64,000 bases of DNA from a virus. Positions within the stretch are counted from its first letter, which is position 1. The number at the start of each line of letters is the position of its first letter. Under the pieces are notes generated by a model that saw nothing but the letters and a program-made list of their open reading frames with translations, had not been told where the DNA came from and did not search any database. Positions 1 to 64,000 of this stretch are shown here, in pieces. The translations under genes and the position numbers were made by a program. Location of the stretch: IMG/VR virus record IMGVR_UViG_3300012682_000001, positions 1-64,000 of that record; one strand, 5' to 3'.

Positions 1-1
1 A

Positions 2-190
2 CTCAATGAGGCATGCGACAAGCCACCATGCACCGCGCAGAGCTGCCTCTACTGCGGCTGCGCGAAGCTACTGGATCGACTCGACCGAGAATATCACGAG
101 CGCATGCGTCCGAAGTGGCGGGAGAGCAAGCGTCGCCAGCGAGAGAGAAAGCGGCATATCGCTAAAACTGAGGCACTGCCTCCAAAATAA
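2..190 (+). CDS. 3' end of Cys-rich basic-tailed protein (5' end outside window)
   Basis: Frame starting at nt 2 reads LNEACDKPPCTAQSCLYCGCAKLLDRL...RRQRERKRHIAKTEALPPK and stops at TAA 188-190, 4 nt before the next ATG. It is more protein-like than the Ala/Arg/Ser-rich N-terminus of track ORF 6..470. Confidence 0.4.
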   Translation, partial: LNEACDKPPCTAQSCLYCGCAKLLDRLDREYHERMRPKWRESKRRQRERKRHIAKTEALPPK

Positions 191-194
191 AAAT

Positions 195-470
195 ATGGAT
201 ACCAAAAAAGACGAACCTGGAGGCAGTTGTCCTCCAGTGACTTGTTCTGCGGCGGTCGAACCTCTCAAGGCAGTCGAATGGCAGTTCCCGCTCGGGTCGT
301 GCCACGCCCGGCTCTCCATCGTGGCTGATGCCGCTGGTGAAATCACGCCGGATGACATGGACGCCCTCACGGAAATAGCGGCGCTGATGAAAAGGCAGCT
401 CGTCCGCAGGCAAGGCGAGCAGCGGAACGACGCCTTCAGCGACGGCGCGGACAGGAATCAAATTTTATGA
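195..470 (+). CDS. hypothetical protein
   Basis: Internal ATG (MDTKKDEPGG...) of track ORF 6..470; stop overlaps next start as ATGA at 467-470. Confidence 0.45.
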   Translation: MDTKKDEPGGSCPPVTCSAAVEPLKAVEWQFPLGSCHARLSIVADAAGEITPDDMDALTEIAALMKRQLVRRQGEQRNDAFSDGADRNQIL

Positions 471-796
471 GCACGAAAACCTCTCGAAAAACCAAGTGCC
501 GCCGTTCGCTGCAAGGCGCTGGTATGCGAACCGAACAAGAGCCGCGCTCGGCAGCTAAGTGGCGGCGGGCTCTGTGCCCCGGAGCATGGGAGCGATGGAG
601 GACATGGCACCCCGACATGATCGCGCGCCTCTACAAGGGCGGCTGGTGGAGGTTGACGATGCCGGGCGAAGGGAAAGGTGGATGCCTACATATCAGCGAA
701 CATCGGACGCTGCGGGAAGCAAAAGCTCGTGCTCGGAGCGGCGCTAGTTCGCATACCGTCCGCATCAGCGACCGCGAACCGGAGGCATCCAAATGA
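467..796 (+). CDS. hypothetical protein (Trp/Arg-rich)
   Basis: Track ORF; ATGA start-stop coupling with both neighbours. Confidence 0.5.
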   Translation: MSTKTSRKTKCRRSLQGAGMRTEQEPRSAAKWRRALCPGAWERWRTWHPDMIARLYKGGWWRLTMPGEGKGGCLHISEHRTLREAKARARSGASSHTVRISDREPEASK

Positions 797-1038
797 CGAG
801 CGACGATCAAGAGCGGTTCGCTGCATGCGGTGGCTCGGCGACTTCGGCACCCGTCGCTCGCAAGGAGTGGTGGTTTGCTCAACGCTGGAATGCCAGCTTT
901 CGGACATGGGAATCGTGGACGCGACATAAGACGCGCGAAGCTGCGGAGCGGACGAAGCCAGGCCGAGCACGTAGTCGGCGCGTTTCGATTGGATTCCCCA
1001 TGGGCGTCACCGGAGAGCTGACGAAGGGCCGCAAATGA
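793..1038 (+). CDS. hypothetical protein
   Basis: Track ORF; ATGA coupling on both sides. Confidence 0.45.
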   Translation: MTSDDQERFAACGGSATSAPVARKEWWFAQRWNASFRTWESWTRHKTREAAERTKPGRARSRRVSIGFPMGVTGELTKGRK

Positions 1039-1220
1039 AGACTCTGCGCTTAAAGCTGTGGCTTCTGCGCCTGATGGTTGCGTTGATCGGATGGAGAGTG
1101 GACTGCCCGCGTTGCCGACACCACTGGCGTTCGTATTACGTTGACGAGGAAACCGGAGAAGGCCCGCCGTGCCCGCGTTGCGCGAAGGAAAGAGATTCTC
1201 GGAAAGCTCTCTCTACATGA
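1035..1220 (+). CDS. small zinc-ribbon protein
   Basis: Two CPRC pairs (VDCPRCRHHW ... PPCPRCAKE); ATGA coupling. Confidence 0.5.
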   Translation: MKTLRLKLWLLRLMVALIGWRVDCPRCRHHWRSYYVDEETGEGPPCPRCAKERDSRKALST

Positions 1221-1516
1221 AAGCAAAAACCCCGAAACCCGAAACTCCGTCCCGCAATATCCTCATCGCCCGCTCCAGTGGCGCCCTCAGCGGAATGAGC
1301 ATGGTCATGGAGCGAGCCCAGCAAGCCATTCAGGACCTGCTTGGCCGTATTGACCGGGTTCAGCAGGCAGACGGCCTTCTAGGGGCCTTTACGGCTCAAG
1401 AAAAGGCGCTCCTTGAGGAGCTGAAGGAGCTGACTGAGGAGAAGTTCGACCGATTCGCTGAATATCGCTCCAAAGTGGAGGCAATGTTCGTGCGCAGCAT
1501 GAAGGAATGGAAGTGA
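1217..1516 (+). CDS. hypothetical coiled-coil protein
   Basis: Internal ATG (MKAKTPKPE...) of track ORF 1169..1516, ATGA-coupled to the upstream stop at 1218-1220. Confidence 0.5.
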   Translation: MKAKTPKPETPSRNILIARSSGALSGMSMVMERAQQAIQDLLGRIDRVQQADGLLGAFTAQEKALLEELKELTEEKFDRFAEYRSKVEAMFVRSMKEWK

Positions 1517-1870
1517 ATGGGAGTGCCTTACTCCAAGAGCCTTGCGATCCCCCCATGGGTGTTAAAGCGCATCCGCAGGGAGGATGCGCGGAGAGGCGGT
1601 AAATCCAGGATGAGCCCCGTGGCCCCCGCCGCGCCAAAGGTCGTCGAGATTAAGCCCAAGCCCGGTCGAGCCAAGGCAGACCCCGACAGAAAAAGGGCGT
1701 TGCAGAGAATCAGGAGCGCTAAATACCGAGACCGGACTCAGATTCTCCGAAACCTTGCGAAATACGAGAAGGGCGAGGGCTACTTCTACCAGCTCAGAGA
1801 CAGCGACCCCGACCCAGGGATGAACCCACTGGAAATCCTGATGTCCAAGGAAGACGAGGAATCCGCTTGA
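1517..1870 (+). CDS. hypothetical basic protein
   Basis: Track ORF starting directly after the upstream stop. Confidence 0.5.
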   Translation: MGVPYSKSLAIPPWVLKRIRREDARRGGKSRMSPVAPAAPKVVEIKPKPGRAKADPDRKRALQRIRSAKYRDRTQILRNLAKYEKGEGYFYQLRDSDPDPGMNPLEILMSKEDEESA

Positions 1871-2036
1871 CCCGCAGCAGCTCCCCTGAAAGAGTCCCCG
1901 TGCCGAGTCGAAACGGCATTGCAGACAACGTAAATGAACAATAACAACTTTGCCCGCCCTGGGCTCGTCAGCCCTTGCGTTGGGGGGATTTCGACAATCA
2001 GACGATCCGGGGCGGGCTTCTTCTTGCCCTGAACCC

Positions 2037-2318
2037 ATGAATAAAGTCATTCGGAAATACCCACTCAAACTAACCGACACTCAGGAACTACTAATGCCGC
2101 ACGGAGGGCAAATCCTTACGGCTCAAGTCCAGGATCAATACCAAGGAGAGGTGCTATGCCTCTGGGCGCTAGTGGACCCTGAGTCTCCATACGTGTCAGC
2201 CAGGCAGATTATGGTCATTGGGACCGGAAGCCCCGTGGAATCCACATCGCTGGTTTACATCTCCACCGTCCAGATGAGCGGTGGCGCGCTGGTGTGGCAC
2301 ATCTTCGAGCAGCCATGA
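2037..2318 (+). CDS. hypothetical protein
   Basis: Internal ATG (MNKVIRKYPLKLTDTQ...) of track ORF 1950..2318; stop coupled to next start. Confidence 0.55.
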   Translation: MNKVIRKYPLKLTDTQELLMPHGGQILTAQVQDQYQGEVLCLWALVDPESPYVSARQIMVIGTGSPVESTSLVYISTVQMSGGALVWHIFEQP

Positions 2319-3145
2319 GCATTAAGGTAATGTCCAAAGTGTTTGAGTGGTCCCAAGCCGAAGGGACTGATCGTCTCGTGATGTTGGCTCTGGCCGACTT
2401 CTGTGATGATGACGCCGTGTGCTACCCTGGAATCTCCCGGATTGCCAAGAAGTGCAGGATTTCCGAGCGCACAGTCCAGCGATCACTTATGTCTCTTCGA
2501 TCGCTTGGGGAGCTGTGGCAGGAGATGGGGGCCGGTGTCGAGGTGAAAGGAAAGGGCTTCACCAGCAAGTATGAACTGCGCTTAAAACCGGGGTGTCAGG
2601 ATGTCACCCCGAAACAGGACCGGGGTGACACTGGTGGTAAAACCGGGGTGACAGTCTTGTCACCCAAACCATCAGTAGAACCATCAGAAGGTATAGGTCT
2701 TGAGGACAAAGGAGGTCCCAGGAAACGTCCCAGTCACGACCTCTTCTCAGACCTACTCCCTCAAGAGTGGATTCCAGACTTCGAGTTCGCTGATAGCTGG
2801 AAAGGTTTCGTGGACATGCGGAGAGCTAAACACCCTCTGACCGACAAAGCGGTTAAGCTCCTCGCGGGCAAGATGCGCAAATGGGGCAAGCTGAAGTCCC
2901 GAATCGCCCTCGACAACGCGACCATCGGGCACTGGAGAGACCTCTACGAGCCGAAGCTGGAGGAGCTACCAGCCCCAAAGCCCCAACCCAGCGACTCCAG
3001 CAGCCGCTACCCAGACTTCATCCAGTCCTACCCCAGCGAGAAGACTCGAAATGATTTCCCCGAGTGGTCTCAGTCTCTGCCTCCGTGGCTGAAGACTGAG
3101 TTCAATCGGTGGATGCAGAGCGGTAAATACACCACACAAAACTAA
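2315..3145 (+). CDS. HTH DNA-binding, replication-initiator-like protein
   Basis: N-terminal winged-HTH-like segment VMLALADFCDDDAVCYPGISRIAKKCRISERTVQRSLMSLRSLGEL, as in phage initiator/DnaD-like proteins. Lies upstream of DnaB. Start set at the ATGA-coupled MSIKVMSKV. Confidence 0.6.
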   Translation: MSIKVMSKVFEWSQAEGTDRLVMLALADFCDDDAVCYPGISRIAKKCRISERTVQRSLMSLRSLGELWQEMGAGVEVKGKGFTSKYELRLKPGCQDVTPKQDRGDTGGKTGVTVLSPKPSVEPSEGIGLEDKGGPRKRPSHDLFSDLLPQEWIPDFEFADSWKGFVDMRRAKHPLTDKAVKLLAGKMRKWGKLKSRIALDNATIGHWRDLYEPKLEELPAPKPQPSDSSSRYPDFIQSYPSEKTRNDFPEWSQSLPPWLKTEFNRWMQSGKYTTQN

Positions 3146-3149
3146 ACCT

Positions 3150-3590
3150 ATGAAATCTGAATCAAACACCGAAGCCGAAATGAGAACCGAGGAAGCCCCG
3201 TCGCCCGAAACCATGGAGGCTCTCGGCGAATACATCACGTCGCTCGTCGAGCGAGAGCACGACTATGGGACATGCGTTTACGCGATGAGTCTCGCCGCCA
3301 CGGCGGCATTCCAGCATGTGGCGTCCAGGCTCGGCGCCACGGGCTTCCAAGCGTCTTGCGCCGATCTGGACATCTTGCGCCGCACGCGGCTGATGGACGG
3401 CCCGTTCACGATCCTTAAGGCCAAGGACATGCTCTATCCGCAATACGACCTGCCGGAGAAACTGCGAGAGGCAATGGAATCATGGAGGGATTGGGCCGCC
3501 ACCGAATGCGCGAAGAAGCTGAAGGAATCAGGAGAGCACACCCACCCGGACGTGAAAGCGCACTGGGAGAGGATGGCCACACAAAACTAA
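3150..3590 (+). CDS. hypothetical protein
   Basis: Track ORF, compact spacing, globular-looking composition. Confidence 0.6.
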   Translation: MKSESNTEAEMRTEEAPSPETMEALGEYITSLVEREHDYGTCVYAMSLAATAAFQHVASRLGATGFQASCADLDILRRTRLMDGPFTILKAKDMLYPQYDLPEKLREAMESWRDWAATECAKKLKESGEHTHPDVKAHWERMATQN

Positions 3591-3593
3591 ACC

Positions 3594-4205
3594 ATGAGCA
3601 CAACACCATCAGCCCAGTTCACCGGATTCCCGAAGATCGCGCGCCTCTCTCGCGAAGTAATAATTAGTGAGAAAATCGACGGAACAAATGGGCAAATCTA
3701 CATCGGCGAAGACGGCGAGTTCCTAGTCGGATCACGCACCCGCTGGATCACTCCAGAGCAGGACAATCACGGGTTCGCCAAGTGGGCCTACGAGCACCGG
3801 GAAGAGTTGATGACGCTCGGGGCCGGTCGCCACTTCGGAGAGTGGTGGGGTAGCGGCATTCAGCGCGGTTACGGACTACCCAGGGGCGAGAAGCGCTGGA
3901 GCCTATTCAACGTCTCCCGCTGGGCGCTTTACGGGACGACACCGAGACTGATCCCGCAGGCTGATCCGAGAATCGAGAAATACCAGGACGTGGCGCCGCC
4001 ATGCTGCCATCTGGTTCCGGTGCTGTTCCAGGGGATGTTCGAGACCGTTCAGGTGGAGGCTGCTATTTCGATACTTCGCCATCACGGGAGCCAAGCGTCA
4101 CCCGGATTCAAAGACCCCGAGGGCGTGGTTTGCTTCCACGGAGCCGCCAACACCGGATTCAAAAAGACGCTGGTGAAAGACGAAGCCCCTAAGTCGATTC
4201 GATGA
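3594..4205 (+). CDS. minimal ATP-dependent RNA/DNA ligase-like nucleotidyltransferase
   Basis: Motif I EKIDGTNG (KxDG lysine), EG-type motif IV PEGVVCFH, motif V-like GFKKTLVK. Only 203 aa, so a nucleotidyltransferase domain with no obvious OB domain. Confidence 0.65.
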   Translation: MSTTPSAQFTGFPKIARLSREVIISEKIDGTNGQIYIGEDGEFLVGSRTRWITPEQDNHGFAKWAYEHREELMTLGAGRHFGEWWGSGIQRGYGLPRGEKRWSLFNVSRWALYGTTPRLIPQADPRIEKYQDVAPPCCHLVPVLFQGMFETVQVEAAISILRHHGSQASPGFKDPEGVVCFHGAANTGFKKTLVKDEAPKSIR

Positions 4206-5608
4206 AGTCTGCAAACTTGCAGGACCGAACCAAGTATATCCCCGACACCCACCGCATCCTACCCCAGTCCCTCGACGCCGAGCGGGGAATCCTAAGCAGC
4301 TTCGTCCTCAGCCCCGTCCACGTCGGAGAGCTACTCCACGAGAAGCACATCACCCCCGAGCACTTCCACCTTCCGGCACACGGCGTCATCTTCGAGGTGC
4401 TAATGGGCCTGTGGCGCGATCAGAAGCCGATCGACTTCATCATCCTCACCGACCAGCTAAGGGAAACTGGGAAACTGGACAACTGCGGAGGCCCGGCATT
4501 CATCACCGAGCTGTTCACCTTCCTTCCCACCGCAGCGAACGCCAGCTACTACACGGAGATCGCCACCGACAAGCACACCCTACGAGAGCTGATCCGGGTC
4601 TGCACGGAGTTCGCGGCAAGGGCCTACGAAGAGACAGAAATGGCCCCAGCGCTGGTCAGCGAGGCCGAGGAGGCAATTCTGGGCATCTCCCGGTTCTCTA
4701 AGGCCTCAGAGGACGACTACAAGACCACCCACGATACAGTGATGGAGGTGATGCACGACCTCGACGCAGCCCAGCAGCGCAAGGGGGCTATCGGGGGAAT
4801 CTCCACAGGCTTCCATAAACTGGACGAGATGACGGACGGCCTGCACCCCGGAGAGATGATCGTCATCGCCGCGCGCCCGAGCATGGGGAAGACTGCCCTG
4901 GCGATGAACATGGGTGAGAGCATGGCCATCCATCACAGGATTCCAACCGCGGTCTTCAGCCTTGAGATGACCCGCAAGCAGCTCGTCCAGCGAATGATCA
5001 TGGGACGAGCCCGCGTGAACTGGGTGAAGTTCCGATCAGGCTACATGGAGGACAGGGACAGCGAGGCGATCGGAGCCGCTTCTGGGCACATCGCCGCCGC
5101 ACCCCTCTACATCAACGACAAGCACGGAATCTCCATCGCCTACGCATCTGCAATCCTGAGGAGACTGAAGCGCAAGCACAACATCCAGGTCGCGATCTTC
5201 GACTACCTCCAGCTCCTCCACGGAGCCAAGAAATACAAAGGAGGAGAGCGCCATCAGGAGGTCGCAGAGATCAGCGGAGGACTGAAGAACTTGGCGAAGG
5301 AGCTGAACATCCCGATCGTGGTCCTGGCGCAGCTCAGCAGGGCGCCAGAGGGCCGCGGAGGAGAAAGCAAGGGCAGGCCCAAGCTCTCGGACATCCGGGA
5401 GTCAGGGAGCGTAGAGCAAGACGCAGACGTGGTTGGGCTACTCCACCGGGATCAATACTACGCGGAAACCCCCAAGGAGATCGAGGAGACCGAAGGCAAG
5501 GCCACGCTGATTATCGCCAAGTCCCGCAACGGCCCGACCGGAGACATCCCGCTGACCTTCCTGAAGGACTTCACCCGCTTTGAGAACTGCGCCAGGGAAG
5601 GAAAATGA
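4202..5608 (+). CDS. dnaB: replicative DNA helicase DnaB
   Basis: LPQSLDAERGILSSFVL N-terminal signature, GISTGFHKLDEMTDGLHPGEMIVIAARPSMGKTALAMN Walker A, IFDYLQLL Walker B region, 468 aa. Confidence 0.95.
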   Translation: MKSANLQDRTKYIPDTHRILPQSLDAERGILSSFVLSPVHVGELLHEKHITPEHFHLPAHGVIFEVLMGLWRDQKPIDFIILTDQLRETGKLDNCGGPAFITELFTFLPTAANASYYTEIATDKHTLRELIRVCTEFAARAYEETEMAPALVSEAEEAILGISRFSKASEDDYKTTHDTVMEVMHDLDAAQQRKGAIGGISTGFHKLDEMTDGLHPGEMIVIAARPSMGKTALAMNMGESMAIHHRIPTAVFSLEMTRKQLVQRMIMGRARVNWVKFRSGYMEDRDSEAIGAASGHIAAAPLYINDKHGISIAYASAILRRLKRKHNIQVAIFDYLQLLHGAKKYKGGERHQEVAEISGGLKNLAKELNIPIVVLAQLSRAPEGRGGESKGRPKLSDIRESGSVEQDADVVGLLHRDQYYAETPKEIEETEGKATLIIAKSRNGPTGDIPLTFLKDFTRFENCAREGK

Positions 5609-5805
5609 AAGAACTACTCAAGGAGCTTAGCGCCCTCGCCAGGCAATACAGGAAGCGGCAAAAAGACGGCATCTATCTCGCTGATGCTTACAAGCGGTTC
5701 GGAAGTGATCGGGAGTCCAGTCGATGCGATAGAGCCTCAGAGATATGGAGCGAGGCCGCCTACCACCTTGAGCAAATCGTAAAAAGCTGGAGGCCCAAAT
5801 CATGA
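5605..5805 (+). CDS. hypothetical protein
   Basis: Track ORF, ATGA-coupled to the dnaB stop. Confidence 0.5.
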   Translation: MKELLKELSALARQYRKRQKDGIYLADAYKRFGSDRESSRCDRASEIWSEAAYHLEQIVKSWRPKS

Positions 5806-5853
5806 TTGACACTCCGGTGAGCGGGTGTAACCAAGGACCCACTAAACGAACCA

Positions 5854-6393
5854 ATGCTACCAGAACAATTACTGGAGAGGGTGCTCCACCGAGTGATCAA
5901 GAGCTTCTGTCTTCGGACCCCAGAACCCGAGGTGAAATACTTCGATGGAAAGATTTGCCTACGGGTGGACGGCAAGGACCAAGGCCGATGCATCGGCAAG
6001 AACGGGATCGTCTTCTGGGCACTGGACACCCTGATGTGGTATGCAGGCACAGGCATTCTACGAAAGAAGGTCAGGCTGGACCTGCTCGACCCCCTGGTTC
6101 CGATCCCCAAAGACCACCGCATGGTCACACCCTTCGAGGCGAATCCCAACTGGGACCGGCAGGCCATCGGTCAACTTATCGAGGCACTCCTTGCTTCGTG
6201 CTTCCAGACAACCTCAACTGCCTGGTCCATCGAGGAAACAAAAGAGTCCGCGGCAATGGTTCACCTGCGGCTACCATTTGAACTCCAGGGCGCCTACGAG
6301 GACCCCAACCTAATCAAAGCATTCTCAATCATCATCCGCTCAGCGGGCATGGCCTCCGGGGTGTCCCTGGAGATCGAAGTCCACTGGCAATAA
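5854..6393 (+). CDS. KH-domain-like RNA-binding protein
   Basis: GxxG-type KH signature in RVDGKDQGRCIGKNGIVFWALDTL; the alternative overlapping frame 5802..6281 is Arg/Gly/Pro junk. Confidence 0.55.
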   Translation: MLPEQLLERVLHRVIKSFCLRTPEPEVKYFDGKICLRVDGKDQGRCIGKNGIVFWALDTLMWYAGTGILRKKVRLDLLDPLVPIPKDHRMVTPFEANPNWDRQAIGQLIEALLASCFQTTSTAWSIEETKESAAMVHLRLPFELQGAYEDPNLIKAFSIIIRSAGMASGVSLEIEVHWQ

Positions 6394-6415
6394 ACCACAA
6401 ACCCTAAACTACGAT

Positions 6416-6682
6416 ATGACAGACACCCTCCCGAGGATTTGCAAAGTCCTCACAGACCTGAAGCTCAACTGGACCCCGTATGGCCCGATGCAGATCGATC
6501 CCAGAACCACCCTCTCTGACGAGCTGGGAATGGACTCCATGGATACGATCGAGGTGGCCGGTGCGCTAGAATTGGAGTTCGGCATCGAACTCGATGACGC
6601 CGACATGTGGGCCTGCGTGGAGGTCGGAGACTTGGTGAACGTCGTGGATCACAAGCGTGAAAAAACCAAAGGAGACCGATGA
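6416..6682 (+). CDS. acyl carrier protein
   Basis: Canonical ACP core LSDELGMDSMDTIEVAGALELEFGIELDDADM with the DS(M/L)D phosphopantetheine serine; 88 aa. Confidence 0.8.
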   Translation: MTDTLPRICKVLTDLKLNWTPYGPMQIDPRTTLSDELGMDSMDTIEVAGALELEFGIELDDADMWACVEVGDLVNVVDHKREKTKGDR

Positions 6683-7031
6683 GGCCCTGGTGGAGGAGAG
6701 GACGATCGAGGGGATGCGGGTCACGCGGACTGGCCGCGGCTGCTACACCTGCCACTCGTCCAGCCAAGCGGAGACGGCTTATGCTGTGGATATTGCGGAG
6801 AATGAAGGGCTTGGGTCCTGCCAGTGCATGGACTTCACCACCCGGAGACTTCCTCGCTGGAGGGGAACCAGGAAGTCCCTCGACGTTTTCCGATGCAAGC
6901 ACATCAAGCGCATCCGCGGATACGTTCTGGATGCGATCATCGCCTTTTACGAGAAGCCCGGGAAGGCCGTGAAACCAAGCCACGATAACGACGAGATGGC
7001 GAATGACGCCATGGAAGAGGAGGGACATTGA
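6657..7031 (+). CDS. SWIM zinc-finger protein
   Basis: CxCxnCxH pattern: GSCQCMDFTTRRLPRWRGTRKSLDVFRCKHI. GTG start overlaps the ACP end, so the start is uncertain. Confidence 0.7.
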   Translation: MKKPKETDEALVEERTIEGMRVTRTGRGCYTCHSSSQAETAYAVDIAENEGLGSCQCMDFTTRRLPRWRGTRKSLDVFRCKHIKRIRGYVLDAIIAFYEKPGKAVKPSHDNDEMANDAMEEEGH

Positions 7032-7264
7032 ACCTGCCTGAAGGATATGTAATCAATAAGTCATTCGCCTATGGCATGGACTTCTCGGGCGCCGCAGTTA
7101 CAAACATACCCGAAGGGGTAAAGGTAAGGCTCAGGTTCCGAAAGGGAGCCTTCGCAGAGGCGTTCATCAAATGGCCCCTTGCATGCACGCGCCATTATCT
7201 CAGGGTGGTCGAAGGAGGTCTTGAATTAACCACCGCCCGAGAGGTAAACAGGAAACTTCCATGA
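7028..7264 (+). CDS. hypothetical protein
   Basis: Track ORF, start-stop coupled on both sides. Confidence 0.5.
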   Translation: MNLPEGYVINKSFAYGMDFSGAAVTNIPEGVKVRLRFRKGAFAEAFIKWPLACTRHYLRVVEGGLELTTAREVNRKLP

Positions 7265-7830
7265 ACCCGATCAAGGGCAAGGAATTCGAGGCACTAATCA
7301 TCTTTCGGGCAACCAAGCTCGAAGAACAGGGATTCCTCACGCTTGGCAGATACGGGACCCAGGTCGTCATGATGAACGACGAAGGAGGAGTCCCGCGCTG
7401 GCAGCCGATACCATCTCTCCCGGACATGGAGGGTGTGATCGCCGGAACCGGAAGGCAGATCATCATCGAAGCCAAGGTGTGCTCGCAGGCCAGCTACCCG
7501 ATCTACCAAACCGGCAAGAAGCACCCCAAGCAGATCGAGCACATGCTCCGGCGCTCCAAGTTCGGAGCCCTGTGCTTCCTGATGGTCCACTTCAACGGAC
7601 GGGACCTGAAAACCAAGTCTGAACCAGCGGAGACCTTCGCTATCCCAGTGACCAGCGACTCGAACTTCTGGAGAGAATACGAGAACGCCGAAAGAAGAAC
7701 CTTGACGCGCGGCGAGGCGGACATGTATGGCATCCGCATCCCGTGGAATTTGTATAGCAGTAGGGCTTCCAGGGAGACGCCTGATTTGACCTACCTGCTG
7801 CCAGATAAACCCGAGCTGAAGCTCACGTAA
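7261..7830 (+). CDS. RecU-like PD-(D/E)xK Holliday junction resolvase
   Basis: GKEFEALI ... PDMEGVIAGTGRQIIIEAKV ... KQIEHMLRRSKFGALCFLMVHF matches the RecU layout (D...E-x-K core, HQ-like helix, G..aFl strand). Confidence 0.65.
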   Translation: MNPIKGKEFEALIIFRATKLEEQGFLTLGRYGTQVVMMNDEGGVPRWQPIPSLPDMEGVIAGTGRQIIIEAKVCSQASYPIYQTGKKHPKQIEHMLRRSKFGALCFLMVHFNGRDLKTKSEPAETFAIPVTSDSNFWREYENAERRTLTRGEADMYGIRIPWNLYSSRASRETPDLTYLLPDKPELKLT

Positions 7831-8075
7831 CTTTACGAGGATTCGCACAGAGCGATGCCTCTCCAAAACCCGCAAATAATACGCACTATGACAAACGGAC
7901 AAGAAACCGGCGCCCCGGTCAAAACAACGACCACGGAGCCCGCTCCCACCACCACCACGACTACGTCGCCATCACCAGCGCCGTCGCCATCGCCCTCTCC
8001 GGCATCGGAGTAGGCAATCAGGGGCGCGCTCTAAAGGGGCGCGTCCCAACCCCTTTACTGAACCACGACAACACC

Positions 8076-9023
8076 ATGAAAAACACAATCGACTACGCTA
8101 AACTACAACCCCACCCTCTCGGCGCGATCTTCCCGCCGATGGACAACGAGTCCTACGACGGACTGGTCAAGAGCATCAAAAAGGACGGCTTCGACGATCG
8201 CGAGAAGATCGTCCTACTCGATGGCCAAATCCTCGACGGCAACAACCGCTACACCGGCCTCAAGAAGGCGCGGGTCAAGCCAGAGCCCAAGTTCTTCCAG
8301 AACTTCAACGGAAGCGACCCCTACTCCTTCGTCGTCCAGAAGAACCTGCATCGCCGCCACCTCACGCCATCCCAGGCAGCCGCTCTCGGCGCTGAGCTGG
8401 TCGAGATGATGAGGGTCGAAGAGAAGCGCCAGAAGGACGAAGCCAAGGCCGCCGCAAAAGGGGGTAAGCCTACAAAGCCACAGAAACAGGCAGCCAAGGG
8501 CAGCAAGGCCGGACGTGCCGCCAAAGCCGTAGGCGTCAGCGAGCGCAGCGTGGACGAAGCCTCGGCGCTGAAGAAGAGCGACCCAGCAGCCTTTGAGGAG
8601 GTCAAGAAAGGAGCCAAGCGGCTCGCCAGCGCCTCCAAGGACGCAGGACAAAAGAAGTCCGCCGCGGACCAGAAGGGCGAGGAGTTCCAGAAGGCCGCAG
8701 AGATCATCGACCGCACCTGCGGGGAGAGCTTTACCGAAACCCTGAAGGGCAAGCTCCAGAGCAAAGACATCATCAAGCTCAGCGGAATCGACGCGGCAGA
8801 GATGCTTCGGATTAAGCCAATGCTGGAAAGTGGATGGAAGCTCAACGCTGCCCTCGGATACAAGTCCGTGGCACTTGTCGCCGCTCACCCCATTCGACAG
8901 CTCCTGGATCGGTGTGATGCTCAGGGAGGGAACTTCGAGGTCGAAATGGAGGGCAAGAGGATCACGGTTGCTGATATTAAAGCAGCGCAGCCCGAGGGAG
9001 CCGCTGATCCTGACCAGCCATGA
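8076..9023 (+). CDS. ParB N-terminal domain protein
   Basis: LQPHPLGAIFPPMDNESYDGLVKSIKKDGFDDREKIVLLDGQILDGNNRY is a typical ParB/Srx-fold N-domain; Lys/Ala-rich linker and C-terminal domain follow. Confidence 0.8.
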   Translation: MKNTIDYAKLQPHPLGAIFPPMDNESYDGLVKSIKKDGFDDREKIVLLDGQILDGNNRYTGLKKARVKPEPKFFQNFNGSDPYSFVVQKNLHRRHLTPSQAAALGAELVEMMRVEEKRQKDEAKAAAKGGKPTKPQKQAAKGSKAGRAAKAVGVSERSVDEASALKKSDPAAFEEVKKGAKRLASASKDAGQKKSAADQKGEEFQKAAEIIDRTCGESFTETLKGKLQSKDIIKLSGIDAAEMLRIKPMLESGWKLNAALGYKSVALVAAHPIRQLLDRCDAQGGNFEVEMEGKRITVADIKAAQPEGAADPDQP

Positions 9024-9568
9024 ACCCCCACGAATTCGCACCACTGGAGGGCTCCATCGGCCCCGTATGCTCAGTCTGCTACGAGGCGGAGTCCACCAGC
9101 GCCCATCACCCAGAGGAGCAGCTTGACGAAGACGCGGCGTTCCCCGCCCCGACGTATGATCGAGACCCAAGGGAGCCTGATTTCAGGGAGAGCCTATGGG
9201 GAGGCTCCATGGACTCAGACGACCGACTAAACATCGTGGATCAGGCAGCAGAGTTCGCGAGCATCATGCCGGACTGCCAGGAGCGGACGGAGCTGATCGC
9301 AGCCGCAGCCAAATACCTCACCGCCACGATCCGAGACCACACCTACCCTGCTTATGTCGTTAAACCGGAAAACCCCACTCAAGGCCAACCCGGCGAAGAC
9401 ATTGGACTGGCAGCGCAGGAGCCAGCAGCGGGCGAGGGACAAGCTGCGGTCGAACCCCCGCTCCAGCCCTACGTCGATCCTGCGAAAGACCTCATCCTAC
9501 CAACCAAGATCACCAGAGGGCTTAACATCGGGCCTAAAGCGGCGCCAGCCGATGAAGAAGGCGGGTAA
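9020..9568 (+). CDS. hypothetical acidic protein
   Basis: Track ORF, ATGA-coupled to ParB. Confidence 0.55.
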   Translation: MNPHEFAPLEGSIGPVCSVCYEAESTSAHHPEEQLDEDAAFPAPTYDRDPREPDFRESLWGGSMDSDDRLNIVDQAAEFASIMPDCQERTELIAAAAKYLTATIRDHTYPAYVVKPENPTQGQPGEDIGLAAQEPAAGEGQAAVEPPLQPYVDPAKDLILPTKITRGLNIGPKAAPADEEGG

Positions 9569-9845
9569 GCGGACCAAAGACTGGGAACGCGTTCGCAGGA
9601 ACTTAAAGCCAAAGTTCGAGAGAGTTGGGATCACCACATGCGAGTTACGTTACGAGGGATGCTGGTCAGACAACGGACTTGGGTTTGCTCATACGAAGAA
9701 GAGAGCCAACCTCGGACCCGGCGAGCTGTCCGTGGTCGCGCTTCTTTGTAATTCCTGCCACGACAAGATCGAGATACTCCCAGAGGAGGAGATGACCAAA
9801 GTCGTCCTGGCCACAATCGCCGCCCGTAAACAGCAGCCAGAGTAG
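9552..9845 (+). CDS. small HNH endonuclease
   Basis: Internal ATG (MKKAGKRTKDWERV...) of track ORF 9354..9845. CELRYEGC ... FAH ... LLCNSCHDKIE gives an HNH/zinc pattern. Confidence 0.6.
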   Translation: MKKAGKRTKDWERVRRNLKPKFERVGITTCELRYEGCWSDNGLGFAHTKKRANLGPGELSVVALLCNSCHDKIEILPEEEMTKVVLATIAARKQQPE

Positions 9846-9865
9846 CGACATCAGGGCACAAAAAT

Positions 9866-9905
9866 AGGGCGCACCGGGAATGGAACCCAGTGCGCCCTTT
9901 GTGTT
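9866..9905. terminator. bidirectional rho-independent terminator between convergent blocks
   Basis: AGGGCGCAC (9866-9874) pairs with GTGCGCCCT (9890-9898), followed by TTGTGTT. Sits between the last + gene and the first - gene. Confidence 0.7.
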
Positions 9906-10158
9906 ATAGCTTAGTTTTGTAGGTTGTGGTCGATGAAGACCGGGTATGTAAATCCTCCATGTAGCTACGCAGCCACCGGAGGGGTTTTCGGACATTCCTT
10001 CGAGGCGACAGGCCCAGCAGGCGTTTTAGTTTAATTGGCGCTGGTTTGGGTAATCTCGGGACTTCCTCCCTGCCCACTCCGAATGTCATAACGTGGAACG
10101 CCTCAATCAGAAGCCAGGTGAACCAGCTTGCCAGCAGTCGGGTTAATTTATTGATCAT
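9904..10158 (-). CDS. hypothetical protein (hydrophobic N-terminus, basic C-terminus)
   Basis: Track ORF in a lower-GC stretch, ends 5 nt from the terminator; no SD. Confidence 0.3.
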   Translation of the reverse strand: MINKLTRLLASWFTWLLIEAFHVMTFGVGREEVPRLPKPAPIKLKRLLGLSPRRNVRKPLRWLRSYMEDLHTRSSSTTTYKTKL

Positions 10159-10171
10159 AGTTGAGGTGAAA

Positions 10172-10196
10172 GCAAGCGGGGATCGGACCCGCCTGC
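10172..10196 (-). promoter_or_regulatory. conserved GGG-GATCGGA-CCC stem-loop, copy 1 of 3
   Basis: GCAAGCGGG / GATCGGA loop / CCCGCCTGC (9 bp, one A.C mismatch), 12 nt downstream of the stop at 10208 on the - strand. Confidence 0.5.
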
Positions 10197-10207
10197 AATC
10201 GGTTTGG

Positions 10208-10381
10208 TTACTTGCTACCCTTGCGAGCAGGCTTGCGTTTCTTCATCCTGGCCACCAATGGCCGTGTAAGCCTCCAGGCGGCCAGGAGGGCCACTACCGC
10301 ACCCTGGACAGCCCTGATGGCATCTTCTGGCCTCACAGGCCCCTTTCTGCGCGATTGTCGGGCATTCTTGGGCTTGGTCAT
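10208..10381 (-). CDS. small basic protein (57 aa)
   Basis: Read by hand: MTKPKNARQSRRKGPVRPEDAIRAVQGAVVALLAAWRL...RKGSK. ATGA-coupled to the upstream gene; below the track length cutoff. Confidence 0.4.
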   Translation of the reverse strand: MTKPKNARQSRRKGPVRPEDAIRAVQGAVVALLAAWRLTRPLVARMKKRKPARKGSK

Positions 10382-10518
10382 GGCTTATTATCCTCCTCGG
10401 CTTGTAGCTCCTCGTGCTCTGCTCCGCAGTCCTGGCAGCGAGCGGAGCCGTCAGGACGCACGAGCCAGTTCATGAAGTTGAAGCATCTCTTGCAGCGGCG
10501 CAGATAGAGCGACTTCAT
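10378..10518 (-). CDS. small zinc-ribbon protein (46 aa)
   Basis: Read by hand: MKSLYLRRCKRCFNFMNWLVRPDGSARCQDCGAEHEELQAEEDNKP, with CxxC...CxxC; starts 3 nt after the upstream stop. Confidence 0.5.
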   Translation of the reverse strand: MKSLYLRRCKRCFNFMNWLVRPDGSARCQDCGAEHEELQAEEDNKP

Positions 10519-10520
10519 AC

Positions 10521-11603
10521 CTAGTCCTCCAACTGCATCATCCGGCTACTGGCGCTCACCACCAAGGACGACAGGGATGACTTCACTCCTTCCATCCTGG
10601 TCTTCACGCTCTGCCTCAGCGCCTGATCAGACGACATGGCCTTCAGGTCCAGGCCCTTCACGATGGCCTCCATCTCGGAGACCTTAGCATCCAGCTCTGC
10701 ATCATTGCAGATATTGCGGCCCTTGAAGGAAGCGATGAAGTCCTGAATCTTCGTGACGGTCGTCGCGTAGAACTTCCTCTTCTCTCCGCCATCCTTCGGC
10801 GTCAGGCTCTCGACGAGCCCGCCCACGAGGTCATCGACCGTCTGCCGCAAGAGGAGCACTCCATTGGCTTCGATCTCCGCCCAGACCTTCTCCGCCTTAG
10901 CCTTCGCCTTGGCGTAGATGCGTGAGTCGAACTGCTTCAACTCGTCAGGCACTCCGAAGGCCATCCAGTCGTAGTCGAACTTAAAGAGCCCACGCAGGGA
11001 CTCCACGGACTTGTAATCCCGAGGATTATAGAGCGGCCCCAGCTTCGTAGCCTCCGGGGTGATCTGGAGCGGATACACCGCCACCAGGTTCTCGACCAGG
11101 AGGCGCAGTTCGCCCTCGGTCTTCACCGCCAGCTCATCGATCTCAGGAATCCGAGTGATGTCCACGACATGAGCTGCCTGGAACTTCACATGCGGAATAC
11201 CCATCCGAGCGAACTCATCCCGGCGATCCTGGATGAACTTCGTCAGCGCGTCATATTCCTTACTCTCGAAGAGCGGCTTATCCCCACCGATCGGAACCTT
11301 CACGGTATCCGGCAGGTTCATGACCAGCCTCTTCTCCTCGGTGGTCAGCTTCTTGGTCTTGGGCAGGCTTCCCTCGAAGCTCACCTTAACCACGATGCGA
11401 CCGGCCAGCTCAGCGTTGATGTCCGCCACGCTGGAGACGACCTCCTTGATGCGGGCTCTCTCAGCCGCTTTCCTGAGGTCCTCCTTCGCTTGGAACTCCC
11501 CGAACATCACATTTATTTCAGCGATAATCTCAGGGTGCCATAGGTCGTCGATTACGGCGCCTATCTTGTAGTTATCTCGCGCCCACTGTTGGAACTTGTT
11601 CAT
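10521..11603 (-). CDS. hypothetical protein, possibly DUF3150-like
   Basis: 360-aa track ORF with a GGAGGA SD. Overall composition recalls the DUF3150 proteins found beside ParB/anti-restriction genes on ICEs and plasmids (from memory, unverified). Confidence 0.6.
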   Translation of the reverse strand: MNKFQQWARDNYKIGAVIDDLWHPEIIAEINVMFGEFQAKEDLRKAAERARIKEVVSSVADINAELAGRIVVKVSFEGSLPKTKKLTTEEKRLVMNLPDTVKVPIGGDKPLFESKEYDALTKFIQDRRDEFARMGIPHVKFQAAHVVDITRIPEIDELAVKTEGELRLLVENLVAVYPLQITPEATKLGPLYNPRDYKSVESLRGLFKFDYDWMAFGVPDELKQFDSRIYAKAKAKAEKVWAEIEANGVLLLRQTVDDLVGGLVESLTPKDGGEKRKFYATTVTKIQDFIASFKGRNICNDAELDAKVSEMEAIVKGLDLKAMSSDQALRQSVKTRMEGVKSSLSSLVVSASSRMMQLED

Positions 11604-11950
11604 CGTGCGCTGTCCTCCAGGAGTATTGGGAACGCCTTCTCCGAAACCGGAGACCCGTCCATATCCAGCTCCTCAGCTCCGTTAATTGTGATCACAATCC
11701 CATCAACCTCCTTGACCCAGTTAAAGGCCGGGCTGTCGGAGTATCGGTCAACCTTCCGGGACCACCCGGACTTACCGAACACCTCCCCGAGCAGGGCGGC
11801 ATCCTGCTTTCTTAAGGAGACCGATGGTGGGCCATAGCTTCCCCCGGACAACCGGGTAGCTTCAGGCTTCTCCAGCGCGGGTCCGTAGCGTTCCATAAAC
11901 GCCTCCGCATGCTCGATGTTTGATTTCAGTTCTGCGATGTTGTTTGTCAT
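11600..11950 (-). CDS. hypothetical protein
   Basis: Track ORF, coupled to the downstream gene. Confidence 0.6.
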   Translation of the reverse strand: MTNNIAELKSNIEHAEAFMERYGPALEKPEATRLSGGSYGPPSVSLRKQDAALLGEVFGKSGWSRKVDRYSDSPAFNWVKEVDGIVITINGAEELDMDGSPVSEKAFPILLEDSAR

Positions 11951-11973
11951 ATCTTAGTGTTTGGTTACTGCGT

Positions 11974-12129
11974 TTACTGAAGCGCCTTCTGAAGCGCGGT
12001 TACGGTGTCGATGATCTCCTGGAGGTGCTCACGAGCAGCCTGCTTGTCGGGAGAGAAGGAGGCGGTATCTGCCTCACTGGCGATGCGGTCAAACAACCGC
12101 GCGATCTCTTGCATTTGTTTATCGTTCAT
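11974..12129 (-). CDS. hypothetical small protein
   Basis: Internal ATG (MNDKQMQEIARLF...) ATGA-coupled to the upstream stop, AAGGAGAA SD. Confidence 0.5.
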   Translation of the reverse strand: MNDKQMQEIARLFDRIASEADTASFSPDKQAAREHLQEIIDTVTALQKALQ

Positions 12130-12347
12130 ACTGTAGGTTCTCCTTTGGTTGCCACAGGCGAGAAAGCCCACCCGAATATTTTGGTTACCTTGACCGGACC
12201 CACTTCATCCCCAAGGTAATTGGAGTGGAGGAATAGGCCTTCGTCTTCTTGCGAGTTCAGAAGAACCATATCCCGGAAGCATTCAAACTCCTCCGGGTCG
12301 TTAAAGTCTCCATCATATTCGACTTCGATCTCTAGTGGTAGCTTCAT
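12126..12347 (-). CDS. hypothetical acidic protein
   Basis: Track ORF, GGAGG SD. Confidence 0.55.
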   Translation of the reverse strand: MKLPLEIEVEYDGDFNDPEEFECFRDMVLLNSQEDEGLFLHSNYLGDEVGPVKVTKIFGWAFSPVATKGEPTV

Positions 12348-12613
12348 TTGCTCGCCTCCTGCTTCATGGGCATGCGGACCTTACCGACCCGGTTACTGGT
12401 CACGGTCTGCGGGAAGTGGATCGCCGCCCCGCCATCCACGGTGATCTTATCCAGCTCCTCCTGCGGGCCGGTGTAGATGTAGATGACGACACTGCGGGTT
12501 CCAGAGCCTCCCTGCTTGCGCACCTGGGCGATAGCGGACTCAAGGTCCGGCCCGGCACCCCAGTAAAACTGATCGGTGACGGCATACACTTTCTGCGGGT
12601 GTGGTTCTTTCAT
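12344..12613 (-). CDS. hypothetical protein
   Basis: Internal ATG (MKEPHPQKVYAVTDQFYWGAGPDLE...), chosen because it lies just after the upstream stop at 12618. Confidence 0.55.
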   Translation of the reverse strand: MKEPHPQKVYAVTDQFYWGAGPDLESAIAQVRKQGGSGTRSVVIYIYTGPQEELDKITVDGGAAIHFPQTVTSNRVGKVRMPMKQEASK

Positions 12614-12617
12614 GGTG

Positions 12618-12824
12618 TTAGTGCGCGTGCTGGCTTCCGTCGGCATGCGTATGCACATGGCCGCGCCCGAGTTTCTTGTGCGTGGTTTTACCGCCTGCCG
12701 ACTTCTTGATCTCACGGATCATGGACTCGGCGTTGGCGTGGTTAGGCGCGGAGATGGCATCCGCGCTGGTGATCTTAATGATGCCGCTGTCGAGAATCTC
12801 GATCGCGATGGTGTCTTTTGGCAT
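12618..12824 (-). CDS. DUF2997-like small protein with His-rich tail
   Basis: IAIEILDSGIIKITSADAISAPNHANAESMIREI resembles the DUF2997 pattern; C-terminal GHVHTHADGSQHAH; AAAGGAA SD. Confidence 0.5.
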   Translation of the reverse strand: MPKDTIAIEILDSGIIKITSADAISAPNHANAESMIREIKKSAGGKTTHKKLGRGHVHTHADGSQHAH

Positions 12825-12837
12825 GGTGTTCCTTTCG

Positions 12838-13137
12838 TTACTTGGTTACGGCGTATTTGAACTCGCCGAGCTTCTTGATCGACCACTTGTGAGTGGCCGC
12901 GTTTTTCTTCAGGTTCGCGACTGCGGTGTGCTTCTTCAGAAGCGGGATGTCCATCGGGGAGGTGCTACTCAGCTTCCCGTTCTCGAACGACCCCGTGAGG
13001 CCTTTGCCGTAGTAGCTCACTGTTGAGCCATAGACGGTGGCCTGAAACCCCATCTCCCTAAGCCCTTCGGCCAGGAGGTTCGGGTCGGTGATTCCTTCGA
13101 GCGTCTGCTCGACGGTCTGTTGCGTGTTGCAAGGCAT
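12838..13137 (-). CDS. DUF1257 (Ycf35)-like protein
   Basis: TVEQTLEGITDPNLLAEGLREMGF and LLKKHTAVANLKKNAATHKWSI parallel the Ycf35/DUF1257 N- and C-terminal blocks; adjacent to the AAA+ gene. Confidence 0.55.
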   Translation of the reverse strand: MPCNTQQTVEQTLEGITDPNLLAEGLREMGFQATVYGSTVSYYGKGLTGSFENGKLSSTSPMDIPLLKKHTAVANLKKNAATHKWSIKKLGEFKYAVTK

Positions 13138-13153
13138 AGTGGTGATTCCTTTC

Positions 13154-14662
13154 TTAGTTCTGATTTGGTTTCGGCTCTTTGATCATCTTGCGAACAGCAG
13201 CCGTATTCACTGATCGCTTGGTTTGGAAATACCCAGGCTCGCTGGCTGAAAGATACTTCCCTGCCGCGGACTCCCGCAGCTTCTCTACATTGTCTCCCAT
13301 GGCCTTCACGACCGGGGAGATGAACTGCGCGGCCTCGATGAGCGAGACCCCGAACTCGTCCGCAAGTTTGCAGACATTCTTGATCTCTGCGCCGGTCCAC
13401 CCGACGCACTCCGGCTTCTCGCCAGAGACATTGAACTTCTTCTGATACAGGCCCCAGATCGGAGCCTGTTGCTGCTCGGTCAGTAGGTCGAAGAAGAACG
13501 TCCCTCCATCGAACCTGCGCCGCAACTGAGGAGGCAGCCCCTCAATCGAATTGGCCGTCCCGATGAAGAACACATCGGAACCCCCCATGGCGTAGAGGGT
13601 CTGCATGGCATTTCGGATCAGCTTCTCTGAGTCGCCGACGATGCCGCCCTTCATTGAGCCCATGTCCAGAGTCAGGAACATACCCCCTGACTCGTTGCCC
13701 ATAGCCTTCCCGAGTTCGGTCTTACCCGTCCCCGCGAACCCATTGAACAGCACCCCGGACCAACTGTGGTCCTGCATGTGCGACAGGAACTGGTAGAGCG
13801 CATCCCGGTTCAACCCATTGGAGTCCCCGAGACCGGCGAACTGGTCGGCGATCTCATCGACCAGCACAAACATCTGAGGCTTGCGCTTGCCGCTGATCTT
13901 CATGCGGGCGTATTTCTTCACCTGATCCAGCCCTCCGATGTTGTCGAACGAGGCATCGCTTTCGATGATCGTCAGACCACTCACGGAGTTGATCGCACTG
14001 ATCTTGCGCTGCCGCAGGATCGGGATGTCCAAGCCGGACTTCCTCATCGCCATCGCCACAGAGTTCTCCGCGACGAACGCAGACAGCCCTCTGGTGGCCG
14101 ATACAGCCTGCTTCAGCACCTCCTCGCTTGGCTCCGGCAACTCCGAAGCGGTGAAGATGTTCTTGGTGATGGCTGCCAGCTCCCCCTCATCAGGAAGAGC
14201 CACGTCCAGCACGATCACATCATTGATCAGCTCCACCGGCACCCGACACGACGGGCACAGCAAGACCAGCGTCCTGCGGCTCGCCTTGAACGGGTCACGG
14301 CAGTTAGCGATCGAGGTGATGGCAGTCAGTAGGTTTCCCTGCTCCTTCGTCTCCAGCAGGAGGTGCGCGTTATCCATGAAGAGGATCGAGCCCTCGCCCA
14401 TCTTCTCCAGCGCCAGCATCAGGGCCTCCTGCGGGTTGGCTGAGGTGATCGCCGGGGGCGCTCCGTCATTGATGACCGAAGCCTGAGCCTCGCCCTCCTT
14501 GTTCACGCCGAGGATTCCGCTGTTGATGTTCCAGCGAAGCGAGGGGGCGGTGCTCATCGACGCGATCTTCGAGACCACAGACGACGGGTCCGGGCACTGG
14601 ATGATGATGATTGGAACCGCAGCGTTGCGAGCGCGGCGGAATGTTTCGAGATAGTTTGTCAT
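13154..14662 (-). CDS. Ycf46-type AAA+ ATPase with swapped Walker A/B blocks
   Basis: Degenerate N-domain (ILFMDNAHLL, VLDVALPDEGEL), then FDNIGGLDQVKKY, FVLVDEIADQFAGLGDSNG (13853-13870), GFAGTGKT (13718-13741), DVFFIGTANSIEGLPPQLRRRFD. Confidence 0.85.
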   Translation of the reverse strand: MTNYLETFRRARNAAVPIIIIQCPDPSSVVSKIASMSTAPSLRWNINSGILGVNKEGEAQASVINDGAPPAITSANPQEALMLALEKMGEGSILFMDNAHLLLETKEQGNLLTAITSIANCRDPFKASRRTLVLLCPSCRVPVELINDVIVLDVALPDEGELAAITKNIFTASELPEPSEEVLKQAVSATRGLSAFVAENSVAMAMRKSGLDIPILRQRKISAINSVSGLTIIESDASFDNIGGLDQVKKYARMKISGKRKPQMFVLVDEIADQFAGLGDSNGLNRDALYQFLSHMQDHSWSGVLFNGFAGTGKTELGKAMGNESGGMFLTLDMGSMKGGIVGDSEKLIRNAMQTLYAMGGSDVFFIGTANSIEGLPPQLRRRFDGGTFFFDLLTEQQQAPIWGLYQKKFNVSGEKPECVGWTGAEIKNVCKLADEFGVSLIEAAQFISPVVKAMGDNVEKLRESAAGKYLSASEPGYFQTKRSVNTAAVRKMIKEPKPNQN

Positions 14663-14667
14663 GGTAT

Positions 14668-14796
14668 TTATTGTCCTTTCTTGATTGCGGTCACGGCGAT
14701 CATCGCCAGGACCAGGGTGAGCAGGACCATCCCAGCAGCATCGCTGGAGTGGAGGTGGGTGAAGGGCGCGAGGTGCGCCAGTAGGGTTGTGTTCAT
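14668..14796 (-). CDS. small membrane peptide (42 aa)
   Basis: Read by hand: MNTTLLAHLAPFTHLHSSDAAGMVLLTLVLAMIAVTAIKKGQ; fills the gap upstream of the AAA+ gene. Confidence 0.3.
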   Translation of the reverse strand: MNTTLLAHLAPFTHLHSSDAAGMVLLTLVLAMIAVTAIKKGQ

Positions 14797-14873
14797 ATCT
14801 TGGTTTTGTGTCTTTCAGTTTACCCGCACTACGTAGCGAGACTCACGTTTGGACCATGGCGGTCCGGTTTGGC

Positions 14874-14898
14874 TCAACGGGGGATCGGACCCCGCTGA
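14874..14898 (-). promoter_or_regulatory. conserved GGG-GATCGGA-CCC stem-loop, copy 2 of 3
   Basis: TCAACGGGG / GATCGGA / CCCCGCTGA. Same 9-bp architecture with the A.C mismatch at the same position; 9 nt downstream of the stop at 14907. Confidence 0.5.
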
Positions 14899-14906
14899 AA
14901 CCAGGT

Positions 14907-15014
14907 TTACTTACGCCGCTTGATGAAGAACGGCAGGATGACCAGGATCACCCCGAGGGCCTCTGCGAGCATCTCCAGGGTCTTGGTTACCCGGTCTTTG
15001 TTTTGCTGGCTCAT
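14907..15014 (-). CDS. small membrane peptide (35 aa)
   Basis: Internal ATG (MSQQNKDRVTKTLEMLAEALGVILVILPFFIKRRK) ATGA-coupled to the upstream stop. Confidence 0.4.
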   Translation of the reverse strand: MSQQNKDRVTKTLEMLAEALGVILVILPFFIKRRK

Positions 15015-15406
15015 GCGGAGTAGTAGAACTCCTGAGCGTAGCGCACCAGAGCAGCCTCCTCCTCTGCGGAGATCGACAGCTCCGTCCAGGGGGTAAACCA
15101 ATCCTGATGCTCTAAAGCCGCGCTATACGGCTCTCCGCTCTCATCGAGATCGCCGATGATGCGAATTGCTGGCCCGCCCGTGCAGAGCAGGATTCGATAC
15201 TCCCCAGGAACCCCTGAGTCGCCGTCCCCGCCCGGAGGATACCAGTCTCCACGAACCTCCACGGAGAGAGGGTCTTCCTGGATAGCCTCTCGTGCCCTCT
15301 CCAGCTCGGCGTCGTCTTCTGTGTCCAGCGCCTTAACCATCTCTTGAATGCTCCCGAGCTGAGCCCGAGCTTCTTCTTCACTTCGTTTTCCTTCTTCAGT
15401 TTTCAT
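15011..15406 (-). CDS. hypothetical acidic protein
   Basis: Track ORF, Glu/Asp-rich. Confidence 0.6.
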   Translation of the reverse strand: MKTEEGKRSEEEARAQLGSIQEMVKALDTEDDAELERAREAIQEDPLSVEVRGDWYPPGGDGDSGVPGEYRILLCTGGPAIRIIGDLDESGEPYSAALEHQDWFTPWTELSISAEEEAALVRYAQEFYYSA

Positions 15407-15425
15407 TGTGTGTATCTTTTCTTTG

Positions 15426-16172
15426 TTACTTGGTTACTGCTTCTGCGGCCTCATAGGCCTCTTGCTTCTCGGCTCTCAGTGCTGCCACCTTGGCCTCGAA
15501 CTTCGGCCAGTCCACTTCGCGCTCGTCTTCCCCATTGCCGGAGAAGACGCTCCCGTAGAGGTGCATCGAGAACTCTGACGTGTCTTCCCAGTGCTCGCTC
15601 GCTTTAATCACCGCAGCGACGAGCGTCCCCATCTCATTGTAGTCCCACTCGTTCAGCGGCCTGGTTAGCCATTCCGCCAGCGAGTTGCTGTAATGGGATA
15701 TGAACCCGTCGTAAGACGTGAACGTATCCTTGATGACCTGCTTAAGGGTCTTGTGGTCCCCGGAAGCGCTCTTTGAAAAGAGCGTATCGATCACCTCATA
15801 CGGGACCTCGGCGAACACCCTGTCCGTCGTGAAGTTGTATTCACGAGGAGAGAGCATCTTCTCGAAGGTGAAGGACTTCTCGGGGGTCCCGATATGCTCC
15901 TTCATCCAGCAGTCGAACGCCTCGACCCACATCTTGGCGATACCGTGATAGGTGGCCTGGTAGTCGGTGCAGTCGAAGAAGATCGACGCATACTCGGATT
16001 CCGAGAGGCGCAGATGCTCCGGCTGGTAGGTTTCGGGGTGGTATTTCTCGCTGGACTCTTTCTCGGCATAATACTCAGCATCCCGTTCTTCAGCGTCGTC
16101 GATCGCGTGGGACAACATGGACTCATAGAATCCTGGAAAAAACGGGAGTGTTACTGGATACTTGTCTTTCAT
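15426..16172 (-). CDS. hypothetical acidic protein (plasmid leading-region style)
   Basis: Track ORF; FFPGFYES and SPREYNFTTDR blocks recall unknown-function proteins seen in plasmid/ICE anti-restriction regions (memory only). Confidence 0.65.
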   Translation of the reverse strand: MKDKYPVTLPFFPGFYESMLSHAIDDAEERDAEYYAEKESSEKYHPETYQPEHLRLSESEYASIFFDCTDYQATYHGIAKMWVEAFDCWMKEHIGTPEKSFTFEKMLSPREYNFTTDRVFAEVPYEVIDTLFSKSASGDHKTLKQVIKDTFTSYDGFISHYSNSLAEWLTRPLNEWDYNEMGTLVAAVIKASEHWEDTSEFSMHLYGSVFSGNGEDEREVDWPKFEAKVAALRAEKQEAYEAAEAVTK

Positions 16173-16423
16173 AGTTTGGTTTCTTTCTTTGTTACTGTCG
16201 TTTGGGTTTTATTGAACTCTGCCTCGGCGGCCCCCTTCATCGCCGTATCGGTCGTGGAGTAATACAGTCCATCAGCCGGGGTATGCGCATCATTATGTTT
16301 TAGAATCCACTTTTTTACGGAGCGGTCCCAGACCACGGTTAGGTCGTGCTCGGCATTTCTCCAGAAGTGCGGCTTCCCGCCATATGTCACGGACGGGCAC
16401 TTACTCCATCGCAGCTTAATCAC
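16169..16423 (-). CDS. hypothetical protein
   Basis: Track ORF, coupled on both sides. Confidence 0.55.
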   Translation of the reverse strand: MIKLRWSKCPSVTYGGKPHFWRNAEHDLTVVWDRSVKKWILKHNDAHTPADGLYYSTTDTAMKGAAEAEFNKTQTTVTKKETKL

Positions 16424-16923
16424 AGAACCCCCTCCTCAGCCAGCTTGGCCATATCTCCAGCCTGCCACTCCCCGCACTTCAGGCACCGCAGCCCGATGCA
16501 CCCGTGCCGCTGGCGGGTGAACATGCGCTTCCAGAAGGCCGTATCCGGCTCTGGTAGCTCATCAGGGCGCTCGATCACCGCCTCCAGCATGGCCCAGCTT
16601 GTCGCCAGAAGCCCCGTGGTGACGTTTTTATCCCAATCTGGGGAGGAGATAGCCAACTGGGCATCTGAGACCAGCTTCTGGGCAGCCTTAAGCGTGGGCC
16701 GGATCATCTCCTTGCGGATGTTGGTCTGCGAGTTTGCAGAATCGGGGGCTACCGCAGTCCACACACCCACCGGGAAGTGTTTCCCCTCTCCGCCGAACCC
16801 GTGCGCTAGGAGTCTCTCACAGACAGCGTGGGCTGCCTCCATGGTGTCGTGGGTGTCTGATGTGATGCCGCCGTCATGCGTGTAGCATGCTGGCCCCCAT
16901 TGGGCGTTTGATGTGTATTTCAT
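16420..16923 (-). CDS. hypothetical protein
   Basis: Internal ATG (MKYTSNAQWGPACY...) preceded by GAAAGGAAA SD. Confidence 0.6.
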   Translation of the reverse strand: MKYTSNAQWGPACYTHDGGITSDTHDTMEAAHAVCERLLAHGFGGEGKHFPVGVWTAVAPDSANSQTNIRKEMIRPTLKAAQKLVSDAQLAISSPDWDKNVTTGLLATSWAMLEAVIERPDELPEPDTAFWKRMFTRQRHGCIGLRCLKCGEWQAGDMAKLAEEGVL

Positions 16924-16949
16924 AGTGTTAGTTTCCTTTCGTTGTGTGG

Positions 16950-17162
16950 TTACTGGCATGTGTCGCAGTGGCGACGGTTTCTTGGTATCTGCTCATTACA
17001 CCCACGGCATTCGTGAGTGGCGTTGGGGCAGCCCGTCTCGTGACAGGCCACCCCGTTTATCGCCAGCGCTTCACATTGAGAGCACCGAGCGCGGAACTGG
17101 CGAGTGAAGGGAACGTGGGTCGATCTATCGAACCCGCGCGCCCGGAGTGTAGAGAGACTCAC
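16950..17162 (-). CDS. Cys-rich zinc-binding small protein
   Basis: CSQCEALAINGVACHETGCPNATHECRGCNEQIPRNRRHCDTCQ. Confidence 0.55.
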   Translation of the reverse strand: MSLSTLRARGFDRSTHVPFTRQFRARCSQCEALAINGVACHETGCPNATHECRGCNEQIPRNRRHCDTCQ

Positions 17163-17566
17163 TTACTCACCCCTTTCATCTGCGCGTCATAGCGCTCCTG
17201 AAGGACTTGCTTCAGGAAGGTGATTGCAGCCAACAGCTCCGTGCAGATCGCCGGGGACGCCCCGGCGATCTCAAAGAGGTCTTCTGCGGCCCCCAGCAGC
17301 ATCTGCGGCAGATAGCCGCCGATCTCCGGGTCGATCTCTTCACGCTTCTCCCAGGTCCCGCCCATGCGGGCAACCCCCTCGATCTCCACTCCGGCCACAA
17401 TGGCCTTCGCGTAAACGTCGGTGTCGTAGGCAACGTAGTCTTCGATTGGGAAGTCCTCGTCCCCATCCCACACGCAATCAGGATCGAGCGTCCACTCGAC
17501 ACCGAAGGCGACACTAGGCGCGATCTCAGCCAACCTGAGCTGGTAGTCCGGTTCAACTACAGACAT
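17159..17566 (-). CDS. hypothetical acidic protein
   Basis: Track ORF, Asp/Glu-rich. Confidence 0.6.
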   Translation of the reverse strand: MSVVEPDYQLRLAEIAPSVAFGVEWTLDPDCVWDGDEDFPIEDYVAYDTDVYAKAIVAGVEIEGVARMGGTWEKREEIDPEIGGYLPQMLLGAAEDLFEIAGASPAICTELLAAITFLKQVLQERYDAQMKGVSK

Positions 17567-18183
17567 ACCGTCCTCCGTCCCTCTTCTGTGAAGAAGGAGG
17601 TGACCCCCCTTTTGACTTTCGATTGTAGAGTCCCATACGGAACTCCGAGAATCCGGGCGGCGTTAGGCTGAGAGCACGGCTCGCCATCGAGTAGAACCCA
17701 AACCGTATTCTTCTTCGGTCTTTGATTGTGGATTTGCTCTAGTGAGGTTGACCATTTGCAGTTGGATTTGGAGTAACCCTCGTCATTATTTACCCGATCT
17801 ATTGAAGCTCCGTCGAACGGGGCGATGCCCATGTCCTCCAGGAAATTCAAAAAGGTCATCCACCTATCACAAACAGCTATCCCCCTTCCTCCATAGTCCA
17901 ACCATTGTGGATGACTTTGGTTGGTGCATCGTCCGAGCATATTCCTCCAGACATTATGGATTGCTGTCCCGGTGTATCCGTGTGTTTGCTTTCGGTGTCC
18001 GCAATGCTGGCACTCAAGAGCGGTCGCCCTTTTGGTGTTTCGTATTGTCCCTGATGAGTAGACGGTCTCCCCATCACACTTCGAGCATTTGCAACTCCAA
18101 TGGATTTGCCCGTTCATTCTGCTGTGGATGGAGACGACCTCCAGTGATCCATTTTTCAGTCCAATAAGGTTGATAGTTTTCAT
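17557..18183 (-). CDS. HNH-type homing-endonuclease-like DNA-binding protein
   Basis: CKCSKCDG...CQHCGH zinc finger, YGGRGIAVCDRWMTFLNFLEDMG and SIDRVNNDEGYSKSNCKW blocks typical of phage HNH_3-type proteins. Visibly lower GC than neighbours. Start at the ATGA-coupled MKTINLIGL. Confidence 0.6.
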   Translation of the reverse strand: MKTINLIGLKNGSLEVVSIHSRMNGQIHWSCKCSKCDGETVYSSGTIRNTKRATALECQHCGHRKQTHGYTGTAIHNVWRNMLGRCTNQSHPQWLDYGGRGIAVCDRWMTFLNFLEDMGIAPFDGASIDRVNNDEGYSKSNCKWSTSLEQIHNQRPKKNTVWVLLDGEPCSQPNAARILGVPYGTLQSKVKRGVTSFFTEEGRRTVCL

Positions 18184-18863
18184 TCGCAATACTTGCATCT
18201 GCTGCCATCAATATCAAACCAAAACTCATTCGCGAGAATGGTCTCATCCACCTGCTCATCGGAGTTTGCATCGTTATACGCAGCTTCGAGCACACGATAA
18301 ATCCAGCGCATGAAGTCCCTGGCGGCCTCGATGAGGTCGGCCTCCGCCTTCTCTCCCTCTGGGTCAGGGGATACTGGATCGTATGACTCATCATCCGTGA
18401 TCGTCACATCGAACTCCGTGCAGTGCTCGTGGCTGTAGTGGCCCCGGTGCTCCACTTTGAATGACGAGGCTGTATCCAGCCTGGCGATTCGATCGAACTC
18501 TGCGGCAATCCGCTTGATCTCGGTCGTAGCCGGGTCTTCACCCCAGCCATCCGCCACCTTGTCGGCCTTCACGTCGCTCGCGCGCCATGTTCCCTCGAAG
18601 CAGGCGCCATCGCCTTGTGACCAGAAGCCGGACCAGAAGATACACGGCTTTGGAGTCAGCTCCTTTCCTGACATACTCTTGCGGGCGCGGGTCTTGAACG
18701 CGATCCCCATCAGCTCGCCCTCCCGGACTGCTTCTTCGATCGCGCATTCGCTCCAGTAGTTGTCATCGCAAGACCCCTCGCGATACCACTCACGGGCTTT
18801 CTCTTTCGCTTTGTCCGATAGCTCATCGAACGTGAACGCTGTTACGGTTACTTGTTGGCTCAT
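18180..18863 (-). CDS. hypothetical acidic protein
   Basis: Internal ATG (MSQQVTVTAFTFDEL...) with GAAAGGAAA SD; IFWSGFWSQGDGACFEG block. Confidence 0.65.
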   Translation of the reverse strand: MSQQVTVTAFTFDELSDKAKEKAREWYREGSCDDNYWSECAIEEAVREGELMGIAFKTRARKSMSGKELTPKPCIFWSGFWSQGDGACFEGTWRASDVKADKVADGWGEDPATTEIKRIAAEFDRIARLDTASSFKVEHRGHYSHEHCTEFDVTITDDESYDPVSPDPEGEKAEADLIEAARDFMRWIYRVLEAAYNDANSDEQVDETILANEFWFDIDGSRCKYCE

Positions 18864-19141
18864 TTGGTTTGGTTTCCTTTCGTTATGTTGTTTGCTTTGT
18901 TGATGACGCACAGGAGGTTCTCCCAAGTCCCGCCACGCATCCGCCCTATAGACTTCAGGTGGTCTCGCGCATCTTCCAGCGCCTCTATCATCTCCGGCAG
19001 CAGATCAGCCGCTGCCTTGTTGGGGCATTTGGATGGGTCGCGCTCTGCGAAGCGAATCCACCGCTGCCTTTCAATGTCGGTGAGGGCATCCCATTCATAG
19101 GAGTTCCCACACCATTTTCCGAACAGCTCTTGCGCGTTCAT
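18860..19141 (-). CDS. hypothetical protein
   Basis: Internal ATG (MNAQELFGKWCGNSYEWDAL...) of track ORF 18860..19519, ATGA-coupled on both sides. Confidence 0.5.
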   Translation of the reverse strand: MNAQELFGKWCGNSYEWDALTDIERQRWIRFAERDPSKCPNKAAADLLPEMIEALEDARDHLKSIGRMRGGTWENLLCVINKANNITKGNQTK

Positions 19142-19866
19142 TTCTCCTCCTTCATCATCAGCTTCCCGGTCTCCACGCTGAACACCGGATACGGAGCCTC
19201 TCCGTCCTCGAACCAGTCCGCGCCGAGGCAGAAGACTTTCGGGAATGCAGCCAACTCGGTATCGGTGATCGTTGGTCCGACCCACTGCTCGTAGCTCAAG
19301 GCTGCATCGAGATTTCCCGCTCCGGGAACGCAGGGAGAACAATACGCTGCATACGTGCAGTAGGGCGACTTGCTCACGAACACGTCGTAGTCCAGGCACT
19401 TCGAGAGAACGTAGCCGTCCTTCTCGTAGAGCCAGTCGGGTTCGTCGCACTGGTAGGTGTCTCCGAAGCGATCCGAGACGATAGACCACACGAGGTCGTC
19501 CCTCATATCTGTGGTCCATCCCCGCGATTCACGGAAGGCGGAGGCCAGCTCTTTCGCCATAACGGCGCGATCGGTGGCTCTCGACTCTCCGTAATACAGC
19601 TCAACGAGATCACCCTCAAGGGCGCTCTCCTGAGCTTCGTCTGACTCATCCCACTCGGCGTCGTATGTGGACACCAGCGAGTTGATTAGCTCTTCTTTCG
19701 CCGCCTCATAGCTGAGGTCTCGGGAGTTATAGAAGATGTCGTCCAGCGCCCAAGAGGACAGCGAGTTCTGCGCGATAACGCCATACCGGATACCCGTCTC
19801 CGGGTCCCTGTTGGCGGTTGATCCTGGGCCGGAGTAGTCCAGCCCTGCGTAGTTTGTGTTGCTCAT
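19138..19866 (-). CDS. hypothetical acidic protein
   Basis: Internal ATG (MSNTNYAGLDYSGPG...) one nt after the upstream stop; YCSPCVPGAGN block. Confidence 0.65.
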   Translation of the reverse strand: MSNTNYAGLDYSGPGSTANRDPETGIRYGVIAQNSLSSWALDDIFYNSRDLSYEAAKEELINSLVSTYDAEWDESDEAQESALEGDLVELYYGESRATDRAVMAKELASAFRESRGWTTDMRDDLVWSIVSDRFGDTYQCDEPDWLYEKDGYVLSKCLDYDVFVSKSPYCTYAAYCSPCVPGAGNLDAALSYEQWVGPTITDTELAAFPKVFCLGADWFEDGEAPYPVFSVETGKLMMKEEK

Positions 19867-19867
19867 G

Positions 19868-20179
19868 TTACGCTTCCTCCCCTTGGTATCCGAGGTCTTC
19901 CAGCAACTCATTGGTCCACCAGCACGACCCCTCCTTAAGCAGGAAGTCGATCACCTCCTGCTTGGAATCGAAGACCCCCATGTGCTCACTGGAATGGTCC
20001 GTCCGGTTATTGTATTCACATCCGCTGCTGTGCGAGTGCGTGAGGTGGAATCGATTGCCCTGCATTACCCGATAGGCGTTGTGGCCGATTCCGCTGTAGC
20101 TTCCGCCATCCCTTGAGGCGGAGGAGATTTTCTCTGCGCCGCTGAAATCAACGGGCGGGTGATTGTCGAATTTAGTCAT
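19868..20179 (-). CDS. hypothetical protein
   Basis: Internal ATG (MTKFDNHPPVDF...) with GAAAGGAAAG SD. Confidence 0.55.
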   Translation of the reverse strand: MTKFDNHPPVDFSGAEKISSASRDGGSYSGIGHNAYRVMQGNRFHLTHSHSSGCEYNNRTDHSSEHMGVFDSKQEVIDFLLKEGSCWWTNELLEDLGYQGEEA

Positions 20180-20180
20180 G

Positions 20181-20642
20181 TTACTTCTTTCCTTTCTTTG
20201 GTTGCTGCGCTTTGGCAGCGGGTTTGGTTGTGCCCCCGATCTCGATTTCCAGCGTGATCTCCAGCTCCCCCAGTAGCTCTGGCGTAAGCCGATCAAGGCT
20301 GTCTCCATTCAGGTCCTTGGCGTAGATCGACGACAGTGTGCCGTCCGACTCCTTGCGGGAGTTGCCCCGGAAGCCATACGCCTCCTGCCAGCAGCCGTCG
20401 TCGGTGTAGTCTTCGCCGTATTCCCTTACCCACTCATCGTGACCTTCGTCAGCGGCAGGGAAGAACTCGTCTTCGCAGATCGAGTAGGCATCCTCCCATG
20501 TCTGGGCTCGGACGATCCCGCTAATCCCCATCGAATCTCGATGGATAAACAACGGACCATAGCCGTCGTCGTAGGTGTTGATCTTGTGCCCGAACCGGCT
20601 CTTGGCTCCGATCAGGCGTTGGCTGTCGTTAATCAGTTTCAT
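20181..20642 (-). CDS. hypothetical acidic protein with Lys-rich tail
   Basis: Track ORF, GAAAGGAAAG SD. Confidence 0.6.
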   Translation of the reverse strand: MKLINDSQRLIGAKSRFGHKINTYDDGYGPLFIHRDSMGISGIVRAQTWEDAYSICEDEFFPAADEGHDEWVREYGEDYTDDGCWQEAYGFRGNSRKESDGTLSSIYAKDLNGDSLDRLTPELLGELEITLEIEIGGTTKPAAKAQQPKKGKK

Positions 20643-20896
20643 TTGTCTGCTTTCCTTTCGATGTTGCGCCGGAGCACTCCGAGGAGAGTCGCGACTCGTT
20701 GTTGTTGTTTTTCTAGCTTGGTGGTCTTGGGGTCGTTCAGCGGGAGCGATTCGCAGTGCTCCTGGTATCTCTGCTCCTTGTATTGCGACAAGAGGCAGGT
20801 CAGCGCGTCCCCATACTCCTCGTGGAGATTTTGGTAATCCTGCTCAACGGAGTCCCCAAACTCCGAGAGCCAAGAGTCGTAAGATAGCACCTTCAT
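20639..20896 (-). CDS. hypothetical protein
   Basis: Track ORF, coupled. Confidence 0.55.
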   Translation of the reverse strand: MKVLSYDSWLSEFGDSVEQDYQNLHEEYGDALTCLLSQYKEQRYQEHCESLPLNDPKTTKLEKQQQRVATLLGVLRRNIERKADK

Positions 20897-21345
20897 GCCA
20901 ATTCCCCCAACTGATGCTGCAACGAGTTCATGGCCGTCTTCGCATCATTCGCCATACGGGCGAAGCTGCGATCTCCGGTATCCCGGAACTTGGCCGTGAA
21001 CTCCCTGACCCTGGCCGAGCAGCGCGCGATCATCTCGGTGACCATCTGCTGGTCGATCGTCAGGACTTTCTGCGGAGTTGCAGAAATCGGAGCGCACGGC
21101 TTCCATTTGCGTAGCCACTCCACCTCCAGCCTGCGCTGTTCATTCTCGTAGGCGATCTTCGCACGCTTCGCGCGAGCATTACGGCTCTCTCGGTCGATGG
21201 CTCGCCGCAGCTCTTCAGTCTTGGCCTGCATCAGAGGACGAGAGCCCTCGTAGGTGGCGTCCAGTAGCTCATTGGACATACGGGTTAGCTCGGTGGCGGA
21301 GAAGCCGACTACGGCCAACCGCATGATTTTGTCTGATCGTTTCAT
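20893..21345 (-). CDS. hypothetical coiled-coil protein
   Basis: Track ORF, GAAAGGAAAA SD. Confidence 0.55.
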   Translation of the reverse strand: MKRSDKIMRLAVVGFSATELTRMSNELLDATYEGSRPLMQAKTEELRRAIDRESRNARAKRAKIAYENEQRRLEVEWLRKWKPCAPISATPQKVLTIDQQMVTEMIARCSARVREFTAKFRDTGDRSFARMANDAKTAMNSLQHQLGELA

Positions 21346-21372
21346 GGTGTGTTTTTCCTTTCTGTTTGTGGT

Positions 21373-21636
21373 TTACTTGCGGACCTCGATCATCTCGACC
21401 GAAGCCTCCTGATACTTGCCTTCACTCCACCGGATGACCTGCTTGATCGTGGTGTTGGTGGAGCGCTTGCGCCCCGTCCTCCACTGCTGTTGAACCAAGG
21501 TATGGGTATCGATGTCGTCGATGGTCAGCGGCTCTGAAAGCCCCGCCCTCACGAAGAAGGACAGGCAGGCGGCGTTGACCTCGGCCATATCCAGGCGCGA
21601 AGGGAGATAAGCGGACTTACTGGTGTTACGATTCAT
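21373..21636 (-). CDS. hypothetical protein
   Basis: Track ORF. Confidence 0.55.
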   Translation of the reverse strand: MNRNTSKSAYLPSRLDMAEVNAACLSFFVRAGLSEPLTIDDIDTHTLVQQQWRTGRKRSTNTTIKQVIRWSEGKYQEASVEMIEVRK

Positions 21637-21723
21637 GGTGTTTTTGCTTTCTGTGTTTTGGCAGGGTGGCTTCCTGCCGGATTAGTTGTTGCCACTGGAA
21701 CCAGACTGGCTCCCTTGCTGCGG

Positions 21724-21744
21724 CCTCGGGGATCGGACCCGAAG
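21724..21744 (-). promoter_or_regulatory. conserved GGG-GATCGGA-CCC stem-loop, copy 3 of 3
   Basis: CCTCGGG / GATCGGA / CCCGAAG, extendable to 11 bp with 2 mismatches; 18 nt downstream of the stop at 21762. Confidence 0.5.
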
Positions 21745-21761
21745 CGGCAGACAGGAACTAG

Positions 21762-21959
21762 CTAGGCGAAGGCCTCTTCACTGGCCCACGCGGGCACGAT
21801 GTCTTCATACTGATCTGGCTCATGGAGCCCCAGGGCATCCACCCGGCCCTCACGGCGCTCTGCACGCCTGCGCTGCACGCCATCGAAGCGACGGGCCTTG
21901 CGGGCGCTAGCCGGAATGACTGACGAGCGGAGGTTGGTGGTCTTGATTTGTGTTTTCAT
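21762..21959 (-). CDS. hypothetical small basic protein (first gene of - block)
   Basis: Track ORF. Confidence 0.45.
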   Translation of the reverse strand: MKTQIKTTNLRSSVIPASARKARRFDGVQRRRAERREGRVDALGLHEPDQYEDIVPAWASEEAFA

Positions 21960-23113
21960 TGCTTTGTTTTTCTTTGTGTTATGCCGAGGGAGTTCTCGGC
22001 GCGTGTTATCTCCCGTTCTTCGTAATGAAGGACGACTGCTGAGCCCCGGAGCTTCCTCCGAGACCCAGCCGTCGTTCTACTTCGCGACCACCCACGGATA
22101 AATCCGCAGGCTCGCTACTGTGGCCACCTCACGGTGACCCGACGTGGTGCCGAGCTTTCACGCCCTCAGGCGTTATGGCAGGCTCGTGACCAGAGCTTCC
22201 TCAAAGCTCTGGTGATCTCATGGCTTCCCGTTTAATGAACCGCGCACCTGGTTAAGATGCGCCAGCTCAACAGCCCGCACTTGAGGTTCGGCTCACGGTT
22301 ATTTACCCCGTGGCCGCCATGCAGGCGTCCATGAATCCACCCAGGAGAGAGCAGCCTTGTAAGGCCGCCCGTCTCTTGACTGATACTGTTTAATGTTCCT
22401 GTTGCGCCCTGAGTGAGACCTCCACACGGCCACGGCATTTATCCACAAAGGGACCGCGGCGGTGCGTGCTCATAGAGTCCGGTTTTCAATACCGTGACAG
22501 CGCGTTTTACTGACCTCCTTTCCAGCAGGAGGCAACCCATCCATTCGATAATCCCACCATCGAACTTGGGCAACGCGCTACGTCCGAGCAATCGCGACGC
22601 AACATTCATTCCATGCTCTCCCGGTGGCATTGAGAGCCGGGGAGCTTTAATCGCAGACGACTTCTCATCATCGTCTGCTCGTGGCCAAGGCCGCTACTGT
22701 TTGTGCGGGTGAACGTGGCCATTTCCAATCGAGTGCTCGGGGAAGCTGAGCATCCCCTTGACGGCACGGTCAGCCCGTGCGACAACCGGAGCAACTACGC
22801 ATCCGACATCACACAGCCTGAGCGCCATCGCTCGATCTGAAGTTGTCAAAGAACTACCACCCGCTCGGTCTCTGCCAGGAGACCTTAGGGAGAGGGGCGC
22901 TGGGGGATAAACCCCCAGCATTCTTTCTCGTTACCACCACCAACTTTGCAGTTTGAGCGGTGGGTCTGAAATCGAACCCTGCACCTGAGGAAAGTGCTCT
23001 ACGTCTCTGTGCCGTTAAGCATAACTCAGGATATAAAAATGGTGGCGACGACACCTACCCCTCTTCTGTGTTGACCCCGAGACCCCGTTGACAGAACCTC
23101 TGGACATAAAGCC
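21960..23113. other. 1154-nt ORF-free, hairpin-dense region between divergent blocks; candidate large structured ncRNA and/or regulatory/origin region
   Basis: Only short, overlapping, junk-like ORFs in all six frames. Many perfect stems: 21983-22000, 22047-22060, 22190-22212 (9 bp), 22514-22532, 22653-22678 (8 bp), 22764-22780, 22867-22884, 22899-22919 (8 bp). Confidence 0.45.
22899..22928 (+). terminator. terminator-like hairpin inside the ORF-free region
   Basis: GCTGGGGG ATAAA CCCCCAGC followed by ATTCTTTCT on the + strand. Confidence 0.4.
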
Positions 23114-23377
23114 ATGGCGACGAGCGACCACACCCTGCGTTTCCGCCAGGACAGCACCGAGAGCCTGATCACCCTAAAGGCATCCCTCATCGCCAAGGAG
23201 TCCGTCTTCTCCCAGCAGGCCATGGGCAGCAAGAGCTTCACCCGCGACCTGCGCTTCATGGCAGACCAGATCAACGCCATCTGCTTCGTGCTGGCGGAGC
23301 GCGGTTACACCGTCCACCCCACGGCGCCGACTGCGAATTACGGAGCTGGTATTTGTGATTTCAGCAACGTCCAATGA
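23114..23377 (+). CDS. gpW-like head-tail joining protein
   Basis: 87 aa, immediately upstream of and ATGA-coupled to the portal, as lambda W is to B; helical Leu/Ile pattern. Confidence 0.5.
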   Translation: MATSDHTLRFRQDSTESLITLKASLIAKESVFSQQAMGSKSFTRDLRFMADQINAICFVLAERGYTVHPTAPTANYGAGICDFSNVQ

Positions 23378-25209
23378 CGCTCAACGGAAATACTCCCAAC
23401 GGGGAAATCCAGCTCGCCCGCCTGTATGACGGAGGGGGAAACATCGTCACAGAATGGAACCCACGCTTCGAGGCTGTCCGTCGCGAGCGCGAGATTCTCT
23501 TCGGAGCAGGCGGATACAACCCCGTAGCCGAGCGTAGAGGCAGGGCCAAGGCCGCAGGGGGCTCCGAGAACTGGATCGCCAACAGAGACCGCGTGAAGGC
23601 TATGGCGGACGCCCGTGACGCCTTCACCTTCGACTGGATCGGAGGCGTCATCGCCAAGGTGGTTCTCTACGTCTGCGGTCGCCTCCACGCCAAGAGCGCC
23701 ACAGGAGAGGGCCAGATCGACCAGATGTATGACGACTACTTCCATGGTTGGTGCGGGGACGAGCGCGACGCGCAAGGACTCCCTCGCTGCGACTTCAGTG
23801 GCCGCCATCGATTCCTAAAGCAAGTCCAGCTCGCCTTCATGTCCTTCCTCGTGGACGGGGATCACGGGCTACTGGAGATCAACCCGGAGTTTTCACCCAA
23901 CGGAGAGTTCTGCCTCCAGAACATCGAGGCAGACCGCATTGGCTCCCCCATGGAGGGCTCGATCGCCGAGGACTACATCGGCGGAGTGAAGATCGACCCG
24001 ATGACCGGGCGCGTGCAGTTCTACCGCATCTTCCAGAGGACGCGGACGAACCAATACATCAACCCACAAGAGGTCCCGCCAGAGTCATTTATTCACGTCT
24101 TCGACCCGGATCACGGAGATGAATACCGGGGCCGCACCAAGCTCCTGCGCATCCTCAACGACCTCCGGGACATCCGGGAGTGGATCGAAGCGGAGAAGAT
24201 CGCAGGCAAGACCCAGAGCCAATACGCGGCACTGATCGGAACCAAGGACCCGATGAGCGGACAAGGAGCCTCTGCGTGGAGCGACAAGACGGCAGAAGGA
24301 ACCCCAACCCAAACTGCCCAATGGGGCAAGCTCCTCAAGCTGGCAGAAGGCGAGAACTTCTCGATGCTCTCCCCAGCCGCCCGACCCAGCGGAGCCTTCA
24401 TGCAGTTTGTGGACACGCTGATCCGCAAGATGGGCGTGAGCCTTAACCTTCCCTACGGATTCCTATGGGACCTCGCCACCCTCGGAGGCGTCACGGCCCG
24501 CATCGAAGTGCAGAGCGCCCTCCGCCAGATTCAATACTGGCAGGACAACATCCTCGTCGGACTGATCCTCGATCGTGTGCGCCAGAAGGTGATCGCACAG
24601 GGGATAGCCATGCAGATGCTTCCGGCGCACCCGCTGTGGAAGAAGTGCTCTTGGAATTTCGGTCAGTGGATCACCACCGATCAGGGCTACGAGATGTCTT
24701 CCGACCTCGAAGGCCTTGGTGCTGGCATCCTGCGCATCGACTCAGTGACCGGGAAATACGGAACCACTCCTCGCGAGGTGCTGACCTCCAATGCCAGCGC
24801 GGCCAACGACGCCCTGGGTGTTGGAGCCGAACACGCCCTGCCGGTCGAGACGTTCGCCCGCGGCCTCTGGCCCGACATCACGAATCAGAAGGCTGCGTTC
24901 CTCGCGCAGACGCCGATTCCTTCGCCTCCTCCTGGTAGCTTCGAGGCCATTGGAGACAAGGGGGTCGCCAAGATGGTTGAGATCGCGCAGTCCGTTAAGG
25001 AAGGGACGATGGATCGGGAAAGCGCCATCGCGATGATGCGAACCGCCTTCGGGTTCACGCCGAAGCAAGCCGACGCACTGGTCCCTGACGAGCCGACCCC
25101 AGCAGAGGCGAACCGGGCCGCTGGCCTTGATGTGAAGGGCAATCATCCGAAGCCAGCAGCCGCGAAGACCTCCAGCAGCAACGGCAGCAGGAAGCCAGCA
25201 CGCAAATGA
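23374..25209 (+). CDS. portal protein (lambda gpB-like)
   Basis: 611 aa. Position after the gpW-like gene and before the internal/protease/capsid genes. Acidic central domain; C-terminal Ala/Lys/Pro tail. Confidence 0.8.
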   Translation: MTLNGNTPNGEIQLARLYDGGGNIVTEWNPRFEAVRREREILFGAGGYNPVAERRGRAKAAGGSENWIANRDRVKAMADARDAFTFDWIGGVIAKVVLYVCGRLHAKSATGEGQIDQMYDDYFHGWCGDERDAQGLPRCDFSGRHRFLKQVQLAFMSFLVDGDHGLLEINPEFSPNGEFCLQNIEADRIGSPMEGSIAEDYIGGVKIDPMTGRVQFYRIFQRTRTNQYINPQEVPPESFIHVFDPDHGDEYRGRTKLLRILNDLRDIREWIEAEKIAGKTQSQYAALIGTKDPMSGQGASAWSDKTAEGTPTQTAQWGKLLKLAEGENFSMLSPAARPSGAFMQFVDTLIRKMGVSLNLPYGFLWDLATLGGVTARIEVQSALRQIQYWQDNILVGLILDRVRQKVIAQGIAMQMLPAHPLWKKCSWNFGQWITTDQGYEMSSDLEGLGAGILRIDSVTGKYGTTPREVLTSNASAANDALGVGAEHALPVETFARGLWPDITNQKAAFLAQTPIPSPPPGSFEAIGDKGVAKMVEIAQSVKEGTMDRESAIAMMRTAFGFTPKQADALVPDEPTPAEANRAAGLDVKGNHPKPAAAKTSSSNGSRKPARK

Positions 25210-28200
25210 GCCCACTCCAGAAGGCAGGGATCACCATTGGAGTCATCGGGGCCGGAGGCGCCGCATGGAAGCTGCGAAACCAAGAAGGCAGAGAAAGAGC
25301 GCGATCAGCGGCTGCCCCCGCTGCGGTTGGCGCCCTGTTTGGCGCAGGCTTTGGACTACAGAGGGGGTTCGCCGGTGGATTAGTGGACGCAATCAAGAAC
25401 CGACCAGACCTCCTGAAAGGTAATATGGGACCACTTCCATATGCGCTAAAGCACGCTGGTTTAGGAGCCCTTAAAGGCGTTATTCCAGGGCTCGCAGCCG
25501 GAGCAGGATCAGGATTCCTAATCCGCAAGATCATGCAGCACGACAAGCCCCCGAGGCAGCAGCTCTCCTCCCGGCATAAGCTCATCCAGTTTGACGACTT
25601 CCAGCCCCACCAGCGCCGCCATAGTGAACCTAAAATGAGCAACATCAGCCGATTGATCGAACTGGCCCGTGGCGACTACTTCAAGCGCTACGCTAAGGAC
25701 AGCGACTACAGCCAGGACCCGAACGCCAGGACGGTGCGCGATGCGGTCTTCAAACCAACGCCGATCGACAAAGAATACCAGACCCCAGGGCGAGGCGGAG
25801 TGCATGGCCCACCTGAAAGACCAGAGGTCCGCAAGGCCAGAACGCTCGCCTCAAGGCAGACCCGCAGCGCGATCGAGGCGATGGTCCAGGCAGACATTAA
25901 GACTGACCTCACTGGAAAGCACACCGCCCACCGGAAGTCCATCGACGACGCGATCAAGGACCACCAAGCCCAAACGGGATACATCCGCTCACAGGGCCTC
26001 AACGAGGAAGCCGCCAAGCGCGATGCTGAGCACAAGCTGAAGATCAAGGCGACAGAGAGCAAGTATTCGGACTCGATCCTCGGACGCAACAAGACCGACC
26101 CAGTGATGGGAACCCAGGCTCAGACGGCCAAGACAGCCAAGCGCCAGAGGCGGCTCATTAAGGGTGCCCCAGGTCCCCGCAAGATGTCCGAAGCCGACAA
26201 GCTCAGCGTGCTTGCAGACCGGGATAAGTTCGGCAGCTCCATGGCGGCAGAGCTGAGGGAAAGAAACAACATCCTTCGCGGAGCCCGCAAGGCTGCCGGG
26301 GCGACGAACATCAAGGCAGCCAATGCCAAGTTCGCGCCCATCATGGCAGGCATCCCGGCCTCCGGTGAAAGGAAGGCCATCCCCGGCCTTAGGGACCTGG
26401 TGTCTTCAGAGGTGGCCAAGCGGACTGCCGGGGACTCCGATCGTGCAGCGAACGTCAAGCGAGCCGTGAAGGCCAAGGCGGAAGCGCGCATGGGTCGCAA
26501 CGTCACTGAGCCAGAGATTCTCAAGACGCGGGTCAACGAAGTCACCAAGCCGATCTTCAGTCCTGCTGCATTGGGCGGAGAAGCCGCTCAATACGACCGA
26601 GACTCCATCGCCAGTAAACTGGGCCTCAAGGGCCGCAATGTGGATGCGATCAAGGCCCGCTACTCACTCCTCGCCAACCAGCAGGCGACAAGGAAGGCCC
26701 AGGTGACCAGCCAGGTCATCAAGGAAGGCAAAGTCTTCGAGCCCATCCGCTCAGCGACTCACGCCAGCCGCAGCTACCCAGCCCTCAATAAAAACCTCGG
26801 CAAGATCAAGGTCGGAGCAGCCGGACTCGCTGCCGCAGCGATCGGGACCGGCGTAGCTATCGAGCGGAGGATCAAGGCCAAGCGTGAGAAGAAGAAAGAG
26901 CTGGTCCAGTTCGCACTCAAACTCTCGCCCACCGGAGCAGAGAGGGCTGCAAAGCGCGCGGTCAAGAAGGCGCTGCCGGTTCTTCAGGGCAAGGGCTTAA
27001 TCGGGCCGACGCTCACCCCAACCACATCCATCGGCTCTCCAATCGGGCAGGTAATAACGGAGAAGAAAGCCATGGTGAACGGAGGGCTGGTCAACCCAGA
27101 GGAGCACGTAGCCATACTCAAGAGCCGCATTGCGGAGATGGTTAATGACTCCAGAACGGCCAAGGGATTCCTGAAGAGCAGGGTCCAAAACCAGCAAACC
27201 GCCCACGAGAAGCTCGTCGAGAATCTCCGTGACCGCTACACCACGGAGGCAAGCACCCTAAAGAGCGACTTTAGGAAGGTCCGATCCCACGACACAGAGG
27301 TGGCCAAGAAGCGCCTCTTCATCGGAACTGGAGCAGCGGGATCAGTAGGAGCCGTGGCTGGATACGAGACCGGAAGGCCCAGTAAACGAAAGGAGGTTCA
27401 GTTCTCGGAGAAAGAGAAAACCAGCACCACCCGTAAGCTGCTGATCGGAGGAGGCCTTCTGGCGGGCGCTGCGATCGGAGCCCGAACCAGCCCGCGTCTT
27501 CTCCGCAGGGGCCGCGCCATGCAGGAGGGCGAAAGCCTTCTGGGAAAAGTGGTCTATTCCAATCAAGGCGTTACCAGCGCAGCGGATGTGATCCACCTTC
27601 CAGGAGGCCGCAGCCTTAAGTCGATCCTAAAAAAGGCTAGCAGGTCCGAAGGCATGAAGGGAACCGCAGCGAGAGCCGCCCTGAAGGTGGATAGCTTCAT
27701 GGGAATTCCCCAGCGCCACTACGGAGTAGGAGTTGGCAGCGGAAGGATCGCCGAAGTCAGCCGGACGAACGGAAGGCGGGTCGTTCCCGAAGAGAGCTTT
27801 GGCAAGGTTATGGTGGAGAGCGAGGGTAAGATTCTCAAGGAGCCAATCCGCCGACAGCACGAGGGCCGCTCTGGCACCATGGACGACCAGGCGGCAGGCG
27901 CCTTCAACCGCCGCTACGAAGAGGCTCAGGGTTCCAATAAGTGGAAGAAAACCAACATCAACATTTGCAGCGGCACTAACTGCGAGTCCTATGCCAACAA
28001 CCTCGCGGGATTCGGACCGAAGACCCGCCAGATAAACTCGATCATCACGGGCGGAGTCGGAGGGGCGCTGGTAGGCGGAGCAGCCACATCCCAAGCCACC
28101 CGAAAGAAGAAATCAAAGGGGCCGATAATGTTCAGCTCACGATCCAAGAAAGACGAAACCCTGCGCGGAGCAGCCCGCATGGGCATCAGCTCTGGAGTCA

Positions 28201-30281
28201 CTGGAGCTGCTGGTGGGTTAATCCTCGGCCTGGCCGGGACCGGGGAAGGCCGGGCATTCGGTAAGACCAACGTCCTAAAGGCACTGAAGTCAGCAGGGAA
28301 ATGGGGAGGCGGCCTCGCAGCCGCAGGTGCAGGCGGAGCGCTGATCGGCTCGGCGATCCTAGGGGCGCCCAAGCGCAACGAAGGCGCTGCCTACACCAAG
28401 CGAGGAGCCATCGGAGGAGGGGTTGCCGGGGCTATCGCAGGAGGAACCATCGGAGCCCTTGCGTTACGCAATAAGTGGAGCGCGGGAATCATCGCTAAAT
28501 ACGCCAGGGACTGGAGGCCCCTGCAAGTCATCCAGAAGAGCGGAGCATTCTCCAGAGCCGCGATCGGAGCCACCGCAGGAGGCGCCGCAGGAGCAGCCCA
28601 GCTTGCGGATGAAGGCCAGCAGGTTGATACACTCAACTCTGCCACAAGGAAGAAGCAATACCGCATGTCCTCGAACCTACAGCCCATCCAGTTCGCAGGC
28701 CTTCCCGTAGCTCAGGACCGCTACCGCAAGGCCATCCGAGAGAAAGAGGGCGAGCGCGCCGACAGCAACTACCTCCGTAGCGCAGCCGCAGGCACCACCA
28801 TAGCGGCTCTCCTGAGGCGCAAGACGGGTTTAGCCATACCCCAGGCCCTCCTGACCGGCGCGGGGATCGGCGTGGCCTCCCAGGCGGCAATGCGGGCCAC
28901 CTCGGCCAAGGACGCCTTCGGAGACCGCTCCTACAACGACAAGCGCAAAGAGCGGCTCCCATGGCAGGCAGGCGGCCTCGTCGCCACTGGCCTCCTCGCC
29001 AGGCGTGCGGGTAACAAGCTGCGTGACCTCAAGGTGGGCGTTAGTCGGACTGGTCGGAATATCCGCACCGGAGCGCTGGTCGCAGGTGGGGCGTATCTCG
29101 CCAACCGCATGCTGTTCAATTCCATCGGAAAACCCATCGAGTTCGCCTACGACCCAGTGGCCGACGCCCTTCGCGAGCGCAGCCAGAAAGACCGCCAGAA
29201 ACGCAGCTCGATGCGCGCCGCAGAAGACCTCTACCGAAAGGCCGGACGGGGCAAGCGACTGGCGCGGGACGCCTCCCTCGCACTCAAGGGTGAGAAGAGC
29301 GTCGATAGTCGTGGCCGTGAGCGTGTCCCGGAGTGGCAGAAGCCGTGGGTCAAGCAAGCCGTGGGGCTCGGTATCGCCGCGCTGGCGATCAGGAAGGCCC
29401 GTGGCAGCTATCGGGGGATCAAGGAGGCCGCAGCCGCGCAGAAGCAAGCAACAGGCGAAGCGCATGGCATCCCCGGAGCGGTGGACCGGATCGGCCAGCT
29501 CTTTAAGCGCTCGGACACCTACACCCACGGAGGCGCAATCGTTACGCCATATTCGGCGCTCCAGAGCACGCTAAAGAACAAGATTCCTCGATCGATCGCC
29601 AAGCCCGCATTGGCCATTCGCCGGGAGATTAGGAATACCGTCCGAGACACCAAGGCAGTCATCAATGACAAGGTGGACGACGTGGTTAATCGATGGACTG
29701 GGACCACACCGGGTGTCGAGGCGGCTCGGGTCGTGGCCGCTGACCAAAACAAGGTCAAGAAGGTCAAGGACCGGCTGAAACAAATCCGAGCGGTCAACGC
29801 CGGAGTGAAGCCAGGCAAGCTCTCAGAGTTCTCCGTTCATCAGTTCGCCACGACCCTCGACGACTGGGACATCAGCCACCGCAGCCGCAACACGGCGATC
29901 GTCCGCATCCCCGGAGGCCAGAAGCGAGACCGTCGCCAGAAGGACTACCTGGAGACCGCAGCAGGGCAGAGGATGGTCCGAAACATTGCTATCGGTGGGT
30001 CACTGGCAGCCGGAGCAGGAGGCGCAGCGATCTTTGACCGGCACATGAACTCAGTGAAGAATGCAGCGATGGCCGAGGGCTTCAAGGACCACCCTTCAGG
30101 CTTCAAAGTCAGCGGAGTGAATGAGGCTGCCGAGAAGGCGACCTCCAAGGCAGCCAGAGCGGCCAAATTCGCAGCCATCCAGAGGGAGTTCCGGCAGGCA
30201 GCAAAGAGGTTTGTAATCAAGGCATCCTCCAGAGACCCGCTGATCACCCTCAGCGTCAAGCTCGACTACCTGATCTCCTGA
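25206..30281 (+). CDS. 1691-aa internal virion protein: repeated glycine-zipper modules with embedded LRAT/NlpC-P60-like domain
   Basis: About 17 Gly/Ala-rich hydrophobic segments (e.g. GGGLAAAGAGGALIGSAILGA) alternate with Lys/Arg-rich linkers and x-I/V-Q/E-F motifs. H-box RHYGVGVGSGRIAEV and NC-box TNCESYANNL. Confidence 0.85.
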   Translation: MSPLQKAGITIGVIGAGGAAWKLRNQEGRERARSAAAPAAVGALFGAGFGLQRGFAGGLVDAIKNRPDLLKGNMGPLPYALKHAGLGALKGVIPGLAAGAGSGFLIRKIMQHDKPPRQQLSSRHKLIQFDDFQPHQRRHSEPKMSNISRLIELARGDYFKRYAKDSDYSQDPNARTVRDAVFKPTPIDKEYQTPGRGGVHGPPERPEVRKARTLASRQTRSAIEAMVQADIKTDLTGKHTAHRKSIDDAIKDHQAQTGYIRSQGLNEEAAKRDAEHKLKIKATESKYSDSILGRNKTDPVMGTQAQTAKTAKRQRRLIKGAPGPRKMSEADKLSVLADRDKFGSSMAAELRERNNILRGARKAAGATNIKAANAKFAPIMAGIPASGERKAIPGLRDLVSSEVAKRTAGDSDRAANVKRAVKAKAEARMGRNVTEPEILKTRVNEVTKPIFSPAALGGEAAQYDRDSIASKLGLKGRNVDAIKARYSLLANQQATRKAQVTSQVIKEGKVFEPIRSATHASRSYPALNKNLGKIKVGAAGLAAAAIGTGVAIERRIKAKREKKKELVQFALKLSPTGAERAAKRAVKKALPVLQGKGLIGPTLTPTTSIGSPIGQVITEKKAMVNGGLVNPEEHVAILKSRIAEMVNDSRTAKGFLKSRVQNQQTAHEKLVENLRDRYTTEASTLKSDFRKVRSHDTEVAKKRLFIGTGAAGSVGAVAGYETGRPSKRKEVQFSEKEKTSTTRKLLIGGGLLAGAAIGARTSPRLLRRGRAMQEGESLLGKVVYSNQGVTSAADVIHLPGGRSLKSILKKASRSEGMKGTAARAALKVDSFMGIPQRHYGVGVGSGRIAEVSRTNGRRVVPEESFGKVMVESEGKILKEPIRRQHEGRSGTMDDQAAGAFNRRYEEAQGSNKWKKTNINICSGTNCESYANNLAGFGPKTRQINSIITGGVGGALVGGAATSQATRKKKSKGPIMFSSRSKKDETLRGAARMGISSGVTGAAGGLILGLAGTGEGRAFGKTNVLKALKSAGKWGGGLAAAGAGGALIGSAILGAPKRNEGAAYTKRGAIGGGVAGAIAGGTIGALALRNKWSAGIIAKYARDWRPLQVIQKSGAFSRAAIGATAGGAAGAAQLADEGQQVDTLNSATRKKQYRMSSNLQPIQFAGLPVAQDRYRKAIREKEGERADSNYLRSAAAGTTIAALLRRKTGLAIPQALLTGAGIGVASQAAMRATSAKDAFGDRSYNDKRKERLPWQAGGLVATGLLARRAGNKLRDLKVGVSRTGRNIRTGALVAGGAYLANRMLFNSIGKPIEFAYDPVADALRERSQKDRQKRSSMRAAEDLYRKAGRGKRLARDASLALKGEKSVDSRGRERVPEWQKPWVKQAVGLGIAALAIRKARGSYRGIKEAAAAQKQATGEAHGIPGAVDRIGQLFKRSDTYTHGGAIVTPYSALQSTLKNKIPRSIAKPALAIRREIRNTVRDTKAVINDKVDDVVNRWTGTTPGVEAARVVAADQNKVKKVKDRLKQIRAVNAGVKPGKLSEFSVHQFATTLDDWDISHRSRNTAIVRIPGGQKRDRRQKDYLETAAGQRMVRNIAIGGSLAAGAGGAAIFDRHMNSVKNAAMAEGFKDHPSGFKVSGVNEAAEKATSKAARAAKFAAIQREFRQAAKRFVIKASSRDPLITLSVKLDYLIS

Positions 30282-30303
30282 TTGACAGAAACCCACTACA
30301 AAC

Positions 30304-30846
30304 ATGAGCCGCCTGACCAAACTAATTGAACTCGATGCGAAGCTGGATGGCGTTCTGCAATTCCGCAGACGGGTCGATGAATACGGCAACGAATACGAGG
30401 AGGACGGCATGGGGGCAGGAGGCGTGGCGGCAGCGGGCGTAGGCGGGGCTGGCTTGCTGGCTGGCGGCCTATACGCACGGGGTCGCTACGTGCCAGGGCC
30501 TGTGGCTCCGGGCTTTCGAGGAATTGAGCAAACCATGGCAAAAGGTGGAGGCAGCATGGTTGGGGCTGCCGGTGGATACGCACGCAGCGCCTATGGGGAG
30601 GCAAAGGGGTATGCGACAAACGCCTACGCAGGGGCGAGGGGCTACGCTTCCCAGCAGGCCGGAATTTACAATAAGGGCTTCACCAAGGGCGGCGGTGGAA
30701 TGAAGGGCCTCTATCGGGGCGTCAAAGGGGTGGCCAGGTCGATCACCAAGGGCCGGTCCAGATTCGTAGGTCTGTCCGATAACTCTCAGCGCCTAATGCA
30801 GCTCAGCTCGAAGCTGGACGAGGTGATGGAGTTCGGCGCACGGTAG
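30304..30846 (+). CDS. Gly-rich internal protein flanked by the shared motif
   Basis: Starts MSRLTKLIELDAKLDGVLQF and ends RLMQLSSKLDEVMEFGAR; the core is Gly/Ala/Tyr-rich. Confidence 0.7.
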   Translation: MSRLTKLIELDAKLDGVLQFRRRVDEYGNEYEEDGMGAGGVAAAGVGGAGLLAGGLYARGRYVPGPVAPGFRGIEQTMAKGGGSMVGAAGGYARSAYGEAKGYATNAYAGARGYASQQAGIYNKGFTKGGGGMKGLYRGVKGVARSITKGRSRFVGLSDNSQRLMQLSSKLDEVMEFGAR

Positions 30847-30859
30847 GCCACTGAGCCCG

Positions 30860-32206
30860 ATGCAGCGCCCTGAGTCCAGGCAGGAGGGGAACACCGCCAG
30901 GATTGCAGCCGGTGGGCTGTTAGCCGCCACCAGCCTGCCCTTACTCAGGGGGGCTGCTAGGTTCGCCGGGGCCAGATTCCGACCCACGCTAGCCAGGGCG
31001 GTCAGGCCGTTAAACAAGGAGTGGGCCAAATCCATCGGAAGCCACGGGAAGCGAGTCGTGGATTACATCGAGGGCTCGCAGCAGATGCTCAACCGAGGCG
31101 TGACCGGAAAGCTGGCAGGCTTGGCGATCCAGCGCAACACACTCAACCAGCCAGCCAAAGGCTTGCTCCATACCGCCAAGTTCAGGGCTGGCCCCTCCAG
31201 CGCGTTCAGTCACTGGACCAAGGAGGTCTCCGAGAAGATCAGACCAGGAGCTTCAGCCGATCTGCACGCGACTCAATCCCGGTCAGCCTTGGCACAAATG
31301 AACTCGCTCATGAAGAAGGGAGGGAACGAGTCAGAAGCCTTAAAGGAGGTTGCGACCAGTGGAGCCCACGCAGACCTGATGCGAAGGATGATCACATCCA
31401 AGTCCAAGAACGCCAAAGATTACTCGGATGTCACAGCCGTTATCGCGGGAGCCCCCGTGGCAGCAGGGGCTGGTATCTACGCCACGAGGAACAAGAAGAA
31501 GGAGCTGTCGGACCCTGATCCGCTGATCAGACTAGAGGCGCAGCTAGACGGCCTAATCGACTTCAGCATGCTCGGAATGCTGGCCATCGGCAGCGGCGTC
31601 CATGTGGCTCAAAACGCCATGTTCAAGGCAGCGGCATCTACAAAATACGGTAAGCGAGTCCTGGCATCATTGTTCCAATCAGGGGTTAGGCACGCCAAAT
31701 CCGGCAAGCAAGTTAGACCCGGAATCCTGCGCGCCACTGATGCGATTGCTGGCCCCGAATACAGTCACATCTACAAACAGGGCCTGAAGAGCACCCGCAT
31801 CCAGAGACTAGCCGCAAGCGCCTCCAGTAAACTTGGGCTCGGCAAGGACGTAACAGACGCCACAGACGTGATGACCGGGAGGCGATCCAAGGGATTCGAG
31901 AAGGTCTTGAACTGGGCACCCAAGGCCCCAGTGACCAACAGCAAGTGGGCGGGGGCGACAGGGGGCGCAGTGGCTGCCGCAGGAGCGGCCTTTGTGGAGC
32001 CCTTGGTCCCAGCCGTAAACCTAGCCCGAACCATCATCGCCGAGACCAGCATGGGAGAGCGAATCCTAAAGAGCCGATTCCTCAAGGGTATTGGAGGGGA
32101 CAAGCCCTCAAGGGTAAGGCAGGTTATCGAGGATTACGTTGCCAGCCCCACACTGGGGAAGGTTCAGGCCATGGGATACGGCATCAGCCGCCGAGCAATC
32201 GGCTAA
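30860..32206 (+). CDS. internal virion protein with shared motif
   Basis: 448 aa; glycine-zipper segments and a central KKKELSDPDPLIRLEAQLDGLIDF. Confidence 0.7.
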   Translation: MQRPESRQEGNTARIAAGGLLAATSLPLLRGAARFAGARFRPTLARAVRPLNKEWAKSIGSHGKRVVDYIEGSQQMLNRGVTGKLAGLAIQRNTLNQPAKGLLHTAKFRAGPSSAFSHWTKEVSEKIRPGASADLHATQSRSALAQMNSLMKKGGNESEALKEVATSGAHADLMRRMITSKSKNAKDYSDVTAVIAGAPVAAGAGIYATRNKKKELSDPDPLIRLEAQLDGLIDFSMLGMLAIGSGVHVAQNAMFKAAASTKYGKRVLASLFQSGVRHAKSGKQVRPGILRATDAIAGPEYSHIYKQGLKSTRIQRLAASASSKLGLGKDVTDATDVMTGRRSKGFEKVLNWAPKAPVTNSKWAGATGGAVAAAGAAFVEPLVPAVNLARTIIAETSMGERILKSRFLKGIGGDKPSRVRQVIEDYVASPTLGKVQAMGYGISRRAIG

Positions 32207-32300
32207 TTGACAAGAGCCCTGATGGCAATGGCTACCAAGAACGGAAAGCTGACGAGCAGCAAGAAGACCAGCACAGCTAAAATCTGACGAAGGTTCATAT

Positions 32301-33746
32301 ATGAATTCAAGAGATGCAATCAGGCTTGGCAAGCGCTATCCCCTCACGGAGTTCGGGGCGCTAAGCGATTTCATGTCCGCCGCCAGGAGGGCGGGACAGA
32401 GAGTGTCGAGAAATCCAGCAGGAGAGATGGAGAAGGTCAGCGCCAGGGTGGAGGCAGCAATGCTGGGAAGCGAGGGCAAGGTCACCAAGCGCCAAGCCAG
32501 GGAAATCATCCGAGGAATCGCTGGCAACGATGCGGCATCCTCGGCAGTGATCAGCCCCAGGGTGTCCAATCGCTACAACCCCCTCGCCGAAGCATTCCCG
32601 AACCTCAGGGAGGCCCTGAAGAAGGCCCCGCCGCAGGTAAGAGGAGCGGTGAACAGCGTGGTGGGGGCTCCGATCCACGCGCAACCAATTGCCGGAGTCG
32701 TAGCTCACGAGGCCACGCACATGCGTCAGAATCAGATGGCTGGAGCGGCTGGAGGAAAGATCGCCAGCAGCCTGGCCCGAAAGCTCGGCGCCGGAGATGC
32801 CGGAGCCGCTACAGCCGAGAGCTTTGGGACGCTGGCGGGCAAGGTTGGTATCACACAGGCTTACGGCGCCCCAGTTCACCCGGTCGTCGAAAAGGCAGTG
32901 GCTGGCCTTCACGCAAGGGGAATGCCAAAGGCAGCAGCGGCGGTCTCAGCGGCGTCTCACGGGCCACAGTTGGCCATGGAAGGCCACGCCAACCTCGCAG
33001 CCCTGAAGCACCCAGGAGGAGGCCGCGTTGCCGCCGTATCCCAGGGCAGCTACACTGCTGCCGCCTTGCAGAGGATCAAGCGCGCCTACCGTGGCGAGAA
33101 AGAGCTATCGTCCCGAGATCAGCTTAACGAGATCATCCAGCTCTCCTCCTGCAACTACCCCCGCCTCGCCCGAGCAGGCATATCCCCTGGCATGGCAGCC
33201 GACGCGAAGAAGATGAAGAAGCGGACCGGCGAAGACCCGCTGAAGGGGCTGCTCAAGGGGGCGATCGGGTTGTCGGCGAGGGAAGAGCTAGACCAAATTC
33301 AGTTCGGCTTCGGGGATGCGGCTCAGCGCTTTTACGAGAGGCATCCAAAGAAAGTATCAGGGGCCGCGTCAGCCCTAGGGGCGACAGCGGGGATCGCCTC
33401 CTACTACGGCCTCTACCGGCTATACAAACATCTTAAAAAACCCAAGGAAAACCAGCAGGCCTTATCGGCCCGCGACCAGCTCGACACCATCCTCTTCGGC
33501 ACCGACCCCCGCCCCCGCAACAACCTCGGCATGTTCAGCCAGGACGGAGAGCAAGGCCCTAATCCCAACGCCGTCCACGAAGTTTACAAGAGGCCCGCAC
33601 CCCAAGCCCCGATGCCCCCAGCAGCCCCGGAGGAAGAAGCAGTCCCACCACAGCAAGGCGGAGTCAGGGGGCTGATCGGCAGGGTCAGGTCGGGTGAGGT
33701 GAAGATGAGCGCCCGCGACCAGCTCGACTCGATCATCCAGCTCTGA
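32301..33746 (+). CDS. internal protein with DUF4157-like zincin motif and four C-terminal motif copies
   Basis: VVAHEATHMRQNQ (HExxHxxQ, 32706-32720). Motif copies LSSRDQLNEIIQL, SAREELDQIQF, LSARDQLDTILF, MSARDQLDSIIQL-stop. Confidence 0.7.
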   Translation: MNSRDAIRLGKRYPLTEFGALSDFMSAARRAGQRVSRNPAGEMEKVSARVEAAMLGSEGKVTKRQAREIIRGIAGNDAASSAVISPRVSNRYNPLAEAFPNLREALKKAPPQVRGAVNSVVGAPIHAQPIAGVVAHEATHMRQNQMAGAAGGKIASSLARKLGAGDAGAATAESFGTLAGKVGITQAYGAPVHPVVEKAVAGLHARGMPKAAAAVSAASHGPQLAMEGHANLAALKHPGGGRVAAVSQGSYTAAALQRIKRAYRGEKELSSRDQLNEIIQLSSCNYPRLARAGISPGMAADAKKMKKRTGEDPLKGLLKGAIGLSAREELDQIQFGFGDAAQRFYERHPKKVSGAASALGATAGIASYYGLYRLYKHLKKPKENQQALSARDQLDTILFGTDPRPRNNLGMFSQDGEQGPNPNAVHEVYKRPAPQAPMPPAAPEEEAVPPQQGGVRGLIGRVRSGEVKMSARDQLDSIIQL

Positions 33747-33840
33747 CAGCTTGACCCAACGGGAAAGACCCGGTAAAAAGAACACGCCCGCAATCGCCCT
33801 GAAGAGGCGACGCGGGCGCTGACCCCAATCATGAACGACC

Positions 33841-34755
33841 ATGACCGAAGCTGAGACCGATCTCTCACAAGCCCTGCCGGAAGGCGAGGGGAAAGTAACG
33901 ACGATCTACGCGCTCGTTAATCCGACCACGGGGATTCCGTTTTATGTCGGCAAGGCGAACAACGCGCACAAAAGATTCACCAAGCACCTGCATGAGGCCG
34001 CGCTGTGGAGTAAGTGGGCTTCAGGGGGAGGGCGAAACGAAGAGCGGCCACCCAAGGTAAGTAACGTAGGGAAGTGCTCCGCGATCGACGGGATAACCAA
34101 GGATGGTCTGATACCCGAGGTGAGGATTCTGGAGAGATGCACCTTACCTCAATGGGCCGCCCGAGAAAAGTTCTGGCATTCGGAACTGGAAAAATCGGGA
34201 GCCATATTGACCAATAGCGCGGAGTGCGGAGCGGGATGCACATATCAAACACAGAGAGCGATAGAGGCGATGCGGTCTTCGAGAACGGGGCTAAAGGCCA
34301 GCCCCGAAACCTGCGCCAGAATAAGCAAGGCTATAAGGTCCAGCCTCCGAGTTAAGGCTGGGAATAAAGCCAGAAAGGGAAAGAGAAAACCGGAGGGGTT
34401 CGGGGCCATGGTGTCCCGTAACTGGACAGGAAGAAAGCACTCGGATGAAACCAAGGCGAAGATCAGCGCAGCAAGGAAAGGGGTTCGGCAGCCGGACTGG
34501 GTAAAGCAGAAGATCAGCGCTGGATTACAGAGCAGCGAAAAAGCGAGAGCAGCGCGGCTGGCCAGTATAGGGAGGAAACTAACCCCAGAGCACAGGGCCA
34601 ATGTCAGCGCGGCCCTGAAGGGAATACCCAAACCGACCGTAAGCGCCGCCCATAAAGGAAAGAAGAAATCCCCCGAGCACATGGAGAAGCTAAGGGCCGG
34701 ATACATGGCCTTTCTTGAGAGATCGCGAGCAGAGAGAGACCCTGCCTCGGATTGA
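33841..34755 (+). CDS. GIY-YIG homing endonuclease with NUMOD3 repeats
   Basis: TTIYALVNPTTGIPFYVGKANNAHKRFTKH (GIY...YVG...R). Repeated G-x-K-x-S-x-E-x-K-x-K-I-S modules (GRKHSDETKAKISAARKG, GKKKSPEHMEKLRAG). Confidence 0.85.
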   Translation: MTEAETDLSQALPEGEGKVTTIYALVNPTTGIPFYVGKANNAHKRFTKHLHEAALWSKWASGGGRNEERPPKVSNVGKCSAIDGITKDGLIPEVRILERCTLPQWAAREKFWHSELEKSGAILTNSAECGAGCTYQTQRAIEAMRSSRTGLKASPETCARISKAIRSSLRVKAGNKARKGKRKPEGFGAMVSRNWTGRKHSDETKAKISAARKGVRQPDWVKQKISAGLQSSEKARAARLASIGRKLTPEHRANVSAALKGIPKPTVSAAHKGKKKSPEHMEKLRAGYMAFLERSRAERDPASD

Positions 34756-34770
34756 CAAGACGGCTGAGGC

Positions 34771-36162
34771 ATGTCCGAGCCTCAGACCATACTACTTCAC
34801 ACGACCCCGGTTTACGCGGGGATGACGGGCGTAATCGACAAAGAGAATTGTATCATCCGAGGGGTCTCGCTGATCACCGGAGATTGCATTGCCGAAGGAC
34901 ACGATCTTCATGTGGACGGGCAGACACTCACGCAGCTCCACGCCCTAGCCGCGTCACGCGGAAAGGTGCCTGTTGGATTGGATCACGGCCACGGAATCGC
35001 GGCCACCTGCGGATACATGACCGACTTCCGGCTGGACGGGAACAAGCTGCGCGGAGACTGGCACCTCCTAAAGTCCCACGACGAGACCCCTCGGATGCTC
35101 GAAAGAGCGGAGACCCATCCAGAAGGGTGGGGGATGAGCTGCGCGTTCAAGGGTCAGGGTGTTGCGACATCCGGGGGCAAGAAAGCAGCCCGCGCGGAGA
35201 AGCTATTAAGCGTCGATGCGGTGACGCGACCCGCAGCCAATGATGGCCTCTTCAGCGCGAAAGATTCGCAGTCGGTTGACAAGTTCACTTTCTCCAACTC
35301 CACCAACATGGCTGACAAAAAAGATTCCAACGCTGAGCCCACCATTGCCGACCTCATGGCAGCGATCAATCAGCAGAACGAGCGCTTCGAGCAGCTCTCC
35401 CAGTCCCACGAGCAGCTCATCGGGCAGCTTCAGGGCCAGGGCGAGGAAGGCCAGGAGCAAGGCCAGCCCTCCGTTCGCGACATTCTCGAAGACCTCCACA
35501 ACTCCACCGATGAAGACCTCGCAGCGCGCGGCCTGACTCGTGACGAGGTGAACGCGGAGATCGGCCAATACAACCAGATGCTCGCACAGGGAATCGACCC
35601 CGAAGCGGCAATGGGCGGCGAGGGAGAAGCCCAGGGCTACGAGGGCGATCAAGGCTACCAGGGCAGCTACAGCCCAGAGCAGGGCCAGCAGGCCGGAGCG
35701 CCAGCAGTCGGAGCCGGTGTCGAAGGCGGCACGGCCACAACCTTCAACGCCCTTCAGCGTCAGGTCATGCAGCTCTCCGCAGCTATCCGGGCTCGGGACA
35801 ACGCGGAGAAGGCCCAGTCCGAGGAGATTCAATTTAGCGAGGTATCTGGAAAGATCGACATGATGGCCAACATGAGAGACCGGGCAGTCGAACTGGCGGA
35901 GCGCCTGGTATCCGAAAACGAAGCGCTTCGCTTGGCGGTGAACACCGGCACCCGCCCAGTCCGCCCAGGCATCGACAACGGAGTCCGCCTCTTCAGCGCC
36001 AACGGCGACGGCCAGCTCCACGCCTTTCAGGCCTCGATCAAAGAAATCCAGCTCAGCGAGAAATGCTCCACCGGGCAGGCGACCCTCAAGGCCATCCAGC
36101 GGAACCCAGGCCTGCACGCCGACTGGCTCCAGAAGAGCGGCAGCATGCAGCTCGCGAACTAA
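34771..36162 (+). CDS. prohead serine protease - scaffold fusion
   Basis: N-domain VPVGLDHGHGIAATCGYMTDFRLDGNKLRGDWHLL ... WGMSCAFKG resembles HK97 gp4-type proteases. C-half is Gln/Glu/Gly-rich coiled coil. Lies directly upstream of the decoration and capsid genes. Confidence 0.75.
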   Translation: MSEPQTILLHTTPVYAGMTGVIDKENCIIRGVSLITGDCIAEGHDLHVDGQTLTQLHALAASRGKVPVGLDHGHGIAATCGYMTDFRLDGNKLRGDWHLLKSHDETPRMLERAETHPEGWGMSCAFKGQGVATSGGKKAARAEKLLSVDAVTRPAANDGLFSAKDSQSVDKFTFSNSTNMADKKDSNAEPTIADLMAAINQQNERFEQLSQSHEQLIGQLQGQGEEGQEQGQPSVRDILEDLHNSTDEDLAARGLTRDEVNAEIGQYNQMLAQGIDPEAAMGGEGEAQGYEGDQGYQGSYSPEQGQQAGAPAVGAGVEGGTATTFNALQRQVMQLSAAIRARDNAEKAQSEEIQFSEVSGKIDMMANMRDRAVELAERLVSENEALRLAVNTGTRPVRPGIDNGVRLFSANGDGQLHAFQASIKEIQLSEKCSTGQATLKAIQRNPGLHADWLQKSGSMQLAN

Positions 36163-36189
36163 CCGGAACCCCACTCTCCAAATCCATCC

Positions 36190-36576
36190 ATGAATGTTCA
36201 TAACGTAGTCAGTCATGTCGTCGCCGCCGACCTAAGCGGGAAGGAGTATCAGCTCGTCAAGCTCACCGCAACCGGGATCGACATCGCTGCTTCCACGGAT
36301 CGCGCGATCGGCACCCTGATGCGCGGAAATGTCAAAGTGGAAAGCGGCTCAGCAGTCGGCAAAGCCTGTGACGTTTACCTGCGCGGCGGAGCCAACATCG
36401 CCTACGTCAAACTGGGAGCAGTCGCTGGCACCCTCAGCCTCGGAGCAGGCCTGATCGCAGACGCGGCCAACCCAGGATCGATGGTCGCCAGCGAGACCAA
36501 CGCAATCGCCATCGTGTGGCAGAAAGTTACCGGCGCCCAAACCGCAGGAGCCGTCGTTCAGGTCCTCTTCCTCTAA
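36190..36576 (+). CDS. head decoration / DUF2190-like protein
   Basis: 128 aa, Gly/Ala/Val beta-rich, between scaffold and major capsid gene. Confidence 0.5.
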   Translation: MNVHNVVSHVVAADLSGKEYQLVKLTATGIDIAASTDRAIGTLMRGNVKVESGSAVGKACDVYLRGGANIAYVKLGAVAGTLSLGAGLIADAANPGSMVASETNAIAIVWQKVTGAQTAGAVVQVLFL

Positions 36577-36618
36577 GCCTGAACCCAACTCAGCCAAACC
36601 CACTCAGGACCCACTCTC

Positions 36619-37590
36619 ATGTATAACACAGCAGACGCCATTCCCCGCGCCGAAATCAGCACCGTGCTGATGGAAGCGGTTGGTCAAGAAAAAGAGTTCA
36701 TCGCACCGATGGTGTTGCCGATCTACGACTCGGCCAACGAGATCGGGCGCTACCCTCGCTTCACCGTCCAGGACACGGAGCTGATGAAGAGTGGCTCGCT
36801 CCTCGTGGGCACCACCAAGCGCGGCTCGGCCGGCACCTACAACGAGATCGATCGCAAGTTCGCGTGGGACACCTTCCAGACCGAGGAATACGGCTTGGAG
36901 GAGCGCGTGGACGATGTGGTCGCTCGGAGGATGCAGAACTACTTCGACGCGGAGATGGTCACCGCCAAGTTCCTCAGCAACAACCTGATGATCGACTACG
37001 AGCGGGAAGCCGCTGCCGCGATCATGAACCCAGCGGTGTTCACCACGACCAACTCCTCGGTCCCTTACACCCAGGCGAACGTCGGCTCGATGGACGTGCC
37101 TTTCGATCTCAACTCGCTGGTCGAGCGCATGACCATTCTCGGCGAAGGCCGGACGGTCATCATCATGACTCTCCCGGTATGGAACCGCATCCGCAGCTCT
37201 GCGAAAATGCAGACCTACATGTATGGCCAGCTCAACACCACGCAGGGTGGAAGCCAGGTCACGCCTGACATGTTCGGCAACGCCTTCGGGGTGCAGGTGA
37301 TCATCGCCAAGAAGAGCTTCGACTCGGCGCTCAAGGGTAAGACCTCGACGCTGGTGCCGATCTGGGGGAACGACTACATCGCGGTGATGAACATCGGGGA
37401 AGGTGACTTCCTGACAGGCGGTGTGGGGCGGACGATCGTCTGGAGTCCCGACAGCCCCGGAGGCCTGTTTACTTCTGAATCCTACAGAGATGAGCCAAGA
37501 CGCAGCAACGTCCTCCGCGTGCGCTCCAATCGCACAATCAAGATTCTTGCCCCGCAGCAGGGCCAGCTCCTCGCCACCCAATGGGCCTAA
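36619..37590 (+). CDS. major capsid protein (lambda gpE-like)
   Basis: 323 aa; position; followed after one gene by a strong terminator. The fully antisense 325-aa ORF is Arg/Gly/His junk. Confidence 0.8.
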   Translation: MYNTADAIPRAEISTVLMEAVGQEKEFIAPMVLPIYDSANEIGRYPRFTVQDTELMKSGSLLVGTTKRGSAGTYNEIDRKFAWDTFQTEEYGLEERVDDVVARRMQNYFDAEMVTAKFLSNNLMIDYEREAAAAIMNPAVFTTTNSSVPYTQANVGSMDVPFDLNSLVERMTILGEGRTVIIMTLPVWNRIRSSAKMQTYMYGQLNTTQGGSQVTPDMFGNAFGVQVIIAKKSFDSALKGKTSTLVPIWGNDYIAVMNIGEGDFLTGGVGRTIVWSPDSPGGLFTSESYRDEPRRSNVLRVRSNRTIKILAPQQGQLLATQWA

Positions 37591-37634
37591 GCCTGGCTTG
37601 ACTGACTAACCTCAAAGAACTTCACTGCACTTCC

Positions 37635-37967
37635 ATGAGCACAGCCGCTAAAACCACGATTCCTCCGCCTCCAGCAGCCCCGCCCGTCGCTCCGGCGCCA
37701 ACGCCTCCTCCGCCGAACATCCCCAAGGCGCCACCTGAGGGCCATGAGAACCCCGATGCGGTGCCTCCGCTCGATGAGTTCGAGGGCAAGTTCGTCCGCG
37801 ACTCTGACGGCGAGCAGTATGCGCTGGCGATCCGCGAGAACCACATCCTCGGTCGGACCCACGTGGCGAAGAACACCGTCCACACCTGGGAAGGCACCGA
37901 GGAGGAGTTCAACAAGGTCTTCAAGAAGTCCAGCAAGGCCAATCCCGGCCTGACCGCTTCTCGATAA
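37635..37967 (+). CDS. hypothetical protein with Pro/Ala-rich N-terminus
   Basis: Track ORF. Confidence 0.55.
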   Translation: MSTAAKTTIPPPPAAPPVAPAPTPPPPNIPKAPPEGHENPDAVPPLDEFEGKFVRDSDGEQYALAIRENHILGRTHVAKNTVHTWEGTEEEFNKVFKKSSKANPGLTASR

Positions 37968-37989
37968 CGCAATACCCATCGAGTGCCGC

Positions 37990-38029
37990 AAGGGCGCGGG
38001 TGCTTCGGCGCTCGCGCCCTTCTTGATTT
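37990..38029 (+). terminator. rho-independent terminator after capsid genes
   Basis: AAGGGCGCG (37990-37998) pairs with CGCGCCCTT (38013-38021) around a GC TTCG GC inner hairpin, then CTTGATTT. Confidence 0.75.
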
Positions 38030-38416
38030 ATGAGAACCACACCAGATAACGTAACGCGACTAGAGGACAACGAGGTATTTGTTTTCGGCTCCAACAGAGC
38101 AGGCAGGCACGGCAAGGGGGCGGCACTGCTGGCGAAAAGGCTGTTCGGAGCGCAGTATGGAACTGGCGATGGGCCTACCGGGAAATGCTACGCGATAGCC
38201 ACCAAGTCAGCAGAGATGAAAGTCCTGCCGCTCAACCTTATCGCCTCGCAGGTGGACACCTTCCTGGGCTACGCTGCGGAGAACCCGGAGAAAACCTTCC
38301 TGGTGACTCAGATCGGATGCGGACTCGCCGGATACGCGCCGTCTGAGATCGCGCCGATGTTCAAGGAGCGAACTCCCAACGTGATTTTACCATCGGTCTT
38401 TCATCTCTGCCTATGA
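38030..38416 (+). CDS. A1S_2505-family (SLOG-like) phage non-structural protein
   Basis: VFVFGSNRAGRHGKGAALLAKRLFGAQYGTGDGPTGKCYAIATK ... VTQIGCGLAGYAPSEIAPMF matches the family signature as I remember it. Confidence 0.75.
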   Translation: MRTTPDNVTRLEDNEVFVFGSNRAGRHGKGAALLAKRLFGAQYGTGDGPTGKCYAIATKSAEMKVLPLNLIASQVDTFLGYAAENPEKTFLVTQIGCGLAGYAPSEIAPMFKERTPNVILPSVFHLCL

Positions 38417-38745
38417 GCGCTTTCACAAACAGCTTCAACCAGGCCAACGATGCCTTCGAGGGGATGTGCGCAGAGACCTTCGAGCTGATCCGCCTCGGAA
38501 TCCCAGGAACCTACACTGCGGTATCCATCGACGACCTGAATATCGCCAACGCCATCATCCCCGGAGGAAGCGGCAGCGAGAACCAGGTGAACGTCTTCAT
38601 CAAGGACGCCGTAGTGGACGCCGCTGGGATCGTCGAAGGGACGGTGCTCGCCGTGCGCGGTAAACGGGTCAGGGTGGCCTCGATCAACGAAGATGGGGAC
38701 AACACCCAGCTTTTGGTCTGCGGCCCCGCCGGCGTCAGCCTGTAG
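38413..38745 (+). CDS. putative head-tail connector protein
   Basis: 110 aa, position; GTVLAVRGKRVRVASINEDGDNTQLLV beta pattern. Confidence 0.45.
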   Translation: MSAFTNSFNQANDAFEGMCAETFELIRLGIPGTYTAVSIDDLNIANAIIPGGSGSENQVNVFIKDAVVDAAGIVEGTVLAVRGKRVRVASINEDGDNTQLLVCGPAGVSL

Positions 38746-38768
38746 CGATTGACAGGACCTCTGAGGAA

Positions 38769-38870
38769 ATGAAGAAAGCACTTTGCATTGTCCTGCTCCT
38801 TGCCGTGGTGGCGCTAGGGGCGCCTACGGTGCGCACGAATCAGATCGACGCGGCGACAGCGGCAAACTAA
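38769..38870 (+). CDS. small signal-peptide-like peptide (33 aa)
   Basis: Read by hand: MKKALCIVLLLAVVALGAPTVRTNQIDAATAAN; 20 nt after a GATTGACA motif. Confidence 0.3.
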   Translation: MKKALCIVLLLAVVALGAPTVRTNQIDAATAAN

Positions 38871-38874
38871 AGCC

Positions 38875-39285
38875 ATGGCGCTGGACATCAAGCGCACCAC
38901 TGAGACCTACCTCTGCGCCAGGCTCACCGAACTGGTCCCCGGCCACACGTTCTACCCCTTTAGCGGGCTCGCCAGCGGGCAGAACATCGAGCCGCCATTT
39001 ACGGTCATCTCCATCTCCGAGGCAGAGAGGGCTATGTCCACCGAGGGGACGTGGATCGCACAAGGAACCGCCCAGGTGGTCAGTCACTCAGCAGAGGCGA
39101 CCTCAGACGCCCACTCAGCCAACTCCAGGGAGGTTTACGCCGCGCTAGGGAATCTTCCCCCCGAGCCCATGGCGGGAGCCTTCACCTTCCATGGGCTCGA
39201 CATCACCGGGACCACGACCAAACAGGATAGCGAGTCAGAGGCGTTCGCGGACGTGATCAACTTCGCGATCGGAGTCGGCGGGTAG
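38875..39285 (+). CDS. putative head-tail / tail completion protein
   Basis: Track ORF, position. Confidence 0.5.
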   Translation: MALDIKRTTETYLCARLTELVPGHTFYPFSGLASGQNIEPPFTVISISEAERAMSTEGTWIAQGTAQVVSHSAEATSDAHSANSREVYAALGNLPPEPMAGAFTFHGLDITGTTTKQDSESEAFADVINFAIGVGG

Positions 39286-39309
39286 TTGACATCATAGAAA
39301 ACCAACAAG

Positions 39310-39702
39310 ATGCCCTCGACCGAACAACATGGAATAGCCTACGTCTTCGGATTCGCGACATCCGACGCCCCGGTAATCACCAACTTTGCCGCCCGGCGCG
39401 CTGACCTTCGCTACGAGCCAGAGGTCTTCCAGGAAGCGACCAACGGAGAAGGGCAGCGAGAGTCGGTCGCGCTCTCCAACGTCAGCAACCGCATGGTCAG
39501 TGGCACCTTCACTGGCTACATCGTCGCCGGGTTCTCTGGCAACTCGATCGCCAACAACTTCAACTTCACGGTCAACGGAGTCAGTCGTCGCTTCATCGTG
39601 AAAAGCATCTCCGACCCTCGCAACAAAGGGGAATACGCCGAGGTCTCCCTCGATGTCGTGAGCTACCCGCTCATCGGACCAACCGCAGCAATCACCACCT
39701 AA
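39310..39702 (+). CDS. candidate tail tube protein
   Basis: 130 aa, beta-rich, upstream of the tape measure module. Confidence 0.45.
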   Translation: MPSTEQHGIAYVFGFATSDAPVITNFAARRADLRYEPEVFQEATNGEGQRESVALSNVSNRMVSGTFTGYIVAGFSGNSIANNFNFTVNGVSRRFIVKSISDPRNKGEYAEVSLDVVSYPLIGPTAAITT

Positions 39703-39711
39703 TCCCAGGCC

Positions 39712-40125
39712 ATGCCCGACATCGCAATCATCCCATCAGGCGTCCTGGCCTCCGCGTCCGGCTCGAAGATCACGGGGACAGCAGGCGTAGCCATCACCGC
39801 AGGTCAGGTCGTTTACGTTGATACATCGGACAGCGGTAAGATCAAATTGGCGGACTCAGACGCCGCCACCCCGGCATTCAATGTTGCCGGTATTGCTCTC
39901 CATGCTGCATCCCCCGGACAGCCGCTCACCTACGTGACGACCGACCCGAGTTTCACCATCGGGGCAACAGTCGCCATCGGAGATGCGATTTACCTCTCTG
40001 ACACCCCCGGAGGGATGACCAAGACCTTCTCGGAACTCGAAAGCGGGGACAAGATAACCATCCTCGGTGTGGCCGTCACGACCGGGACGATGAACCTCTA
40101 CCCGGTTCAGGGCGGGACGATCTAA
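39712..40125 (+). CDS. DUF2190-like beta protein
   Basis: 137 aa; composition and pattern similar to 36190..36576. Confidence 0.45.
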   Translation: MPDIAIIPSGVLASASGSKITGTAGVAITAGQVVYVDTSDSGKIKLADSDAATPAFNVAGIALHAASPGQPLTYVTTDPSFTIGATVAIGDAIYLSDTPGGMTKTFSELESGDKITILGVAVTTGTMNLYPVQGGTI

Positions 40126-40138
40126 TCCTGACGGCGGT

Positions 40139-40804
40139 ATGGCCGTCGATCAAAACTTCGCGGCTGCCTGGATAGACGGGGCAGGAGACCTCGAATACGC
40201 GCCAACCCGACTCCTCGGTGTTCGCGTCCGCAAGTTCTGCCTCTGGCACCGACTCCTCCTGCGTGTCCTCCAGAGCCCACTCATGGGAAGCGGAGAGCGC
40301 GTGGACTTCTTCGCCCTGCGGACCGCCGTAGGTATCTGCCGCCTGCGCTATGGCGACTGCACGATCAGGCGCCCGTGGCTGGTCCCCGCGCTTTTGACCA
40401 CCAAGGCCGTCCTGGCCTCCCTGCTCTCTTTCCGCCGTCGTGTATCACCCGACGAGCCAAACGCCCTACAGCGGGCCATTGCGGCCCAGGCTGAGGTCAT
40501 CCTGGAGCACTTCGGGGACTACCTCCAGGAACCAGACGCATCAATCATCCCACACGACCTGCCGAAAGGTGCTACCCCGCAGGCACCTATGGGCTCAGCA
40601 CCGGCAGAGCTGGAGATAGCCTGCGACATCATCGGCTGGGCACACTGGCCTGAATGGAAGGTCTGGGAACTACCCATGGGAAAAGCGAACCACTACCGGA
40701 CAATCGCTTTACGGACCCGAGGTCTTCTGGTTGACTTCCACAACGAGGAGCAGAAGGCCTTTGAGGCCCAGCTACCTCCCGAATTCAAACACACCAAAGA
40801 CTAA
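40139..40804 (+). CDS. hypothetical protein upstream of tape measure
   Basis: Track ORF. Confidence 0.6.
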   Translation: MAVDQNFAAAWIDGAGDLEYAPTRLLGVRVRKFCLWHRLLLRVLQSPLMGSGERVDFFALRTAVGICRLRYGDCTIRRPWLVPALLTTKAVLASLLSFRRRVSPDEPNALQRAIAAQAEVILEHFGDYLQEPDASIIPHDLPKGATPQAPMGSAPAELEIACDIIGWAHWPEWKVWELPMGKANHYRTIALRTRGLLVDFHNEEQKAFEAQLPPEFKHTKD

Positions 40805-40805
40805 C

Positions 40806-43649
40806 GTGGCTGGATTTAAGGACTTTCTAAAAAAGGAGGCGGGCAATACCCTTAAGGGCGGGCTTGGGAAGGCGTTCGTAGGATTCGACGTGGCCAACCT
40901 GGTCGTAGCCGAGAACAAGCTCAAGGCCGTAGGGCAGCTCCTAAAGAACCTAATCCTACTCAGGCTCACCATGGCTACAGCCTTCGCGGGTTTGTTCTCC
41001 ATGATGAAGAGCGGCATCCGGTCGCTAGTCACCGATACCGGGGCGCTCAACGCGGCGATGGATAAGCTGCGCAAAATCAGCGCAGGAACCAGAGAGCTGC
41101 AAAACCTGATCGGCACCCTCAAGGAGACGAAGCGCTACATGGGCGAGCTGGTCAAGATCAGCGAGAAGAAGCTGGTCCCGATCGAAGAGCTGGTAGCTGC
41201 CGCCAAGGGGATGAAAATACTCTCCCAGGGGACCATGGGGACGGTGAAAGATTTAGAGAAGATGGTCGATCTCTCCAGGGCTACCGGAAGGGGCCTGGTC
41301 GAGACCACGGATGCTGTTACGCAGCTCAAGAGGGACCTGCAAGACGGCAAGCCCATCGACAGCTCGGCTGATGCACTGGAGCGCATGGGGGCGATGTCCG
41401 CCTCAAGCGCCCAGAAGCTCAAGACACTCCAGGAGACCGGAGCAACCCTGAATAGTCAGCTTGAGTTCATGAACTCCGGGCTGGACGCCGCAGCCAAGGC
41501 AGGATCGGGTTTCGAGCAGAGCCTCGAAGGGCTCAACCAGAAGCTCGCCGAGAGCGAGGAGCTGATGAAGTCCAAGTTCGGGGAGTCCTTCCTCGAAGGA
41601 GAGCGGAAATCCACCGAAGCGGCAATCAAGCTCAACGAGAGACTCGCGGAGATACTTGGGGTCGTTGGCGAGGCCCTTTCCAAAGTAGGCTCGGCGGGCT
41701 CCGGCATCAGGGACACGATGCTGACCAAGCTGCTCTCTCTGCCGGGAGTGCTGCCAGCCACCAAGGTCCTAACCAACACGCTCACGGCGGCAGTAACGGC
41801 AGCCTCGGCGCTCGGTGCGATCTCAGCCGGGAAGTTCCTCTACAAAGGAGGCAAGGCGGCAATGTCTTCGATTCGTGGCTTCGACGCCACGGCCTCGGCT
41901 AGCAACATGCTCACCCGATCAGTGGCGATGAGAGAAGCGGGAGCTACCGGGATAAGGGGACTGGCGGCCAGCGGGCTGGAAGCTGGAGCCGTGGGGCTAT
42001 CCAAGGGAGCAGCTTACGCAAGTCGAGCCACGAGCGGTATCGGAGGCAAGATAGGCAGCGGCCTTGGTAGAGTGATCAAGGGCGGGGGCTACCTCTATCT
42101 AGCAGCAGAGGCCGCGATGGCTGTAAACGCATCACGAGAGCGAGAAGCCGCGCTTAAAAAGCTGAAGGACTCCAACTCCTCGATGGAAACGTCCATGGCT
42201 GGACAGATCGCAGCGGTCCGCAGCCTTTCTGACGCCCAGAAGGCCCTCATTGATTCAACCAACCAGCTCACCGCAGCCAGAGAAGCGGCGGCGGACCCCT
42301 CCGGGGACAGCAGGGTGACCGGGCAGGACAATCTCCACGTCAGACGTTCTGCATTCTTGCGGAATGAGGCGATGAATAAACTGATGGGACTATCTGCCGC
42401 GCCGGACTCCGATCGTCTCGCCAGGGATCGACGGGTTGGAGAGATCAGCGCGCAGCAGCAACTCTCGCGGGCGACCGGGGAGGATCGGGCGAGACTCACG
42501 GAAGCAGCCGCAGAAAAAGCCCGAATGAGGCTCTTCGAGCGAGACACCTTCACGAAGGATAAGAAATCAATGGCCGCGCTGGAGATCGCCGCGGCATCCG
42601 GGGACCAGGGGGCTATCGGGGAGCTGGGCAGGAGGCGGAACACCTCGGGGTCGTCCTTAATGCGAGAATCACAGGCGCTGGAGTCCGACCGGGCTACCAA
42701 AGGCGGGACACCAGCCTTCGCGGCCCGAGAGGCGAGATACAAAGAGCGCGAGGCCTACATCATGGGCGCCTCCGGGGAGGACGTAGCGGCAGCCGAAGAG
42801 GAAGCAAGAAGCGCCAAGCTCCAATCCGAGGCCGACGAACGCAGCCTCGCCACCCAAGAGAAAATCAACGCCCTGAAGTCGGAGGGAGTCCAGCGCGCCA
42901 AAGACATCAGGTTAATCGAAGAGGAGGCCCTGGATGCGGAGATCGAGGCCGCCATTAAAAGCGGCAACAAAACTGGCGCCCAGGCGATGACTGGCCAGAG
43001 GGAAGCAGCCAAGACCGCGGCCAACGCCGCCGATAAAGAGGAAGAGCAGGCAAGCAACCGAGCTGACACCGAGCTGAAGATCGCCCTACTCAAGGAGCGA
43101 GGATTCGCCCTCGCCGAGAAGGAATCAGCCCTGAGGCGCCAGCAACTACTCGATGAGCTGAAGGCCATTCCAGCCGGAGACGTGGAGGCAGTGAAGAGAA
43201 AGCAGGCGGAGATCGCCGGGCTCGATACAGACACCAAGCTCAGGAGGGAGGAGCGCGCCTCCTCGGACATCGACCAGCAGATCGAGCTGACCCGCCAGAA
43301 AGGGCAGCTCACCGGCAACAGCAAGATGGCCCAGGGGGCCGATGACTTCGCGGCCTACAAGGAGAAATACGACCAGCTAATCGGAGAGGGCCGCGACCCC
43401 GATCAAGCCAAGGCCATCGCCTCCAGATTCACCCAGAACTCGATCTCCCTGGAGTCCTTGAGCGGGCAGAGTTCCCTTAATGCAGCAGCAGCGGTAAGCA
43501 GCATGGCCAGGATAGGAGGAGGTGGAGGAGTCGAGGCTGTCGGAGGCGACCGCCTGCTGACCGCTACGGAGCGCGGCAACTCCCTCCTGGAGAAGATTGA
43601 GAGCTACACTAAATTCCTGGAGAAATCCCGCGACATGTCAATCCAATGA
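40806..43649 (+). CDS. tape measure-like protein
   Basis: About 947 aa, long Ala/Glu/Lys/Arg coiled coils with Gly/Ala hydrophobic patches. GTG start chosen 1 nt after the upstream stop (the track ORF opens at 40731). Confidence 0.7.
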   Translation: MAGFKDFLKKEAGNTLKGGLGKAFVGFDVANLVVAENKLKAVGQLLKNLILLRLTMATAFAGLFSMMKSGIRSLVTDTGALNAAMDKLRKISAGTRELQNLIGTLKETKRYMGELVKISEKKLVPIEELVAAAKGMKILSQGTMGTVKDLEKMVDLSRATGRGLVETTDAVTQLKRDLQDGKPIDSSADALERMGAMSASSAQKLKTLQETGATLNSQLEFMNSGLDAAAKAGSGFEQSLEGLNQKLAESEELMKSKFGESFLEGERKSTEAAIKLNERLAEILGVVGEALSKVGSAGSGIRDTMLTKLLSLPGVLPATKVLTNTLTAAVTAASALGAISAGKFLYKGGKAAMSSIRGFDATASASNMLTRSVAMREAGATGIRGLAASGLEAGAVGLSKGAAYASRATSGIGGKIGSGLGRVIKGGGYLYLAAEAAMAVNASREREAALKKLKDSNSSMETSMAGQIAAVRSLSDAQKALIDSTNQLTAAREAAADPSGDSRVTGQDNLHVRRSAFLRNEAMNKLMGLSAAPDSDRLARDRRVGEISAQQQLSRATGEDRARLTEAAAEKARMRLFERDTFTKDKKSMAALEIAAASGDQGAIGELGRRRNTSGSSLMRESQALESDRATKGGTPAFAAREARYKEREAYIMGASGEDVAAAEEEARSAKLQSEADERSLATQEKINALKSEGVQRAKDIRLIEEEALDAEIEAAIKSGNKTGAQAMTGQREAAKTAANAADKEEEQASNRADTELKIALLKERGFALAEKESALRRQQLLDELKAIPAGDVEAVKRKQAEIAGLDTDTKLRREERASSDIDQQIELTRQKGQLTGNSKMAQGADDFAAYKEKYDQLIGEGRDPDQAKAIASRFTQNSISLESLSGQSSLNAAAAVSSMARIGGGGGVEAVGGDRLLTATERGNSLLEKIESYTKFLEKSRDMSIQ

Positions 43650-44407
43650 GCCTCGCTAATCCCAATCTTAAATACTACGGCACCACCGGGGTTATTATCC
43701 GCAGCTATGGGACCTTGCTGGTGTCCCGCAGCGGCCTGGCGACCTGCGCCGCGGAGTTTATGGTCATCAGGAAAAACTGGACCCAGCTACCACAGGCAGG
43801 AGCCCAGCATCCCATCTTCACCTTTATCCAGATCGAGGAGCTTGAAATAAATTTCGAGGGAGCCTATGCGGTATCCAAGTGTAAATACGTCGGCGCCGAC
43901 CCCCGAACTTTCGAGTCCGAGGGGTGGACCCCGCCGACCTACGAGCTTTCGATTAGCCTGAGCGAGGAGAGAATCGCCACGCACCCAAAATTCAAGGAAA
44001 TCGGAGGGAGCGCCAAGGAGCCAAAAAACGGCGCAAACTTCCGTAATGCTGCCAATCCCAAGATGCCAAACGCCACGACAGAGGAGCCCGCCAATAGCAA
44101 CGACGGATACGTCTTCGACAGCTTCGATCTAACCATTGGCGATGAAGTCAACGACTTTGCAGGGATGGAATCCTACCTTGACCCAGGAGCCACCTGGCGG
44201 GCGACCAGCACTGGACGCTACAGCGCCGCCACGATCAACGCTGCTGGCTCCATCGGTATTCCGATCGGACCGGCCCCAAACCTCAGCAGTGGCCGCAACT
44301 GGCTTTCAATGGGGATGAGTTCAGTCCAGAGGGGCAGAGTCTTCCAGCTAACCCAGGAGTGGCGGGCGAGTGGGCGGCGTGGATGGAATCGTAAGGTTTA
44401 CGGATGA
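43646..44407 (+). CDS. tail protein
   Basis: Track ORF, ATGA-coupled to the tape measure. Confidence 0.6.
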   Translation: MSLANPNLKYYGTTGVIIRSYGTLLVSRSGLATCAAEFMVIRKNWTQLPQAGAQHPIFTFIQIEELEINFEGAYAVSKCKYVGADPRTFESEGWTPPTYELSISLSEERIATHPKFKEIGGSAKEPKNGANFRNAANPKMPNATTEEPANSNDGYVFDSFDLTIGDEVNDFAGMESYLDPGATWRATSTGRYSAATINAAGSIGIPIGPAPNLSSGRNWLSMGMSSVQRGRVFQLTQEWRASGRRGWNRKVYG

Positions 44408-45138
44408 GCCTGGATACCGCGCTTAGCAAGCTCACCCCGGTATCCAGGGGGATGGGTATCCTCAAGGTGGTTACCGCCGAGCGAATCCAGGGCATTCAGG
44501 ACGCACTGGTGGCCCTAACCAGGGGAGGAAACCTTCGTTCCGGCCCTGGCATTATGATCGACACCGCACCTTCCGGGGTGGTGATTAAAGCCTATTCCGA
44601 CCCATCTTCAACCAGGAGCTACCCCGCCCACCCATTTGAGGTAGTGCCTGTCGCAGTCAAAGGGGCGGCCAAGGGGTCAGTTAATCTGCAAGTGGAGATG
44701 GATAGCTGGCTGATGAAAAGTGAGAAATGGAACGACAAGATGACCATCACTGGGCTCGGGGAGCCATTCGAGCTGTCGGAAGATGACCTGGCCATATGGC
44801 TGGAGATAACACTGGACGGCGAGGGGGCTGTGACCAAGGCCACGATCGAGCACGGCAAGCCCGGAAATACGGGTGACTGGAGAGACTTCCCGGACCCATT
44901 CCATTACGACGATGAGGAAAACCAAGACAAATACTTTCAACTGCTGGCCTATATTGACCCAGTGACAGAAAATCCATATCGGCCTGGCGGCATACCGATT
45001 TCAGGAAAATCACCACGAAGGCTGGTGCAATGCACCTACGTCAATCTGATCGTTGCTGAGAAATGTCTTGTAGAGGATGGTCGAACCGTGAGAGTTCTAG
45101 CTCCATGGCACGCTCCGTATGTTGCCGGAGGCAAATAA
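44404..45138 (+). CDS. tail protein
   Basis: Track ORF, ATGA-coupled. Confidence 0.6.
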   Translation: MSLDTALSKLTPVSRGMGILKVVTAERIQGIQDALVALTRGGNLRSGPGIMIDTAPSGVVIKAYSDPSSTRSYPAHPFEVVPVAVKGAAKGSVNLQVEMDSWLMKSEKWNDKMTITGLGEPFELSEDDLAIWLEITLDGEGAVTKATIEHGKPGNTGDWRDFPDPFHYDDEENQDKYFQLLAYIDPVTENPYRPGGIPISGKSPRRLVQCTYVNLIVAEKCLVEDGRTVRVLAPWHAPYVAGGK

Positions 45139-45150
45139 GATAACCTACCA

Positions 45151-45807
45151 ATGGGTCAGAAAACCAGGCCTGTAGCGATCTGCACGGACTGCTACGAGTG
45201 CGAACAGTCCTGCTGCTGCAATCCGCTGGATTTTAGGGCGGAGGGCATCCGATACCCCTGCACTCTGCCAACGGATAAACCGCCGCTTTGCAAGAAGATG
45301 GAGTTCGGATTTCACTGGAACGAATTGCCAGCCTGCGTAATTGCACTCGCAAAGGGGGCGGAGATACTTTACGAAATACGCCTGGGCGACTGCGCATCCC
45401 CTGTGGTTCGCACCTTTGATCCACTCACGATACTAAATGCCATCAGCGCCGAACTATCACGCTCCGATTGGTGTGATACGCCATACCTCTGCAAATGCTG
45501 CGTCCCTGAAGTAGTGTGCCTTACGGTAACCGCTGGAGGTGAGGAGATAATGCGCTGCGTAGTATGCACTGACGGACCCTGTGACGAAAAGTGCTACCCT
45601 TCCGGCTGGTCAGAGAGCGGCAGCTCGACGAGCAGGCCATCGTCAAGCAGCAGCTACTCAAGCAGCAGCTATTCGTCTTCTTCCAGCTACTCGTCTTCGT
45701 CCTCGTCCAGCGATTCGAGTTATTCGAGCGCTTCGTCGGGCAGCAGTTCATCGAGTGATAGCCCTCCGCCGCCGCCGCTGCCCAGCAGTAGCTCCTCCAG
45801 CGCATGA
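45151..45807 (+). CDS. Cys-rich protein with ~60-aa poly-Ser tail
   Basis: About 20 Cys in the first 150 aa (CTDCYECEQSCCCNP, LCKCCVPEVVC, RCVVCTDGPCDEKC); Ser tract at 45610-45804 with mixed Ser codons. Confidence 0.7.
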   Translation: MGQKTRPVAICTDCYECEQSCCCNPLDFRAEGIRYPCTLPTDKPPLCKKMEFGFHWNELPACVIALAKGAEILYEIRLGDCASPVVRTFDPLTILNAISAELSRSDWCDTPYLCKCCVPEVVCLTVTAGGEEIMRCVVCTDGPCDEKCYPSGWSESGSSTSRPSSSSSYSSSSYSSSSSYSSSSSSSDSSYSSASSGSSSSSDSPPPPPLPSSSSSSA

Positions 45808-48800
45808 CCCCCGATTCAGCCGCGATCTGTGTCAGCTACCATGCCGGTCACAGGAAGAGCGGCGGGCTTATTTCTCCAGAGCGGCATGAGAGAATGCTCT
45901 GCGCTTCGATTGCCCGATTACGCCGGGCGCCTTACCCGGTAATCGTATCCTGCATCGGCGGAACGATCAGCCCGGCGGCGCTGGCCGAAATCCGAGCCGG
46001 TGGCCCCGTGACGGTCATCGAGGAAAGCGACTACGGGCATCAGCAAGGGGCGCTGGTCGCGCTGATCAATGGACTTCAGGCGGCGCACACTCTGGGAGTC
46101 GAATGGCTATTTTTTACAGCCGAGGATGTGATCTTTTCCGCGCGCGATCCGGTGGGCGAGGCGCTCCGCGAGGCGCGGGCGCGGGAGGTTGATTACTACT
46201 GCCACCCGTGGCTCGATGAAATCGGGATTGAAGGCGTGAGCGCGCAGGTCGCATTGATGCGTGTCTCAGCGCTATATCGCCCCGGCTTCGAGCCGCTTGG
46301 TGTGCATCTCTTTAGCGGATACCAAGGGATCGAGCATTACATTGCAGAGACCCTGCGGCAGCACCGCATCCCTTACGCGCGCGATCCAGGGCTGTGGTGG
46401 TGGCATACCCACGACGCCGATGAGTTCGAGCGGTTGCTCGGGGCCGCGCGCGCGGTGCTCATTCGCTTCACTCACGGGCTGGGCGACGCCGTCCAACTAA
46501 CCGCGGTGCTCGCTCATCTGCGCAAGCACCGTCCGCACTGGCGCCTCGACCTGGCCACCCGCACCGGCAAAGCCGCGGGGGCAAGCTTTTGCCACCGCCT
46601 CTTCAACCTCGATTGTGACGCGGTGGAAGACCGCGACTATGATGAAGTCTTCGATCTGGAGTGGCCGGAAAACGACACCGGCACGAAAACCACGAAATGC
46701 CTGCGCGAAGTCTTCGGAGTGGAGCCCGAGGGAGAATTGCTCCGCTATCGCATCGCGCTCGGAGAAGGGTCAATTCACAGAGCCGCGGCGTATCTTGAGA
46801 GAATCGGCTGTGAGCGCTTGCCGAATGGCCGCTTCAACGCGGTCTGCTTTCACTATGAAGGTAACACTTCGGCGGATCGTAAGAACCTCCACTCCATAAC
46901 CGTCGGCGCGGTGTGCGAGACCCTCATTGGAAGATTCGTGCCGATCGTTTTAGATTGGGATGCGCGCAGTCCGTTGCCAGATCAGCGAAGCATTTTTTGT
47001 CCGGTGCCGGAGGATCAGCTATGGGCGGGCACCGGCACCGGGGATGCTGAAATCCTCGCGGCGCTGATCGAGCAATGCTCCGCTTTCGTCGGCGTTGATT
47101 CTGGTCCACTCCACGTCGCCGGGGCTACTTCCACGCCGACCATCGGAGTTTGGACGGAGCACGAGCCAAGGCGCTTCTTTGACCCGCACCCGCACGCGGT
47201 TCATCTCATCCCCGCCGCCATGCGCGAGCAGCCGGGGCACGCAACCCTCCGCTACAAAACGCGGGAAATCAGCGACGCGATCGTTTCCGCTCTCGACGGG
47301 TTCGGGATCGCAAGCGGGGAGAAGGCGCGCGGCTTCGCCTTCAATAAATTAGAACAGGAGTGGGAGATCATCGAGGATGTCTATGCCCGAGATTCCTATT
47401 GCACCGCGCTCCTGCCGCGGAAGACCAGCGAGGAAATCATCGTCGATGTCGGCGCCAACATCGGCGCTTTTGCACGCCTCTGGCACGAGCGCAACCCGCA
47501 CGCCCGGATCATCTGCATCGAAGCCTGCCCCGAAAACATCCCCGTGTTGCAGCGCAACGTCGGCGCTTTTGCGACGGTCGTTCATGCCGCCTGCACTTAC
47601 GACGCCGGGCCTCTTTTCCTGCTCAATGCGTGCGGCCCGGATGGGGTCAGCACTGGCGGCAGCCGCGTCGTGGGGAGGGAGGAGTTCGATTCCGAGACCC
47701 GCCCCCATTACCAGCACGATTACCGGCCACTTCCGGTCGTCACCCTGCACGAGGTCATGTCCGAGCATGGGCTCGCGCGCATTGATCTCCTCAAGCTCGA
47801 CTGCGAAGGTTCAGAGTTCAGTATCCTGCCAGATGCGCCGCTAGGTAACATCGGGTTCATCCTGGGAGAGTATCACAGCCGAGCCCGCTGGGATGAGTTG
47901 CGAGCGCAGCGGTTTGCCGCCTGGGACTATGGCGAGATGAGGGGTGGCGACATTGGCATCTTCCACCTGCGCCCCCAAAGTGACGCTAAACCGCCACCCG
48001 CGCCGCGCAAGCTGATCCTCCGCAACGGCCAATCCCCCGGCGACATCGTGGTGCTCACCGCCGCGATCCGCGACCTGCACGCCGCCTATCCCGGCGAGTT
48101 TGAGACCGACGTTCGCACGCCCTGTCCCGCGCTATGGGAAAACAACCCGCACCTGACGCCGCTGCGCGACGACGGCGAAACCGAACATCACACGATCGGC
48201 TACCCGCTCATCCATCGCTCTAACACCCACCCACATCATTTCCTGGATGGCTTCCGTGAAGACCTAGCGCGCATCGTCGGCAAGCTGATCCCAGCCGGAC
48301 CGTTCAAAGGCGACATTCATATCTCCGATGCCGAGCGCGGCTGGATGAGCCAGGTCGAAGAAATTAAAGGACCGGGCACCCGCTACTGGCTGATCGTCAG
48401 CGGCGGCAAACGCGATTTCACCGCGAAATGGTGGGACGTGGAACGCTGGCAAGCCGTAGTGGATCACTTCGCCGGGAGAATTCTCTTCGTGCAGGTCGGC
48501 GAATCAAAGCACCACCACCCATCGCTGCGAGGCGTGCTAGACCTCCGCGGCAAGACCGACCTCCGCCAGCTCGTGCGCCTCGTCTATCACTCGGACGGCG
48601 TGGCGTGCCCAGTCACCGCGCTGATGCACCTTGCCGCCGCCGTGCCCACTAAACCGGGCCGGTCGCTGAACCGCCCGTGTGTCGTCGTCGCCGGTGGACG
48701 CGAACCGAGCCAATGGGAGAAATACCCGCACCATCGCTACCTCGAAACCAATGGCGCGCTGCGGTGTTGCGACAATGGAGGCTGCTGGAAAAGCCGCGTA

Positions 48801-49322
48801 GTGCCGCTCGGAGACGGCGACGAAAAAGACCGCAGCCTGTGCGAATGGCCCGTTGAGATTCGGACCGGCGCCTTCCTTCCGAAGTGCCTCGACCTCATTA
48901 TCGCCACGCACGTCATCGACGCGATCGAGCAATACGAGAATTGGCATCAACCGCCACCTACGCCTCCGCTGGAGCTACCCGCTCCCAGTCCTGAGCCTGG
49001 ACCGGAAATCTTCATCTACAGCGCCCGCACCAAGCGAGGGAAGCGCACTAAGACATGGGGACCGCCCGCCTGGGAACGCCTGCACGTCGCCGCCAGAACC
49101 CTGGCCACGCCCGAGGCGCGCGCCACATTCCTAGACGAGTTCACCCGCGGCATTCCGTGCGGCGACTGTCGGACAGGCTGGGCAAAAATACTTACCGAGA
49201 ACCCGCCCCGCTTCGATTCATCCGAGGATTTATTCGCGTGGAGTGTAGAGGCTCACAACGCCGTAAACGTAGCCCTCAAGGCCGAGCCGTGGACAATAGA
49301 GCAAGCGCAAGCTCGATGGTAG
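45804..49322 (+). CDS. multidomain enzyme: unknown N-domain + GT9 + FkbM methyltransferase + GT9 + Erv1/ALR sulfhydryl oxidase
   Basis: GT9-1 ~46447-47230 (LIRFTHGLGDAVQL ... VGVDSGPLHVAGATSTPTIGVW). FkbM ~47436-47975 (VDVGANIGAF ... LKLDCEGSEFSIL). GT9-2 ~48004-48945. Erv1/ALR ~49053-49319 (WGPPAWERLH ... PCGDC ... HNAVNVALK). Confidence 0.85.
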   Translation: MTPDSAAICVSYHAGHRKSGGLISPERHERMLCASIARLRRAPYPVIVSCIGGTISPAALAEIRAGGPVTVIEESDYGHQQGALVALINGLQAAHTLGVEWLFFTAEDVIFSARDPVGEALREARAREVDYYCHPWLDEIGIEGVSAQVALMRVSALYRPGFEPLGVHLFSGYQGIEHYIAETLRQHRIPYARDPGLWWWHTHDADEFERLLGAARAVLIRFTHGLGDAVQLTAVLAHLRKHRPHWRLDLATRTGKAAGASFCHRLFNLDCDAVEDRDYDEVFDLEWPENDTGTKTTKCLREVFGVEPEGELLRYRIALGEGSIHRAAAYLERIGCERLPNGRFNAVCFHYEGNTSADRKNLHSITVGAVCETLIGRFVPIVLDWDARSPLPDQRSIFCPVPEDQLWAGTGTGDAEILAALIEQCSAFVGVDSGPLHVAGATSTPTIGVWTEHEPRRFFDPHPHAVHLIPAAMREQPGHATLRYKTREISDAIVSALDGFGIASGEKARGFAFNKLEQEWEIIEDVYARDSYCTALLPRKTSEEIIVDVGANIGAFARLWHERNPHARIICIEACPENIPVLQRNVGAFATVVHAACTYDAGPLFLLNACGPDGVSTGGSRVVGREEFDSETRPHYQHDYRPLPVVTLHEVMSEHGLARIDLLKLDCEGSEFSILPDAPLGNIGFILGEYHSRARWDELRAQRFAAWDYGEMRGGDIGIFHLRPQSDAKPPPAPRKLILRNGQSPGDIVVLTAAIRDLHAAYPGEFETDVRTPCPALWENNPHLTPLRDDGETEHHTIGYPLIHRSNTHPHHFLDGFREDLARIVGKLIPAGPFKGDIHISDAERGWMSQVEEIKGPGTRYWLIVSGGKRDFTAKWWDVERWQAVVDHFAGRILFVQVGESKHHHPSLRGVLDLRGKTDLRQLVRLVYHSDGVACPVTALMHLAAAVPTKPGRSLNRPCVVVAGGREPSQWEKYPHHRYLETNGALRCCDNGGCWKSRVVPLGDGDEKDRSLCEWPVEIRTGAFLPKCLDLIIATHVIDAIEQYENWHQPPPTPPLELPAPSPEPGPEIFIYSARTKRGKRTKTWGPPAWERLHVAARTLATPEARATFLDEFTRGIPCGDCRTGWAKILTENPPRFDSSEDLFAWSVEAHNAVNVALKAEPWTIEQAQARW

Positions 49323-49355
49323 GACCATGCGATTGACATACCCCTTTCCGCCAAA

Positions 49356-52300
49356 GTGAAGATATACGCCAACACCGACCTCCACCTCATGGTGGAGCAA
49401 CCACTGGTCACGAGCCCAGTGTCGTCGATCTCCTTCCCAAGGGCCTCAAGTGTTCCCATCGAGGTTCAATTCACCAGGGATGGCGGTATATACGACCCGG
49501 AGGTCCTGACCGCCGCCATCACCAGCTCGGCAGTGGCAGCCAACGGGATCATCACCACGCCCGCTCCTCACGGATTCATCAACGGCGACTCGGTGGTCAT
49601 CGCGGGGCATACCGGGGTCACTAAGACCATCCTGACGGCCACGGCGACCACAGCCCCGGTAATCACCACCTCCACGAACCACGAACTGACTACAGGCGAT
49701 ACGGTGGTAATAGCAGGGTTTCCAACTTCCGAGGAAATCTCAGCGGACATCACGCTCTCCAGCCCAGGAGGCGAAGGGGTAACCTTGGTGACTACCTCTG
49801 GAGCGCACGGCTTCTCCTCCACTGACCGCGTAACGATCTCCGGGCACACAGGCAGCCCAAGGTCCATCACCTCATCTTCGGTGGCGGGCTCCAGCGTCAT
49901 TACCGCGCCCAACCACGGGCTATTCTCCGCCGACGTAGTGACCATCGCTGGCCACGGCTCCTCGCCAGCAATAACCAAGACGATCACCAGCTCCTCAGTG
50001 GCAGCAGCCACGCTGATCACCACATCCTCGGCCCACGGCCTATCCAGCGGGGATTCAGTGACGATCGCCGGGCATACAGGGACCCCCAAGGCGATCACCA
50101 GCTCATCGATCGCCAGCCCAACGGTGATCACCGCCACCAGTCACGGACTAACCAGCGGCGACGTGGTGACAATCTCCGGCCACGTCGGCTCCACCCCCGC
50201 AGTGGACGGAAGCTACACCGCCACCGTGACAGGGGCGAACACCTTCACCGTCCCAGTGAATGTAACCGTGGCCGGGACAGGCGGAACCGTGACCGCCCCA
50301 ACGAGCATTCCGACGATCAACGGGACCAGGGTGGTGACCTACGTGTCCACCACCACCTTCACCATCCCGGTGAATGTGACCCAGGCTGGAACCGGGGGAG
50401 CGGTCACCCGTGCCGCGGTGGACCTGAACGGCTCCAGAACCGTCACCTACATCAACGCAGATACGTTCTCCGTCCCAGTAAGCATGGCTTCCTCCATGAC
50501 CGGAGGGACAGTCACCAAGGCCACCAGCACGCCCGACATAAATGGCCTGTATGGCATTACCAAAATAAGCTCGGACACCTTCTCGGTCCCGCTGACTCTG
50601 ACCCATGGGGGCCTCGGCGGTTCCGCCCTAAGGCCCGCCAGTGATCTAAACGGCAGCAGGGTGATCACATCCACGGGCGCTACGACCTTCACCGTCCCTT
50701 ATACCAACAACCACGCGGATGTCGGAGGGACCGCCACCAAGTCCACGAGCACCCCGGACATCAACGGAACCAGGGCAGTAGGAAATGCCACCACCTATAC
50801 CTTCACCGTCCCGGTCAACGTAACTGTCGGAGGGGTAGGTGGCACCGCCACCAAAACCTCGCCACTGAATCTACGGTGGACAGTTAAGTCCGACCAGAAG
50901 TTCGACGAGGACCCTCCGCTGGTCACGCTCAACTCCTTCGTCAAGAGCGGCATCGGCGCTTCTACGGTCTTTCGTGGAAACGCGAACTACATCACCGACA
51001 CCCTCAACGCCCTGCTCGGGGTAAACCTGACAACCACAGACGACAAGGCTGAAATCCTGGCGATGTCCGAGCTGCGCTGGGACGGCATCGACCCCGGCAA
51101 GACCAGGTGGGCACCCCACACGATCTGCAACGACATCTGGAAAGACACAGATACGGTCGTAACCACTCCATCCGGGGGCGCCAGATTCACCACGCTTGAG
51201 AGCTTCTTTGATCTCCCAAACAAGCAGCTCCTAGCCGCTCATTCACACGCCGATCCCGCGCTCAGCGTCGATCGCCTGATTGCGGGGAAGAATCCGGCAG
51301 GGACCGATCGCCAACTGTTCACCTCGATGACGCACACGGGCACGCCGGCCTACGCGCGGAACCCGGCTTGGGCCGATCTCGATCTCACCTGCTTCAGCCC
51401 GTGGAATAGCTACTACGGCGCCCAAATGGGTGGAGTCGCGATCAGCCCGCGGCACGTCTTGCTCGCCGAGCATTTCAGCGGAGGCACCGGCACCGCGTCC
51501 GTGGCAAACGGGACGACATGGAGGTTTGTGACCCGAGATAACGTCATTGTTAACCGGACGATCACAAACAAACTGCGCGTCGGCGTGACCGATCTCTGCA
51601 TCGCCCTCCTCGACTCCGATTTGCCCGACACGATCACGCCTGCCCGCGTGTTGCCGCCGGACTACGCCAACTACTCTGCTCCCGCCGACTACCCGGCCAT
51701 TTATTCCGATTTTGAGAAAAAAGTCCATGTCCGCTGGCTTTACGACCTTGGGGGCTTCGCATCTCTTTCGGCAGACCCTCTCCGCAGCGCTTGGGGCGAG
51801 GACGTAATAACAGGCGATTCGGGGTCGCCGATGTTCATTATCTTCGGTCGGGTCCCGGTGCTTCTGGGGCTATTCCAAACTTCCACCGGCGGTCCTTCCG
51901 TCTCGGCGCAGGTCGCGAACGTGAATGCGGTGATGACCACGCTGGGGGGCGGCTACGCGCTCACGGAGGCTGATCCACAGACGATCGTGACAAACCGTTC
52001 CGTAATCGGAACTCAACTCTATGTCACCGGGAATAACCCCTCCTATATTGACGGAAACAGCGCTTCGACCCTCTTCTCGATTTACAATTCATTAGGGAGT
52101 GCGCTGTCTCTTAGTTCTGGAGGTGTAGTTACGAACCCGGTCCTGAGTATATCCCAAGGGGCCGGACCATACGCGCAATTTAACGGTCTCTACGGCGTAG
52201 TTAATCTTTCAATCGGCAGTAACGGCTCACTGACCTGGGCCGACGCAGCCGCGAAGCTCACCACCCGCGCGAGCCTCGACTCCACCGGCTCGACCGGCAT

Positions 52301-53294
52301 CAACGCGCAGACCGGCACGAGTTACACGTTCGTCCTCGGCGACGCCGCGAAACTGGTCACAGCGTCCAACGCGGGCGCGATCACCCTCACCGTCCCGCCG
52401 AACGCCAGCGTCGCCTTCGCCATCGGCACCCGGATTCACGTCCGCCAGCTCCTCACCGGGCTGACGAGCATCGCCGCTGGCGCGGGCGTGACGATCAATT
52501 CCCTCTCCGGCCTGCTCGCGCTCAATGGCCAGTATTCCGGCGCCCAACTCATCAAGACCGGCACTGACACCTGGTCGCTGGAGTTCAGTAGCCCCGGCGG
52601 GATCACCGCCGCCGGGCTTGCCTTACTCGATGATGCGTCCGCCGCAGCGCAGCGCACCACGCTCGGAGCCGCCGCCAGCGGCGCGAATGCGGACATCACC
52701 AGTATCTCTACAGGCGGCACCACGCGTGCGAGCTTTGATTCCAACGGACTAACCGCCACCGCCGCGCTTCGCGTTGGGACGTTTCTTTATCTACAAAACG
52801 GCGGTGCGACGACGGTGCTTTTTAACGCGGGAGGCGGCGTCCTGCAGGTTGTAGATGCAACGTTTGCGGGCGGAAACGCACTGCTGATTGGCGCAAATAA
52901 CACGACTACTGGGACGCGCATCAAACGGAGCGGCACGGGGGTCCAAATTCGCGTCGGCGACGACACGGCAGATGCCGCCCTTAGCGCAGGTGCTGTAACT
53001 ATTGGAACAGGCGGCACCGCAATTCAGAAAGTGCTCAGCGCAGTCAAGAGCGCGTTCGATTGCCCGAGCATCGCCGCAAGCGGTGGCGTGCAAACAACCA
53101 CCCTCACTGTTACCGGAGCCAGCACTACGAGTGCCACCAGTGTCTCTGTTCCGAGCGGCGGGCTAAATGACGGCGTGGTTATTGATGCCTATGTTTCAGC
53201 CGCAGACACCGTGACAATTAAGTTCACCAACACTACCGTTGCGACGATCGATCCAGTGAGTGCTAGTTACCGCGTAGTCATCCTCAACTTCTAA
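49356..53294 (+). CDS. tail fibre with tandem repeat arrays and an embedded trypsin-fold domain
   Basis: GTG start. Six HG(F/L)xxGDxVxIxGH repeats (49548-50190). Six ~37-aa (D)(L/I)NGxRxV...TF(T/S)VP repeats (50200-50870). LLAEH / DLCIALL / GDSGSP triad. C-terminal LGAAASGANADITSI fibre motif. Confidence 0.8.
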   Translation: MKIYANTDLHLMVEQPLVTSPVSSISFPRASSVPIEVQFTRDGGIYDPEVLTAAITSSAVAANGIITTPAPHGFINGDSVVIAGHTGVTKTILTATATTAPVITTSTNHELTTGDTVVIAGFPTSEEISADITLSSPGGEGVTLVTTSGAHGFSSTDRVTISGHTGSPRSITSSSVAGSSVITAPNHGLFSADVVTIAGHGSSPAITKTITSSSVAAATLITTSSAHGLSSGDSVTIAGHTGTPKAITSSSIASPTVITATSHGLTSGDVVTISGHVGSTPAVDGSYTATVTGANTFTVPVNVTVAGTGGTVTAPTSIPTINGTRVVTYVSTTTFTIPVNVTQAGTGGAVTRAAVDLNGSRTVTYINADTFSVPVSMASSMTGGTVTKATSTPDINGLYGITKISSDTFSVPLTLTHGGLGGSALRPASDLNGSRVITSTGATTFTVPYTNNHADVGGTATKSTSTPDINGTRAVGNATTYTFTVPVNVTVGGVGGTATKTSPLNLRWTVKSDQKFDEDPPLVTLNSFVKSGIGASTVFRGNANYITDTLNALLGVNLTTTDDKAEILAMSELRWDGIDPGKTRWAPHTICNDIWKDTDTVVTTPSGGARFTTLESFFDLPNKQLLAAHSHADPALSVDRLIAGKNPAGTDRQLFTSMTHTGTPAYARNPAWADLDLTCFSPWNSYYGAQMGGVAISPRHVLLAEHFSGGTGTASVANGTTWRFVTRDNVIVNRTITNKLRVGVTDLCIALLDSDLPDTITPARVLPPDYANYSAPADYPAIYSDFEKKVHVRWLYDLGGFASLSADPLRSAWGEDVITGDSGSPMFIIFGRVPVLLGLFQTSTGGPSVSAQVANVNAVMTTLGGGYALTEADPQTIVTNRSVIGTQLYVTGNNPSYIDGNSASTLFSIYNSLGSALSLSSGGVVTNPVLSISQGAGPYAQFNGLYGVVNLSIGSNGSLTWADAAAKLTTRASLDSTGSTGINAQTGTSYTFVLGDAAKLVTASNAGAITLTVPPNASVAFAIGTRIHVRQLLTGLTSIAAGAGVTINSLSGLLALNGQYSGAQLIKTGTDTWSLEFSSPGGITAAGLALLDDASAAAQRTTLGAAASGANADITSISTGGTTRASFDSNGLTATAALRVGTFLYLQNGGATTVLFNAGGGVLQVVDATFAGGNALLIGANNTTTGTRIKRSGTGVQIRVGDDTADAALSAGAVTIGTGGTAIQKVLSAVKSAFDCPSIAASGGVQTTTLTVTGASTTSATSVSVPSGGLNDGVVIDAYVSAADTVTIKFTNTTVATIDPVSASYRVVILNF

Positions 53295-53298
53295 AGCC

Positions 53299-53790
53299 AT
53301 GCCCACGAAACCCATCCCGTCATCTCCTAAAGTTGTCGTCGTTACCAGCCCCGAAGAGGTCCTCGTCGATGGAGAGAGCTTCGGCGCAGTGGCTGATACT
53401 ATCTCAAACAACCCCCACCTTGCTGCATCCATCCAGCGCGCGTTACAAGCCTGGCATGATGATAAAAAGTCCAAAGATAAAGAAGCCCGCGCAGCCGAAT
53501 TTCTCGCCGAGAAAGAAACCCACCGCTGCGAAAAAGAGTCCAGGGACGCCGAGCAAGGAGCCCGCATAGAGGCCCTTCAATCCACCGCAATAGAGGCCGC
53601 TCGTCTGCAAGCGATCTTCAAGCAGCTCTCCACAGTAGCCGACGACAAGGAGCTGTCTCCAGAGGACCAGCTAGCAAGACTCACTCAGGTCATCACCGAA
53701 GCCCTCAAGCCAGAGAGACAGCGCCGTAGGGAAACCCTCGAAGCCGAAGTAGCCTCCAAGCAAACCGAACTCGACGAACTAACCACATGA
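53299..53790 (+). CDS. hypothetical coiled-coil protein
   Basis: Track ORF directly after the fibre gene. Confidence 0.6.
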   Translation: MPTKPIPSSPKVVVVTSPEEVLVDGESFGAVADTISNNPHLAASIQRALQAWHDDKKSKDKEARAAEFLAEKETHRCEKESRDAEQGARIEALQSTAIEAARLQAIFKQLSTVADDKELSPEDQLARLTQVITEALKPERQRRRETLEAEVASKQTELDELTT

Positions 53791-54251
53791 ACATCCTAAT
53801 CGTAGAAGACCACGAACCATACTCCAACACCCTCTGCCGACTAATCACCGAAAAGATGGGAGCCGACTGCTTTGTAGCATCCACCATCGAGGATGCGCTG
53901 GGCATTACCAAGATCACCCGTATCGACATCACCCTGCTGGCCCTGAGCCTTCCGGTAACCAAGGGCAGCAAGGAGCTAATGCCACTCCAGGAGGTCATCG
54001 CGAGCATCCCCCTTTTCCCGCCTCCGGTCATCGTGGTGACCGACCGCGAGGACAATGATGGGTTAATCGAGATCGATTGCTACCGGAACTGGGCGCAGAA
54101 CTTCATCACCAAGGACGCCCTTCGTGACGGACTGGGTAAATTCAAGGGAGCGGAATTGATTAAGGAGATCACCAAGTCATACTGGCGGAACGTTCTCCCG
54201 GACCAGTCTCTCAAGCCCATACACGAACTAGCCGAAGCAACCAGCGCGTGA
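53787..54251 (+). CDS. orphan CheY-like receiver domain protein lacking the phospho-acceptor Asp
   Basis: MNILIVEDHE ... RIDITLLALSLP (Ala at 53940-53942 where LLD is expected) ... PVIVVTDRE ... FITKDAL. Confidence 0.75.
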   Translation: MNILIVEDHEPYSNTLCRLITEKMGADCFVASTIEDALGITKITRIDITLLALSLPVTKGSKELMPLQEVIASIPLFPPPVIVVTDREDNDGLIEIDCYRNWAQNFITKDALRDGLGKFKGAELIKEITKSYWRNVLPDQSLKPIHELAEATSA

Positions 54252-54257
54252 GCGAAG

Positions 54258-54695
54258 ATGGATGAAATCCTGGAGCAGGCGAGAGCCAAGAAGGAGGCAT
54301 TGCGTGAGGAGCGAGATGAGGTCGACCGCGTAATATCGCGCGGCAGACTCCTGCTTGGAACAGTGATCTCGATATGCCTGGCCTGCATCAGCGGCGCGGT
54401 CTGGATTACCAAGCTACAAGGAAGAGCCGCGGAACTTGAGCGACTGGTGGGTGAGCGCGGAACCCGCCTTGATAAAATCGAGACCAGGCAAGCCACCTTC
54501 GAGGCCTACATCGTCTCCAATAACACCAGCACACTGAACCTCACCAACCGGATCAACGCCAACGAGAAGCTGATCGACGTGCTTAGGGTCGAGCTCATGA
54601 AAGACCACGATCGGACCGAAAAGATGTGGTGGCAGCGAATGCAGGGTAAAACCAACAGGGACATCAAAGGTGAAGGGGGTGTTGACGAACCCTGA
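54258..54695 (+). CDS. membrane-anchored coiled-coil protein (i-spanin-like)
   Basis: One TM segment (LLLGTVISICLACISGAVWIT) followed by a coiled coil; first gene of the lysis cluster. Confidence 0.5.
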   Translation: MDEILEQARAKKEALREERDEVDRVISRGRLLLGTVISICLACISGAVWITKLQGRAAELERLVGERGTRLDKIETRQATFEAYIVSNNTSTLNLTNRINANEKLIDVLRVELMKDHDRTEKMWWQRMQGKTNRDIKGEGGVDEP

Positions 54696-54718
54696 GTATT
54701 GACACCCCGCCTCCAGCA

Positions 54719-55123
54719 ATGAAATCACTACCCGTCCTGCTTGTAACCGCACTCCTGCTCGCAAGCTGCGCGACCAATACCGGCGATCCTGATAAGGACG
54801 CGCGGGCTAAATCAACCAATGCGGTGCTCGCGCAGGCGGCTCAGGTCCTCGGGCAGCTCGCTGTAAACTCGCTGCTCAAGACCGCCCAGACCGAGATGGG
54901 GAGCAACACCGACATGGGCCACGCCGCGGCACAGGGAGTATGGGGGCAGGCGGCATCATGGGTCACGAGTCAGGGGATCGCGCTGGTGATCAATCAGTTT
55001 TCCAACCGCACCCTGAGCAAGACGGCTGCGGTAGCCAAGGATGTGTTTTCCTCCAGCTCGGCTCAGCCAGCCCAAAAGGCTACAGCCATCGCCTCTGTGA
55101 TCTCAGCCGCAGCTTCGCGATGA
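54719..55123 (+). CDS. lipoprotein
   Basis: MKSLPVLLVTALLLASC lipobox signal peptide. Confidence 0.65.
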   Translation: MKSLPVLLVTALLLASCATNTGDPDKDARAKSTNAVLAQAAQVLGQLAVNSLLKTAQTEMGSNTDMGHAAAQGVWGQAASWVTSQGIALVINQFSNRTLSKTAAVAKDVFSSSSAQPAQKATAIASVISAAASR

Positions 55124-55371
55124 AGTCCAGAGCCATGGTGGCTACTGAAGGGGCGCTCTATTTCATCCTCGGAGCCTTCCCTCCGATGATCACCGAGCTG
55201 GTCGGGGATGAGCCCCTCACCACCCGGCACCTCTTCGTCATCGGTCTACTAGCACTCGTCGGAGGGTGCACCGCACTGAAGGCATTCTTCAGCCAAGCCA
55301 TTGGCAACCCCCAGGATGTCATCGTAAAAAACAAGGACAACCAAGCTATCCCAACCGATCCGCAATCATGA
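55120..55371 (+). CDS. two-TM membrane protein (holin candidate)
   Basis: Internal ATG (MKSRAMVATEGALYFILGAFPPMI...) ATGA-coupled to the lipoprotein stop. Confidence 0.5.
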   Translation: MKSRAMVATEGALYFILGAFPPMITELVGDEPLTTRHLFVIGLLALVGGCTALKAFFSQAIGNPQDVIVKNKDNQAIPTDPQS

Positions 55372-55577
55372 TTCCAATCCTCGCCATCCTCAACATCTCT
55401 GCACTCTTGCAGATGCTCATCTACCTCGCGATCGTCGGTCTGATCATCTGGGGTATCTTCGCACTCCTACGCCACTTCGGACTGGCCATCCCTCAGCCGG
55501 TGATGATCGTGCTCTACGTGCTCGCTGGCGTGGCGCTGATCTTATTCCTTGCCAGGGCCTTTGGCGTGGCCGTATAA
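55368..55577 (+). CDS. small multi-TM membrane protein (holin/antiholin candidate)
   Basis: Internal ATG (MIPILAILNISALLQMLIYLAIVGLIIWGIF...), immediately upstream of the endolysin. Confidence 0.55.
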   Translation: MIPILAILNISALLQMLIYLAIVGLIIWGIFALLRHFGLAIPQPVMIVLYVLAGVALILFLARAFGVAV

Positions 55578-55583
55578 GCGGCC

Positions 55584-56063
55584 ATGATCGCGCCCCAGCT
55601 AGTCAAGATCGCCAAGGCGGAGGTAGGCGTAGAGGAGGTCAATGGGTCGAATTGCGGTCCTCGGGTGAATGAGTATAAAGCAGCCACGCGCCTCCCGGCA
55701 AAAGAGGCATGGCCATGGTGTGCAGCATTCGTTTGCTGGTGCGTGAAGCAGGCCATGGGCGACGGTAAGTTTACCTTCGAGCGTCCAACTACGGCTGGAG
55801 CATGGGACTTCGAGAACTGGTCCCGAGCGCAGGACGACAGCACCAGCACCAAGAAGCCCGCTGGTGAAGACGTGAAAGCCGGGGACATCGTGGTCTTCAG
55901 GTTCTCCCACATCGGCATCGCAGTAAGCAGCCCTGACGCGGACGGCTACATTAAAACCGTGGAGGGAAACACAGACTCAGCAGGATCACGAGAAGGTGGG
56001 GGCGTATTCCTCAAAAACCGCAAGATCAGCCAAGTCAGGAGCCGGATTCGGTTTACCGTCTAG
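55584..56063 (+). CDS. CHAP-domain endolysin
   Basis: NGSNCGPRVNEY ... WPWCAAFVCW (Cys), GDIVVFRFSHIGIAV (His), TVEGNT. Confidence 0.8.
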   Translation: MIAPQLVKIAKAEVGVEEVNGSNCGPRVNEYKAATRLPAKEAWPWCAAFVCWCVKQAMGDGKFTFERPTTAGAWDFENWSRAQDDSTSTKKPAGEDVKAGDIVVFRFSHIGIAVSSPDADGYIKTVEGNTDSAGSREGGGVFLKNRKISQVRSRIRFTV

Positions 56064-56066
56064 GCG

Positions 56067-56267
56067 ATGTCCTGGTCCGCAAGGTGCCCCAAGGAACCTG
56101 GGTGGTATCTATTGCGCTGTGACGAGAACGATAGGCGTGCGCAGCAGGTCTCTGTCTTCCTGAGAGAGGGCCAGCTATGGGCCTCCGACCCGGACCTCGG
56201 GAACCAGCCCGTGTCTATTCTGCACGCAGGGCTTATTGATCCATCCTGGTGTCCCGTAGGGAAATAG
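56067..56267 (+). CDS. hypothetical protein
   Basis: Track ORF. Confidence 0.5.
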   Translation: MSWSARCPKEPGWYLLRCDENDRRAQQVSVFLREGQLWASDPDLGNQPVSILHAGLIDPSWCPVGK

Positions 56268-56307
56268 TCCTCGACACAGCGTCTGCCATGGCTACAAGGC
56301 CACGCAG

Positions 56308-56982
56308 ATGCCCGACGCAGCCTACGAGGAACGCCGCTTCGCCCGTGACGCCGAATACCTTCTGGCATGGGAGAAGGCCCCGGAATCATTCCGTAAAGCC
56401 GCAGAGTCAGCCGGGGTGGAAGGTCCTGAACTGGACCGAACTAGCCAGGCAATGGAATACGAAGAAGGGTATCTATCCGCCAGCACCACGCCAGACATGG
56501 CCAGGGACATCGACACGCATGTTGACGAGCTGGTGGAGAAGCATGGGGTCGAGAATGAAGAGCTGGTTCGAGCAGTAGCTGCTGACCTCAAGAAGCCGAT
56601 GGACCTGGAGATCGAGCGAGGGCGATCCCTCATGCTCGGCAGGGTGGTGATGCACCTGGTAAGGTCTGAGACTTCCAACGTCCTGGCTGGCGTCCACGGG
56701 CTAATGCACGCTATTCCGCGACTGGCCGCAGCCAATGGCTTCACCAGCATGCGGAAATCCGCACTGGCCTGCAATGTCTCCCAGGAGTGGATCAGGAAGA
56801 GCCGCAATCGGTGGTGCCACACGATGGGTGTTGAAATACCAGTCGAGGGCCGCAAGAGCCCAGAGGCCTGCGCGAAGTATTCCAAGTGCGGGAAGGAGAA
56901 CCACTGGACACGCCAGAAGTTTACCGATACACCAACCAAACAATGCCAAACGAACCTACCTCAGAAGCTGCAAGCGGCCTGA
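56308..56982 (+). CDS. hypothetical protein with sigma region-4-like HTH
   Basis: FTSMRKSALACNVSQEWIRKSRNRWCHTMG resembles a sigma-70 region 4.2-type HTH. Confidence 0.5.
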   Translation: MPDAAYEERRFARDAEYLLAWEKAPESFRKAAESAGVEGPELDRTSQAMEYEEGYLSASTTPDMARDIDTHVDELVEKHGVENEELVRAVAADLKKPMDLEIERGRSLMLGRVVMHLVRSETSNVLAGVHGLMHAIPRLAAANGFTSMRKSALACNVSQEWIRKSRNRWCHTMGVEIPVEGRKSPEACAKYSKCGKENHWTRQKFTDTPTKQCQTNLPQKLQAA

Positions 56983-57635
56983 CCCAGCAACTGGAGCTGG
57001 TCATCCAGCAGCACGACATCCCCGAGGGATGGAAGCCGCCCTTCGCCCTCAGCCCCGACCGGCCCATCACCATCCGCGAAGACCTGACGCTGGAGGAATT
57101 CAAGGAGGGGCTGAGGTCCTTCAAGGTGATGCGCCAGCGCCTCGACTCGATGATGGAGATCGGCCAATCCGACTACATCGCATGGGGAAAGCTCAAGTTC
57201 GGCAAGGACGCCGTGAATGCCAGCCTGGCGCAACTGGAGTTCGACATGCCAACGGTCAATCGCGCGCTGGACATTCAGAATATCCCAACCGAGCTAAGGC
57301 AACCGAACCTGGAGGCCGATCATTACGTCGTATTGGCCCGTGCTGGGCTCAAGAAGGCAAAACAAGTATATTGGTCCAAACTGGCCTCCCAGCTCAACCT
57401 GAGCCCTTCTCAGCTCAAGCTGAGCATCGTCAAGGGGGAGGTGACCAGCGCCGGTGAGAGCAAGAAACTCACCCACGGCATTCTATCGATCCACGGAGTG
57501 AGGCACGAGCTGGACATCTGGCTCTCCCGAGTCGGAGGCGCTGAGGGCATCAAGAAGCTCGAACCGGCAGTGCAGAATGAGATCGTGGAGAACCTCAGGC
57601 CGTTCGCTGAGCTGTATCGGGAGCTGGTCGAATGA
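56943..57635 (+). CDS. hypothetical protein
   Basis: Internal ATG (MPNEPTSEAASG...) of track ORF 56886..57635; start uncertain. Confidence 0.5.
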   Translation: MPNEPTSEAASGLTQQLELVIQQHDIPEGWKPPFALSPDRPITIREDLTLEEFKEGLRSFKVMRQRLDSMMEIGQSDYIAWGKLKFGKDAVNASLAQLEFDMPTVNRALDIQNIPTELRQPNLEADHYVVLARAGLKKAKQVYWSKLASQLNLSPSQLKLSIVKGEVTSAGESKKLTHGILSIHGVRHELDIWLSRVGGAEGIKKLEPAVQNEIVENLRPFAELYRELVE

Positions 57636-57766
57636 TCGAGCTGGTCATCATACCCATTGGCTTACTGGCCGCTGCGGGCATGGTGCTCTGGCTGACAAGC
57701 GATGCCCCGCATGGCCACGAAGACGAGGATGGATTCCACGAGGACGACAACAAACCAAACCCATGA
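57632..57766 (+). CDS. small membrane peptide (44 aa)
   Basis: Read by hand: MIELVIIPIGLLAAAGMVLWLTSDAPHGHEDEDGFHEDDNKPNP; ATGA-coupled on both sides. Confidence 0.35.
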   Translation: MIELVIIPIGLLAAAGMVLWLTSDAPHGHEDEDGFHEDDNKPNP

Positions 57767-58116
57767 TCACTAAAGAAGAATACCAGCAGGCCATCTCAGT
57801 CAGGGATCAGGCCGAAGTCACAATCAATGCTTACGGTAAGCAGCGCATCGAGGAATTCGGAGCGCGCTGGGCTAAGTTCCTGATAGGCGGGGACCCATTC
57901 CCCGATACCGACCTGCGCTACTCAGCCAGCGCCCGCTGTCATTGCGGTGCTGGATTAGCATACCCCAGGAACTGCGGCGGCCTTCATCAATGGGACTGCT
58001 CGGCAGTGCTGAAGGGCGAGGCAACCGAGGGCGCTCATGAGAAATACCCATTCATGTTCTACGAGATCAAATCCGAAGAGCAGCCCAGCGCCCATGGTGC
58101 GACCACCCGGCCCTAA
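57763..58116 (+). CDS. hypothetical protein
   Basis: Internal ATG (MITKEEYQQAISVRDQ...) of track ORF 57577..58116. Confidence 0.5.
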   Translation: MITKEEYQQAISVRDQAEVTINAYGKQRIEEFGARWAKFLIGGDPFPDTDLRYSASARCHCGAGLAYPRNCGGLHQWDCSAVLKGEATEGAHEKYPFMFYEIKSEEQPSAHGATTRP

Positions 58117-58120
58117 GCCA

Positions 58121-58849
58121 ATGATCCTCAAAAACAACCAGACCACTGAAGACCCACGCCTCGATCGCGTGGTGCTCTTCGATGAGCGCTCCAAGGCCTT
58201 CCCTATCAGGGCCACCATCGAGCAGAAGAAGCCCCGCTCTTACACTTGGCGCTGCATGGAGTGGTTCGATCAAGGTCGAGAGGGAAAGTGCGTGGCATAC
58301 GGAATCGGGCACGAGCTGGCAGCAAGACCATCGGAGATCACCGGACTGACACCGGAAGTCCTACAGAACATATACTGGCAGGCGCAACGCAACGATCCCT
58401 GGCCAGGTGGCAGTTATCCAGGCGCCCAACCATTCTACGATGGGACAGCCGTGCTAGCAGGAGTGAAAGAGGCGCAGTCACTCGGCTACTTCGGCTCCTA
58501 CCGCTGGAGCTTCTCACTCGCTGAGCTGAACATGGGCCTGAGCTACGCAGGCCCCGCAGTGCTTGGACTCGCGTGGTATGAGGGGATGTTCAACACCGAC
58601 AGCCAGGGCTACATCCGCGTCACTGGTCAGGTGACTGGAGGTCACTGCGTCTGCGCCCGCGGCGTGGACATCAAGAACAAGCGCATTCTCATTCGCAATA
58701 GTTGGTCCGCTACATGGGGTATCAACGGAGACGCTTGGATCACCTTCGACGACATGGACCGCCTCCTGCATGAGCAGGGAGAGGCTTGCTTCTTCCTCGA
58801 TCGGAAGAAAGCCCCACGTCGGTCCAGGGTGGTAGCTCCGCTGTCCTGA
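58121..58849 (+). CDS. papain-like (C1-type) cysteine peptidase
   Basis: QGREGKCVAYG (Gln/Cys), GGHCVCARG (His), IRNSWSATWGINGDAWI (Asn-Ser-Trp). Confidence 0.75.
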   Translation: MILKNNQTTEDPRLDRVVLFDERSKAFPIRATIEQKKPRSYTWRCMEWFDQGREGKCVAYGIGHELAARPSEITGLTPEVLQNIYWQAQRNDPWPGGSYPGAQPFYDGTAVLAGVKEAQSLGYFGSYRWSFSLAELNMGLSYAGPAVLGLAWYEGMFNTDSQGYIRVTGQVTGGHCVCARGVDIKNKRILIRNSWSATWGINGDAWITFDDMDRLLHEQGEACFFLDRKKAPRRSRVVAPLS

Positions 58850-58975
58850 TACTACCAGGGCAGCAAAAGGTCACCACGGGCATCCTCGTGAGATCACGGG
58901 GCGTTACGGGGATGCCCATAACGGGGACAGAAAGAGCTTGCAGGCCCCGCCCACGAGCACTACACCAGAGCCACT

Positions 58976-59242
58976 ATGACAAACCAAACTATGCACACCC
59001 CAAACGACATCGAGGTAATGCTGCACTACTACTGCTCCAGTGCCCGGCACCCCCGATACAATGCGCCCGCAGTGATGGACGCTATAAATAATCTCGTAAG
59101 GCAGGGCCTGCTCATGGGTAGCCAAAGAGAAAGCGGGCACGAGGCAACCCCCAGAGGCGAAGCGTGGGTAAGGGTGATCTGCTCCACACCATTCCCTGAG
59201 CAGGCATGGGTAAACCCGGTAACGAAAGAGGTGATCAAATGA
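58976..59242 (+). CDS. hypothetical protein
   Basis: Track ORF. Confidence 0.5.
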   Translation: MTNQTMHTPNDIEVMLHYYCSSARHPRYNAPAVMDAINNLVRQGLLMGSQRESGHEATPRGEAWVRVICSTPFPEQAWVNPVTKEVIK

Positions 59243-59439
59243 ACAAACCCACCGAACAGATACTGAGCGAATGGCGAGAGATGGCAGAGAATGTAAATTC
59301 AAACCGCTTCACAGACACCAGCCGCGAAGCCACGCCAAGGCTCGCACGGGCGCTGCAACTCGCGATGCCCGTTGTCGCTCATAAAAGTCCGACGATAGCC
59401 CGCGAGATCAACCGCATCCTCAACGGAGAACAACCATGA
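59239..59439 (+). CDS. hypothetical protein
   Basis: Internal ATG (MNKPTEQILSEW...) ATGA-coupled. Confidence 0.45.
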   Translation: MNKPTEQILSEWREMAENVNSNRFTDTSREATPRLARALQLAMPVVAHKSPTIAREINRILNGEQP

Positions 59440-59460
59440 AGCGCCAGACAAGGAGGCAGC

Positions 59461-59712
59461 ATGAACCAACCAAGTAGCCCAGACGCCAACGTAGAGGCCA
59501 TCAGGACGATGCTCCTCATCCGCTCCCAAGTGGGCCTCAACAAGTATGGCGTAACCACAGAGCGCCCAGACCTCACCACCCTGCAATGGCTGCGTCACGC
59601 ACAAGAGGAGGCACTGGACACCGCGGTCTATCTCCAGCGCCTGATCACGGACATCGAGAAGGGCAACGCATTCTATGGCGTAGCGGAGCGCATCAAGAGC
59701 GTAGAGCCCTGA
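59461..59712 (+). CDS. hypothetical protein (KYG-motif, possibly MazG/NTP-pyrophosphohydrolase-related)
   Basis: VGLNKYGVTTERPDLTTLQWLRHAQEEALDTAVYL pattern; weak. Confidence 0.45.
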   Translation: MNQPSSPDANVEAIRTMLLIRSQVGLNKYGVTTERPDLTTLQWLRHAQEEALDTAVYLQRLITDIEKGNAFYGVAERIKSVEP

Positions 59713-59714
59713 AT

Positions 59715-59996
59715 ATGAAGACCGTAACGATCCAGATCGGCAACACTGACGACAAGCTCGCGCAGTCCAGATGGGCATCATACGTCGCCTGTATCGGTGA
59801 GTGCGTTCACTGCCACAGCGCAGAGACCCACTTCTACGCCTGCTCACATGGAGCGGAGAGATGGCAAAACGCCTGCTGGGTAGTCACCGGCACAGACCGG
59901 CAACTAGGCAGGCTCAAAGAGCGAATCACGGTGTATCGCCAAAACTTCGATCAAGACAGCGTAGCGTGGACCGAAGGGGAGACGCAGTTCGTATAA
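59715..59996 (+). CDS. hypothetical Cys/His-containing protein
   Basis: Internal ATG (MKTVTIQIGNTDDKL...) of track ORF 59586..59996. Confidence 0.5.
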   Translation: MKTVTIQIGNTDDKLAQSRWASYVACIGECVHCHSAETHFYACSHGAERWQNACWVVTGTDRQLGRLKERITVYRQNFDQDSVAWTEGETQFV

Positions 59997-60002
59997 GGCA
60001 CT

Positions 60003-60515
60003 TCAGGCCTTGGCATGACGAGCCTCATGCGCCCAGTAGCGGTGATAGAATGACCTAAGCAGGTCCGCTCGATCCCCCTCCCACTTGCGCTTATGTCGCT
60101 TGGGCGCCTCCTTCAGCACTGCTACACTGTAGCGCCCTGCGACCATCAGGCCAGCATACTCAGGCACCTCAACGCCCATCATCGCATCAGGGACGACATA
60201 CCAGAAGCGCTGAGGCCCACGATCAGAGCCCGCAAGCAGGTCATGCTTCAGCTCGGCTTCCCTTGGTGCCATGCGCCCAATGGATGGGTCATACACCCAC
60301 CCAGTGCTCCGCTCCTTGAGCACATCGATCCGATAGTCCTGCATAGTGAGCTTGATCTCGAACTCCTGCTCATACCCGGACTTCGTAAGCCTCCACACAT
60401 CACACTCCCACCACTTGGGAGGCGTATAGCGAGGGATGATCAACTCAGAGGCAGAGTGGAGCTTGTTGAAGATGGTAACCCCAATGGAGCGGGCGGTGAG
60501 CTTGGGTGTGGTCAT
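60003..60515 (-). CDS. PD-(D/E)xK nuclease-fold protein (MmcB-like)
   Basis: Internal ATG (MTTPKLTARSIG...); WWECDVWRLTKSGYEQEFEIKLTMQDYRID gives a D...E-x-K core. Confidence 0.55.
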   Translation of the reverse strand: MTTPKLTARSIGVTIFNKLHSASELIIPRYTPPKWWECDVWRLTKSGYEQEFEIKLTMQDYRIDVLKERSTGWVYDPSIGRMAPREAELKHDLLAGSDRGPQRFWYVVPDAMMGVEVPEYAGLMVAGRYSVAVLKEAPKRHKRKWEGDRADLLRSFYHRYWAHEARHAKA

Positions 60516-60870
60516 AGCGTAGGGTATCGTGGTGTTGGCGCTTGATAGACGCAGCATGGTGATGCAGTCAAGGGCGCACCATGAAGCCATACCGCAATCG
60601 CATCGACGCATCACGCCCCCGCAAGTCCAAGACAGCACAGAAGCAGAGGCGACATGAGCACAAGGTGGAGAGGCGCCGACTGCGTGTTGACATGCGCGCT
60701 GCTGATCGAGAGGCGATGACATGAGCAGAAGTCATCCACCACCGCGAGAGGACTCTCTTTGATCACCAAACCCCTTGAGGTGTGGGAGCATCCCCTTTCT
60801 GGGATTCTTGTGCCGCCTCTGTGAAAAGTAGGGGTTACGATTGACGAATAGCCCCAGGAGGGCTAGGACC

Positions 60871-61491
60871 GTGACCCTGATGTTGAGCCTTTCCGAAATT
60901 GCGCGCCACTGGGGGGTGTCAAAGCAGTGCGTGCATAAGAAAGTCGGACAAGGGTGCCCGACCAATTCCCTGCGAGCGGCGGACTTATGGAAGCAGCAAC
61001 AGCAACTCAAGCGGGCAGCCACCAACGGAAGTTCTGCAAACGTGCAGAATGGAGATGAGAAGATCAAAGGACGCCCGCAGAATCAGCGGAAGCCAGTCCG
61101 AACCAAAGACAGCCTGGCGGACGCGCTGAGCAATGCAATCCTGGCCAACGAGGGAGCGTTCGAGGATTACGAGTTCGCTCGGGTGAACAAGCTCGGGACC
61201 AGGAGCGTCAGGCTTTCGGAGTTCAATAAGTCGCTAGACGGGAGGCTGAAGGCGGAGCGGGCCTACCGCGAGGAGATGGAGATTCGCGGAGTGCTGGTGC
61301 CTAAACAGCAGATCGTGGAGATGGCCCGCAGGTGCATGGAGACCGTGCTGAGGCGATTAAACAAGCTACCTCAGGAGCAAGGCCCTCAGTGCAACCCCCA
61401 GGAACCGTTGATGGCGGTCAAGATTCTGGAGCGCGAGGTGGACGAAATTAAGGCCGCGGGGCAAATCGCACTCAATGATCTCCAATCGTAA
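60871..61491 (+). CDS. terS: terminase small subunit
   Basis: N-terminal HTH LSLSEIARHWGVSKQCVHKKVGQGCP, directly upstream of and overlapping TerL. Start uncertain (TTG 60841, GTG 60871 after AGGAGGG, ATG 60880). Confidence 0.65.
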   Translation: MTLMLSLSEIARHWGVSKQCVHKKVGQGCPTNSLRAADLWKQQQQLKRAATNGSSANVQNGDEKIKGRPQNQRKPVRTKDSLADALSNAILANEGAFEDYEFARVNKLGTRSVRLSEFNKSLDGRLKAERAYREEMEIRGVLVPKQQIVEMARRCMETVLRRLNKLPQEQGPQCNPQEPLMAVKILEREVDEIKAAGQIALNDLQS

Positions 61492-63337
61492 GGTTGTCTC
61501 CGAAATCCAGGACTCGCTTTCGGACCTGTGGGCTCCGGTGCGCAAGGAGTCGGTCTGTGACTGGGTGGAGCAGAACGTCGAGATTCCCACGGGCGCGATT
61601 ACCGGCAAGGTGCAGATGAAATACACTCCCTACGCTCGGGAGATTCTGGAGCGCTACGGAGATAAGCGCACACGGCACTTGGTATTGGTATTCCCGACAC
61701 AGGCCGGAAAGACCTCAATCCTGATTAACGGGATGCTCTACAAGATCGCGAGAGACGCTGAGGATGCGATGTGGGTCATGGGTAACGCGGATCAGGCCAG
61801 GGACTTCAACAAGGAGCGGTTCATGCCTGCCGTCCGGTTATGCAAGGCCGCCATGGACTTGGTTCCCCGGACAGCCAAGGGGGTTCCCGACAAGCACATG
61901 TGGGGCTTCCAGAACCAGCACTACCTGTCGATGGTGCTGAACTTCGTTGGAGCGGGATCGACCACCAACCTGTCCAGTCGCCCGCGCGGATTCATGCAGC
62001 TCGATGAGTGCGACAAATACTACGATCAGATCAGGTTCGACGCGGGAACCATCCAGCTCGCGGAGGAGCGACAGAAGACCTTTCACTTCCCGCTCTCGGT
62101 CAAGGCCAGCTCGCCAACATTAGTCGATCGGATGATCTGGGTCGAATACCTCAAGACCGACCAGCGGCAATACTGGCTGCCATGTCCACGGTGCGAGCGC
62201 GAGATACTGCTCAAGTTCAAGATCGAGGACACGCCCTTCGGGGACTGCGGTCTCCGCTGGTGGGTGGAGAACGAGGAAGAGGCCAAGACGGACGGCCAGT
62301 GGGACATGAGGAAGGTCAAGGCCAACGCCTTCTACAAGTGCCAGGAGTGCGGCGGGAAGATTCACGACTTCGAGCGGGCGGACATGCTGCCCCAGGGTGT
62401 GTGGAAGGAGCAGAACCCGCGAGCAGAGGCAGGCCGCCACGGTTACCATCTCAACAGCCTTTACTCGATCCTCGGACAGGAGACCTCGCTCGGGAACATC
62501 GCGGTCAAGTTCATGATCGCCAAGGGCCTGCGCTCCGAGCTTCAGAACTTCATCAACGGCTGGCTGGCGGAGCCCTGGGACGAGGCTCAGCAATACGAGG
62601 AGAGGAAGGTCAAGCTGGAAGTTTTCAGCAGTCAAGACATCCCCCAAGATTCATCGACTCCTATTTTCGGAATCGACTGCCAGCAAGATCATTTTTGGGC
62701 GCTCATTAGGAGGTTCGCGAAACCAACCCCCGAGAAGCCGCACGGAGAGAGTTGGCTCCTCTTCGCCGATCGCGTGGACACCGAGCAGGAACTGATCGAC
62801 AAGCAAAAGGAATACGAGGTCGATGGCGAGAACGTGCTTCTGGATATGGCTCACCGGCCAAACCAGGTGGCCGCGATGATCATCAAGAACAAATGGCGCG
62901 GCATCTGGGGCAGTAATACCGCCAAACAATTCCCACATAAGATGCCAAACGGGGTAAAAATCTGGAGACCCTACTCGCAGGTCGAAACCCGCGATCCACT
63001 GCTTGGCACCAAGTGGGAGGCCAGGACGCTGGAGCGAGCCCGCTACATCTACTTCGGCAAGAGCCCTACGCTCGATCTGGTGAGCAGCCTGCGATACGCA
63101 GACCCGCCGATCTGGCACGTCACGGTAAACGCCTCACCGCGCTACGGCAGGCAGCTCAACTCCCGCGTGAAGCGCCAGCAGAAAAACAAGCGCACGGGTC
63201 GCGCCGAGTGGGAGTGGATCGAGAAACACCAAGAGAACCATCTTTCCGACTGTGAGAACTTCGTGGCCATTAGGGCGCTCCAGGAAGGCCTGATCGTGCC
63301 ACCTCCCGAAAGCTCCAATCAGAACGTCGCAAATTAA
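61475..63337 (+). CDS. terL: terminase large subunit, lambda GpA family
   Basis: PTGAITGKVQMKYTPYAREILE, Walker A FPTQAGKTS, Walker B FMQLDECDKY, CPRC...CQECG zinc motif, 620 aa. Confidence 0.9.
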   Translation: MISNRKVVSEIQDSLSDLWAPVRKESVCDWVEQNVEIPTGAITGKVQMKYTPYAREILERYGDKRTRHLVLVFPTQAGKTSILINGMLYKIARDAEDAMWVMGNADQARDFNKERFMPAVRLCKAAMDLVPRTAKGVPDKHMWGFQNQHYLSMVLNFVGAGSTTNLSSRPRGFMQLDECDKYYDQIRFDAGTIQLAEERQKTFHFPLSVKASSPTLVDRMIWVEYLKTDQRQYWLPCPRCEREILLKFKIEDTPFGDCGLRWWVENEEEAKTDGQWDMRKVKANAFYKCQECGGKIHDFERADMLPQGVWKEQNPRAEAGRHGYHLNSLYSILGQETSLGNIAVKFMIAKGLRSELQNFINGWLAEPWDEAQQYEERKVKLEVFSSQDIPQDSSTPIFGIDCQQDHFWALIRRFAKPTPEKPHGESWLLFADRVDTEQELIDKQKEYEVDGENVLLDMAHRPNQVAAMIIKNKWRGIWGSNTAKQFPHKMPNGVKIWRPYSQVETRDPLLGTKWEARTLERARYIYFGKSPTLDLVSSLRYADPPIWHVTVNASPRYGRQLNSRVKRQQKNKRTGRAEWEWIEKHQENHLSDCENFVAIRALQEGLIVPPPESSNQNVAN

Positions 63338-63387
63338 GTTTGACACCCCTGCGGCGCTGCTGGTATCAGCCGTCCAGTTCTTTGAAA

Positions 63388-63530
63388 GAAATCTGAGTTG
63401 AGCGGAGACGGGGAGCAGACCCGTTAAGACGATCAAACAAACAGCAAGACCATGCTGGAACGTAAGGCGGTAGTCTAGGTGCTGGCTACCGCAAGCCGAA
63501 GTAACGCCCGGCACGCTCAACTCAGATTTC
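63388..63530. repeat. element bounded by a perfect 17-bp inverted repeat
   Basis: GAAATCTGAGTTGAGCG (63388-63404) and CGCTCAACTCAGATTTC (63514-63530) flank 109 nt that contain hairpins 63408-63424 and 63467-63492. Confidence 0.6.
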
Positions 63531-63641
63531 ATACAGGGTAAGCCGTGAGAGCCCAGCGATCACTCCTGCGACAGCGCAGCTCGTGAGCATCTTTCGGGAT
63601 CGTCCGCGTCCGGTCCTCGCCATCCACGGCGACGCGGTTTT

Positions 63642-63773
63642 TGACATCATCCGGCGGGAGCTATCCCGCAGGAGTTCAGCTAATCACAAGCGCACCTGGC
63701 TCGACCCACGCGAAAGCGATGTGGCTCCAAAAGCCGAAGGCCAAGGCAGCGGGCAACTCGCCGGATGATGTCA
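63642..63773. repeat. element bounded by a perfect 15-bp inverted repeat
   Basis: TGACATCATCCGGCG (63642-63656) and CGCCGGATGATGTCA (63759-63773) flank 102 nt. Extendable to 19 bp with one G.T. Shares AAGCCGAAG with the first element. Confidence 0.6.
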
Positions 63774-63846
63774 GAAAATAAACTGGACAGCCCTCAAGGC
63801 TCCGTCCATAAGCACAGTCCGATACTAAACCAAACTACACTACACT

Positions 63847-64000
63847 ATGAGCAAATATGAAGTCCTTCTGGCGCTCCCCTGCGGGGCTGCCGGGTTCCTT
63901 TTGGCAGCATGCATCCTGGTCGCGATACGCAAGGATACGTGGGAGCAAGCCCTGCGTGATTCGTGGATGTGTTTCGCGGGTTTCGTTGCGTTCGCGGTGT
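63847..64000 (+). CDS. 5' part of a membrane protein (continues beyond window)
   Basis: ATG at 63847 after an AAACTACACTACACT leader; MSKYEVLLALPCGAAGFLLAACILVAIRKD... stays open to the window end. Confidence 0.35.
   Translation, partial: MSKYEVLLALPCGAAGFLLAACILVAIRKDTWEQALRDSWMCFAGFVAFAV

What the first reader, a model, noticed from the sequence alone, without database searches (positions are those of the whole stretch)
13154..14662. Ycf46-type AAA+ ATPase in which the Walker B block precedes the Walker A block
Canonical order: in Ycf46-like AAA proteins as I remember them the order is GGL..LK, then Walker A (G.GTGKS ... VGESE ... aEa), then Walker B (lWiDEidKafsg..gDSGts.Rv..tfLtWmqE), then VFvvATAN..LPPEL.RKGRFD.

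Order here: FDNIGGLDQVKKYARMKISGKRKP is followed first by QMFVLVDEIADQFAGLGDSNGLNRDALYQFLSHMQDHSWS (FVLVDE at 13853-13870). Only then comes GVLFNGFAGTGKTELGKAMG ... IVGDSEKLIRNAMQTLYAMGGS (P-loop at 13718-13741). Then comes DVFFIGTANSIEGLPPQLRRRFDGGTFFFDL. No DE-type Walker B exists between the P-loop block and the sensor-1 strand.

Interpretation: this is a clean swap of two adjacent sequence blocks. Topologically it still allows a 5-1-4-3-2 ASCE sheet. It would be an unusual permuted P-loop NTPase.
Basis: partly seen in the sequence, partly recalled or inferred. Interest (0 to 1): 0.6.

Follow-up and report, generated by a model that had tools for sequence, protein, structure and literature searches.

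The report
Phage AAA+ ATPase with swapped Walker blocks
This phage gene encodes a ring-motor ATPase in which the 40-residue Walker B piece of the core is encoded ahead of the Walker A piece; a large, mostly phage-borne family shares this rewiring of a normally fixed enzyme core, and I found no published description of it.

Summary
ORF 13154-14662 (-) encodes a 502-aa protein whose AAA core runs GGL, then Walker B (FVLVDE, 265-270), then P-loop (308-315), then sensor-1 N371, then R382/R383.

It is not chance and not an artefact. All 232 full-length relatives I aligned share the order. E270, K314, S/T315, N371 and R383 are invariant in them.

Moving the 40-residue block back behind the Walker A block in silico restores one collinear match to normal-order relatives. 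The gain is 17-27 bits over shuffled-block controls.

AlphaFold2 gives a confident model (pLDDT 95.3) with five core strands. Residue coevolution places the moved strand between the sensor-1 strand and beta-2. The 5-1-4-3-2 sheet therefore appears to be kept.

A tree separates swapped from normal-order relatives by one branch with support 100, which fits a single origin.

The gene belongs to a conserved module with DUF1257 (Ycf35-like), DUF2997-like and DUF3150-like genes. Normal-order relatives in Planctomycetota and in Aeromonas phage HJ05 have the same partners. The cellular function is unknown.

No paper describing the swap was found. This scan has already noted and confirmed the same family on other genomes. 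I class it as a new variant of a known kind.

The parts
13154..14662 (-). Gene for the 502-aa two-domain AAA ATPase (P0001) with swapped Walker blocks
   Evidence: ORF list and translation. Pfam AAA PF00004 scores 51.3 bits against a cut-off of 21.2, but only over residues 304-359 = profile 1-56. About 96 near-full-length homologues.
13988..14662 (-). N-terminal domain (residues 1-225): degenerate AAA-like D1 domain with no P-loop and a vestigial hhhhDN strand at 93-98
   Evidence: The whole model aligns to D1-D2 of p97/Cdc48/AFG2/Rix7 (Z 18.3, 400 residues aligned, rmsd 4.4). There is no GK[ST] motif in residues 1-225. It matches phrog_8638 at 1e-32 over 6-255. It is shared with normal-order relatives (phmmer domains 125-256).
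13757..13876 (-). Relocated block B (residues 263-302): beta-3 with Walker B (D269, E270), pore-loop-2 GDSxG, helix alpha-3
   Evidence: DSSP of the model gives strand 264-268 and helix 284-298 at pLDDT 89-98. E270 is conserved in 232/232 and D269 in 223/232. It coevolves with beta-4, beta-2 and alpha-1.
13577..13756 (-). Block C (residues 303-362): beta-1, P-loop (G308, G311, K314, T315), alpha-1, beta-2, pore-loop-1 (K338..V342-G343-x-S345-E346), alpha-2
   Evidence: Pfam and PDB sequence matches cover exactly this stretch (302-373). K314 and G311 are 232/232 and S/T315 is 232/232.
13487..13576 (-). Residues 363-392: beta-4 with sensor-1 N371, arginine fingers R382/R383, beta-5
   Evidence: N371 is 232/232, R383 is 232/232 and R382 is 216/232. 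Strands 364-370 and 388-391 are in the model.
13253..13477 (-). Helical lid domain (residues about 396-470) with the GWTGAEI motif
   Evidence: Helices 396-466 in the model. Weak AAA_lid_3 match at 419-434 (E 0.013). The D2 part, 231-479, aligns to p97 D2 468-764 (Z 14.6, rmsd 2.6-2.7, 197-198 aligned).
12838..13137 (-). 99-aa DUF1257 (Ycf35)-like partner gene, 16 nt downstream of the ATPase gene
   Evidence: It has no Pfam hit itself. 13 of 37 aligned homologues hit PF06868 (best 2.5e-07). Homologues lie next to the ATPase in 71 of 81 phage loci.
12618..12824 (-). 68-aa DUF2997-like partner gene with a His-rich C-terminal tail
   Evidence: 11 of 33 aligned homologues hit PF11211 (best 5.1e-18). 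Present in 70 of 81 phage loci. The A4 consensus keeps HxHxH....H.
10521..11603 (-). 360-aa helical DUF3150-like gene, fourth conserved member of the module
   Evidence: The BLAST cluster is present in 71 of 81 phage loci, on the same strand and downstream. 9 of 32 members hit PF11348 (best 1.3e-07). Also found in 47 of 80 normal-order Planctomycetota loci.

Best explanation
The gene encodes a classic-clade, Ycf46-type AAA ATPase made of a degenerate N-terminal AAA-like domain and one active AAA domain. Within the active domain, the beta-3/Walker B/pore-loop-2/alpha-3 unit (residues 263-302) has been transposed in front of the beta-1/P-loop/alpha-1/beta-2/alpha-2 unit (303-362). This is a non-circular permutation of the domain, or equivalently a local circular permutation of those two units. 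The three-dimensional core is kept: the moved strand still lies between the sensor-1 strand (beta-4) and beta-2, giving the ASCE order 5-1-4-3-2. Only three connections are rewired. Alpha-0 now leads to beta-3, alpha-3 to beta-1 and alpha-2 to beta-4. Each rewired connection ends one or two strands away from its canonical target and stays on the same face of the sheet (inference from the topology). The enzyme most likely still forms a ring, hydrolyses ATP with K314, D269/E270, N371 and trans-acting R382/R383, and remodels or threads a protein substrate through pore loops 1 and 2 (inferred from conservation, not shown). The swap arose once in a normal-order ancestor that already worked with DUF1257, DUF2997 and DUF3150 partners. 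The most economical route is a tandem duplication of the two units followed by loss of the outer halves (inferred). The biological role of the four-gene module in the phage is unknown. It lies in the minus-strand block that an earlier, unchecked scan note reads as the early genes.
For: The sequence order is confirmed. Reciprocal gaps against normal-order relatives P0099, P0100, P0101 and P0112 are seen in alignment A1.

Un-swapping in silico raises phmmer scores as follows: P0099 137 to 171, P0100 76 to 112, P0101 65 to 95, P0112 40 to 66, and CDC48 proteins by 12-29 bits. It also fuses three broken domain hits into one collinear hit. Controls with the block deleted, reversed or shuffled reach only 146-155, 81-95, 72-83 and 43-51 for the same four relatives.

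Conservation in 232 members: E270, K314, S/T315, G311, N371 and R383 at 100%, D269 at 96%, R382 at 93%. The junction loops have fixed lengths: 8 residues in 215 members, 5 in 229, 6 in 219.

The AlphaFold2 model has pLDDT 95.3 and pTM 0.89. It has exactly five core strands, 264-268, 302-308, 328-332, 364-370 and 388-391. The D2 part matches p97 D2 at Z 14.6, rmsd 2.6, with about 198 of 249 residues aligned. The roughly 50 unaligned residues are about what a sequential aligner would leave out for a 40-residue relocated block.

In mean-field DCA on 232 sequences, the moved strand couples with beta-4 (6.9x enrichment, P about 0.015) and beta-2 (5.4x, P about 0.04) in parallel register. It does not couple with beta-1 or beta-5. 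Alpha-3 couples with alpha-2 (3.9x). Pore-loop-2 couples with pore-loop-1 (P about 0.0015).

In the tree, one branch with SH-aLRT 100 separates 60 swapped from 40 normal-order sequences. The partner genes are conserved in both lineages. Two members carry inteins, one in the P-loop and one at sensor-1. By general knowledge inteins favour functionally critical sites, so this is soft evidence that both sites matter.
Against: No atomic coordinates of the model were available to me, so the strand order rests on DSSP, coevolution and topology reasoning. The coevolution signal is moderate (P 0.015-0.04 per strand pair, about 212 effective sequences). It comes from the same kind of alignment that AlphaFold2 used, so the two lines are not fully independent. 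Coevolution cannot tell intra-chain from inter-chain contacts. The positive-control pairs beta-1/beta-4 and beta-1/beta-5 have strong single couplings (305-368, 306-391) but are not significantly enriched as blocks. ATPase activity, ring formation, substrate and the role of the partners are all untested. The duplication-deletion route is inferred, and no intermediate with two Walker B blocks was seen among about 240 sequences. The tree is unrooted within the family. Polarity rests on all other AAA proteins being normal-order.
Confidence: 0.85

Rival explanations
1. The FVLVDE segment is only a linker or part of the degenerate N-domain. On this reading the active domain has lost its Walker B, and the protein is an ATP-binding but non-hydrolysing pseudo-enzyme or uses D333.
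For: Profile libraries match only residues 302-358 of the AAA domain. A reader of annotation output would therefore see no Walker B.
Against: E270 is invariant and D269 is 96% conserved. The block is homologous to the Walker B block of normal-order relatives. It is a confident beta-strand that coevolves with beta-4, beta-2 and alpha-1. D333 is present in normal-order relatives as well.
Confidence: 0.03
2. The order is swapped as described, but the relocated strand-helix unit completes the sheet of the neighbouring subunit in the ring (three-dimensional domain swapping) rather than its own.
For: Coevolution cannot separate intra-chain from inter-chain contacts. AAA proteins are obligate oligomers with active sites at subunit interfaces.
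Against: The monomer model is very confident and places 264-268 in a strand without any partner chain. The alpha-3 to beta-1 linker is only 5 residues in 229 of 232 members. That ties the unit closely to its own beta-1.
Confidence: 0.05
3. The end state is the same but the route differs. The Walker B unit was acquired by recombination with a second AAA gene, or by an insertion followed by loss of the original unit, rather than by local tandem duplication and deletion.
For: No duplication intermediate was found. Phage genomes recombine freely. The N-domain is itself an AAA-derived domain that could have mediated unequal recombination.
Against: The relocated block is most similar to the Walker B block of the normal-order relatives of the same module. 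The un-swap gain is largest for P0099, P0100 and P0101. The GDSG and L..MQ[DE] signatures are specific to Ycf46-type proteins.
Confidence: 0.1
4. The order is an assembly or frameshift artefact of this contig.
For: None beyond the fact that the source is a metagenomic contig.
Against: The same order occurs in more than 230 distinct proteins from independent assemblies, in 80 IMG/VR loci and in the isolated Tunturiibacter phage Tunturi_3 gp103.
Confidence: 0.01

Closest known systems
Normal-order Ycf46-type AAA ATPases of the AAA/DUF1257/DUF2997(/DUF3150) module. Examples are the P0099 family on Planctomycetota chromosomes, Aeromonas phage HJ05 gp65-gp67-gp68, and more distantly cyanobacterial and plastid Ycf46 with Ycf35.
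   Same: Length of about 500 aa. The same degenerate N-domain. The same motifs: GGL, GxxGxGK[ST], VGxSE, DEI[ED]K, GDSG, L..MQ[DE], T[AC]N, GWTGAEI. The same partner genes. Identity to P0001 is 21-29%.
   Different: Their Walker B/alpha-3 unit follows the Walker A/alpha-2 unit, as in all other AAA proteins. They keep the GLxxPRG linker before beta-1, which the swapped form lacks. In Planctomycetota the DUF1257 and DUF2997 genes lie upstream of the ATPase, whereas in most phage loci they lie downstream.
Tunturiibacter phage Tunturi_3 gp103, annotated 'ATPase' (PP885686.1)
   Same: It is a swapped-order member at 31% identity over 99% of the query, in a cultured Acidobacteriota phage.
   Different: It is annotated only as an ATPase, and the record says nothing about the order. 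Its neighbours in that genome are annotated as hypothetical proteins.
Type II classic AAA unfoldases: p97/VCP, Cdc48, AFG2/Drg1, Rix7, NVL
   Same: The best structural matches over both domains have Z 15.5-18.3 with about 400 residues aligned. D2 alone gives Z 14.6 at rmsd 2.6 and 24% identity. They share the classic-clade motifs and the double arginine finger.
   Different: Their D1 domain has a working P-loop, and the N-domain here does not. Their core is collinear. They lack the DUF1257, DUF2997 and DUF3150 partners.
Circularly permuted GTPases (YlqF/RbgA, YjeQ/RsgA, YawG families). This comparison is from my own knowledge and was not tested here.
   Same: They are natural P-loop NTPases with a conserved fold and a permuted order of sequence motifs, and the permutation defines a lineage.
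   Different: Theirs is a true circular permutation of the whole domain (G4-G5-G1-G2-G3), and Walker A (G1) still precedes Walker B (G3). Here an internal unit moves, the domain termini stay in place, and Walker B precedes Walker A.

Membership tests
Classic AAA ATPase domain (Pfam PF00004) | Score above the Pfam gathering threshold | tested here: met
   51.3 bits against a cut-off of 21.2, E 2.1e-13. The best stretch covers only profile positions 1-56 of 131.
Classic AAA ATPase domain (Pfam PF00004) | Walker A GxxGxGK[ST] | tested here: met
   GFAGTGKT at 308-315. G311, K314 and S/T315 are invariant in 232 members.
Classic AAA ATPase domain (Pfam PF00004) | Walker B hhhhDE on the strand next to sensor-1 | tested here: met
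   FVLVDE at 265-270. E270 is 100% and D269 is 96% conserved. The strand coevolves with beta-4 and beta-2. The position in space is inferred, not seen in coordinates.
Classic AAA ATPase domain (Pfam PF00004) | Collinear order: Walker A, then Walker B, then sensor-1, then Arg finger | tested here: not met
   The order is Walker B, Walker A, sensor-1, Arg finger. Profile matches break at the junctions.
Classic AAA ATPase domain (Pfam PF00004) | Sensor-1 polar residue and second region of homology with arginine finger(s) | tested here: met
   N371 is 100%, R383 is 100% and R382 is 93% conserved.
Classic AAA ATPase domain (Pfam PF00004) | ASCE beta-sheet order 5-1-4-3-2 followed by a helical lid | tested here: inconclusive
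   The model has five strands and a lid with good matches to p97 D2 and Vps4. The coevolution pattern fits 5-1-4-3-2. No coordinates or non-sequential structure alignment were available.
Classic AAA ATPase domain (Pfam PF00004) | ATP hydrolysis and ring assembly | not testable with these tools
   This needs biochemistry or cryo-EM.
Ycf46-type AAA of the AAA/DUF1257/DUF2997 module | Shared N-terminal degenerate domain and about 500-aa architecture | tested here: met
   Collinear alignment to P0099, P0100 and P0101 over residues about 125-256 and 361-487. After un-swapping there is one hit over 128-487.
Ycf46-type AAA of the AAA/DUF1257/DUF2997 module | Adjacent DUF1257 (Ycf35-like) and DUF2997 genes | tested here: met
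   Window genes 12838-13137 and 12618-12824. Family assignment is through their homologues. Present in 71 and 70 of 81 phage loci and in 62 and 66 of 80 normal-order loci.
Ycf46-type AAA of the AAA/DUF1257/DUF2997 module | Canonical block order as in cyanobacterial Ycf46 and the P0099 family | tested here: not met
   The swapped members form one side of a branch with support 100.
Type II (double-ring) AAA such as p97/Cdc48 | Two nucleotide-binding AAA domains | tested here: not met
   The N-domain has the D1-like fold but no GK[ST] P-loop.
Known anti-phage defence ATPases (PADLOC-DB) | Match to a defence-system profile | tested here: inconclusive
   P0001 and its two small partners have no hit. 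Normal-order P0099 gives only generic AAA-level hits to IetA (2.3e-16). The swap itself lowers profile sensitivity.

The most novel reading that the evidence does not exclude
This may be the first natural lineage of P-loop NTPases in which Walker B precedes Walker A within a single catalytic domain. It would be an ancient, successful, non-circular permutation of the AAA+ core. If so, the ASCE fold tolerates internal rewiring, and the rewiring may change how nucleotide state is relayed to pore-loop 2, because the Walker B/pore-loop-2/alpha-3 unit is now covalently upstream of the P-loop. It sits in a four-gene module (AAA, DUF1257/Ycf35, DUF2997, DUF3150) of unknown function that phages, Planctomycetota and cyanobacteria share.
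Probability: 0.45. Interest if true: 0.75.

Novelty: new variant of a known kind. Interest (0 to 1): 0.65.

Why it matters
The order Walker A before Walker B is treated as a constant of P-loop NTPases. Motif-based annotation, profile HMMs and sequential structure aligners all assume it. This family shows the order can be inverted by moving one beta-alpha unit while every catalytic residue and, apparently, the fold are kept.

- It gives protein-evolution and protein-design work a natural matched pair, swapped and normal-order enzymes with the same partners, for studying how chain connectivity affects folding, allostery and mechanochemical coupling in ring motors.
- It explains why these proteins are under-annotated. 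Profiles cover only about 55 residues of the domain, with E near 1e-6, against 1e-23 to 1e-32 for normal-order relatives.
- It ties a widespread phage gene to the enigmatic Ycf46/Ycf35 proteins of cyanobacteria and plastids. A tractable phage system could therefore help reveal what that module does.

Tried and rejected
I took neighbourhoods from the search for related loci instead.
- The AlphaFold2 coordinates are not exposed to the script machine. I could not measure strand neighbours or run a non-sequential structure alignment, so I used DSSP, coevolution and topology.
- Pairwise BLASTP of P0001 against normal-order relatives did not return the short second HSP for the moved block. I replaced it with the un-swap, delete and shuffle phmmer test.
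- Regular-expression classification of motif order was too strict: 82 members have Walker A variants such as GxxGAAK[ST]. I replaced it with column counts on an alignment.
- Pfam and PHROG scans of the window's own small partner proteins gave nothing. Family assignment needed their homologues.
- The structure prediction of the DUF1257-like partner (pLDDT 79) found no convincing PDB fold: best Z 5.7, within the tool's stated noise. Profile searches of both small partners against PDB sequences gave nothing significant.
- PADLOC gave no hit for the ATPase or its two small partners, so a defence or anti-defence role is neither supported nor excluded.
- Literature searches for a permuted or swapped AAA/P-loop core returned nothing relevant. 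Searches for Tunturiibacter phage and DUF3150 gave nothing useful. The library lacks most subscription journals, so absence is not proof.
Full report
**1. What is in the sequence**

The minus-strand ORF 13154-14662 encodes a 502-aa protein, P0001.
- GGL at 243-245
- FVLVDE at 265-270 (window 13853-13870)
- GDSNG at 279-283
- GFAGTGKT at 308-315 (window 13718-13741)
- IVGDSE at 341-346
- FFIGTAN at 365-371
- RRRF at 381-384

Pfam recognises an AAA domain (PF00004, 51.3 bits), but the best stretch covers only residues 304-359, which is profile positions 1-56 of 131. PDB sequence matches to p97, Cdc48 and Rix7 likewise stop at about residue 373.

**2. It is a family trait, not an accident**

A word-indexed search found about 96 near-full-length relatives of about 500 aa at 30-60% identity. 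It also found four distant ones at 21-29% identity: P0099, P0100, P0101 and P0112.

In alignment A1 the four distant proteins have the canonical order. The two sets show reciprocal gaps. The DEIEK-AG-GDSG-L..MQD block lies before the P-loop in the swapped set and after the VGxSE helix in the canonical set.

A profile search of 1.84 billion cluster representatives returned 150 top hits. All are below E 1e-170, and 148 of them are full-length, single-stretch matches. The other two are the intein-bearing forms described in section 8.

I aligned 232 members. The catalytic positions are conserved as follows:

| Residue | Conservation |
|---|---|
| E270 | 232/232 |
| D269 | 223/232 |
| G311 | 232/232 |
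| K314 | 232/232 |
| S/T315 | 232/232 |
| N371 | 232/232 |
| R383 | 232/232 |
| R382 | 216/232 |

The three new junction loops have almost fixed lengths: 8, 5 and 6 residues in 215, 229 and 219 members respectively. An isolated phage, Tunturiibacter phage Tunturi_3 gp103, carries a swapped member.

**3. The two blocks are homologous to the canonical blocks, only exchanged**

I cut P0001 into four segments: A (1-262), B (263-302), C (303-362) and D (363-502). I then re-joined them as A-C-B-D inside a script. phmmer scores against normal-order relatives changed as follows:

| Relative | Native order | Un-swapped | Controls (block B deleted, reversed or shuffled) |
|---|---|---|---|
| P0099 | 137 | 171 | 146-155 |
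| P0100 | 76 | 112 | 81-95 |
| P0101 | 65 | 95 | 72-83 |
| P0112 | 40 | 66 | 43-51 |

Archaeal CDC48 proteins gained 12-29 bits. Three broken domain hits fused into one collinear hit over about 360 residues. The gain is therefore due to block B itself matching the canonical Walker B region.

**4. Fold**

AlphaFold2 with the 95-sequence alignment gave pLDDT 95.3 and pTM 0.89. The elements of the active domain, in chain order, are:
- helix 246-256 (alpha-0)
- strand 264-268
- helix 284-298
- strand 302-308
- helix 314-325
- strand 328-332
- helix 342-360
- strand 364-370
- strand 388-391
- a helical lid

The whole model superposes on D1-D2 of p97, Cdc48, AFG2 and Rix7 (Z up to 18.3, about 400 residues aligned). 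The second domain alone superposes on p97 D2 (Z 14.6, rmsd 2.6, 198 aligned, 24% identity). The N-domain is thus a D1-like AAA fold that has lost its P-loop.

I therefore tested strand neighbours by mean-field direct-coupling analysis on the 232-sequence alignment, which has about 212 effective sequences.

| Element pair | Enrichment among top-1% couplings | P |
|---|---|---|
| Moved strand with beta-4 | 6.9x | about 0.015 |
| Moved strand with beta-2 | 5.4x | about 0.04 |
| Moved strand with alpha-1 | 5.2x | about 0.03 |
| Moved strand with beta-1 | none | - |
| Moved strand with beta-5 | none | - |
| Alpha-3 with alpha-2 | 3.9x | about 0.03 |
| Pore-loop-2 with pore-loop-1 | - | about 0.0015 |

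The strand couplings are in parallel register. With beta-4 they are 266-366, 268-366, 269-369 and 271-368. With beta-2 they are 265-327, 267-329 and 268-331. Beta-1 has its strongest couplings with beta-4 (305-368) and beta-5 (306-391).

This is the pattern expected for the order 5-1-4-3-2. The signal is moderate and is not independent of what AlphaFold2 reads from the alignment.

The following is inference from topology. In the canonical fold, alpha-3 enters beta-4 and alpha-2 enters beta-3. Here alpha-3 enters beta-1 and alpha-2 enters beta-4, in each case the neighbouring strand. Alpha-0 enters beta-3 instead of beta-1, two strands away. All crossovers stay right-handed and on the same face of the sheet, so only loops need to change.

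**5. One origin**

I un-swapped 60 swapped members in silico and aligned them with 40 normal-order relatives. These were P0099, P0100, P0101, P0112 and 36 members of the large P0099 family found. In the maximum-likelihood tree one branch with SH-aLRT 100 separates the two orders, so one change suffices. All other AAA proteins are normal-order, so the swapped state is derived.

The simplest route is a tandem duplication of units C and B, giving C-B-C-B, followed by loss of the outer copies. I found no intermediate among the roughly 240 sequences screened by motif pattern.

**6. Context**

The window is a phage. It has a lambda-type portal at 23374-25209, a DnaB helicase at 4202-5608 and an HNH endonuclease at 17557-18198. 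The contig is 69.6 kb.

The 99-aa and 68-aa genes just downstream have no Pfam hit themselves. Their homologues lie beside the ATPase in 71 and 70 of 81 phage loci. Of those homologues, 13 of 37 hit DUF1257 and 11 of 33 hit DUF2997, with best E-values of 2.5e-07 and 5.1e-18.

Clustering all ORFs of the loci revealed a fourth conserved gene, window 10521-11603 (-), in 71 of 81 loci. Its relatives hit DUF3150 (9 of 32).

The normal-order P0099 family on Planctomycetota chromosomes has the same partners: DUF1257-like in 62, DUF2997-like in 66 and DUF3150-like in 47 of 80 loci. Aeromonas phage HJ05 has a normal-order gp65 followed by DUF1257-like gp67 and DUF2997-like gp68. The swap therefore happened inside an existing four-gene module.

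DUF1257 is the cyanobacterial and plastid Ycf35, which clusters with a DUF2997 gene in cyanobacteria (PMC4284462). Ycf46 itself is implicated in carbon utilisation and stress or circadian responses, but has no known mechanism (PMC13683863).

**7. How it most likely works**

Shown here:
- the order of the blocks
- their homology to the canonical blocks
- conservation of all catalytic residues
- a confident AAA-like model
- the conserved partner genes

Inferred:
- a ring-forming ATPase with trans-acting arginine fingers
- remodelling or threading of a protein substrate through pore-loop 1 (K-G-x-[LI]-V-G-x-S-E) and pore-loop 2 (GDSxG)
- the small DUF1257 and DUF2997 proteins and the helical DUF3150 protein acting as adaptors, regulators or substrates

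Unknown: the target, and what the phage gains from the module.

**8. Other observations**

Profile libraries see only about 55 residues of the domain in P0001 (E about 3e-6). They see about 210 residues in P0099 and P0101 (E 1e-23 to 1e-32). This is a direct consequence of the swap.

Two longer family members are intein-bearing forms. P0187 has an intein in the P-loop and P0127 has one at sensor-1.

**9. Novelty**

Full-text searches for permuted or swapped AAA or P-loop cores found nothing relevant. The nearest known precedent is from my own knowledge: the circularly permuted GTPases. These differ in kind, because the whole domain is circularly permuted and Walker A still comes before Walker B.

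This scan has met the same family on other genomes: e1-3284692, e1-4093944, e1-5658637, e1-5938977 and e1-5525618. Those follow-ups also found it real and undescribed. My tests were run independently and agree.

I rate it a new variant of a known kind, with interest 0.65.

Noticed in passing
P0187 (810 aa) and P0127 (896 aa), family members: Two swapped-order members are interrupted by intein-like insertions of about 280-390 residues. One lies inside the P-loop (GPPG|C...) and one at the sensor-1 motif (..AT|C..N). The flanks match the family profile on both sides.
   Followed up: partly
window 12618-12824 (-): The DUF2997-like partner ends in a His-rich tail (H-x-H-x-H.....H). The tail is kept in the consensus of 33 phage homologues (A4). 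It may be a metal-binding or recognition tail.
   Followed up: no
window 10521-11603 (-); L082-L161: A helical protein of about 325-360 aa, DUF3150-like, is a fourth conserved member of the module. It is present in both the swapped (71/81 loci) and the normal-order (47/80 loci) lineages.
   Followed up: partly
L082-L161 versus L002-L081: Gene order differs between lineages. In Planctomycetota the DUF1257 and DUF2997 genes lie upstream of the normal-order ATPase. In most phage loci they lie downstream of the swapped ATPase (about 60 downstream against 6-10 upstream).
   Followed up: partly
window 11600-12715 (-): The small ORFs between the DUF2997-like and DUF3150-like genes (for example 12126-12347 and 11600-11950) have no relative in any of the 80 related phage loci. 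They look like lineage-specific inserts in the module.
   Followed up: partly
P0001 against profile libraries: Because of the swap, NCBIfam and Pfam profiles align to only about 55 residues of the AAA domain, and PADLOC finds nothing. Normal-order relatives match over about 210 residues. Automated annotation will systematically under-call this family.
   Followed up: yes
window 25206-30281 (+): A 1691-aa ORF directly follows the portal gene. It was seen only in the ORF list. Earlier scan notes discuss it.
   Followed up: no

Follow-up and report, generated by a model that had tools for sequence, protein, structure and literature searches.

A candidate large structured RNA on the minus strand at the head of the early operon of an uncultivated phage

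What does a phage keep in more than a kilobase between its leftward early genes and its rightward portal genes, where no gene can be recognized? The question is raised by positions 1 to 64,000 of the IMG/VR virus record IMGVR_UViG_3300012682_000001, a 64-kb stretch of DNA referred to here as the window. The gap and its surroundings are as follows.

21960-23113, no strand assigned: ORF-free gap, flanked by the first ORF of the leftward early block and by the W-like and portal genes, which run rightward.
21762-21959, minus strand: first early ORF, 65 aa and arginine-rich according to the ORF list and its translation, directly downstream of the RNA proposed below.
23068-23093, plus strand: two TTGAC(C/A) repeats, 14-20 nt ahead of the W-like start codon.
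23114-23377, plus strand: W-like gene of 87 aa, with homologues in 54 loci.
23374-25209, plus strand: lambda-family portal gene (PF05136, E = 1e-31; PHROG 21).

The comparisons described here make a large folded RNA, read from the minus strand, the most likely product of the gap. Protein-coding content is not apparent. Codon-phase G+C is flat from about 21940 to 23080 (0.47-0.73, with no stable phase), and the genes on either side follow the usual course of about 0.8/0.6/0.4. The ORF list places only 16 ORFs inside the gap, all short (30-75 aa) and mutually overlapping. Translated searches of the related loci matched none of them; the neighbouring W-like gene, which served as the control for this search, was matched in 54 loci. 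A first reading of the letters alone (the sequence-only reading) had called the gap non-coding, which the flat codon phase and the unmatched ORFs bear out, and had held that real small coding sequences there would refute its interpretation; the same two results speak against such sequences.

The gap is rich in hairpins. Nine had been listed from the sequence, and all of them are exact, letter for letter, and in place. Perfect hairpins, defined by a stem of at least 6 bp and a loop of 3-10, number 12 at eight distinct places, against 2.4 ± 1.9 (maximum 9) in 500 dinucleotide shuffles and 2.7 ± 2.2 (maximum 8) in the other 1154-nt tiles of the window, an excess over chance. The comparison of folding energy with shuffled controls, which the sequence-only reading had proposed, gave, against 24 shuffles per strand, full-length z-scores of -8.3 (minus) and -6.4 (plus). 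In 200-nt windows, z ranges from -0.8 to -4.9 in the gap, mostly at or below -1.5, and is mostly near 0 (-1.5 to +1.0) in the coding flanks. Five coding control segments gave -1.4 to +0.4 save for two exceptions, both minus-sense segments of the early block, which reached -3.1 and -6.4; strong folding is therefore not wholly confined to the gap.

Relatives were found with the W-like and portal genes (23114-25209) as anchor. They are uncultivated phages of about 70 kb, located through their lambda-type portal gene, and labels such as L010 denote their loci. A homologous ORF-free region of 0.5-1.2 kb lies at the same place in them, and it shows covariation. The element recurs in at least 13 related phages or lineages, and several of its homologues are IMG/VR contigs; L010, L008 and L033 come from JGI samples of soil and lakes. 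The window's gap was linked by nhmmer to L010 and L011 (E = 1e-13) and to L071; further interlinked groups are L001/L006/L008, L054/L042 and L033/L021/L029/L050. A covariance model of the AACGAC signature hairpin, R1, matches 13 further sequences, of which six were seeds and seven are new (E 5e-10 to 1e-3 for the new ones). Every match precedes the portal gene and lies on the opposite strand, in constant orientation, and the window contains one. R1 had no match in the short-gap relatives L002, L007, L052, L070, L072 and L073, nor in L058-L069. L055 proved to be an unrelated high-G+C phage.

Searches elsewhere were negative. A blastn search of the region against 50,697 GenBank phage records returned nothing, exact-pattern scans of IMG/VR with the conserved blocks retrieved only the known contig or chance matches, and the genome collection yielded a single distant portal relative, without an RNA match. 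The centre of the element (400-600 nt) differs between groups and cannot be aligned across them. Because the global MAFFT/E-INS-i alignment of all groups was untrustworthy there, the analysis was carried out per group and with the covariance model; a second model, of the 5' module, was dropped in favour of a motif search because MAFFT misplaced the CUGGYA hairpin.

Base pairs in the gap are maintained by compensatory substitutions. Double changes, in which both partners of a pair are substituted, affect 69 of the 254 pairs in the group B alignment A3 (91% of cells paired); shuffles give 29 ± 3.9 and slid controls 5-17. In the group A alignment A9, which includes the window, they affect 69 of 176 pairs, against 32 ± 4 and 11-17. 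The two alignments are independent, with three sequences each, and the counts are inflated since the structures were predicted from the same alignments. In the inner stem of the signature hairpin, up to four Watson-Crick pair types occur per position among 13 sequences. Between L006 and L008 the region is 82% identical over 920 nt, against 51-55% at codon position 3 of the portal and W genes, which suggests that it is under purifying selection. Most of the indels between these two regions are not multiples of 3.

Loop types, wobble pairs and folding energies point to the minus strand as the RNA strand. Across 13 homologous regions there are 17 GNRA tetraloops on the minus strand and none on the plus strand, and four UNCG loops against none (95 tetraloop hairpins, p about 6e-9); the control count in flanking coding DNA was 11 versus 6 among 236. 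G-U pairs outnumber A-C mismatches by 22 to 8 in helices predicted in both orientations, and by 13 to 4 in the hairpin modelled by R1. The consensus fold of the alignment reaches -218 kcal/mol on the minus strand and -184 on the plus strand, with fewer compensatory pairs in the plus orientation, and the corresponding minimum free energies in the window are -513 and -445. The earlier proposal of a large structured RNA thus stands in that the region is conserved and covarying rather than junk, but not in the strand, the ends or the kinship with GOLLD and ROOL that it had suggested. The elements of the putative RNA are given below from its 5' side to its 3' side.

21960-23010, minus strand: candidate structured RNA of about 1.0 kb, based on covarying homologues and on the GNRA and G-U asymmetry, with an inferred 5' end.
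23014-23025, no strand assigned: palindrome GTTATGCTTAAC (TTATnnnTAAC), kept in five homologues (L010, L001, L008, L042 and L071).
22962-22979, minus strand: hairpin GGGU-UCGAUUUCAG-ACCC (A9 helix 2), whose equivalent in L010 is GGCU..AGCC around the same loop.
22934-22946, minus strand: AAGUUGGUGGUGG, a conserved UUGGYGG block (A9 helix 3), possibly the 5' strand of a long-range helix; present in L010, L071, L042, L033, L021 and L001.
22867-22884, minus strand: hairpin with the conserved hexaloop CUGGCA; the CUGGYA loop is kept and the stems are replaced (GGUCUC in the window, CUCCCGGCC in L010, GCGC in L001, L006 and L008, CCGG.C in L071).
22842-22855, minus strand: AGUUCUUUGACAAC, the most conserved primary-sequence block, with the motif GTTC[ACT]TTGA[CA]A, found once and in the same orientation in nine homologous regions, with a variant in L071.
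22820-22833, minus strand: hairpin GAGCG-AUGG-CGCUC; all group A and group B sequences have a GAGC..GCUC hairpin.
22756-22780, minus strand: hairpin GCACGG-GCUGA-CCGUGC followed by CGUCAAGG (A9 helix 8), kept in L010, L071, L006 and L008.
22653-22678, minus strand: exact 8-bp hairpin GCAGACGA..UCGUCUGC, in a segment missing from L010 and L071.
22514-22532, minus strand: exact hairpin CCUCCU-GCUGGAA-AGGAGG, in the variable central part.
22328-22345, minus strand: 18-nt block CCUGGGUGGAUUCAUGGA, identical in L010 (blastn 18/18), its surroundings diverged.
22190-22212, minus strand: exact, perfect 9-10-bp hairpin with loop UGAGG; deleted in L010 and L071, with a similar UGAGGAA loop on a different stem in L020.
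22122-22139, minus strand: hairpin GGUCACC-GUGA-GGUGGCC with a GNRA tetraloop (A9 helix 24, 100% paired, 3 double changes); in L010, L001, L006 and L008, covarying stems carry GCGA or GUGA loops.
22094-22107, minus strand: hairpin GCGGAU-UU-AUCCGU, with covarying equivalent stems in L001 (CGUCGA/UCGACG), L006 (CGCUGA/UCAGCG) and L008 (CAUUGA/UCAAUG).
22016-22084 (core 22032-22076), minus strand: signature hairpin, laid out as AACGAC, internal loop, 13-bp variable stem, CA and GUCGU; the sole R1 match in the window (53 bits), with three minus-strand G-U pairs that are A-C mismatches on the plus strand.
22018-22030, minus strand: small hairpin CUUC-AUUAC-GAAG, with covarying equivalents in seven homologues (L033, L054, L021, L010, L004, L032 and L041).
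21991-22003, minus strand: CGCGCCGAGAACU, which includes a CCGCC-type block, possibly the 3' strand of the long-range helix with 22934-22946; the (A)CCGCC block is kept in 8 of 11 homologues.
21983-22000, minus strand: exact hairpin GCCGAG-AACUCC-CUCGGC, with an A/C-rich tract and then the start codon after it; equivalents with other stems in L010 and L071 (GCCGC..GCGGC), L033 (GCCAGC..GCUGGC) and L008.

The possible long-range helix of 22934-22946 with 21991-22003 corresponds to RNAalifold helix 3 of A9, which is 93% paired and nearly invariant; covariation therefore lends it no support. A homing-endonuclease gene takes the place of its 3' partner in L006, and RNAduplex runs of the 5' against the 3' ends yielded uninformative giant-loop hybrids. 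The block at 22842-22855 may pair with GUCAA at 22757-22762, an invariant predicted helix (A9 helix 5). The TTGACA within this block was weighed as a -35 box, a reading rejected because none of the homologues has a -10 after it and because there is conserved structure on its upstream side. Nor does a GGA loop theme of the CsrA or SD kind hold in general.

How such an RNA is made is suggested by what follows it. We favour, at about even chances, a minus-strand structured RNA that spans some 1.0 kb and is transcribed as a giant 5' leader to the early operon, because there is no minus-strand terminator between the RNA and the first early ORF; across 21700-23400, no terminator-like site was found on that strand. 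Transcription would run leftward from a promoter in the approximately 100 nt beside the W-like gene, for which the TTATnnnTAAC element at 23014-23025 is the candidate; it is possibly the -10 region or an operator of that promoter, or else the first RNA hairpin. Scans for sigma-70 promoters found none recognizable on either strand, so the leftward promoter remains a guess. A conserved 5' module would comprise the CUGGCA-loop hairpin, AGUUCUUUGACA, the GAGC hairpin and the GCACGG hairpin, followed by a variable, lineage-specific but still structured central part and by a conserved 3' module of the GNRA hairpin, the long AACGAC...GUCGUU hairpin, the small hairpin and the CCGCC block. This 3' module would end about 25-60 nt ahead of the A/C-rich translation start, and the RNA would pass, with no terminator in between, into the early operon's first ORF at 21959. 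In homologues with unrelated first ORFs, the 3' module is likewise followed by an A/C-rich tract and a start codon within about 25-100 nt.

The first early ORF itself differs between homologue groups, while the RNA is kept. The 65-aa ORF of the window has weak N- and C-terminal resemblance to a 68-aa ORF at the same place in L010, and a protein search returned only itself, with no database homologue. These two first ORFs and the small one of L054 are basic; those of L008 and L033 are not. The most likely function of the leader would be cis control of the early transcript, by way of transcript stability, processing or read-through, or by governing how accessible the first start codon is. A switch could operate if the local hairpin at 21983-22000 competes with the long-range pairing of 22934-22946 and 21991-22003, and the leader is possibly processed into a stable RNA. 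We infer the promoter, the RNA ends, the cis action, the switch and expression itself from the sequence. The short-gap relatives without the element indicate that it is dispensable for the early operon; an accessory trans-acting RNA therefore fits their existence at least as well as a cis leader does.

The same minus-strand RNA might thus act in trans, cut from the early mRNA or terminated before it, as a stable ornate non-coding RNA with a role on host or phage components, for instance as a sponge, scaffold, self-assembling particle or anti-defence agent. Such roles are suspected for GOLLD and ROOL. We regard this alternative as tentative. Its presence or absence among close relatives suggests an accessory module, and the RNA is kept between groups where the downstream ORF is not; in size, in its count of GNRA loops and in its conserved unpaired blocks it is typical of RNAs that have tertiary structure, and homing-endonuclease genes lie at its edges, as they do around other conserved phage RNA genes. 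However, its 3' end has neither a terminator nor a recognizable processing site, the 3' module keeps a constant short distance from the start codon, and Rfam searches revealed no similarity to known trans-acting families. A bolder version, which we consider unlikely, is a previously undescribed class of large ornate phage RNA, released from the early transcript as an autonomous, cassette-like machine. Its conserved 5' and 3' core would be closed by the long-range helix and carry lineage-specific expansion domains, and it could work as a ribozyme, as a self-assembling RNA particle, or as a decoy for host defence or an RNA-binding regulator. Phages of Verrucomicrobia-like hosts would gain and lose it as a cassette; relatives of the portal gene point to Verrucomicrobia such as Chthoniobacter as possible hosts.

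The remaining readings depart from a minus-strand RNA altogether. The sequence-only reading had placed a non-coding RNA of about 0.8-0.9 kb on the plus strand, ending at this feature:

22899-22928 (hairpin 22899-22919), plus strand: terminator-like hairpin GCTGGGGG-ATAAA-CCCCCAGC with a T-rich tail, found by consensus scan.

The terminator-like hairpin is real by consensus, with an 8-bp stem (7 G-C pairs), a 5-nt loop and the tail ATTCTTTCTC; it fits on the plus strand only, the minus strand having no U-tract there, and the plus strand also folds better than its shuffles, although a fold made mostly of Watson-Crick helices would do so on either strand. Nevertheless, we judge a plus-strand RNA highly improbable. 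The hairpin is missing from the closest homologues, L010 and L071, and so represents a window-specific insertion; conserved structured elements continue to its right, at 22934-22979; and the loop counts, the A-C mismatches in the signature hairpin, the weaker consensus fold and the scarcer compensatory pairs all favour the minus strand. It is also improbable that the region acts as DNA, whether as an origin of replication, as a site for packaging or as clustered protein sites that control divergent early and late promoters, with its hairpins as cruciforms or palindromic operators. It does sit between divergent operons, and the TTATnnnTAAC palindrome and the TTGAC repeats near the W-like gene resemble protein-binding sites. 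The outer 100 nt or so of the region probably work as such DNA sites, and the TTGAC(C/A) repeats, kept in the window, L010, L042, L001 and L071, presumably serve late-gene control. The origin mentioned in the sequence-only reading lacks iterons or repeat families (there are only two-copy, chance-like short repeats), an A+T-rich stretch (G+C is 0.52-0.62) and adjacent initiator or helicase genes. The replication genes, for an HTH_36 protein and a DnaB helicase, lie at 2294-5608, about 16 kb from the gap, and the gpA terminase gene is distant at 61475-63337. Strand-asymmetric GNRA loops and the excess of G-U over A-C are not expected of double-stranded DNA sites, and stems that vary freely while pairing is kept are the opposite of sequence-specific protein sites. 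Decaying or unrecognized coding sequence (pseudogenes or very small proteins), with incidental hairpins, is scarcely credible: sixteen ORFs can be drawn, but codon phase and translated matches are absent, indels mostly break the frame, and nucleotide identity is far above that of synonymous sites.

Whether leader or trans-acting, the element is a candidate for a new class of large structured RNA, and earlier classes of this kind each opened new biology. Its fixed genomic place makes its partners guessable, the natural short (about 0.5 kb) and long (about 1.2 kb) versions define a core (L020 carries a compact one), and the relatives without it are ready-made natural controls. If it is a cis leader, it would be among the largest structured 5' leaders known in a phage and would provide a way into the control of early genes in phages whose soil and freshwater hosts are poorly studied.

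To our knowledge, few classes of large structured non-coding RNA have been described from bacteria and their viruses, no more than a handful; they include the ribosomal RNAs, RNase P, group I and group II introns, OLE, GOLLD, ROOL, HEARO and raiA. In the region, the Rfam 15 models all stay short of E = 1, and neither the window nor 12 homologous loci contain a match at or above a family's gathering score; at E up to 10, positions 21700-23400 gave three chance microRNA or snoRNA matches of about 18 bits. The kinship with GOLLD or ROOL once suspected for this locus found no support, since neither model matched at its gathering score in the window or the 12 loci, nor at E up to 10 in 21700-23400. 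Like these RNAs, the element (0.5-1.2 kb) is large, non-coding and hairpin-rich with many GNRA loops, and is carried by some phages and missing in close relatives. Unlike them, it is fixed at an operon head, with no terminator after it and a centre whose length varies greatly between lineages. GOLLD is frequently adjacent to tRNA genes in phage genomes; the element has no neighbouring tRNA genes, and ARAGORN found no tRNA or tmRNA in the 64-kb window. With OLE, HEARO, raiA, group I and group II introns and tmRNA it shares the character of a large structured bacterial RNA; no Rfam match to OLE, HEARO, raiA or the introns occurred in the window or the 12 loci, and no reverse transcriptase, IscB, intron-encoded protein or exon flanks were found at the element. 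Cryo-EM has shown unexpected RNA-only assemblies of GOLLD, ROOL and OLE (PMC12286853).

In position, the element resembles the early-transcript 5' structures of lambda (the pL-nutL-N leader) and the put RNAs of HK022, through which RNA polymerase reads through terminators. It too would open the leftward early transcript and be followed at once by the first small ORF; its hairpins include some with GNRA-type loops, and that ORF is arginine-rich, here and in L010. However, the element is ten times larger, its first ORF is not conserved between groups, and the resemblance is of position only. No boxA (YGCTCTTWA, up to 1 mismatch) was found in 21960-23113, a consensus that may not be that of the host. 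A parallel by source is a set of candidate structured RNAs of viruses and phages from IMG/VR, with motifs of 29-151 nt (PMC10690425). Compared by motif size, nothing in that catalogue approaches the element, but, like those candidates, it is a conserved intergenic region of uncultivated phages with covariation.

The window makes up the greater part of a phage contig some 70 kb long (69,645 in the portal protein's cluster record). The ORF-free region at 21960-23113, hereafter the gap, lies between leftward early genes, nearly all without known function from 10.5 kb to 21,959, and rightward W-like and portal genes:

23374-25209, plus strand: lambda-family portal gene (PF05136, E = 1e-31; PHROG 21)
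23114-23377, plus strand: W-like gene of 87 aa, preceding the portal gene
61475-63337, plus strand: gpA-type large terminase gene
21762-21959, minus strand: first leftward ORF, of 65 aa, the other border of the gap, opposite the W-like gene
2294-5608: replication genes (HTH_36 protein and DnaB helicase)

In lambda, the terminase, W and portal genes are adjacent. Here, about 38 kb separates the gpA-type terminase from the W-like and portal genes, both lambda-type (23114-25209, all three on the plus strand), and the structural block seems to start with W and portal and to finish with the terminase. A 1691-aa ORF immediately 3' of the portal gene (25206-30281, plus strand) had no Pfam or PHROG match; relatives encode ORFs of 1171-1883 aa at this position, that of L072 with SNF2/Helicase_C domains. 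The named relatives of the portal protein (P0102, P0110, P0120 and that of locus L057) come only from Chthoniobacter or Verrucomicrobiaceae metagenome bins, which suggests a host within Verrucomicrobia.

The sequence-only reading had described the gap as non-coding and rich in hairpins, and both points are confirmed. A codon-phase G+C signal is present in both flanks and absent from the gap, which holds only short overlapping ORFs, none with a translated match in related phages (the W-like gene, used as a control, had such matches in 54 fetched loci). All nine hairpins reported there are exact as written. The gap contains 12 perfect hairpins (stem of at least 6 bp) at 8 places, compared with 2.4 ± 1.9 in dinucleotide shuffles and 2.7 ± 2.2 in equal-sized tiles of the window. 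Its folding energy, relative to shuffles, gives z = -8.3 on the minus strand and -6.4 on the plus strand, and 200-nt sliding windows within it score between -0.8 and -4.9, most of them at or below -1.5. Coding control segments gave z of -1.4 to +0.4, with the caveat that two minus-sense early-block segments reached -3.1 and -6.4, so that strong folding is not entirely unique to the gap. These segments are 13300-14471 (z = -3.07) and 18900-20071 (z = -6.35; 14 shuffles each), whose plus strands gave -0.7 and approximately 0, respectively. ORFs 18860-19519 and 19138-19911 overlap in different frames inside the latter segment, so either the gene calls or a possible second structured element would merit checking there.

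In metagenomes, about 160 relatives of the portal protein were found (identity 40-69%), many of them encoded on contigs of 50-80 kb, and portal-upstream DNA was retrieved for about 35 distinct relatives. In some of these, an ORF-free gap of 0.5-1.2 kb occupies exactly the corresponding position. Homologues of the window gap, which the sequence-only reading had suggested seeking, are present there in L010/L011 (nhmmer E = 1e-13, almost full length) and in L071. The gaps of L001, L006 and L008 are mutually homologous (E from 1e-30 to 1e-158), and further groups comprise L054 with L042, and L033 with L021, L029 and L050; across groups, recognizable homology is limited to certain blocks and hairpins. 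Over 920 aligned nt, the gaps of L006 and L008 share 82% identity, whereas their portal and W genes share just 51-55% at third codon positions, and gap indels are mostly not multiples of three; the gap is thus subject to selection, though not as protein. Together with the missing codon-phase signal and translated matches, these indels exclude the reading of the gap as a small protein-coding sequence.

Covariation was assessed on three sequences per group. For L001, L006 and L008, RNAalifold predicted 254 minus-strand pairs (91% of cells paired), of which 69 were changed on both sides, against 29 ± 3.9 with shuffled partners and 5-17 when slid by 1-3 columns. For the window, L010 and L071, 69 of the 176 pairs were changed on both sides (32 ± 4 shuffled, 11-17 slid). 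Double-sided changes thus exceed both controls in both groups, and although the counts are inflated, because each test used three sequences and structures predicted from those same alignments, the margin is nevertheless large.

The clearest single element is a signature hairpin (22032-22076, minus strand) whose outer AACGAC/GUCGU(U) arms are separated by a small internal loop from a 10-14-bp inner stem. R1, a covariance model trained on seven copies, has exactly one match in the window and, outside it, matches in the six seed loci, six further relatives and L071; all copies lie on the strand opposite to the portal gene, upstream of it. In an alignment of 13 sequences (window included, L071 excluded), most inner-stem positions display three to four different Watson-Crick pairs. 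Five further hairpins keep their loop or position while the stem sequence is swapped, and they are listed here with a conserved block:

22867-22884, minus strand: CUGGYA hexaloop hairpin, with stems GGUCUC, CUCCCGGCC, GCGC and CCGG.C
22122-22139, minus strand: GNRA hairpin, stem exchanged
22094-22107, minus strand: hairpin, stem exchanged
22018-22030, minus strand: small hairpin, stem exchanged
21983-22000, minus strand: hairpin, stem exchanged
22842-22855, minus strand: block AGUUCUUUGACA, conserved in sequence in nine homologous regions, variant in L071

An 18-nt block at 22328-22345 (minus strand CCUGGGUGGAUUCAUGGA) is identical in L010, where the flanking sequence has diverged; 16-base matches to it elsewhere in IMG/VR were chance.

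The element is shortest in L004 and L020 (about 490-570 nt) and longest in L001 (about 1,240 nt), its homologues retaining conserved 5' and 3' modules around a divergent centre. All examined long-gap relatives have an R1 match. In the short-gap relatives L002, L007, L052, L070, L072 and L073, where merely 230-380 nt separate the first early gene from the W-like gene, R1 found no match, even with search filters off. The element therefore co-occurs with the long gap and the phage clade can do without it; its absence from close relatives implies repeated gain or loss within the clade. Several relatives carry homing-endonuclease-like ORFs, of HNH type or bearing NUMOD3 and possibly GIY-YIG, bordering the RNA region on one side or on both:

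L006, 3545-4021 and 5114-5734: homing-endonuclease-like ORFs, one of which stands in place of the RNA's 3' tail
L008, 5091-5633: homing-endonuclease-like ORF
L054, 4205-4705: homing-endonuclease-like ORF
L071, 1734-2327: homing-endonuclease-like ORF

The RNA had been proposed to lie on the plus strand; four independent observations favour the minus strand instead. Among four-base loops on Watson-Crick stems of at least 4 bp in 13 homologous regions, 17 GNRA and 4 UNCG tetraloops were counted as minus strand and none of either as plus, while flanking coding DNA gave 11 versus 6 GNRA loops among 236 hairpins, near the chance rate. Helices predicted in both orientations contain 22 minus-only versus 8 plus-only G-U pairs. 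For the modelled signature hairpin the ratio is 13 to 4. Third, the inner stem of that hairpin, 13 bp long in the window, is fully paired on the minus strand, including three G-U pairs that become A-C mismatches on the plus strand, and likewise in L010. Finally, the minus strand is more stable, both for the gap alone (-513 versus -445 kcal/mol) and for the alignment consensus (-218 versus -184 kcal/mol; 67 versus 42 compensatory pairs).

Such strand-asymmetric features favour an RNA over a double-stranded DNA site, which bears on the two DNA-level alternatives. A replication origin, raised by the sequence-only reading, is unlikely, as the gap has no iterons and no A+T-rich stretch and lies 16 kb from the replication genes. 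A packaging (cos) site would be expected close to the terminase genes, at about 61 kb. We consider it likely that the gap encodes a conserved, structured minus-strand RNA. The proposed end at 22928 stands only as a terminator: together with the T-rich tail after it, the hairpin at 22899-22919 has a good consensus on the plus strand, but the segment is absent from L010 and L071 and conserved structured elements persist rightward of it, at 22934-22979, so it does not end the conserved element. It may halt stray rightward transcription ahead of the late genes; read as minus strand, it is just another stable hairpin.

A scan of 21700-23400 found no terminator-like site on the minus strand. In all homologues except L006, one or two hairpins come after the 3' module, then an A/C-rich tract (e.g. 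ACACAAAGAAA) and a start codon, an arrangement kept even though the proteins encoded by the first ORFs are unrelated from group to group. Most simply read, the RNA would be transcribed as a 5' leader to the early operon, from a promoter within the final ~100 nt before the W-like gene. A conserved A/T-rich palindrome, TTATnnnTAAC (23014-23025), includes a -10-like TATnnT, and a TTGAAA-N16-TAAATA pair is readable at this position in L020; we infer that the promoter may lie near the palindrome. A sigma-70 consensus scan of the window, with a consensus that may not be the host's, found no promoter. Two TTGAC(C/A) repeats at 23068-23093 (plus strand), spaced 11-13 nt and ending 14-20 nt upstream of the W-like start, are kept in the window, L010, L042, L001 and L071; they are too near the start codon for an ordinary -35 box and may be the binding site of a late-gene regulator.

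RNAalifold also predicted a long-range helix between conserved AGUUGGUGGUG (22934-22946) and CGCCGAGAACU (21991-22003), which would close the entire RNA in competition with the local hairpin at 21983-22000. Both strands are widely conserved, as UUGGYGG and CCGCC blocks, and because the helix is invariant it carries no covariation support; a switch between the two near the start codon is a testable idea. The chances that the element is an early-operon leader acting in cis are about even. The presence/absence pattern and the ornate build agree equally well with an RNA that is released and acts in trans.

The proposed early-operon leader resembles the lambda nut leader in position only: boxA was not found in the gap, and the first ORF is basic in some groups only. 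In Rfam 15, no family reached the gathering score in the whole window or in 12 homologous loci, and when 21700-23400 was searched permissively, three microRNA/snoRNA hits scoring about 18 bits, all put down to chance, were the sole result. No tRNA or tmRNA was found in the window, and blastn of the gap against GenBank phage records returned zero matches. Of the large structured RNA first proposed, the structure holds, while its plus strand, its ends and a place in the GOLLD or ROOL families, whose size class it was said to fit, do not. GOLLD and ROOL are large ornate RNAs of unknown function borne by phages (PMC12286853); the gap element too is large, ornate and phage-borne, but matches neither family's Rfam model. 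Candidate structured RNAs catalogued from IMG/VR are motifs of only 29-151 nt (PMC10690425), from which the full-length element, at ~490-1,240 nt, is set apart by size. Being of a known kind, matching neither family and exceeding the catalogued motifs, it is rated as a putative new family of the GOLLD/ROOL-like general kind.

Follow-up and report, generated by a model that had tools for sequence, protein, structure and literature searches.

A short peptide tag recurs in the head gene block of a family of uncultured phages; it is real, non-random and confined to the genes from portal to protease. In the window analysed here, the 64,000-nt stretch of IMG/VR record IMGVR_UViG_3300012682_000001 to which all coordinates refer, every listed gene and tag lies on the + strand. 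The tag is predicted to form a helix that follows a Ser and ends I-[Q/E]-[F/L], usually with A, S, G or D next. The explanation to which we give roughly an even chance is that it combines a head-targeting signal like the capsid-targeting sequence (CTS) of T4 with a prohead-protease processing site at which polyproteins would be cut into cargo modules. The evidence favours this combination of docking and cleavage and proves neither. A sequence-only reading had first pointed to the recurring motif, and its observation is confirmed as a whole, with the quoted copies in place to within a few bases.

The upstream boundary of the block is the portal (611 aa, 23374..25209; Pfam Phage_portal_2, E=1e-31; phrog_21), in which the motif matrices found no tag. 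Four ORFs follow: a modular giant of 1691 aa with Gly/Ala-rich hydrophobic segments and short tags (25206..30281), the small Gly-rich cargo protein p180 with a tag at both ends (30304..30846), the cargo protein p448 with one internal tag (30860..32206), and the polyprotein-like p481 (32301..33746), which comprises an HExxH module, four tags and a conserved DPRPRN..LG.F module. Further downstream lie the protease-scaffold fusion (463 aa, 34771..36162; AF2, Foldseek and 97 homologues), a cement/decoration-like protein (128 aa, 36190..36576; a syntenic 119-aa gene on the P0091 contig has weak Phage_cement matches) without a tag in the motif scan, and the major capsid protein, MCP (323 aa, 36619..37590; phrog_1005 major head protein, E=4e-22), without a tag match of at least 12 bits. 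A homing endonuclease gene (33841..34755; Pfam NUMOD3, phrog_314), unmentioned in the sequence-only reading, sits between p481 and the protease-scaffold gene. It is missing from the same position in relatives and is an insertion outside the tag system.

Long tag copies were scored with a 14-column matrix trained on relatives only, at a cut-off of at least 12 bits. Among the 2800 aa of the four proteins this matrix found seven copies (14-33 bits) in p180, p448 and p481, where shuffles predict 0.02, and none in the other window proteins (12,346 aa). A six-frame scan of the whole 64 kb added two weaker off-target matches (13.9 and 18.1 bits), roughly as many as expected by chance. Similarly, a matrix of ten residues plus P1′, for which the relatives' homologous giants were the sole training set, recovered five short copies in the giant at 12 bits or more (0.04 expected) and six at 8 bits or more (0.30 expected), with P1 at aa 129, 153, 733, 1163 and 1313, plus 569. 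The strict consensus S-x-R-D-Q-L-D-x-I-I-Q-F/L, which had been ascribed to all four proteins, is matched by the four p481 copies only (27-36 bits); p180, p448 and the C-terminus of the giant carry the variant L-h-x-L-[SN]-[AS]-[KR]-L-D-x-h-h-[QE]-F, and the giant has a shortened form, [LMF]-S-[SA]-[RK]-x-x-x-I-x-F. The 18-nt identity noted between two copies is exact (33468-33485 equals 33711-33728, in p481 tags 3 and 4). Because the remaining copies use different codons, the conservation is at the peptide level.

In the AF2 model of p481 each copy is an isolated predicted helix with a Ser before its start and its end at P1, and low-confidence segments adjoin most copies. Tag 1, ELSSRDQLNEIIQL↓S (↓ separates P1 from P1′; aa 268-281, 33102..33143), scores 29.8 bits, with a predicted helix at 271-283. 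The scores of tag 2, GLSAREELDQIQF↓G (aa 323-335, 33267..33305; predicted helix 326-334), and tag 3, ALSARDQLDTILF↓GTDPRPRN (aa 387-399, 33459..33497; predicted helix 390-400), are 15.5 and 14.3 bits, or 30.1 and 34.7 with the class-1 matrix. Tag 3 leads the conserved terminal module, and together with the DPRPRN module it is kept in all relatives. Tag 4, KMSARDQLDSIIQL-stop (aa 468-481, 33702..33743; 32.9 bits; predicted helix 471-480), forms the natural C-terminus. Homologues of p481 are P0002, P0003 and 61 representatives, and its HExxH module reads HEATH at about aa 127-131.

Long tags frame p180, one at the N-terminus (MSRLTKLIELDAKLDGVLQF↓RRR, 30304..30363; 22.8 bits) and one near the C-terminus (LMQLSSKLDEVMEF↓GAR-stop, 30793..30834; 26.9 bits). 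By reading of the sequences, a 428-aa protein of relative L001 matches p180 in its N-terminal part; the p180 stop, three residues past the tag, falls where this fused protein has an internal tag boundary, so that ORF ends coincide with tag ends. In p448 the single long tag, LIRLEAQLDGLIDF↓S (aa 222-235, 31523..31564; 17.4 bits), is directly followed by a phrog_26650 match (aa 237-313); the N-terminal module of p448, which includes VDYIEGSQQMLNRGVTGKLAG, is by reading fused to the C-terminus of the giant in L006. ORF boundaries can take the place of module boundaries and the reverse. The four proteins, previously described as otherwise unrelated, are better seen as modular, with modules that are fused differently in relatives.

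The giant has no Pfam or PHROG match. Homologous giants of 1019-1854 aa come after the portal in L001 and L004-L010, and a five-way alignment of the window protein with four relatives places its short-tag sites at conserved positions. The highest-scoring copy is LSSRHKLIQF↓D (aa 120-129, 25563..25592; 26.3 bits). It is followed by MSNISRLIEL↓A (aa 144-153, 25635..25664; 14.8 bits), reported earlier as ISRLIELARGDYF; this copy is present, but it ends at ...LIEL and not at ...GDYF. Further along, REKKKELVQF↓A (aa 560-569, 26883..26912; 9.0 bits) aligns with ...RLRIINF↓A, ...RHRPIEF↓A and ...RGRVIQF↓A of relatives, and RPSKRKEVQF↓S (aa 724-733, 27375..27404) scores 17.5 bits. MSSNLQPIQF↓A (aa 1154-1163, 28665..28694; 21.1 bits), directly upstream of the giant's best-conserved core, aligns with MSSRSKPIHF↓D, FSAVDKVIYF↓V, SLKPIQF↓D and VLQEIRF↓R, and FNSIGKPIEF↓A (aa 1304-1313, 29115..29144; 15.7 bits) with FSSRQRIVQF↓A, MSNRDRIIRF↓D and LSARGRPIQF↓A.

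Five to six of the degenerate copies proposed for the giant are thus upheld by the matrix, while three others score poorly. KKKSKGPIMF↓S (aa 967-976, 28104..28133) reaches 4.0 bits only and aligns with ...KKKEVQF↓S in L004 and ...IDTVSF↓S in L005. The C-terminal variant SRDPLITLSVKLDYLIS-stop (30228..30278), which lacks the terminal Phe, stays below the matrix threshold and is kept as the giant's C-terminus in L001, L004, L005 and L007; its F-less end, LITLSVKLDYLIS-stop, scores poorly yet is aligned with motif copies of relatives. KLSEF/SVHQF is aligned with motif copies in two of the four relatives only. A Gly/Ala hydrophobic segment followed by a Lys/Arg patch was said to precede the copies that do not sit at protein ends. 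Such a stretch does lie upstream of REKKKELVQF (KD hydropathy 1.85, 8 K/R) and, among the 12 internal sites of the window, of about 5-6 in all, but not of the rest; family-wide, enrichment is clear for the basic patch (4.2 K+R vs 2.8) and only modest for the hydrophobic segment (12% vs 6%).

The family consists of uncultured phages of 65-80 kb whose portals are of the lambda type; the relatives number about a hundred, and no cultured relative was found among GenBank phages. Verrucomicrobiaceae MAG contigs provide the sole host hint. Scanned over the relatives and the rest of the window, the motif model is family-wide and exclusive to the portal-to-protease block, with about 106 sites in nine phages; 68 representative proteins contain 134 copies. 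In L007-L009, which are outside the training set, matches of at least 12 bits occur solely between portal and protease, with none in the protease, cement, MCP and tail genes or in the L007 portal (the portal gene is cut off in L008 and L009). Three L008 proteins within the block lack the tag, as do the 296-aa proteins found in L005 and L007. Sites stand at N-termini, module boundaries and C-termini, and the modules between them vary. Pfam matches of these modules include DUF6321, Zn peptidase, DNA ligase, NUDIX and InPase, with weaker ones to ferritin-like (sub-threshold) and PARP (very weak, E = 0.09). DUF6321 is internal and flanked by two tags in P0002, and in L009 it stands alone as an ORF of 97 aa whose N-terminus bears a tag. 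That the proteins form one head-associated system, as proposed, is strongly supported by a motif that is family-wide, block-exclusive and kept while modules swap.

The 463-aa protein comprises a protease domain (about aa 20-151), a linker and a coiled-coil scaffold. At the level of its predicted structure it is established as a fusion of a T4 gp21/herpes assemblin fold with a long-helix scaffold: the protease N-domain has an AF2 pLDDT above 90, Foldseek gave T4 gp21 (5jbl; prob 1.0, TM 0.56) as best match and then herpesvirus assemblins, and H44, H72, D96, H103, E111 and S123 are invariant. The label of prohead protease given to it before thus holds at fold level. A matrix built from the tag's end at the cargo sites was scanned over 93 homologues and found 100 matches in the last 150 aa, compared with 3.2 after shuffling within the region, a count to be read with the caveat that the matches stem from related sequences, are not independent, and lie in coiled coils, which are rich in I, L, Q and E. 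They cluster at few aligned columns; P1 there falls at 335, 355 and 375 of the window protein, a spacing of 20 residues. The columns of RQVMQL↓SA (P1 335, 35758..35775) and RDRAVEL↓AE (P1 375, 35875..35895; consensus QRD[QE]AI[EQ][LF]↓AE) are matched in 18 and 48 of the 93 homologues. At EEIQF↓SE (P1 355, 35821..35835; 13.7 bits in the window protein) E-x-[IV]-[QE]-[FL] is kept across the family alignment, and KEIQL↓SE (P1 428, 36040..36054; 8.0 bits) is kept in L001 and not in L002. In the distant L010, cargo tags (...DSIEL↓) and scaffold (...KSIEL↓AE, ...EKIEL↓AA) share the same variant ending.

Taken over all sites, P1 is F in 71%, L in 23% and M in 5% (F/L/M in 98%), P3 is I in 80% and P2 is Q/E in 61%. 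The detectors did not include P1′, yet 77% of internal sites have A/S/G/D there (Ala makes up 27% of sites); for G, S and D this preference overlaps in part with ordinary helix C-capping. The conserved part is a predicted amphipathic helix of 10-13 residues with hydrophobic positions i, i+3, i+4 and i+7; conservation reaches 10-14 residues upstream and ends at P1. In twelve cases, stand-alone small proteins among them, the site ends no later than residue 25. Cleavage is favoured by the P1/P1′ preferences, the interchangeable boundaries and the conserved matching sites in the scaffold helix, and targeting by the helix after Ser and the 12 extreme N-terminal sites. Against processing stand the natural C-terminal copies (...IIQL-stop in p481; p180, with its stop three residues on), which leave little or nothing to cut. 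Among known proteases of the gp21/assemblin fold, those of T4 and phiKZ-like phages cut after Glu, those of herpesviruses after Ala and that of HK97 after Lys; a cut after Phe/Leu would, to our knowledge, be a first in this clan.

Docking without any cutting seems to us unlikely. The helix would then bind a procapsid-interior site (scaffold coiled coil, capsid interior or portal), the proteins would stay intact, multiple copies would raise avidity and the resemblance to a cleavage site would be incidental. The predicted helix after Ser with its hydrophobic spacing, conservation that stops at P1, copies at natural C-termini and tag-like segments in the scaffold helix, with which cargo helices could co-assemble, all agree with this. 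Moreover, assemblin-type proteases bind substrates in extended form, and since a helical segment is unlike their normal substrate, the conserved helix could be purely docking. However, one copy per protein would suffice for docking and nearly every module boundary has one, ORF boundaries are interchangeable with tag boundaries, P1′ Ala is not a helix terminator, and an intact 1691-aa protein would need to pass down the tail, if ejected at all. Still less probable is a motif that serves only as the recognition sequence of the prohead protease, with head entry by other means, such as giant-portal binding. The P1, P3 and P1′ preferences, matching scaffold sites and the protease fold would fit, but the 12 copies near N-termini include the small L006 p110 and the L009 DUF6321 ORF, where removing a 10-20-residue peptide separates nothing. 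A mere separator would be pointless there, because these are stand-alone small proteins, and P4-P1′ recognition typically spans far fewer residues than the conserved, predicted helical part.

We consider two further readings very improbable, to the same degree. Another protease might cut, either the embedded HExxH module of p481 or a host enzyme such as Prp, which cleaves between F and A in a leader common to the non-homologous phage proteins CP and SP of 80alpha (PMC5744158). Embedded metallopeptidases have likewise been proposed to process polyvalent proteins (PMC5512222), and p481 has its HEATH at about aa 127-131. Yet Zn_peptidase_2 was matched in two of 43 scanned relatives only, and by eye the HExxH module was not seen in L004-L006 tagged proteins, whereas tag and assemblin-fold protease are present throughout relatives and the scaffold of the phage's own protease contains matching sites. 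The tag register also differs from the Prp consensus, ...LQFF↓A, and we know of no L27 extension or Prp in the Verrucomicrobiaceae lineage. Alternatively, the tag might serve ejected proteins as a helix for oligomerisation or membrane binding, or might function in the DNA itself as a recombinational module-shuffling junction, as for conserved pre-toxin motifs of polymorphic toxins. Extensive shuffling precisely at tag boundaries and the copy pair with 18 identical nucleotides would suit the latter, but most copies differ in codons, which implies selection on peptide and not DNA. Many tags after Gly/Ala-rich hydrophobic segments and basic patches suggest membrane-active modules, and one relative has a glycine-zipper match (DUF883_C). 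Against this, the hydrophobic association is weak across the family, and the scaffold, which never leaves the assembly cell, has matching sites, pointing to a role during assembly.

For the combined docking and cleavage signal, we infer binding and its partner, cleavage with its exact scissile bond, and ejection as follows. The helix would recruit the proteins encoded from portal to protease into the assembling procapsid, probably by binding an interior surface, be it the coiled-coil scaffold or a different one. The assemblin/gp21-fold protease encoded by the phage itself would then cut at or beside the C-terminal end of the tag, usually just before a small residue or Asp; the same cuts would fragment the scaffold helix at its matching sites and split the giant and p481 into separate modules. 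In giant phages, propeptides of head proteins are removed by the prohead protease (PMC10052503), and the CTS is the sole common feature of T4 internal proteins, which it takes into the scaffolding core (PMC3012670). The likeness to encapsulin cargo-loading peptides, drawn earlier, is an analogy only. In this family the tag would represent the T4 capsid-targeting-sequence principle multiplied along polyproteins, and the freed modules would stay trapped in the head, presumably to be ejected with the DNA.

The repeated motif lies in the head-morphogenesis region of an uncultured phage whose contig spans about 69.6 kb. All genes of this region are encoded on the plus strand: a lambda-type portal (23374-25209), a giant protein of 1691 aa (25206-30281), the smaller proteins p180 (30304-30846), p448 (30860-32206) and p481 (32301-33746), a 463-aa protein that we call the protease-scaffold (34771-36162), a cement-like protein of 128 aa and the major capsid protein (MCP, 36619-37590). 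In the window and in the relatives read, the cargo proteins sit directly downstream of the portal. The portal type, together with a gpA terminase, marks the lineage, and tail genes are also present. Neither the giant nor p180, p448 or p481 belongs to a Pfam family, and Phage_Mu_F gave no Pfam match in these four proteins or in those of the related locus L001. Only one PHROG, of unknown function, was assigned, and it begins directly after the motif copy of p448. The sole recognisable effector-type domain of the window cargo is an HExxH motif.

The sequence-only reading had proposed that one short motif recurs across the four proteins between portal and protease. To score it independently of the window, matrices were trained solely on other phages and then run on it. 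A 14-column motif HMM in HMMER local search gave its copies at most 17 bits, a poor score caused by length penalties, and fixed-width log-odds matrices were used instead. The 14-column matrix finds seven copies at 12 bits or more (range 14-33), at both ends of p180, once in p448 and four times in p481, where 0.02 are expected in shuffled versions of the same proteins. It has no match in the 12,346 aa of other window proteins; run over all six reading frames of the window, it picks up two further, weaker matches, about the chance number for that search space. The motif is thus real, with its sub-classes corrected: the proposed single consensus holds for p481, whose copies alone fit the strict form S-A-R-[DE]-[EQ]-L-[DN]-x-I-I-x-[FL], but not for p180, p448 and the giant's C-terminus, which carry the variant L-h-x-L-[SN]-[AS]-[KR]-L-D-x-h-h-[QE]-F. 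Anchored at their C-terminal ends, the two forms align without gaps. Examples of such tag peptides are KMSARDQLDSIIQL and LIELDAKLDGVLQFRRR.

The degenerate copies noticed in the giant required a matrix of their own, trained on the giants of four relatives. With it, five sites reach 12 bits or more (expected number 0.04) and one more scores 9 bits; in a five-way alignment the short sites of the window coincide with those of the relatives and border conserved blocks. PIMF and the giant's C-terminus, which lacks the F, fall below the threshold yet are positionally conserved, whereas KLSEF/SVHQF is sub-threshold with a counterpart in only two of the four relatives. An 18-nt identity between two copies proved exact. 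As the remaining copies differ in their codons, the conserved object is the peptide, and an explanation as a DNA repeat was rejected, with a single pair having these 18 nt in common.

The phage family is known from uncultured members. In 50,697 GenBank phage records, tblastn with the MCP, p481, the conserved core of the giant and the protease-scaffold detected no cultured relative, and relaxing the threshold to E = 1 for the latter two queries did not change this. Neither p481 nor the protease had a match in IMG/VR, and a scan of metagenome contigs returned two short loci only. Metagenome assemblies hold 97 homologues of the protease-scaffold, many on contigs of 65-80 kb. Eight loci, with protease-scaffold identities of about 40-50%, were read, and all show the same order of portal, giant (1019-1854 aa), two to six smaller proteins, protease-scaffold, cement-like protein and MCP. 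Scanning the motif model on relatives, a check proposed with the original observation, gave, in the three loci kept out of training, matches of at least 12 bits confined to the interval between portal and protease. Nine phages together contribute about 106 sites in 20.8 thousand residues. With p481 as the query, a full HMMER search through 1.84 billion representatives yielded 61 proteins, and a word-indexed search with an alignment of the terminal module found only 13 short fragments; pooled, they hold 134 strong copies in 68 representative proteins. The N-termini of MCPs and portals have no tag match at 12 bits or more. Separately, the portals of three loci (L004, 437-2239; L005, 712-2586; L007, 465-2339) carry a loosely tag-like LN-h-h-DR-h-h-TF/F near the N-terminus, where the slash here and below precedes P1', the residue after the last residue (P1) of a site. 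The window portal lacks it and starts MTLNGNTPNGEIQL/A instead. A connection with portal processing, as in the conversion of lambda gpB to B*, is conceivable.

Several other features of the window were recorded. A NUMOD3 homing endonuclease ORF (33841-34755, plus strand) separates p481 from the protease-scaffold gene and is absent there in relatives; NUMOD3 ORFs occur elsewhere in the head or tail region of L005, L008 and the contig of the homologue P0082, and these differing places suggest mobile insertions in the phage family. On the tail-module side, a 1172-aa protein (45804-49322) combines a family 9 glycosyltransferase, an FkbM-type methyltransferase and an Erv1/Alr sulfhydryl oxidase. 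Some of these domains are found as separate genes in relatives, with GT9 and methyltransferase upstream of the portal on the contig of homologue P0091 and Evr1_Alr in L008. The large terminase, of lambda gpA type with ATPase and nuclease domains (61475-63337), is separated from the portal by about 38 kb in the linear representation; in lambda the terminase is next to the portal. Between the leftward and rightward gene blocks, about 1.15 kb (21960-23110) contain no ORF longer than 75 aa and no Rfam match, nor did Rfam match anywhere in the window. Three copies of a 30-nt repeat (21338, 21629 and 21952), spaced by about 300 nt, each fall where a small minus-strand ORF begins, three ORFs in all, and therefore look like shared leaders or ribosome-binding regions.

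The anatomy of the tag is well defined at its C-terminal end. P1 is F in 71%, L in 23% and M in 5% of sites (98% together), P2 is Q or E in 61%, P3 is I in 80% and P4 is L, I or V. Although P1' lay outside the detection matrices, one of A, S, G and D fills it in 77% of internal sites; A accounts for 27% of sites and the other three for 49% together. A polypeptide carries up to 6-7 copies. Most are internal, while 12 of 106 end within 25 residues of the protein start and five within five residues of the C-terminus. The sequence-only reading also placed copies after a Gly/Ala hydrophobic segment and a basic patch; the patch was borne out (K+R 4.2 versus 2.8), whereas the segment is common in the window giant and only mildly enriched family-wide. 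In an AlphaFold2 model of p481 with 36 homologues, all four copies are predicted to form short helices (271-283, 326-334, 390-400 and 471-480), each beginning right after the Ser and finishing at or near P1, with pLDDT of about 55-85; low-confidence segments adjoin most of the copies. Judged from the residues alone, the S-x-x-[DE] start resembles an N-capping box, and the hydrophobic positions would share one helical face.

While the tag stays constant, the modules between tags change. Pfam matches in inter-tag segments or tagged proteins comprise DUF6321, Zn_peptidase_2, a glycine zipper, DNA ligase domains, NUDIX and InPase, with weaker matches to a ferritin-like domain (sub-threshold) and PARP (E = 0.09). 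DUF6321 is bounded exactly by two tags in the homologous protein P0002, and in L009 it makes up a separate 97-aa ORF that is tagged N-terminally. p180 stops three residues past its tag; L001 has the equivalent tag within a 428-aa fusion protein. In L006 the giant is joined to the N-terminal module of p448. These arrangements indicate that ORF boundaries and tag boundaries are interchangeable. Relatives also contain a tag-flanked DNA ligase (LigD_N and OB domain), preceded by an apparent ParB-type DGNHR motif, as well as tag-flanked NUDIX, InPase and ferritin/Dps-like domains. The loci concerned are L006 (6957-8597), L008 (999-5222), the P0091 contig and P0003 (L001, 4720-6381), and we regard such modules as candidate injected effectors.

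The protease-scaffold gene beyond this cargo encodes the probable reader of the tag. Sequence-level searches were uninformative, with nothing useful from Pfam or PHROGs and only coiled coils from a PDB profile search, so a fold search was needed to identify the protease. In the AlphaFold2 model, aa 20-151 form a beta-rich domain of high confidence, which is followed by a linker, long helices (192-222 and the 71-residue 322-392) and a C-terminal helical domain. Foldseek against the PDB ranks T4 gp21 first (5jbl, probability 1.0, TM 0.56), followed by herpesvirus assemblins. Ser123, His44, His72, His103, Asp96 and Glu111 do not vary across 45 homologues. The gp21/assemblin fold combined with long helices points to a prohead protease fused to its scaffold, as in herpesviruses, a layout also seen in Mu gpI. 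At the end of the protease domain, before the disordered linker, a nearly invariant ...AAN-x-GLF/SAKD (window 35245-35265, aa 159-165) could be the place where protease and scaffold are cut apart.

Tag-like sites recur in the scaffold part itself. When the final seven positions of the cargo sites, together with P1' and P2', were made into a matrix, it returned 100 matches within the C-terminal 150 residues of 93 homologues, compared with 3.2 after shuffling within the region and seven matches in the protease domain; the sequences are kindred, so these counts are not independent events. The matches cluster at few aligned columns and their conservation is clear. In the window protein the candidate sites, of the conserved form h-[QE]-[FL]/[SAQ], are RQVMQL/SA (P1 at 335), EEIQF/SE (355), RDRAVEL/AE (375) and KEIQL/SE (428), the first three spaced by 20 residues within the long helix. 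In the distant locus L010 (5444-11215 of the 69.4-kb Verrucomicrobiaceae MAG contig JAIXZA010000137.1), cargo tags end in ...EKVDSIEL/ and the scaffold helix carries ...IKSIEL/AE and ...EEKIEL/AA, a hint, from this single lineage, that cargo tag ends and scaffold sites may co-vary. Two Verrucomicrobiaceae MAG contigs are the only pointer to a host, and a verrucomicrobial host is a possible, weakly indicated one.

How would such a peptide work? The sequence-only reading offered two possibilities, a cleavage site or a docking peptide, and this interpretation is partly supported in that the two may be combined. The reading we favour, with about even confidence, is that the tag is both a targeting signal and a prohead-protease processing site, the principle of the T4 capsid-targeting sequence (CTS) repeated along polyproteins. 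Every mechanistic step in it is inferred: the tag would take diverse cargo proteins to the scaffolding core, as the T4 CTS does, and the phage's own protease would cut the chains at the tags. That the tag serves purely as a cleavage site is improbable in our view, since its presence at the N-termini of small stand-alone proteins speaks for more than a module separator. Docking without any cleavage deserves somewhat more credence, though it too is unlikely: a copy at nearly every module boundary, the fluid ORF boundaries and the small residue after F/L argue that the chains are cut there.

Cutting could in principle be the work of another protease, which we consider quite unlikely. The matching scaffold sites favour the phage's own enzyme, because phages that carry a protease normally break up their scaffold; Prp was absent among the 19 window proteins scanned against Pfam. 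The embedded HExxH module was rejected as a general processing enzyme, with a zinc-peptidase family matched in only two of 43 scanned relatives and none seen by eye in the tagged proteins of L004-L006. A role after ejection or in recombination seems similarly remote given the sites in the scaffold. Within the favoured reading of targeting plus processing, the bond itself admits a less likely alternative, a gp21-like cut one residue earlier, after Q/E, which fits [LIV]-I-E; Glu occupies P2 in only 28% of sites (30/106).

Among known systems, T4 provides the model for this tag, with clear differences. Its CTS, a leader of about 10-20 residues present once at the N-terminus, ends in L/I-x-E, can bring foreign proteins into the prohead core by itself and is removed by gp21. 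The T4 internal proteins are diverse, and their sole common feature is the leader that directs them into the scaffolding core (PMC3012670). Here, likewise, a short peptide is common to diverse proteins, many copies are N-terminal leaders and the protease has the gp21 fold. In contrast to T4, copies also occupy internal module boundaries and C-termini, with up to 6-7 per chain, the prevalence of F/L/M at P1 departs from the L/I-x-E consensus, sequence similarity is lacking, and the phage lineage differs (lambda-type portal, gpA terminase). A further parallel is propeptide processing in the phiKZ-like giant phages (SPN3US gp245, phiKZ gp175), whose cleavage motif has the form [S/A/G]-x-E. Their prohead protease acts on many head proteins, ejection proteins among them, at a common short motif; a long propeptide may be cleaved at several positions, and the substrates lose N-terminal propeptides, the protease itself excepted (PMC10052503). 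A 10-14-residue helical tag or a module-by-module polyprotein layout is not described there.

A Phe-ended leader is familiar from the staphylococcal phage 80alpha, a Firmicute system in which the Prp consensus is ...L-x-L-Q-F-F/A. The capsid and scaffolding proteins of 80alpha have a common N-terminal leader that host Prp cuts between F and A, and that is required for assembly irrespective of cleavage (PMC5744158). The likeness lies in a conserved leader on non-homologous virion proteins (also on ribosomal protein L27) that ends in Phe with Ala next. Here P1 is F in 71% and P1' is A in 27% of sites. The register is unlike ...LQFF/A, and 80alpha relies on a host cysteine protease and a single N-terminal copy, whereas a phage-encoded enzyme of serine-protease fold is found here and the host is probably not a Firmicute. 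Herpesviruses share the same-fold protease domain N-terminal to a scaffold with conserved candidate sites. Their R and M sites have the form (V/L/I)-x-A/S, and their scaffold has a C-terminal capsid-binding helix; that form is not seen here, and herpesviruses are not known to have cargo polyproteins with the same signal.

Polyvalent proteins offer a parallel for the cargo. In the survey by Iyer et al. 2017 they are large, multi-domain proteins encoded beside head genes and predicted to be packaged and injected, embedded metallopeptidases are proposed as processing enzymes, and P1 DarA and DdrB undergo proteolytic processing before or during head incorporation (PMC5512222). The position by portal and head genes and the domains InPase, NUDIX, ART/PARP-like, zincin and ParB-like are common to both (PMC5512222); several effector-type domains in one polypeptide beside the portal are seen here through the relatives' modules (DUF6321, Zn peptidase, ligase, NUDIX and InPase). 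The passages of the survey that were searched contain no repeated linear inter-module tag (PMC5512222), and no MuF domain was detected here. The encapsulin comparison made in the sequence-only reading survives as an analogy only. The likeness is a short peptide that addresses diverse cargo, and one relative has an inter-tag ferritin-like module (weak Pfam match). Encapsulin cargo-loading peptides are C-terminal, extended, GSL-type and uncleaved, and address cargo, ferritin-like proteins included, into an HK97-fold shell; these systems lack portal, scaffold and protease, and the tag here is predicted helical and mostly not C-terminal. A description of such a tag was not found in the literature searched on the subject, and what appears to set it apart, from its sequence features, is a 10-14-residue helix in multiple copies at module boundaries, Phe/Leu at P1, scaffold repeats and no MuF.

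To our knowledge, how proteins are chosen to travel in the phage head is understood in few models (T4, P1, P22 and phiKZ-like phages). Here a simple, repeated, family-wide label on rapidly changing modules is visible from sequence alone, and it adjoins the enzyme that probably reads it. The labelled modules include glycine-zipper membrane segments beside ligase, NUDIX, InPase and zinc peptidase. More speculatively, and as a tentative proposal only, the head cargo of this lineage of tailed phages may be a polyprotein in which a reusable helical 'zip code' between all modules would dock onto the scaffold coiled coil through mimicry of its repeats and would also guide a protease of assemblin fold whose Phe/Leu specificity is unseen before; placing a new effector gene behind a tag would then suffice for its packaging and ejection, and the tag would be portable and engineerable. 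If true, the range of specificities in the assemblin/gp21 protease clan would be wider, and the short peptide could serve to load foreign proteins into capsids. Cargo in metagenomic phages would become predictable from the motif alone and, if confirmed, the tag would give these phages a modular route to acquiring injected effectors.
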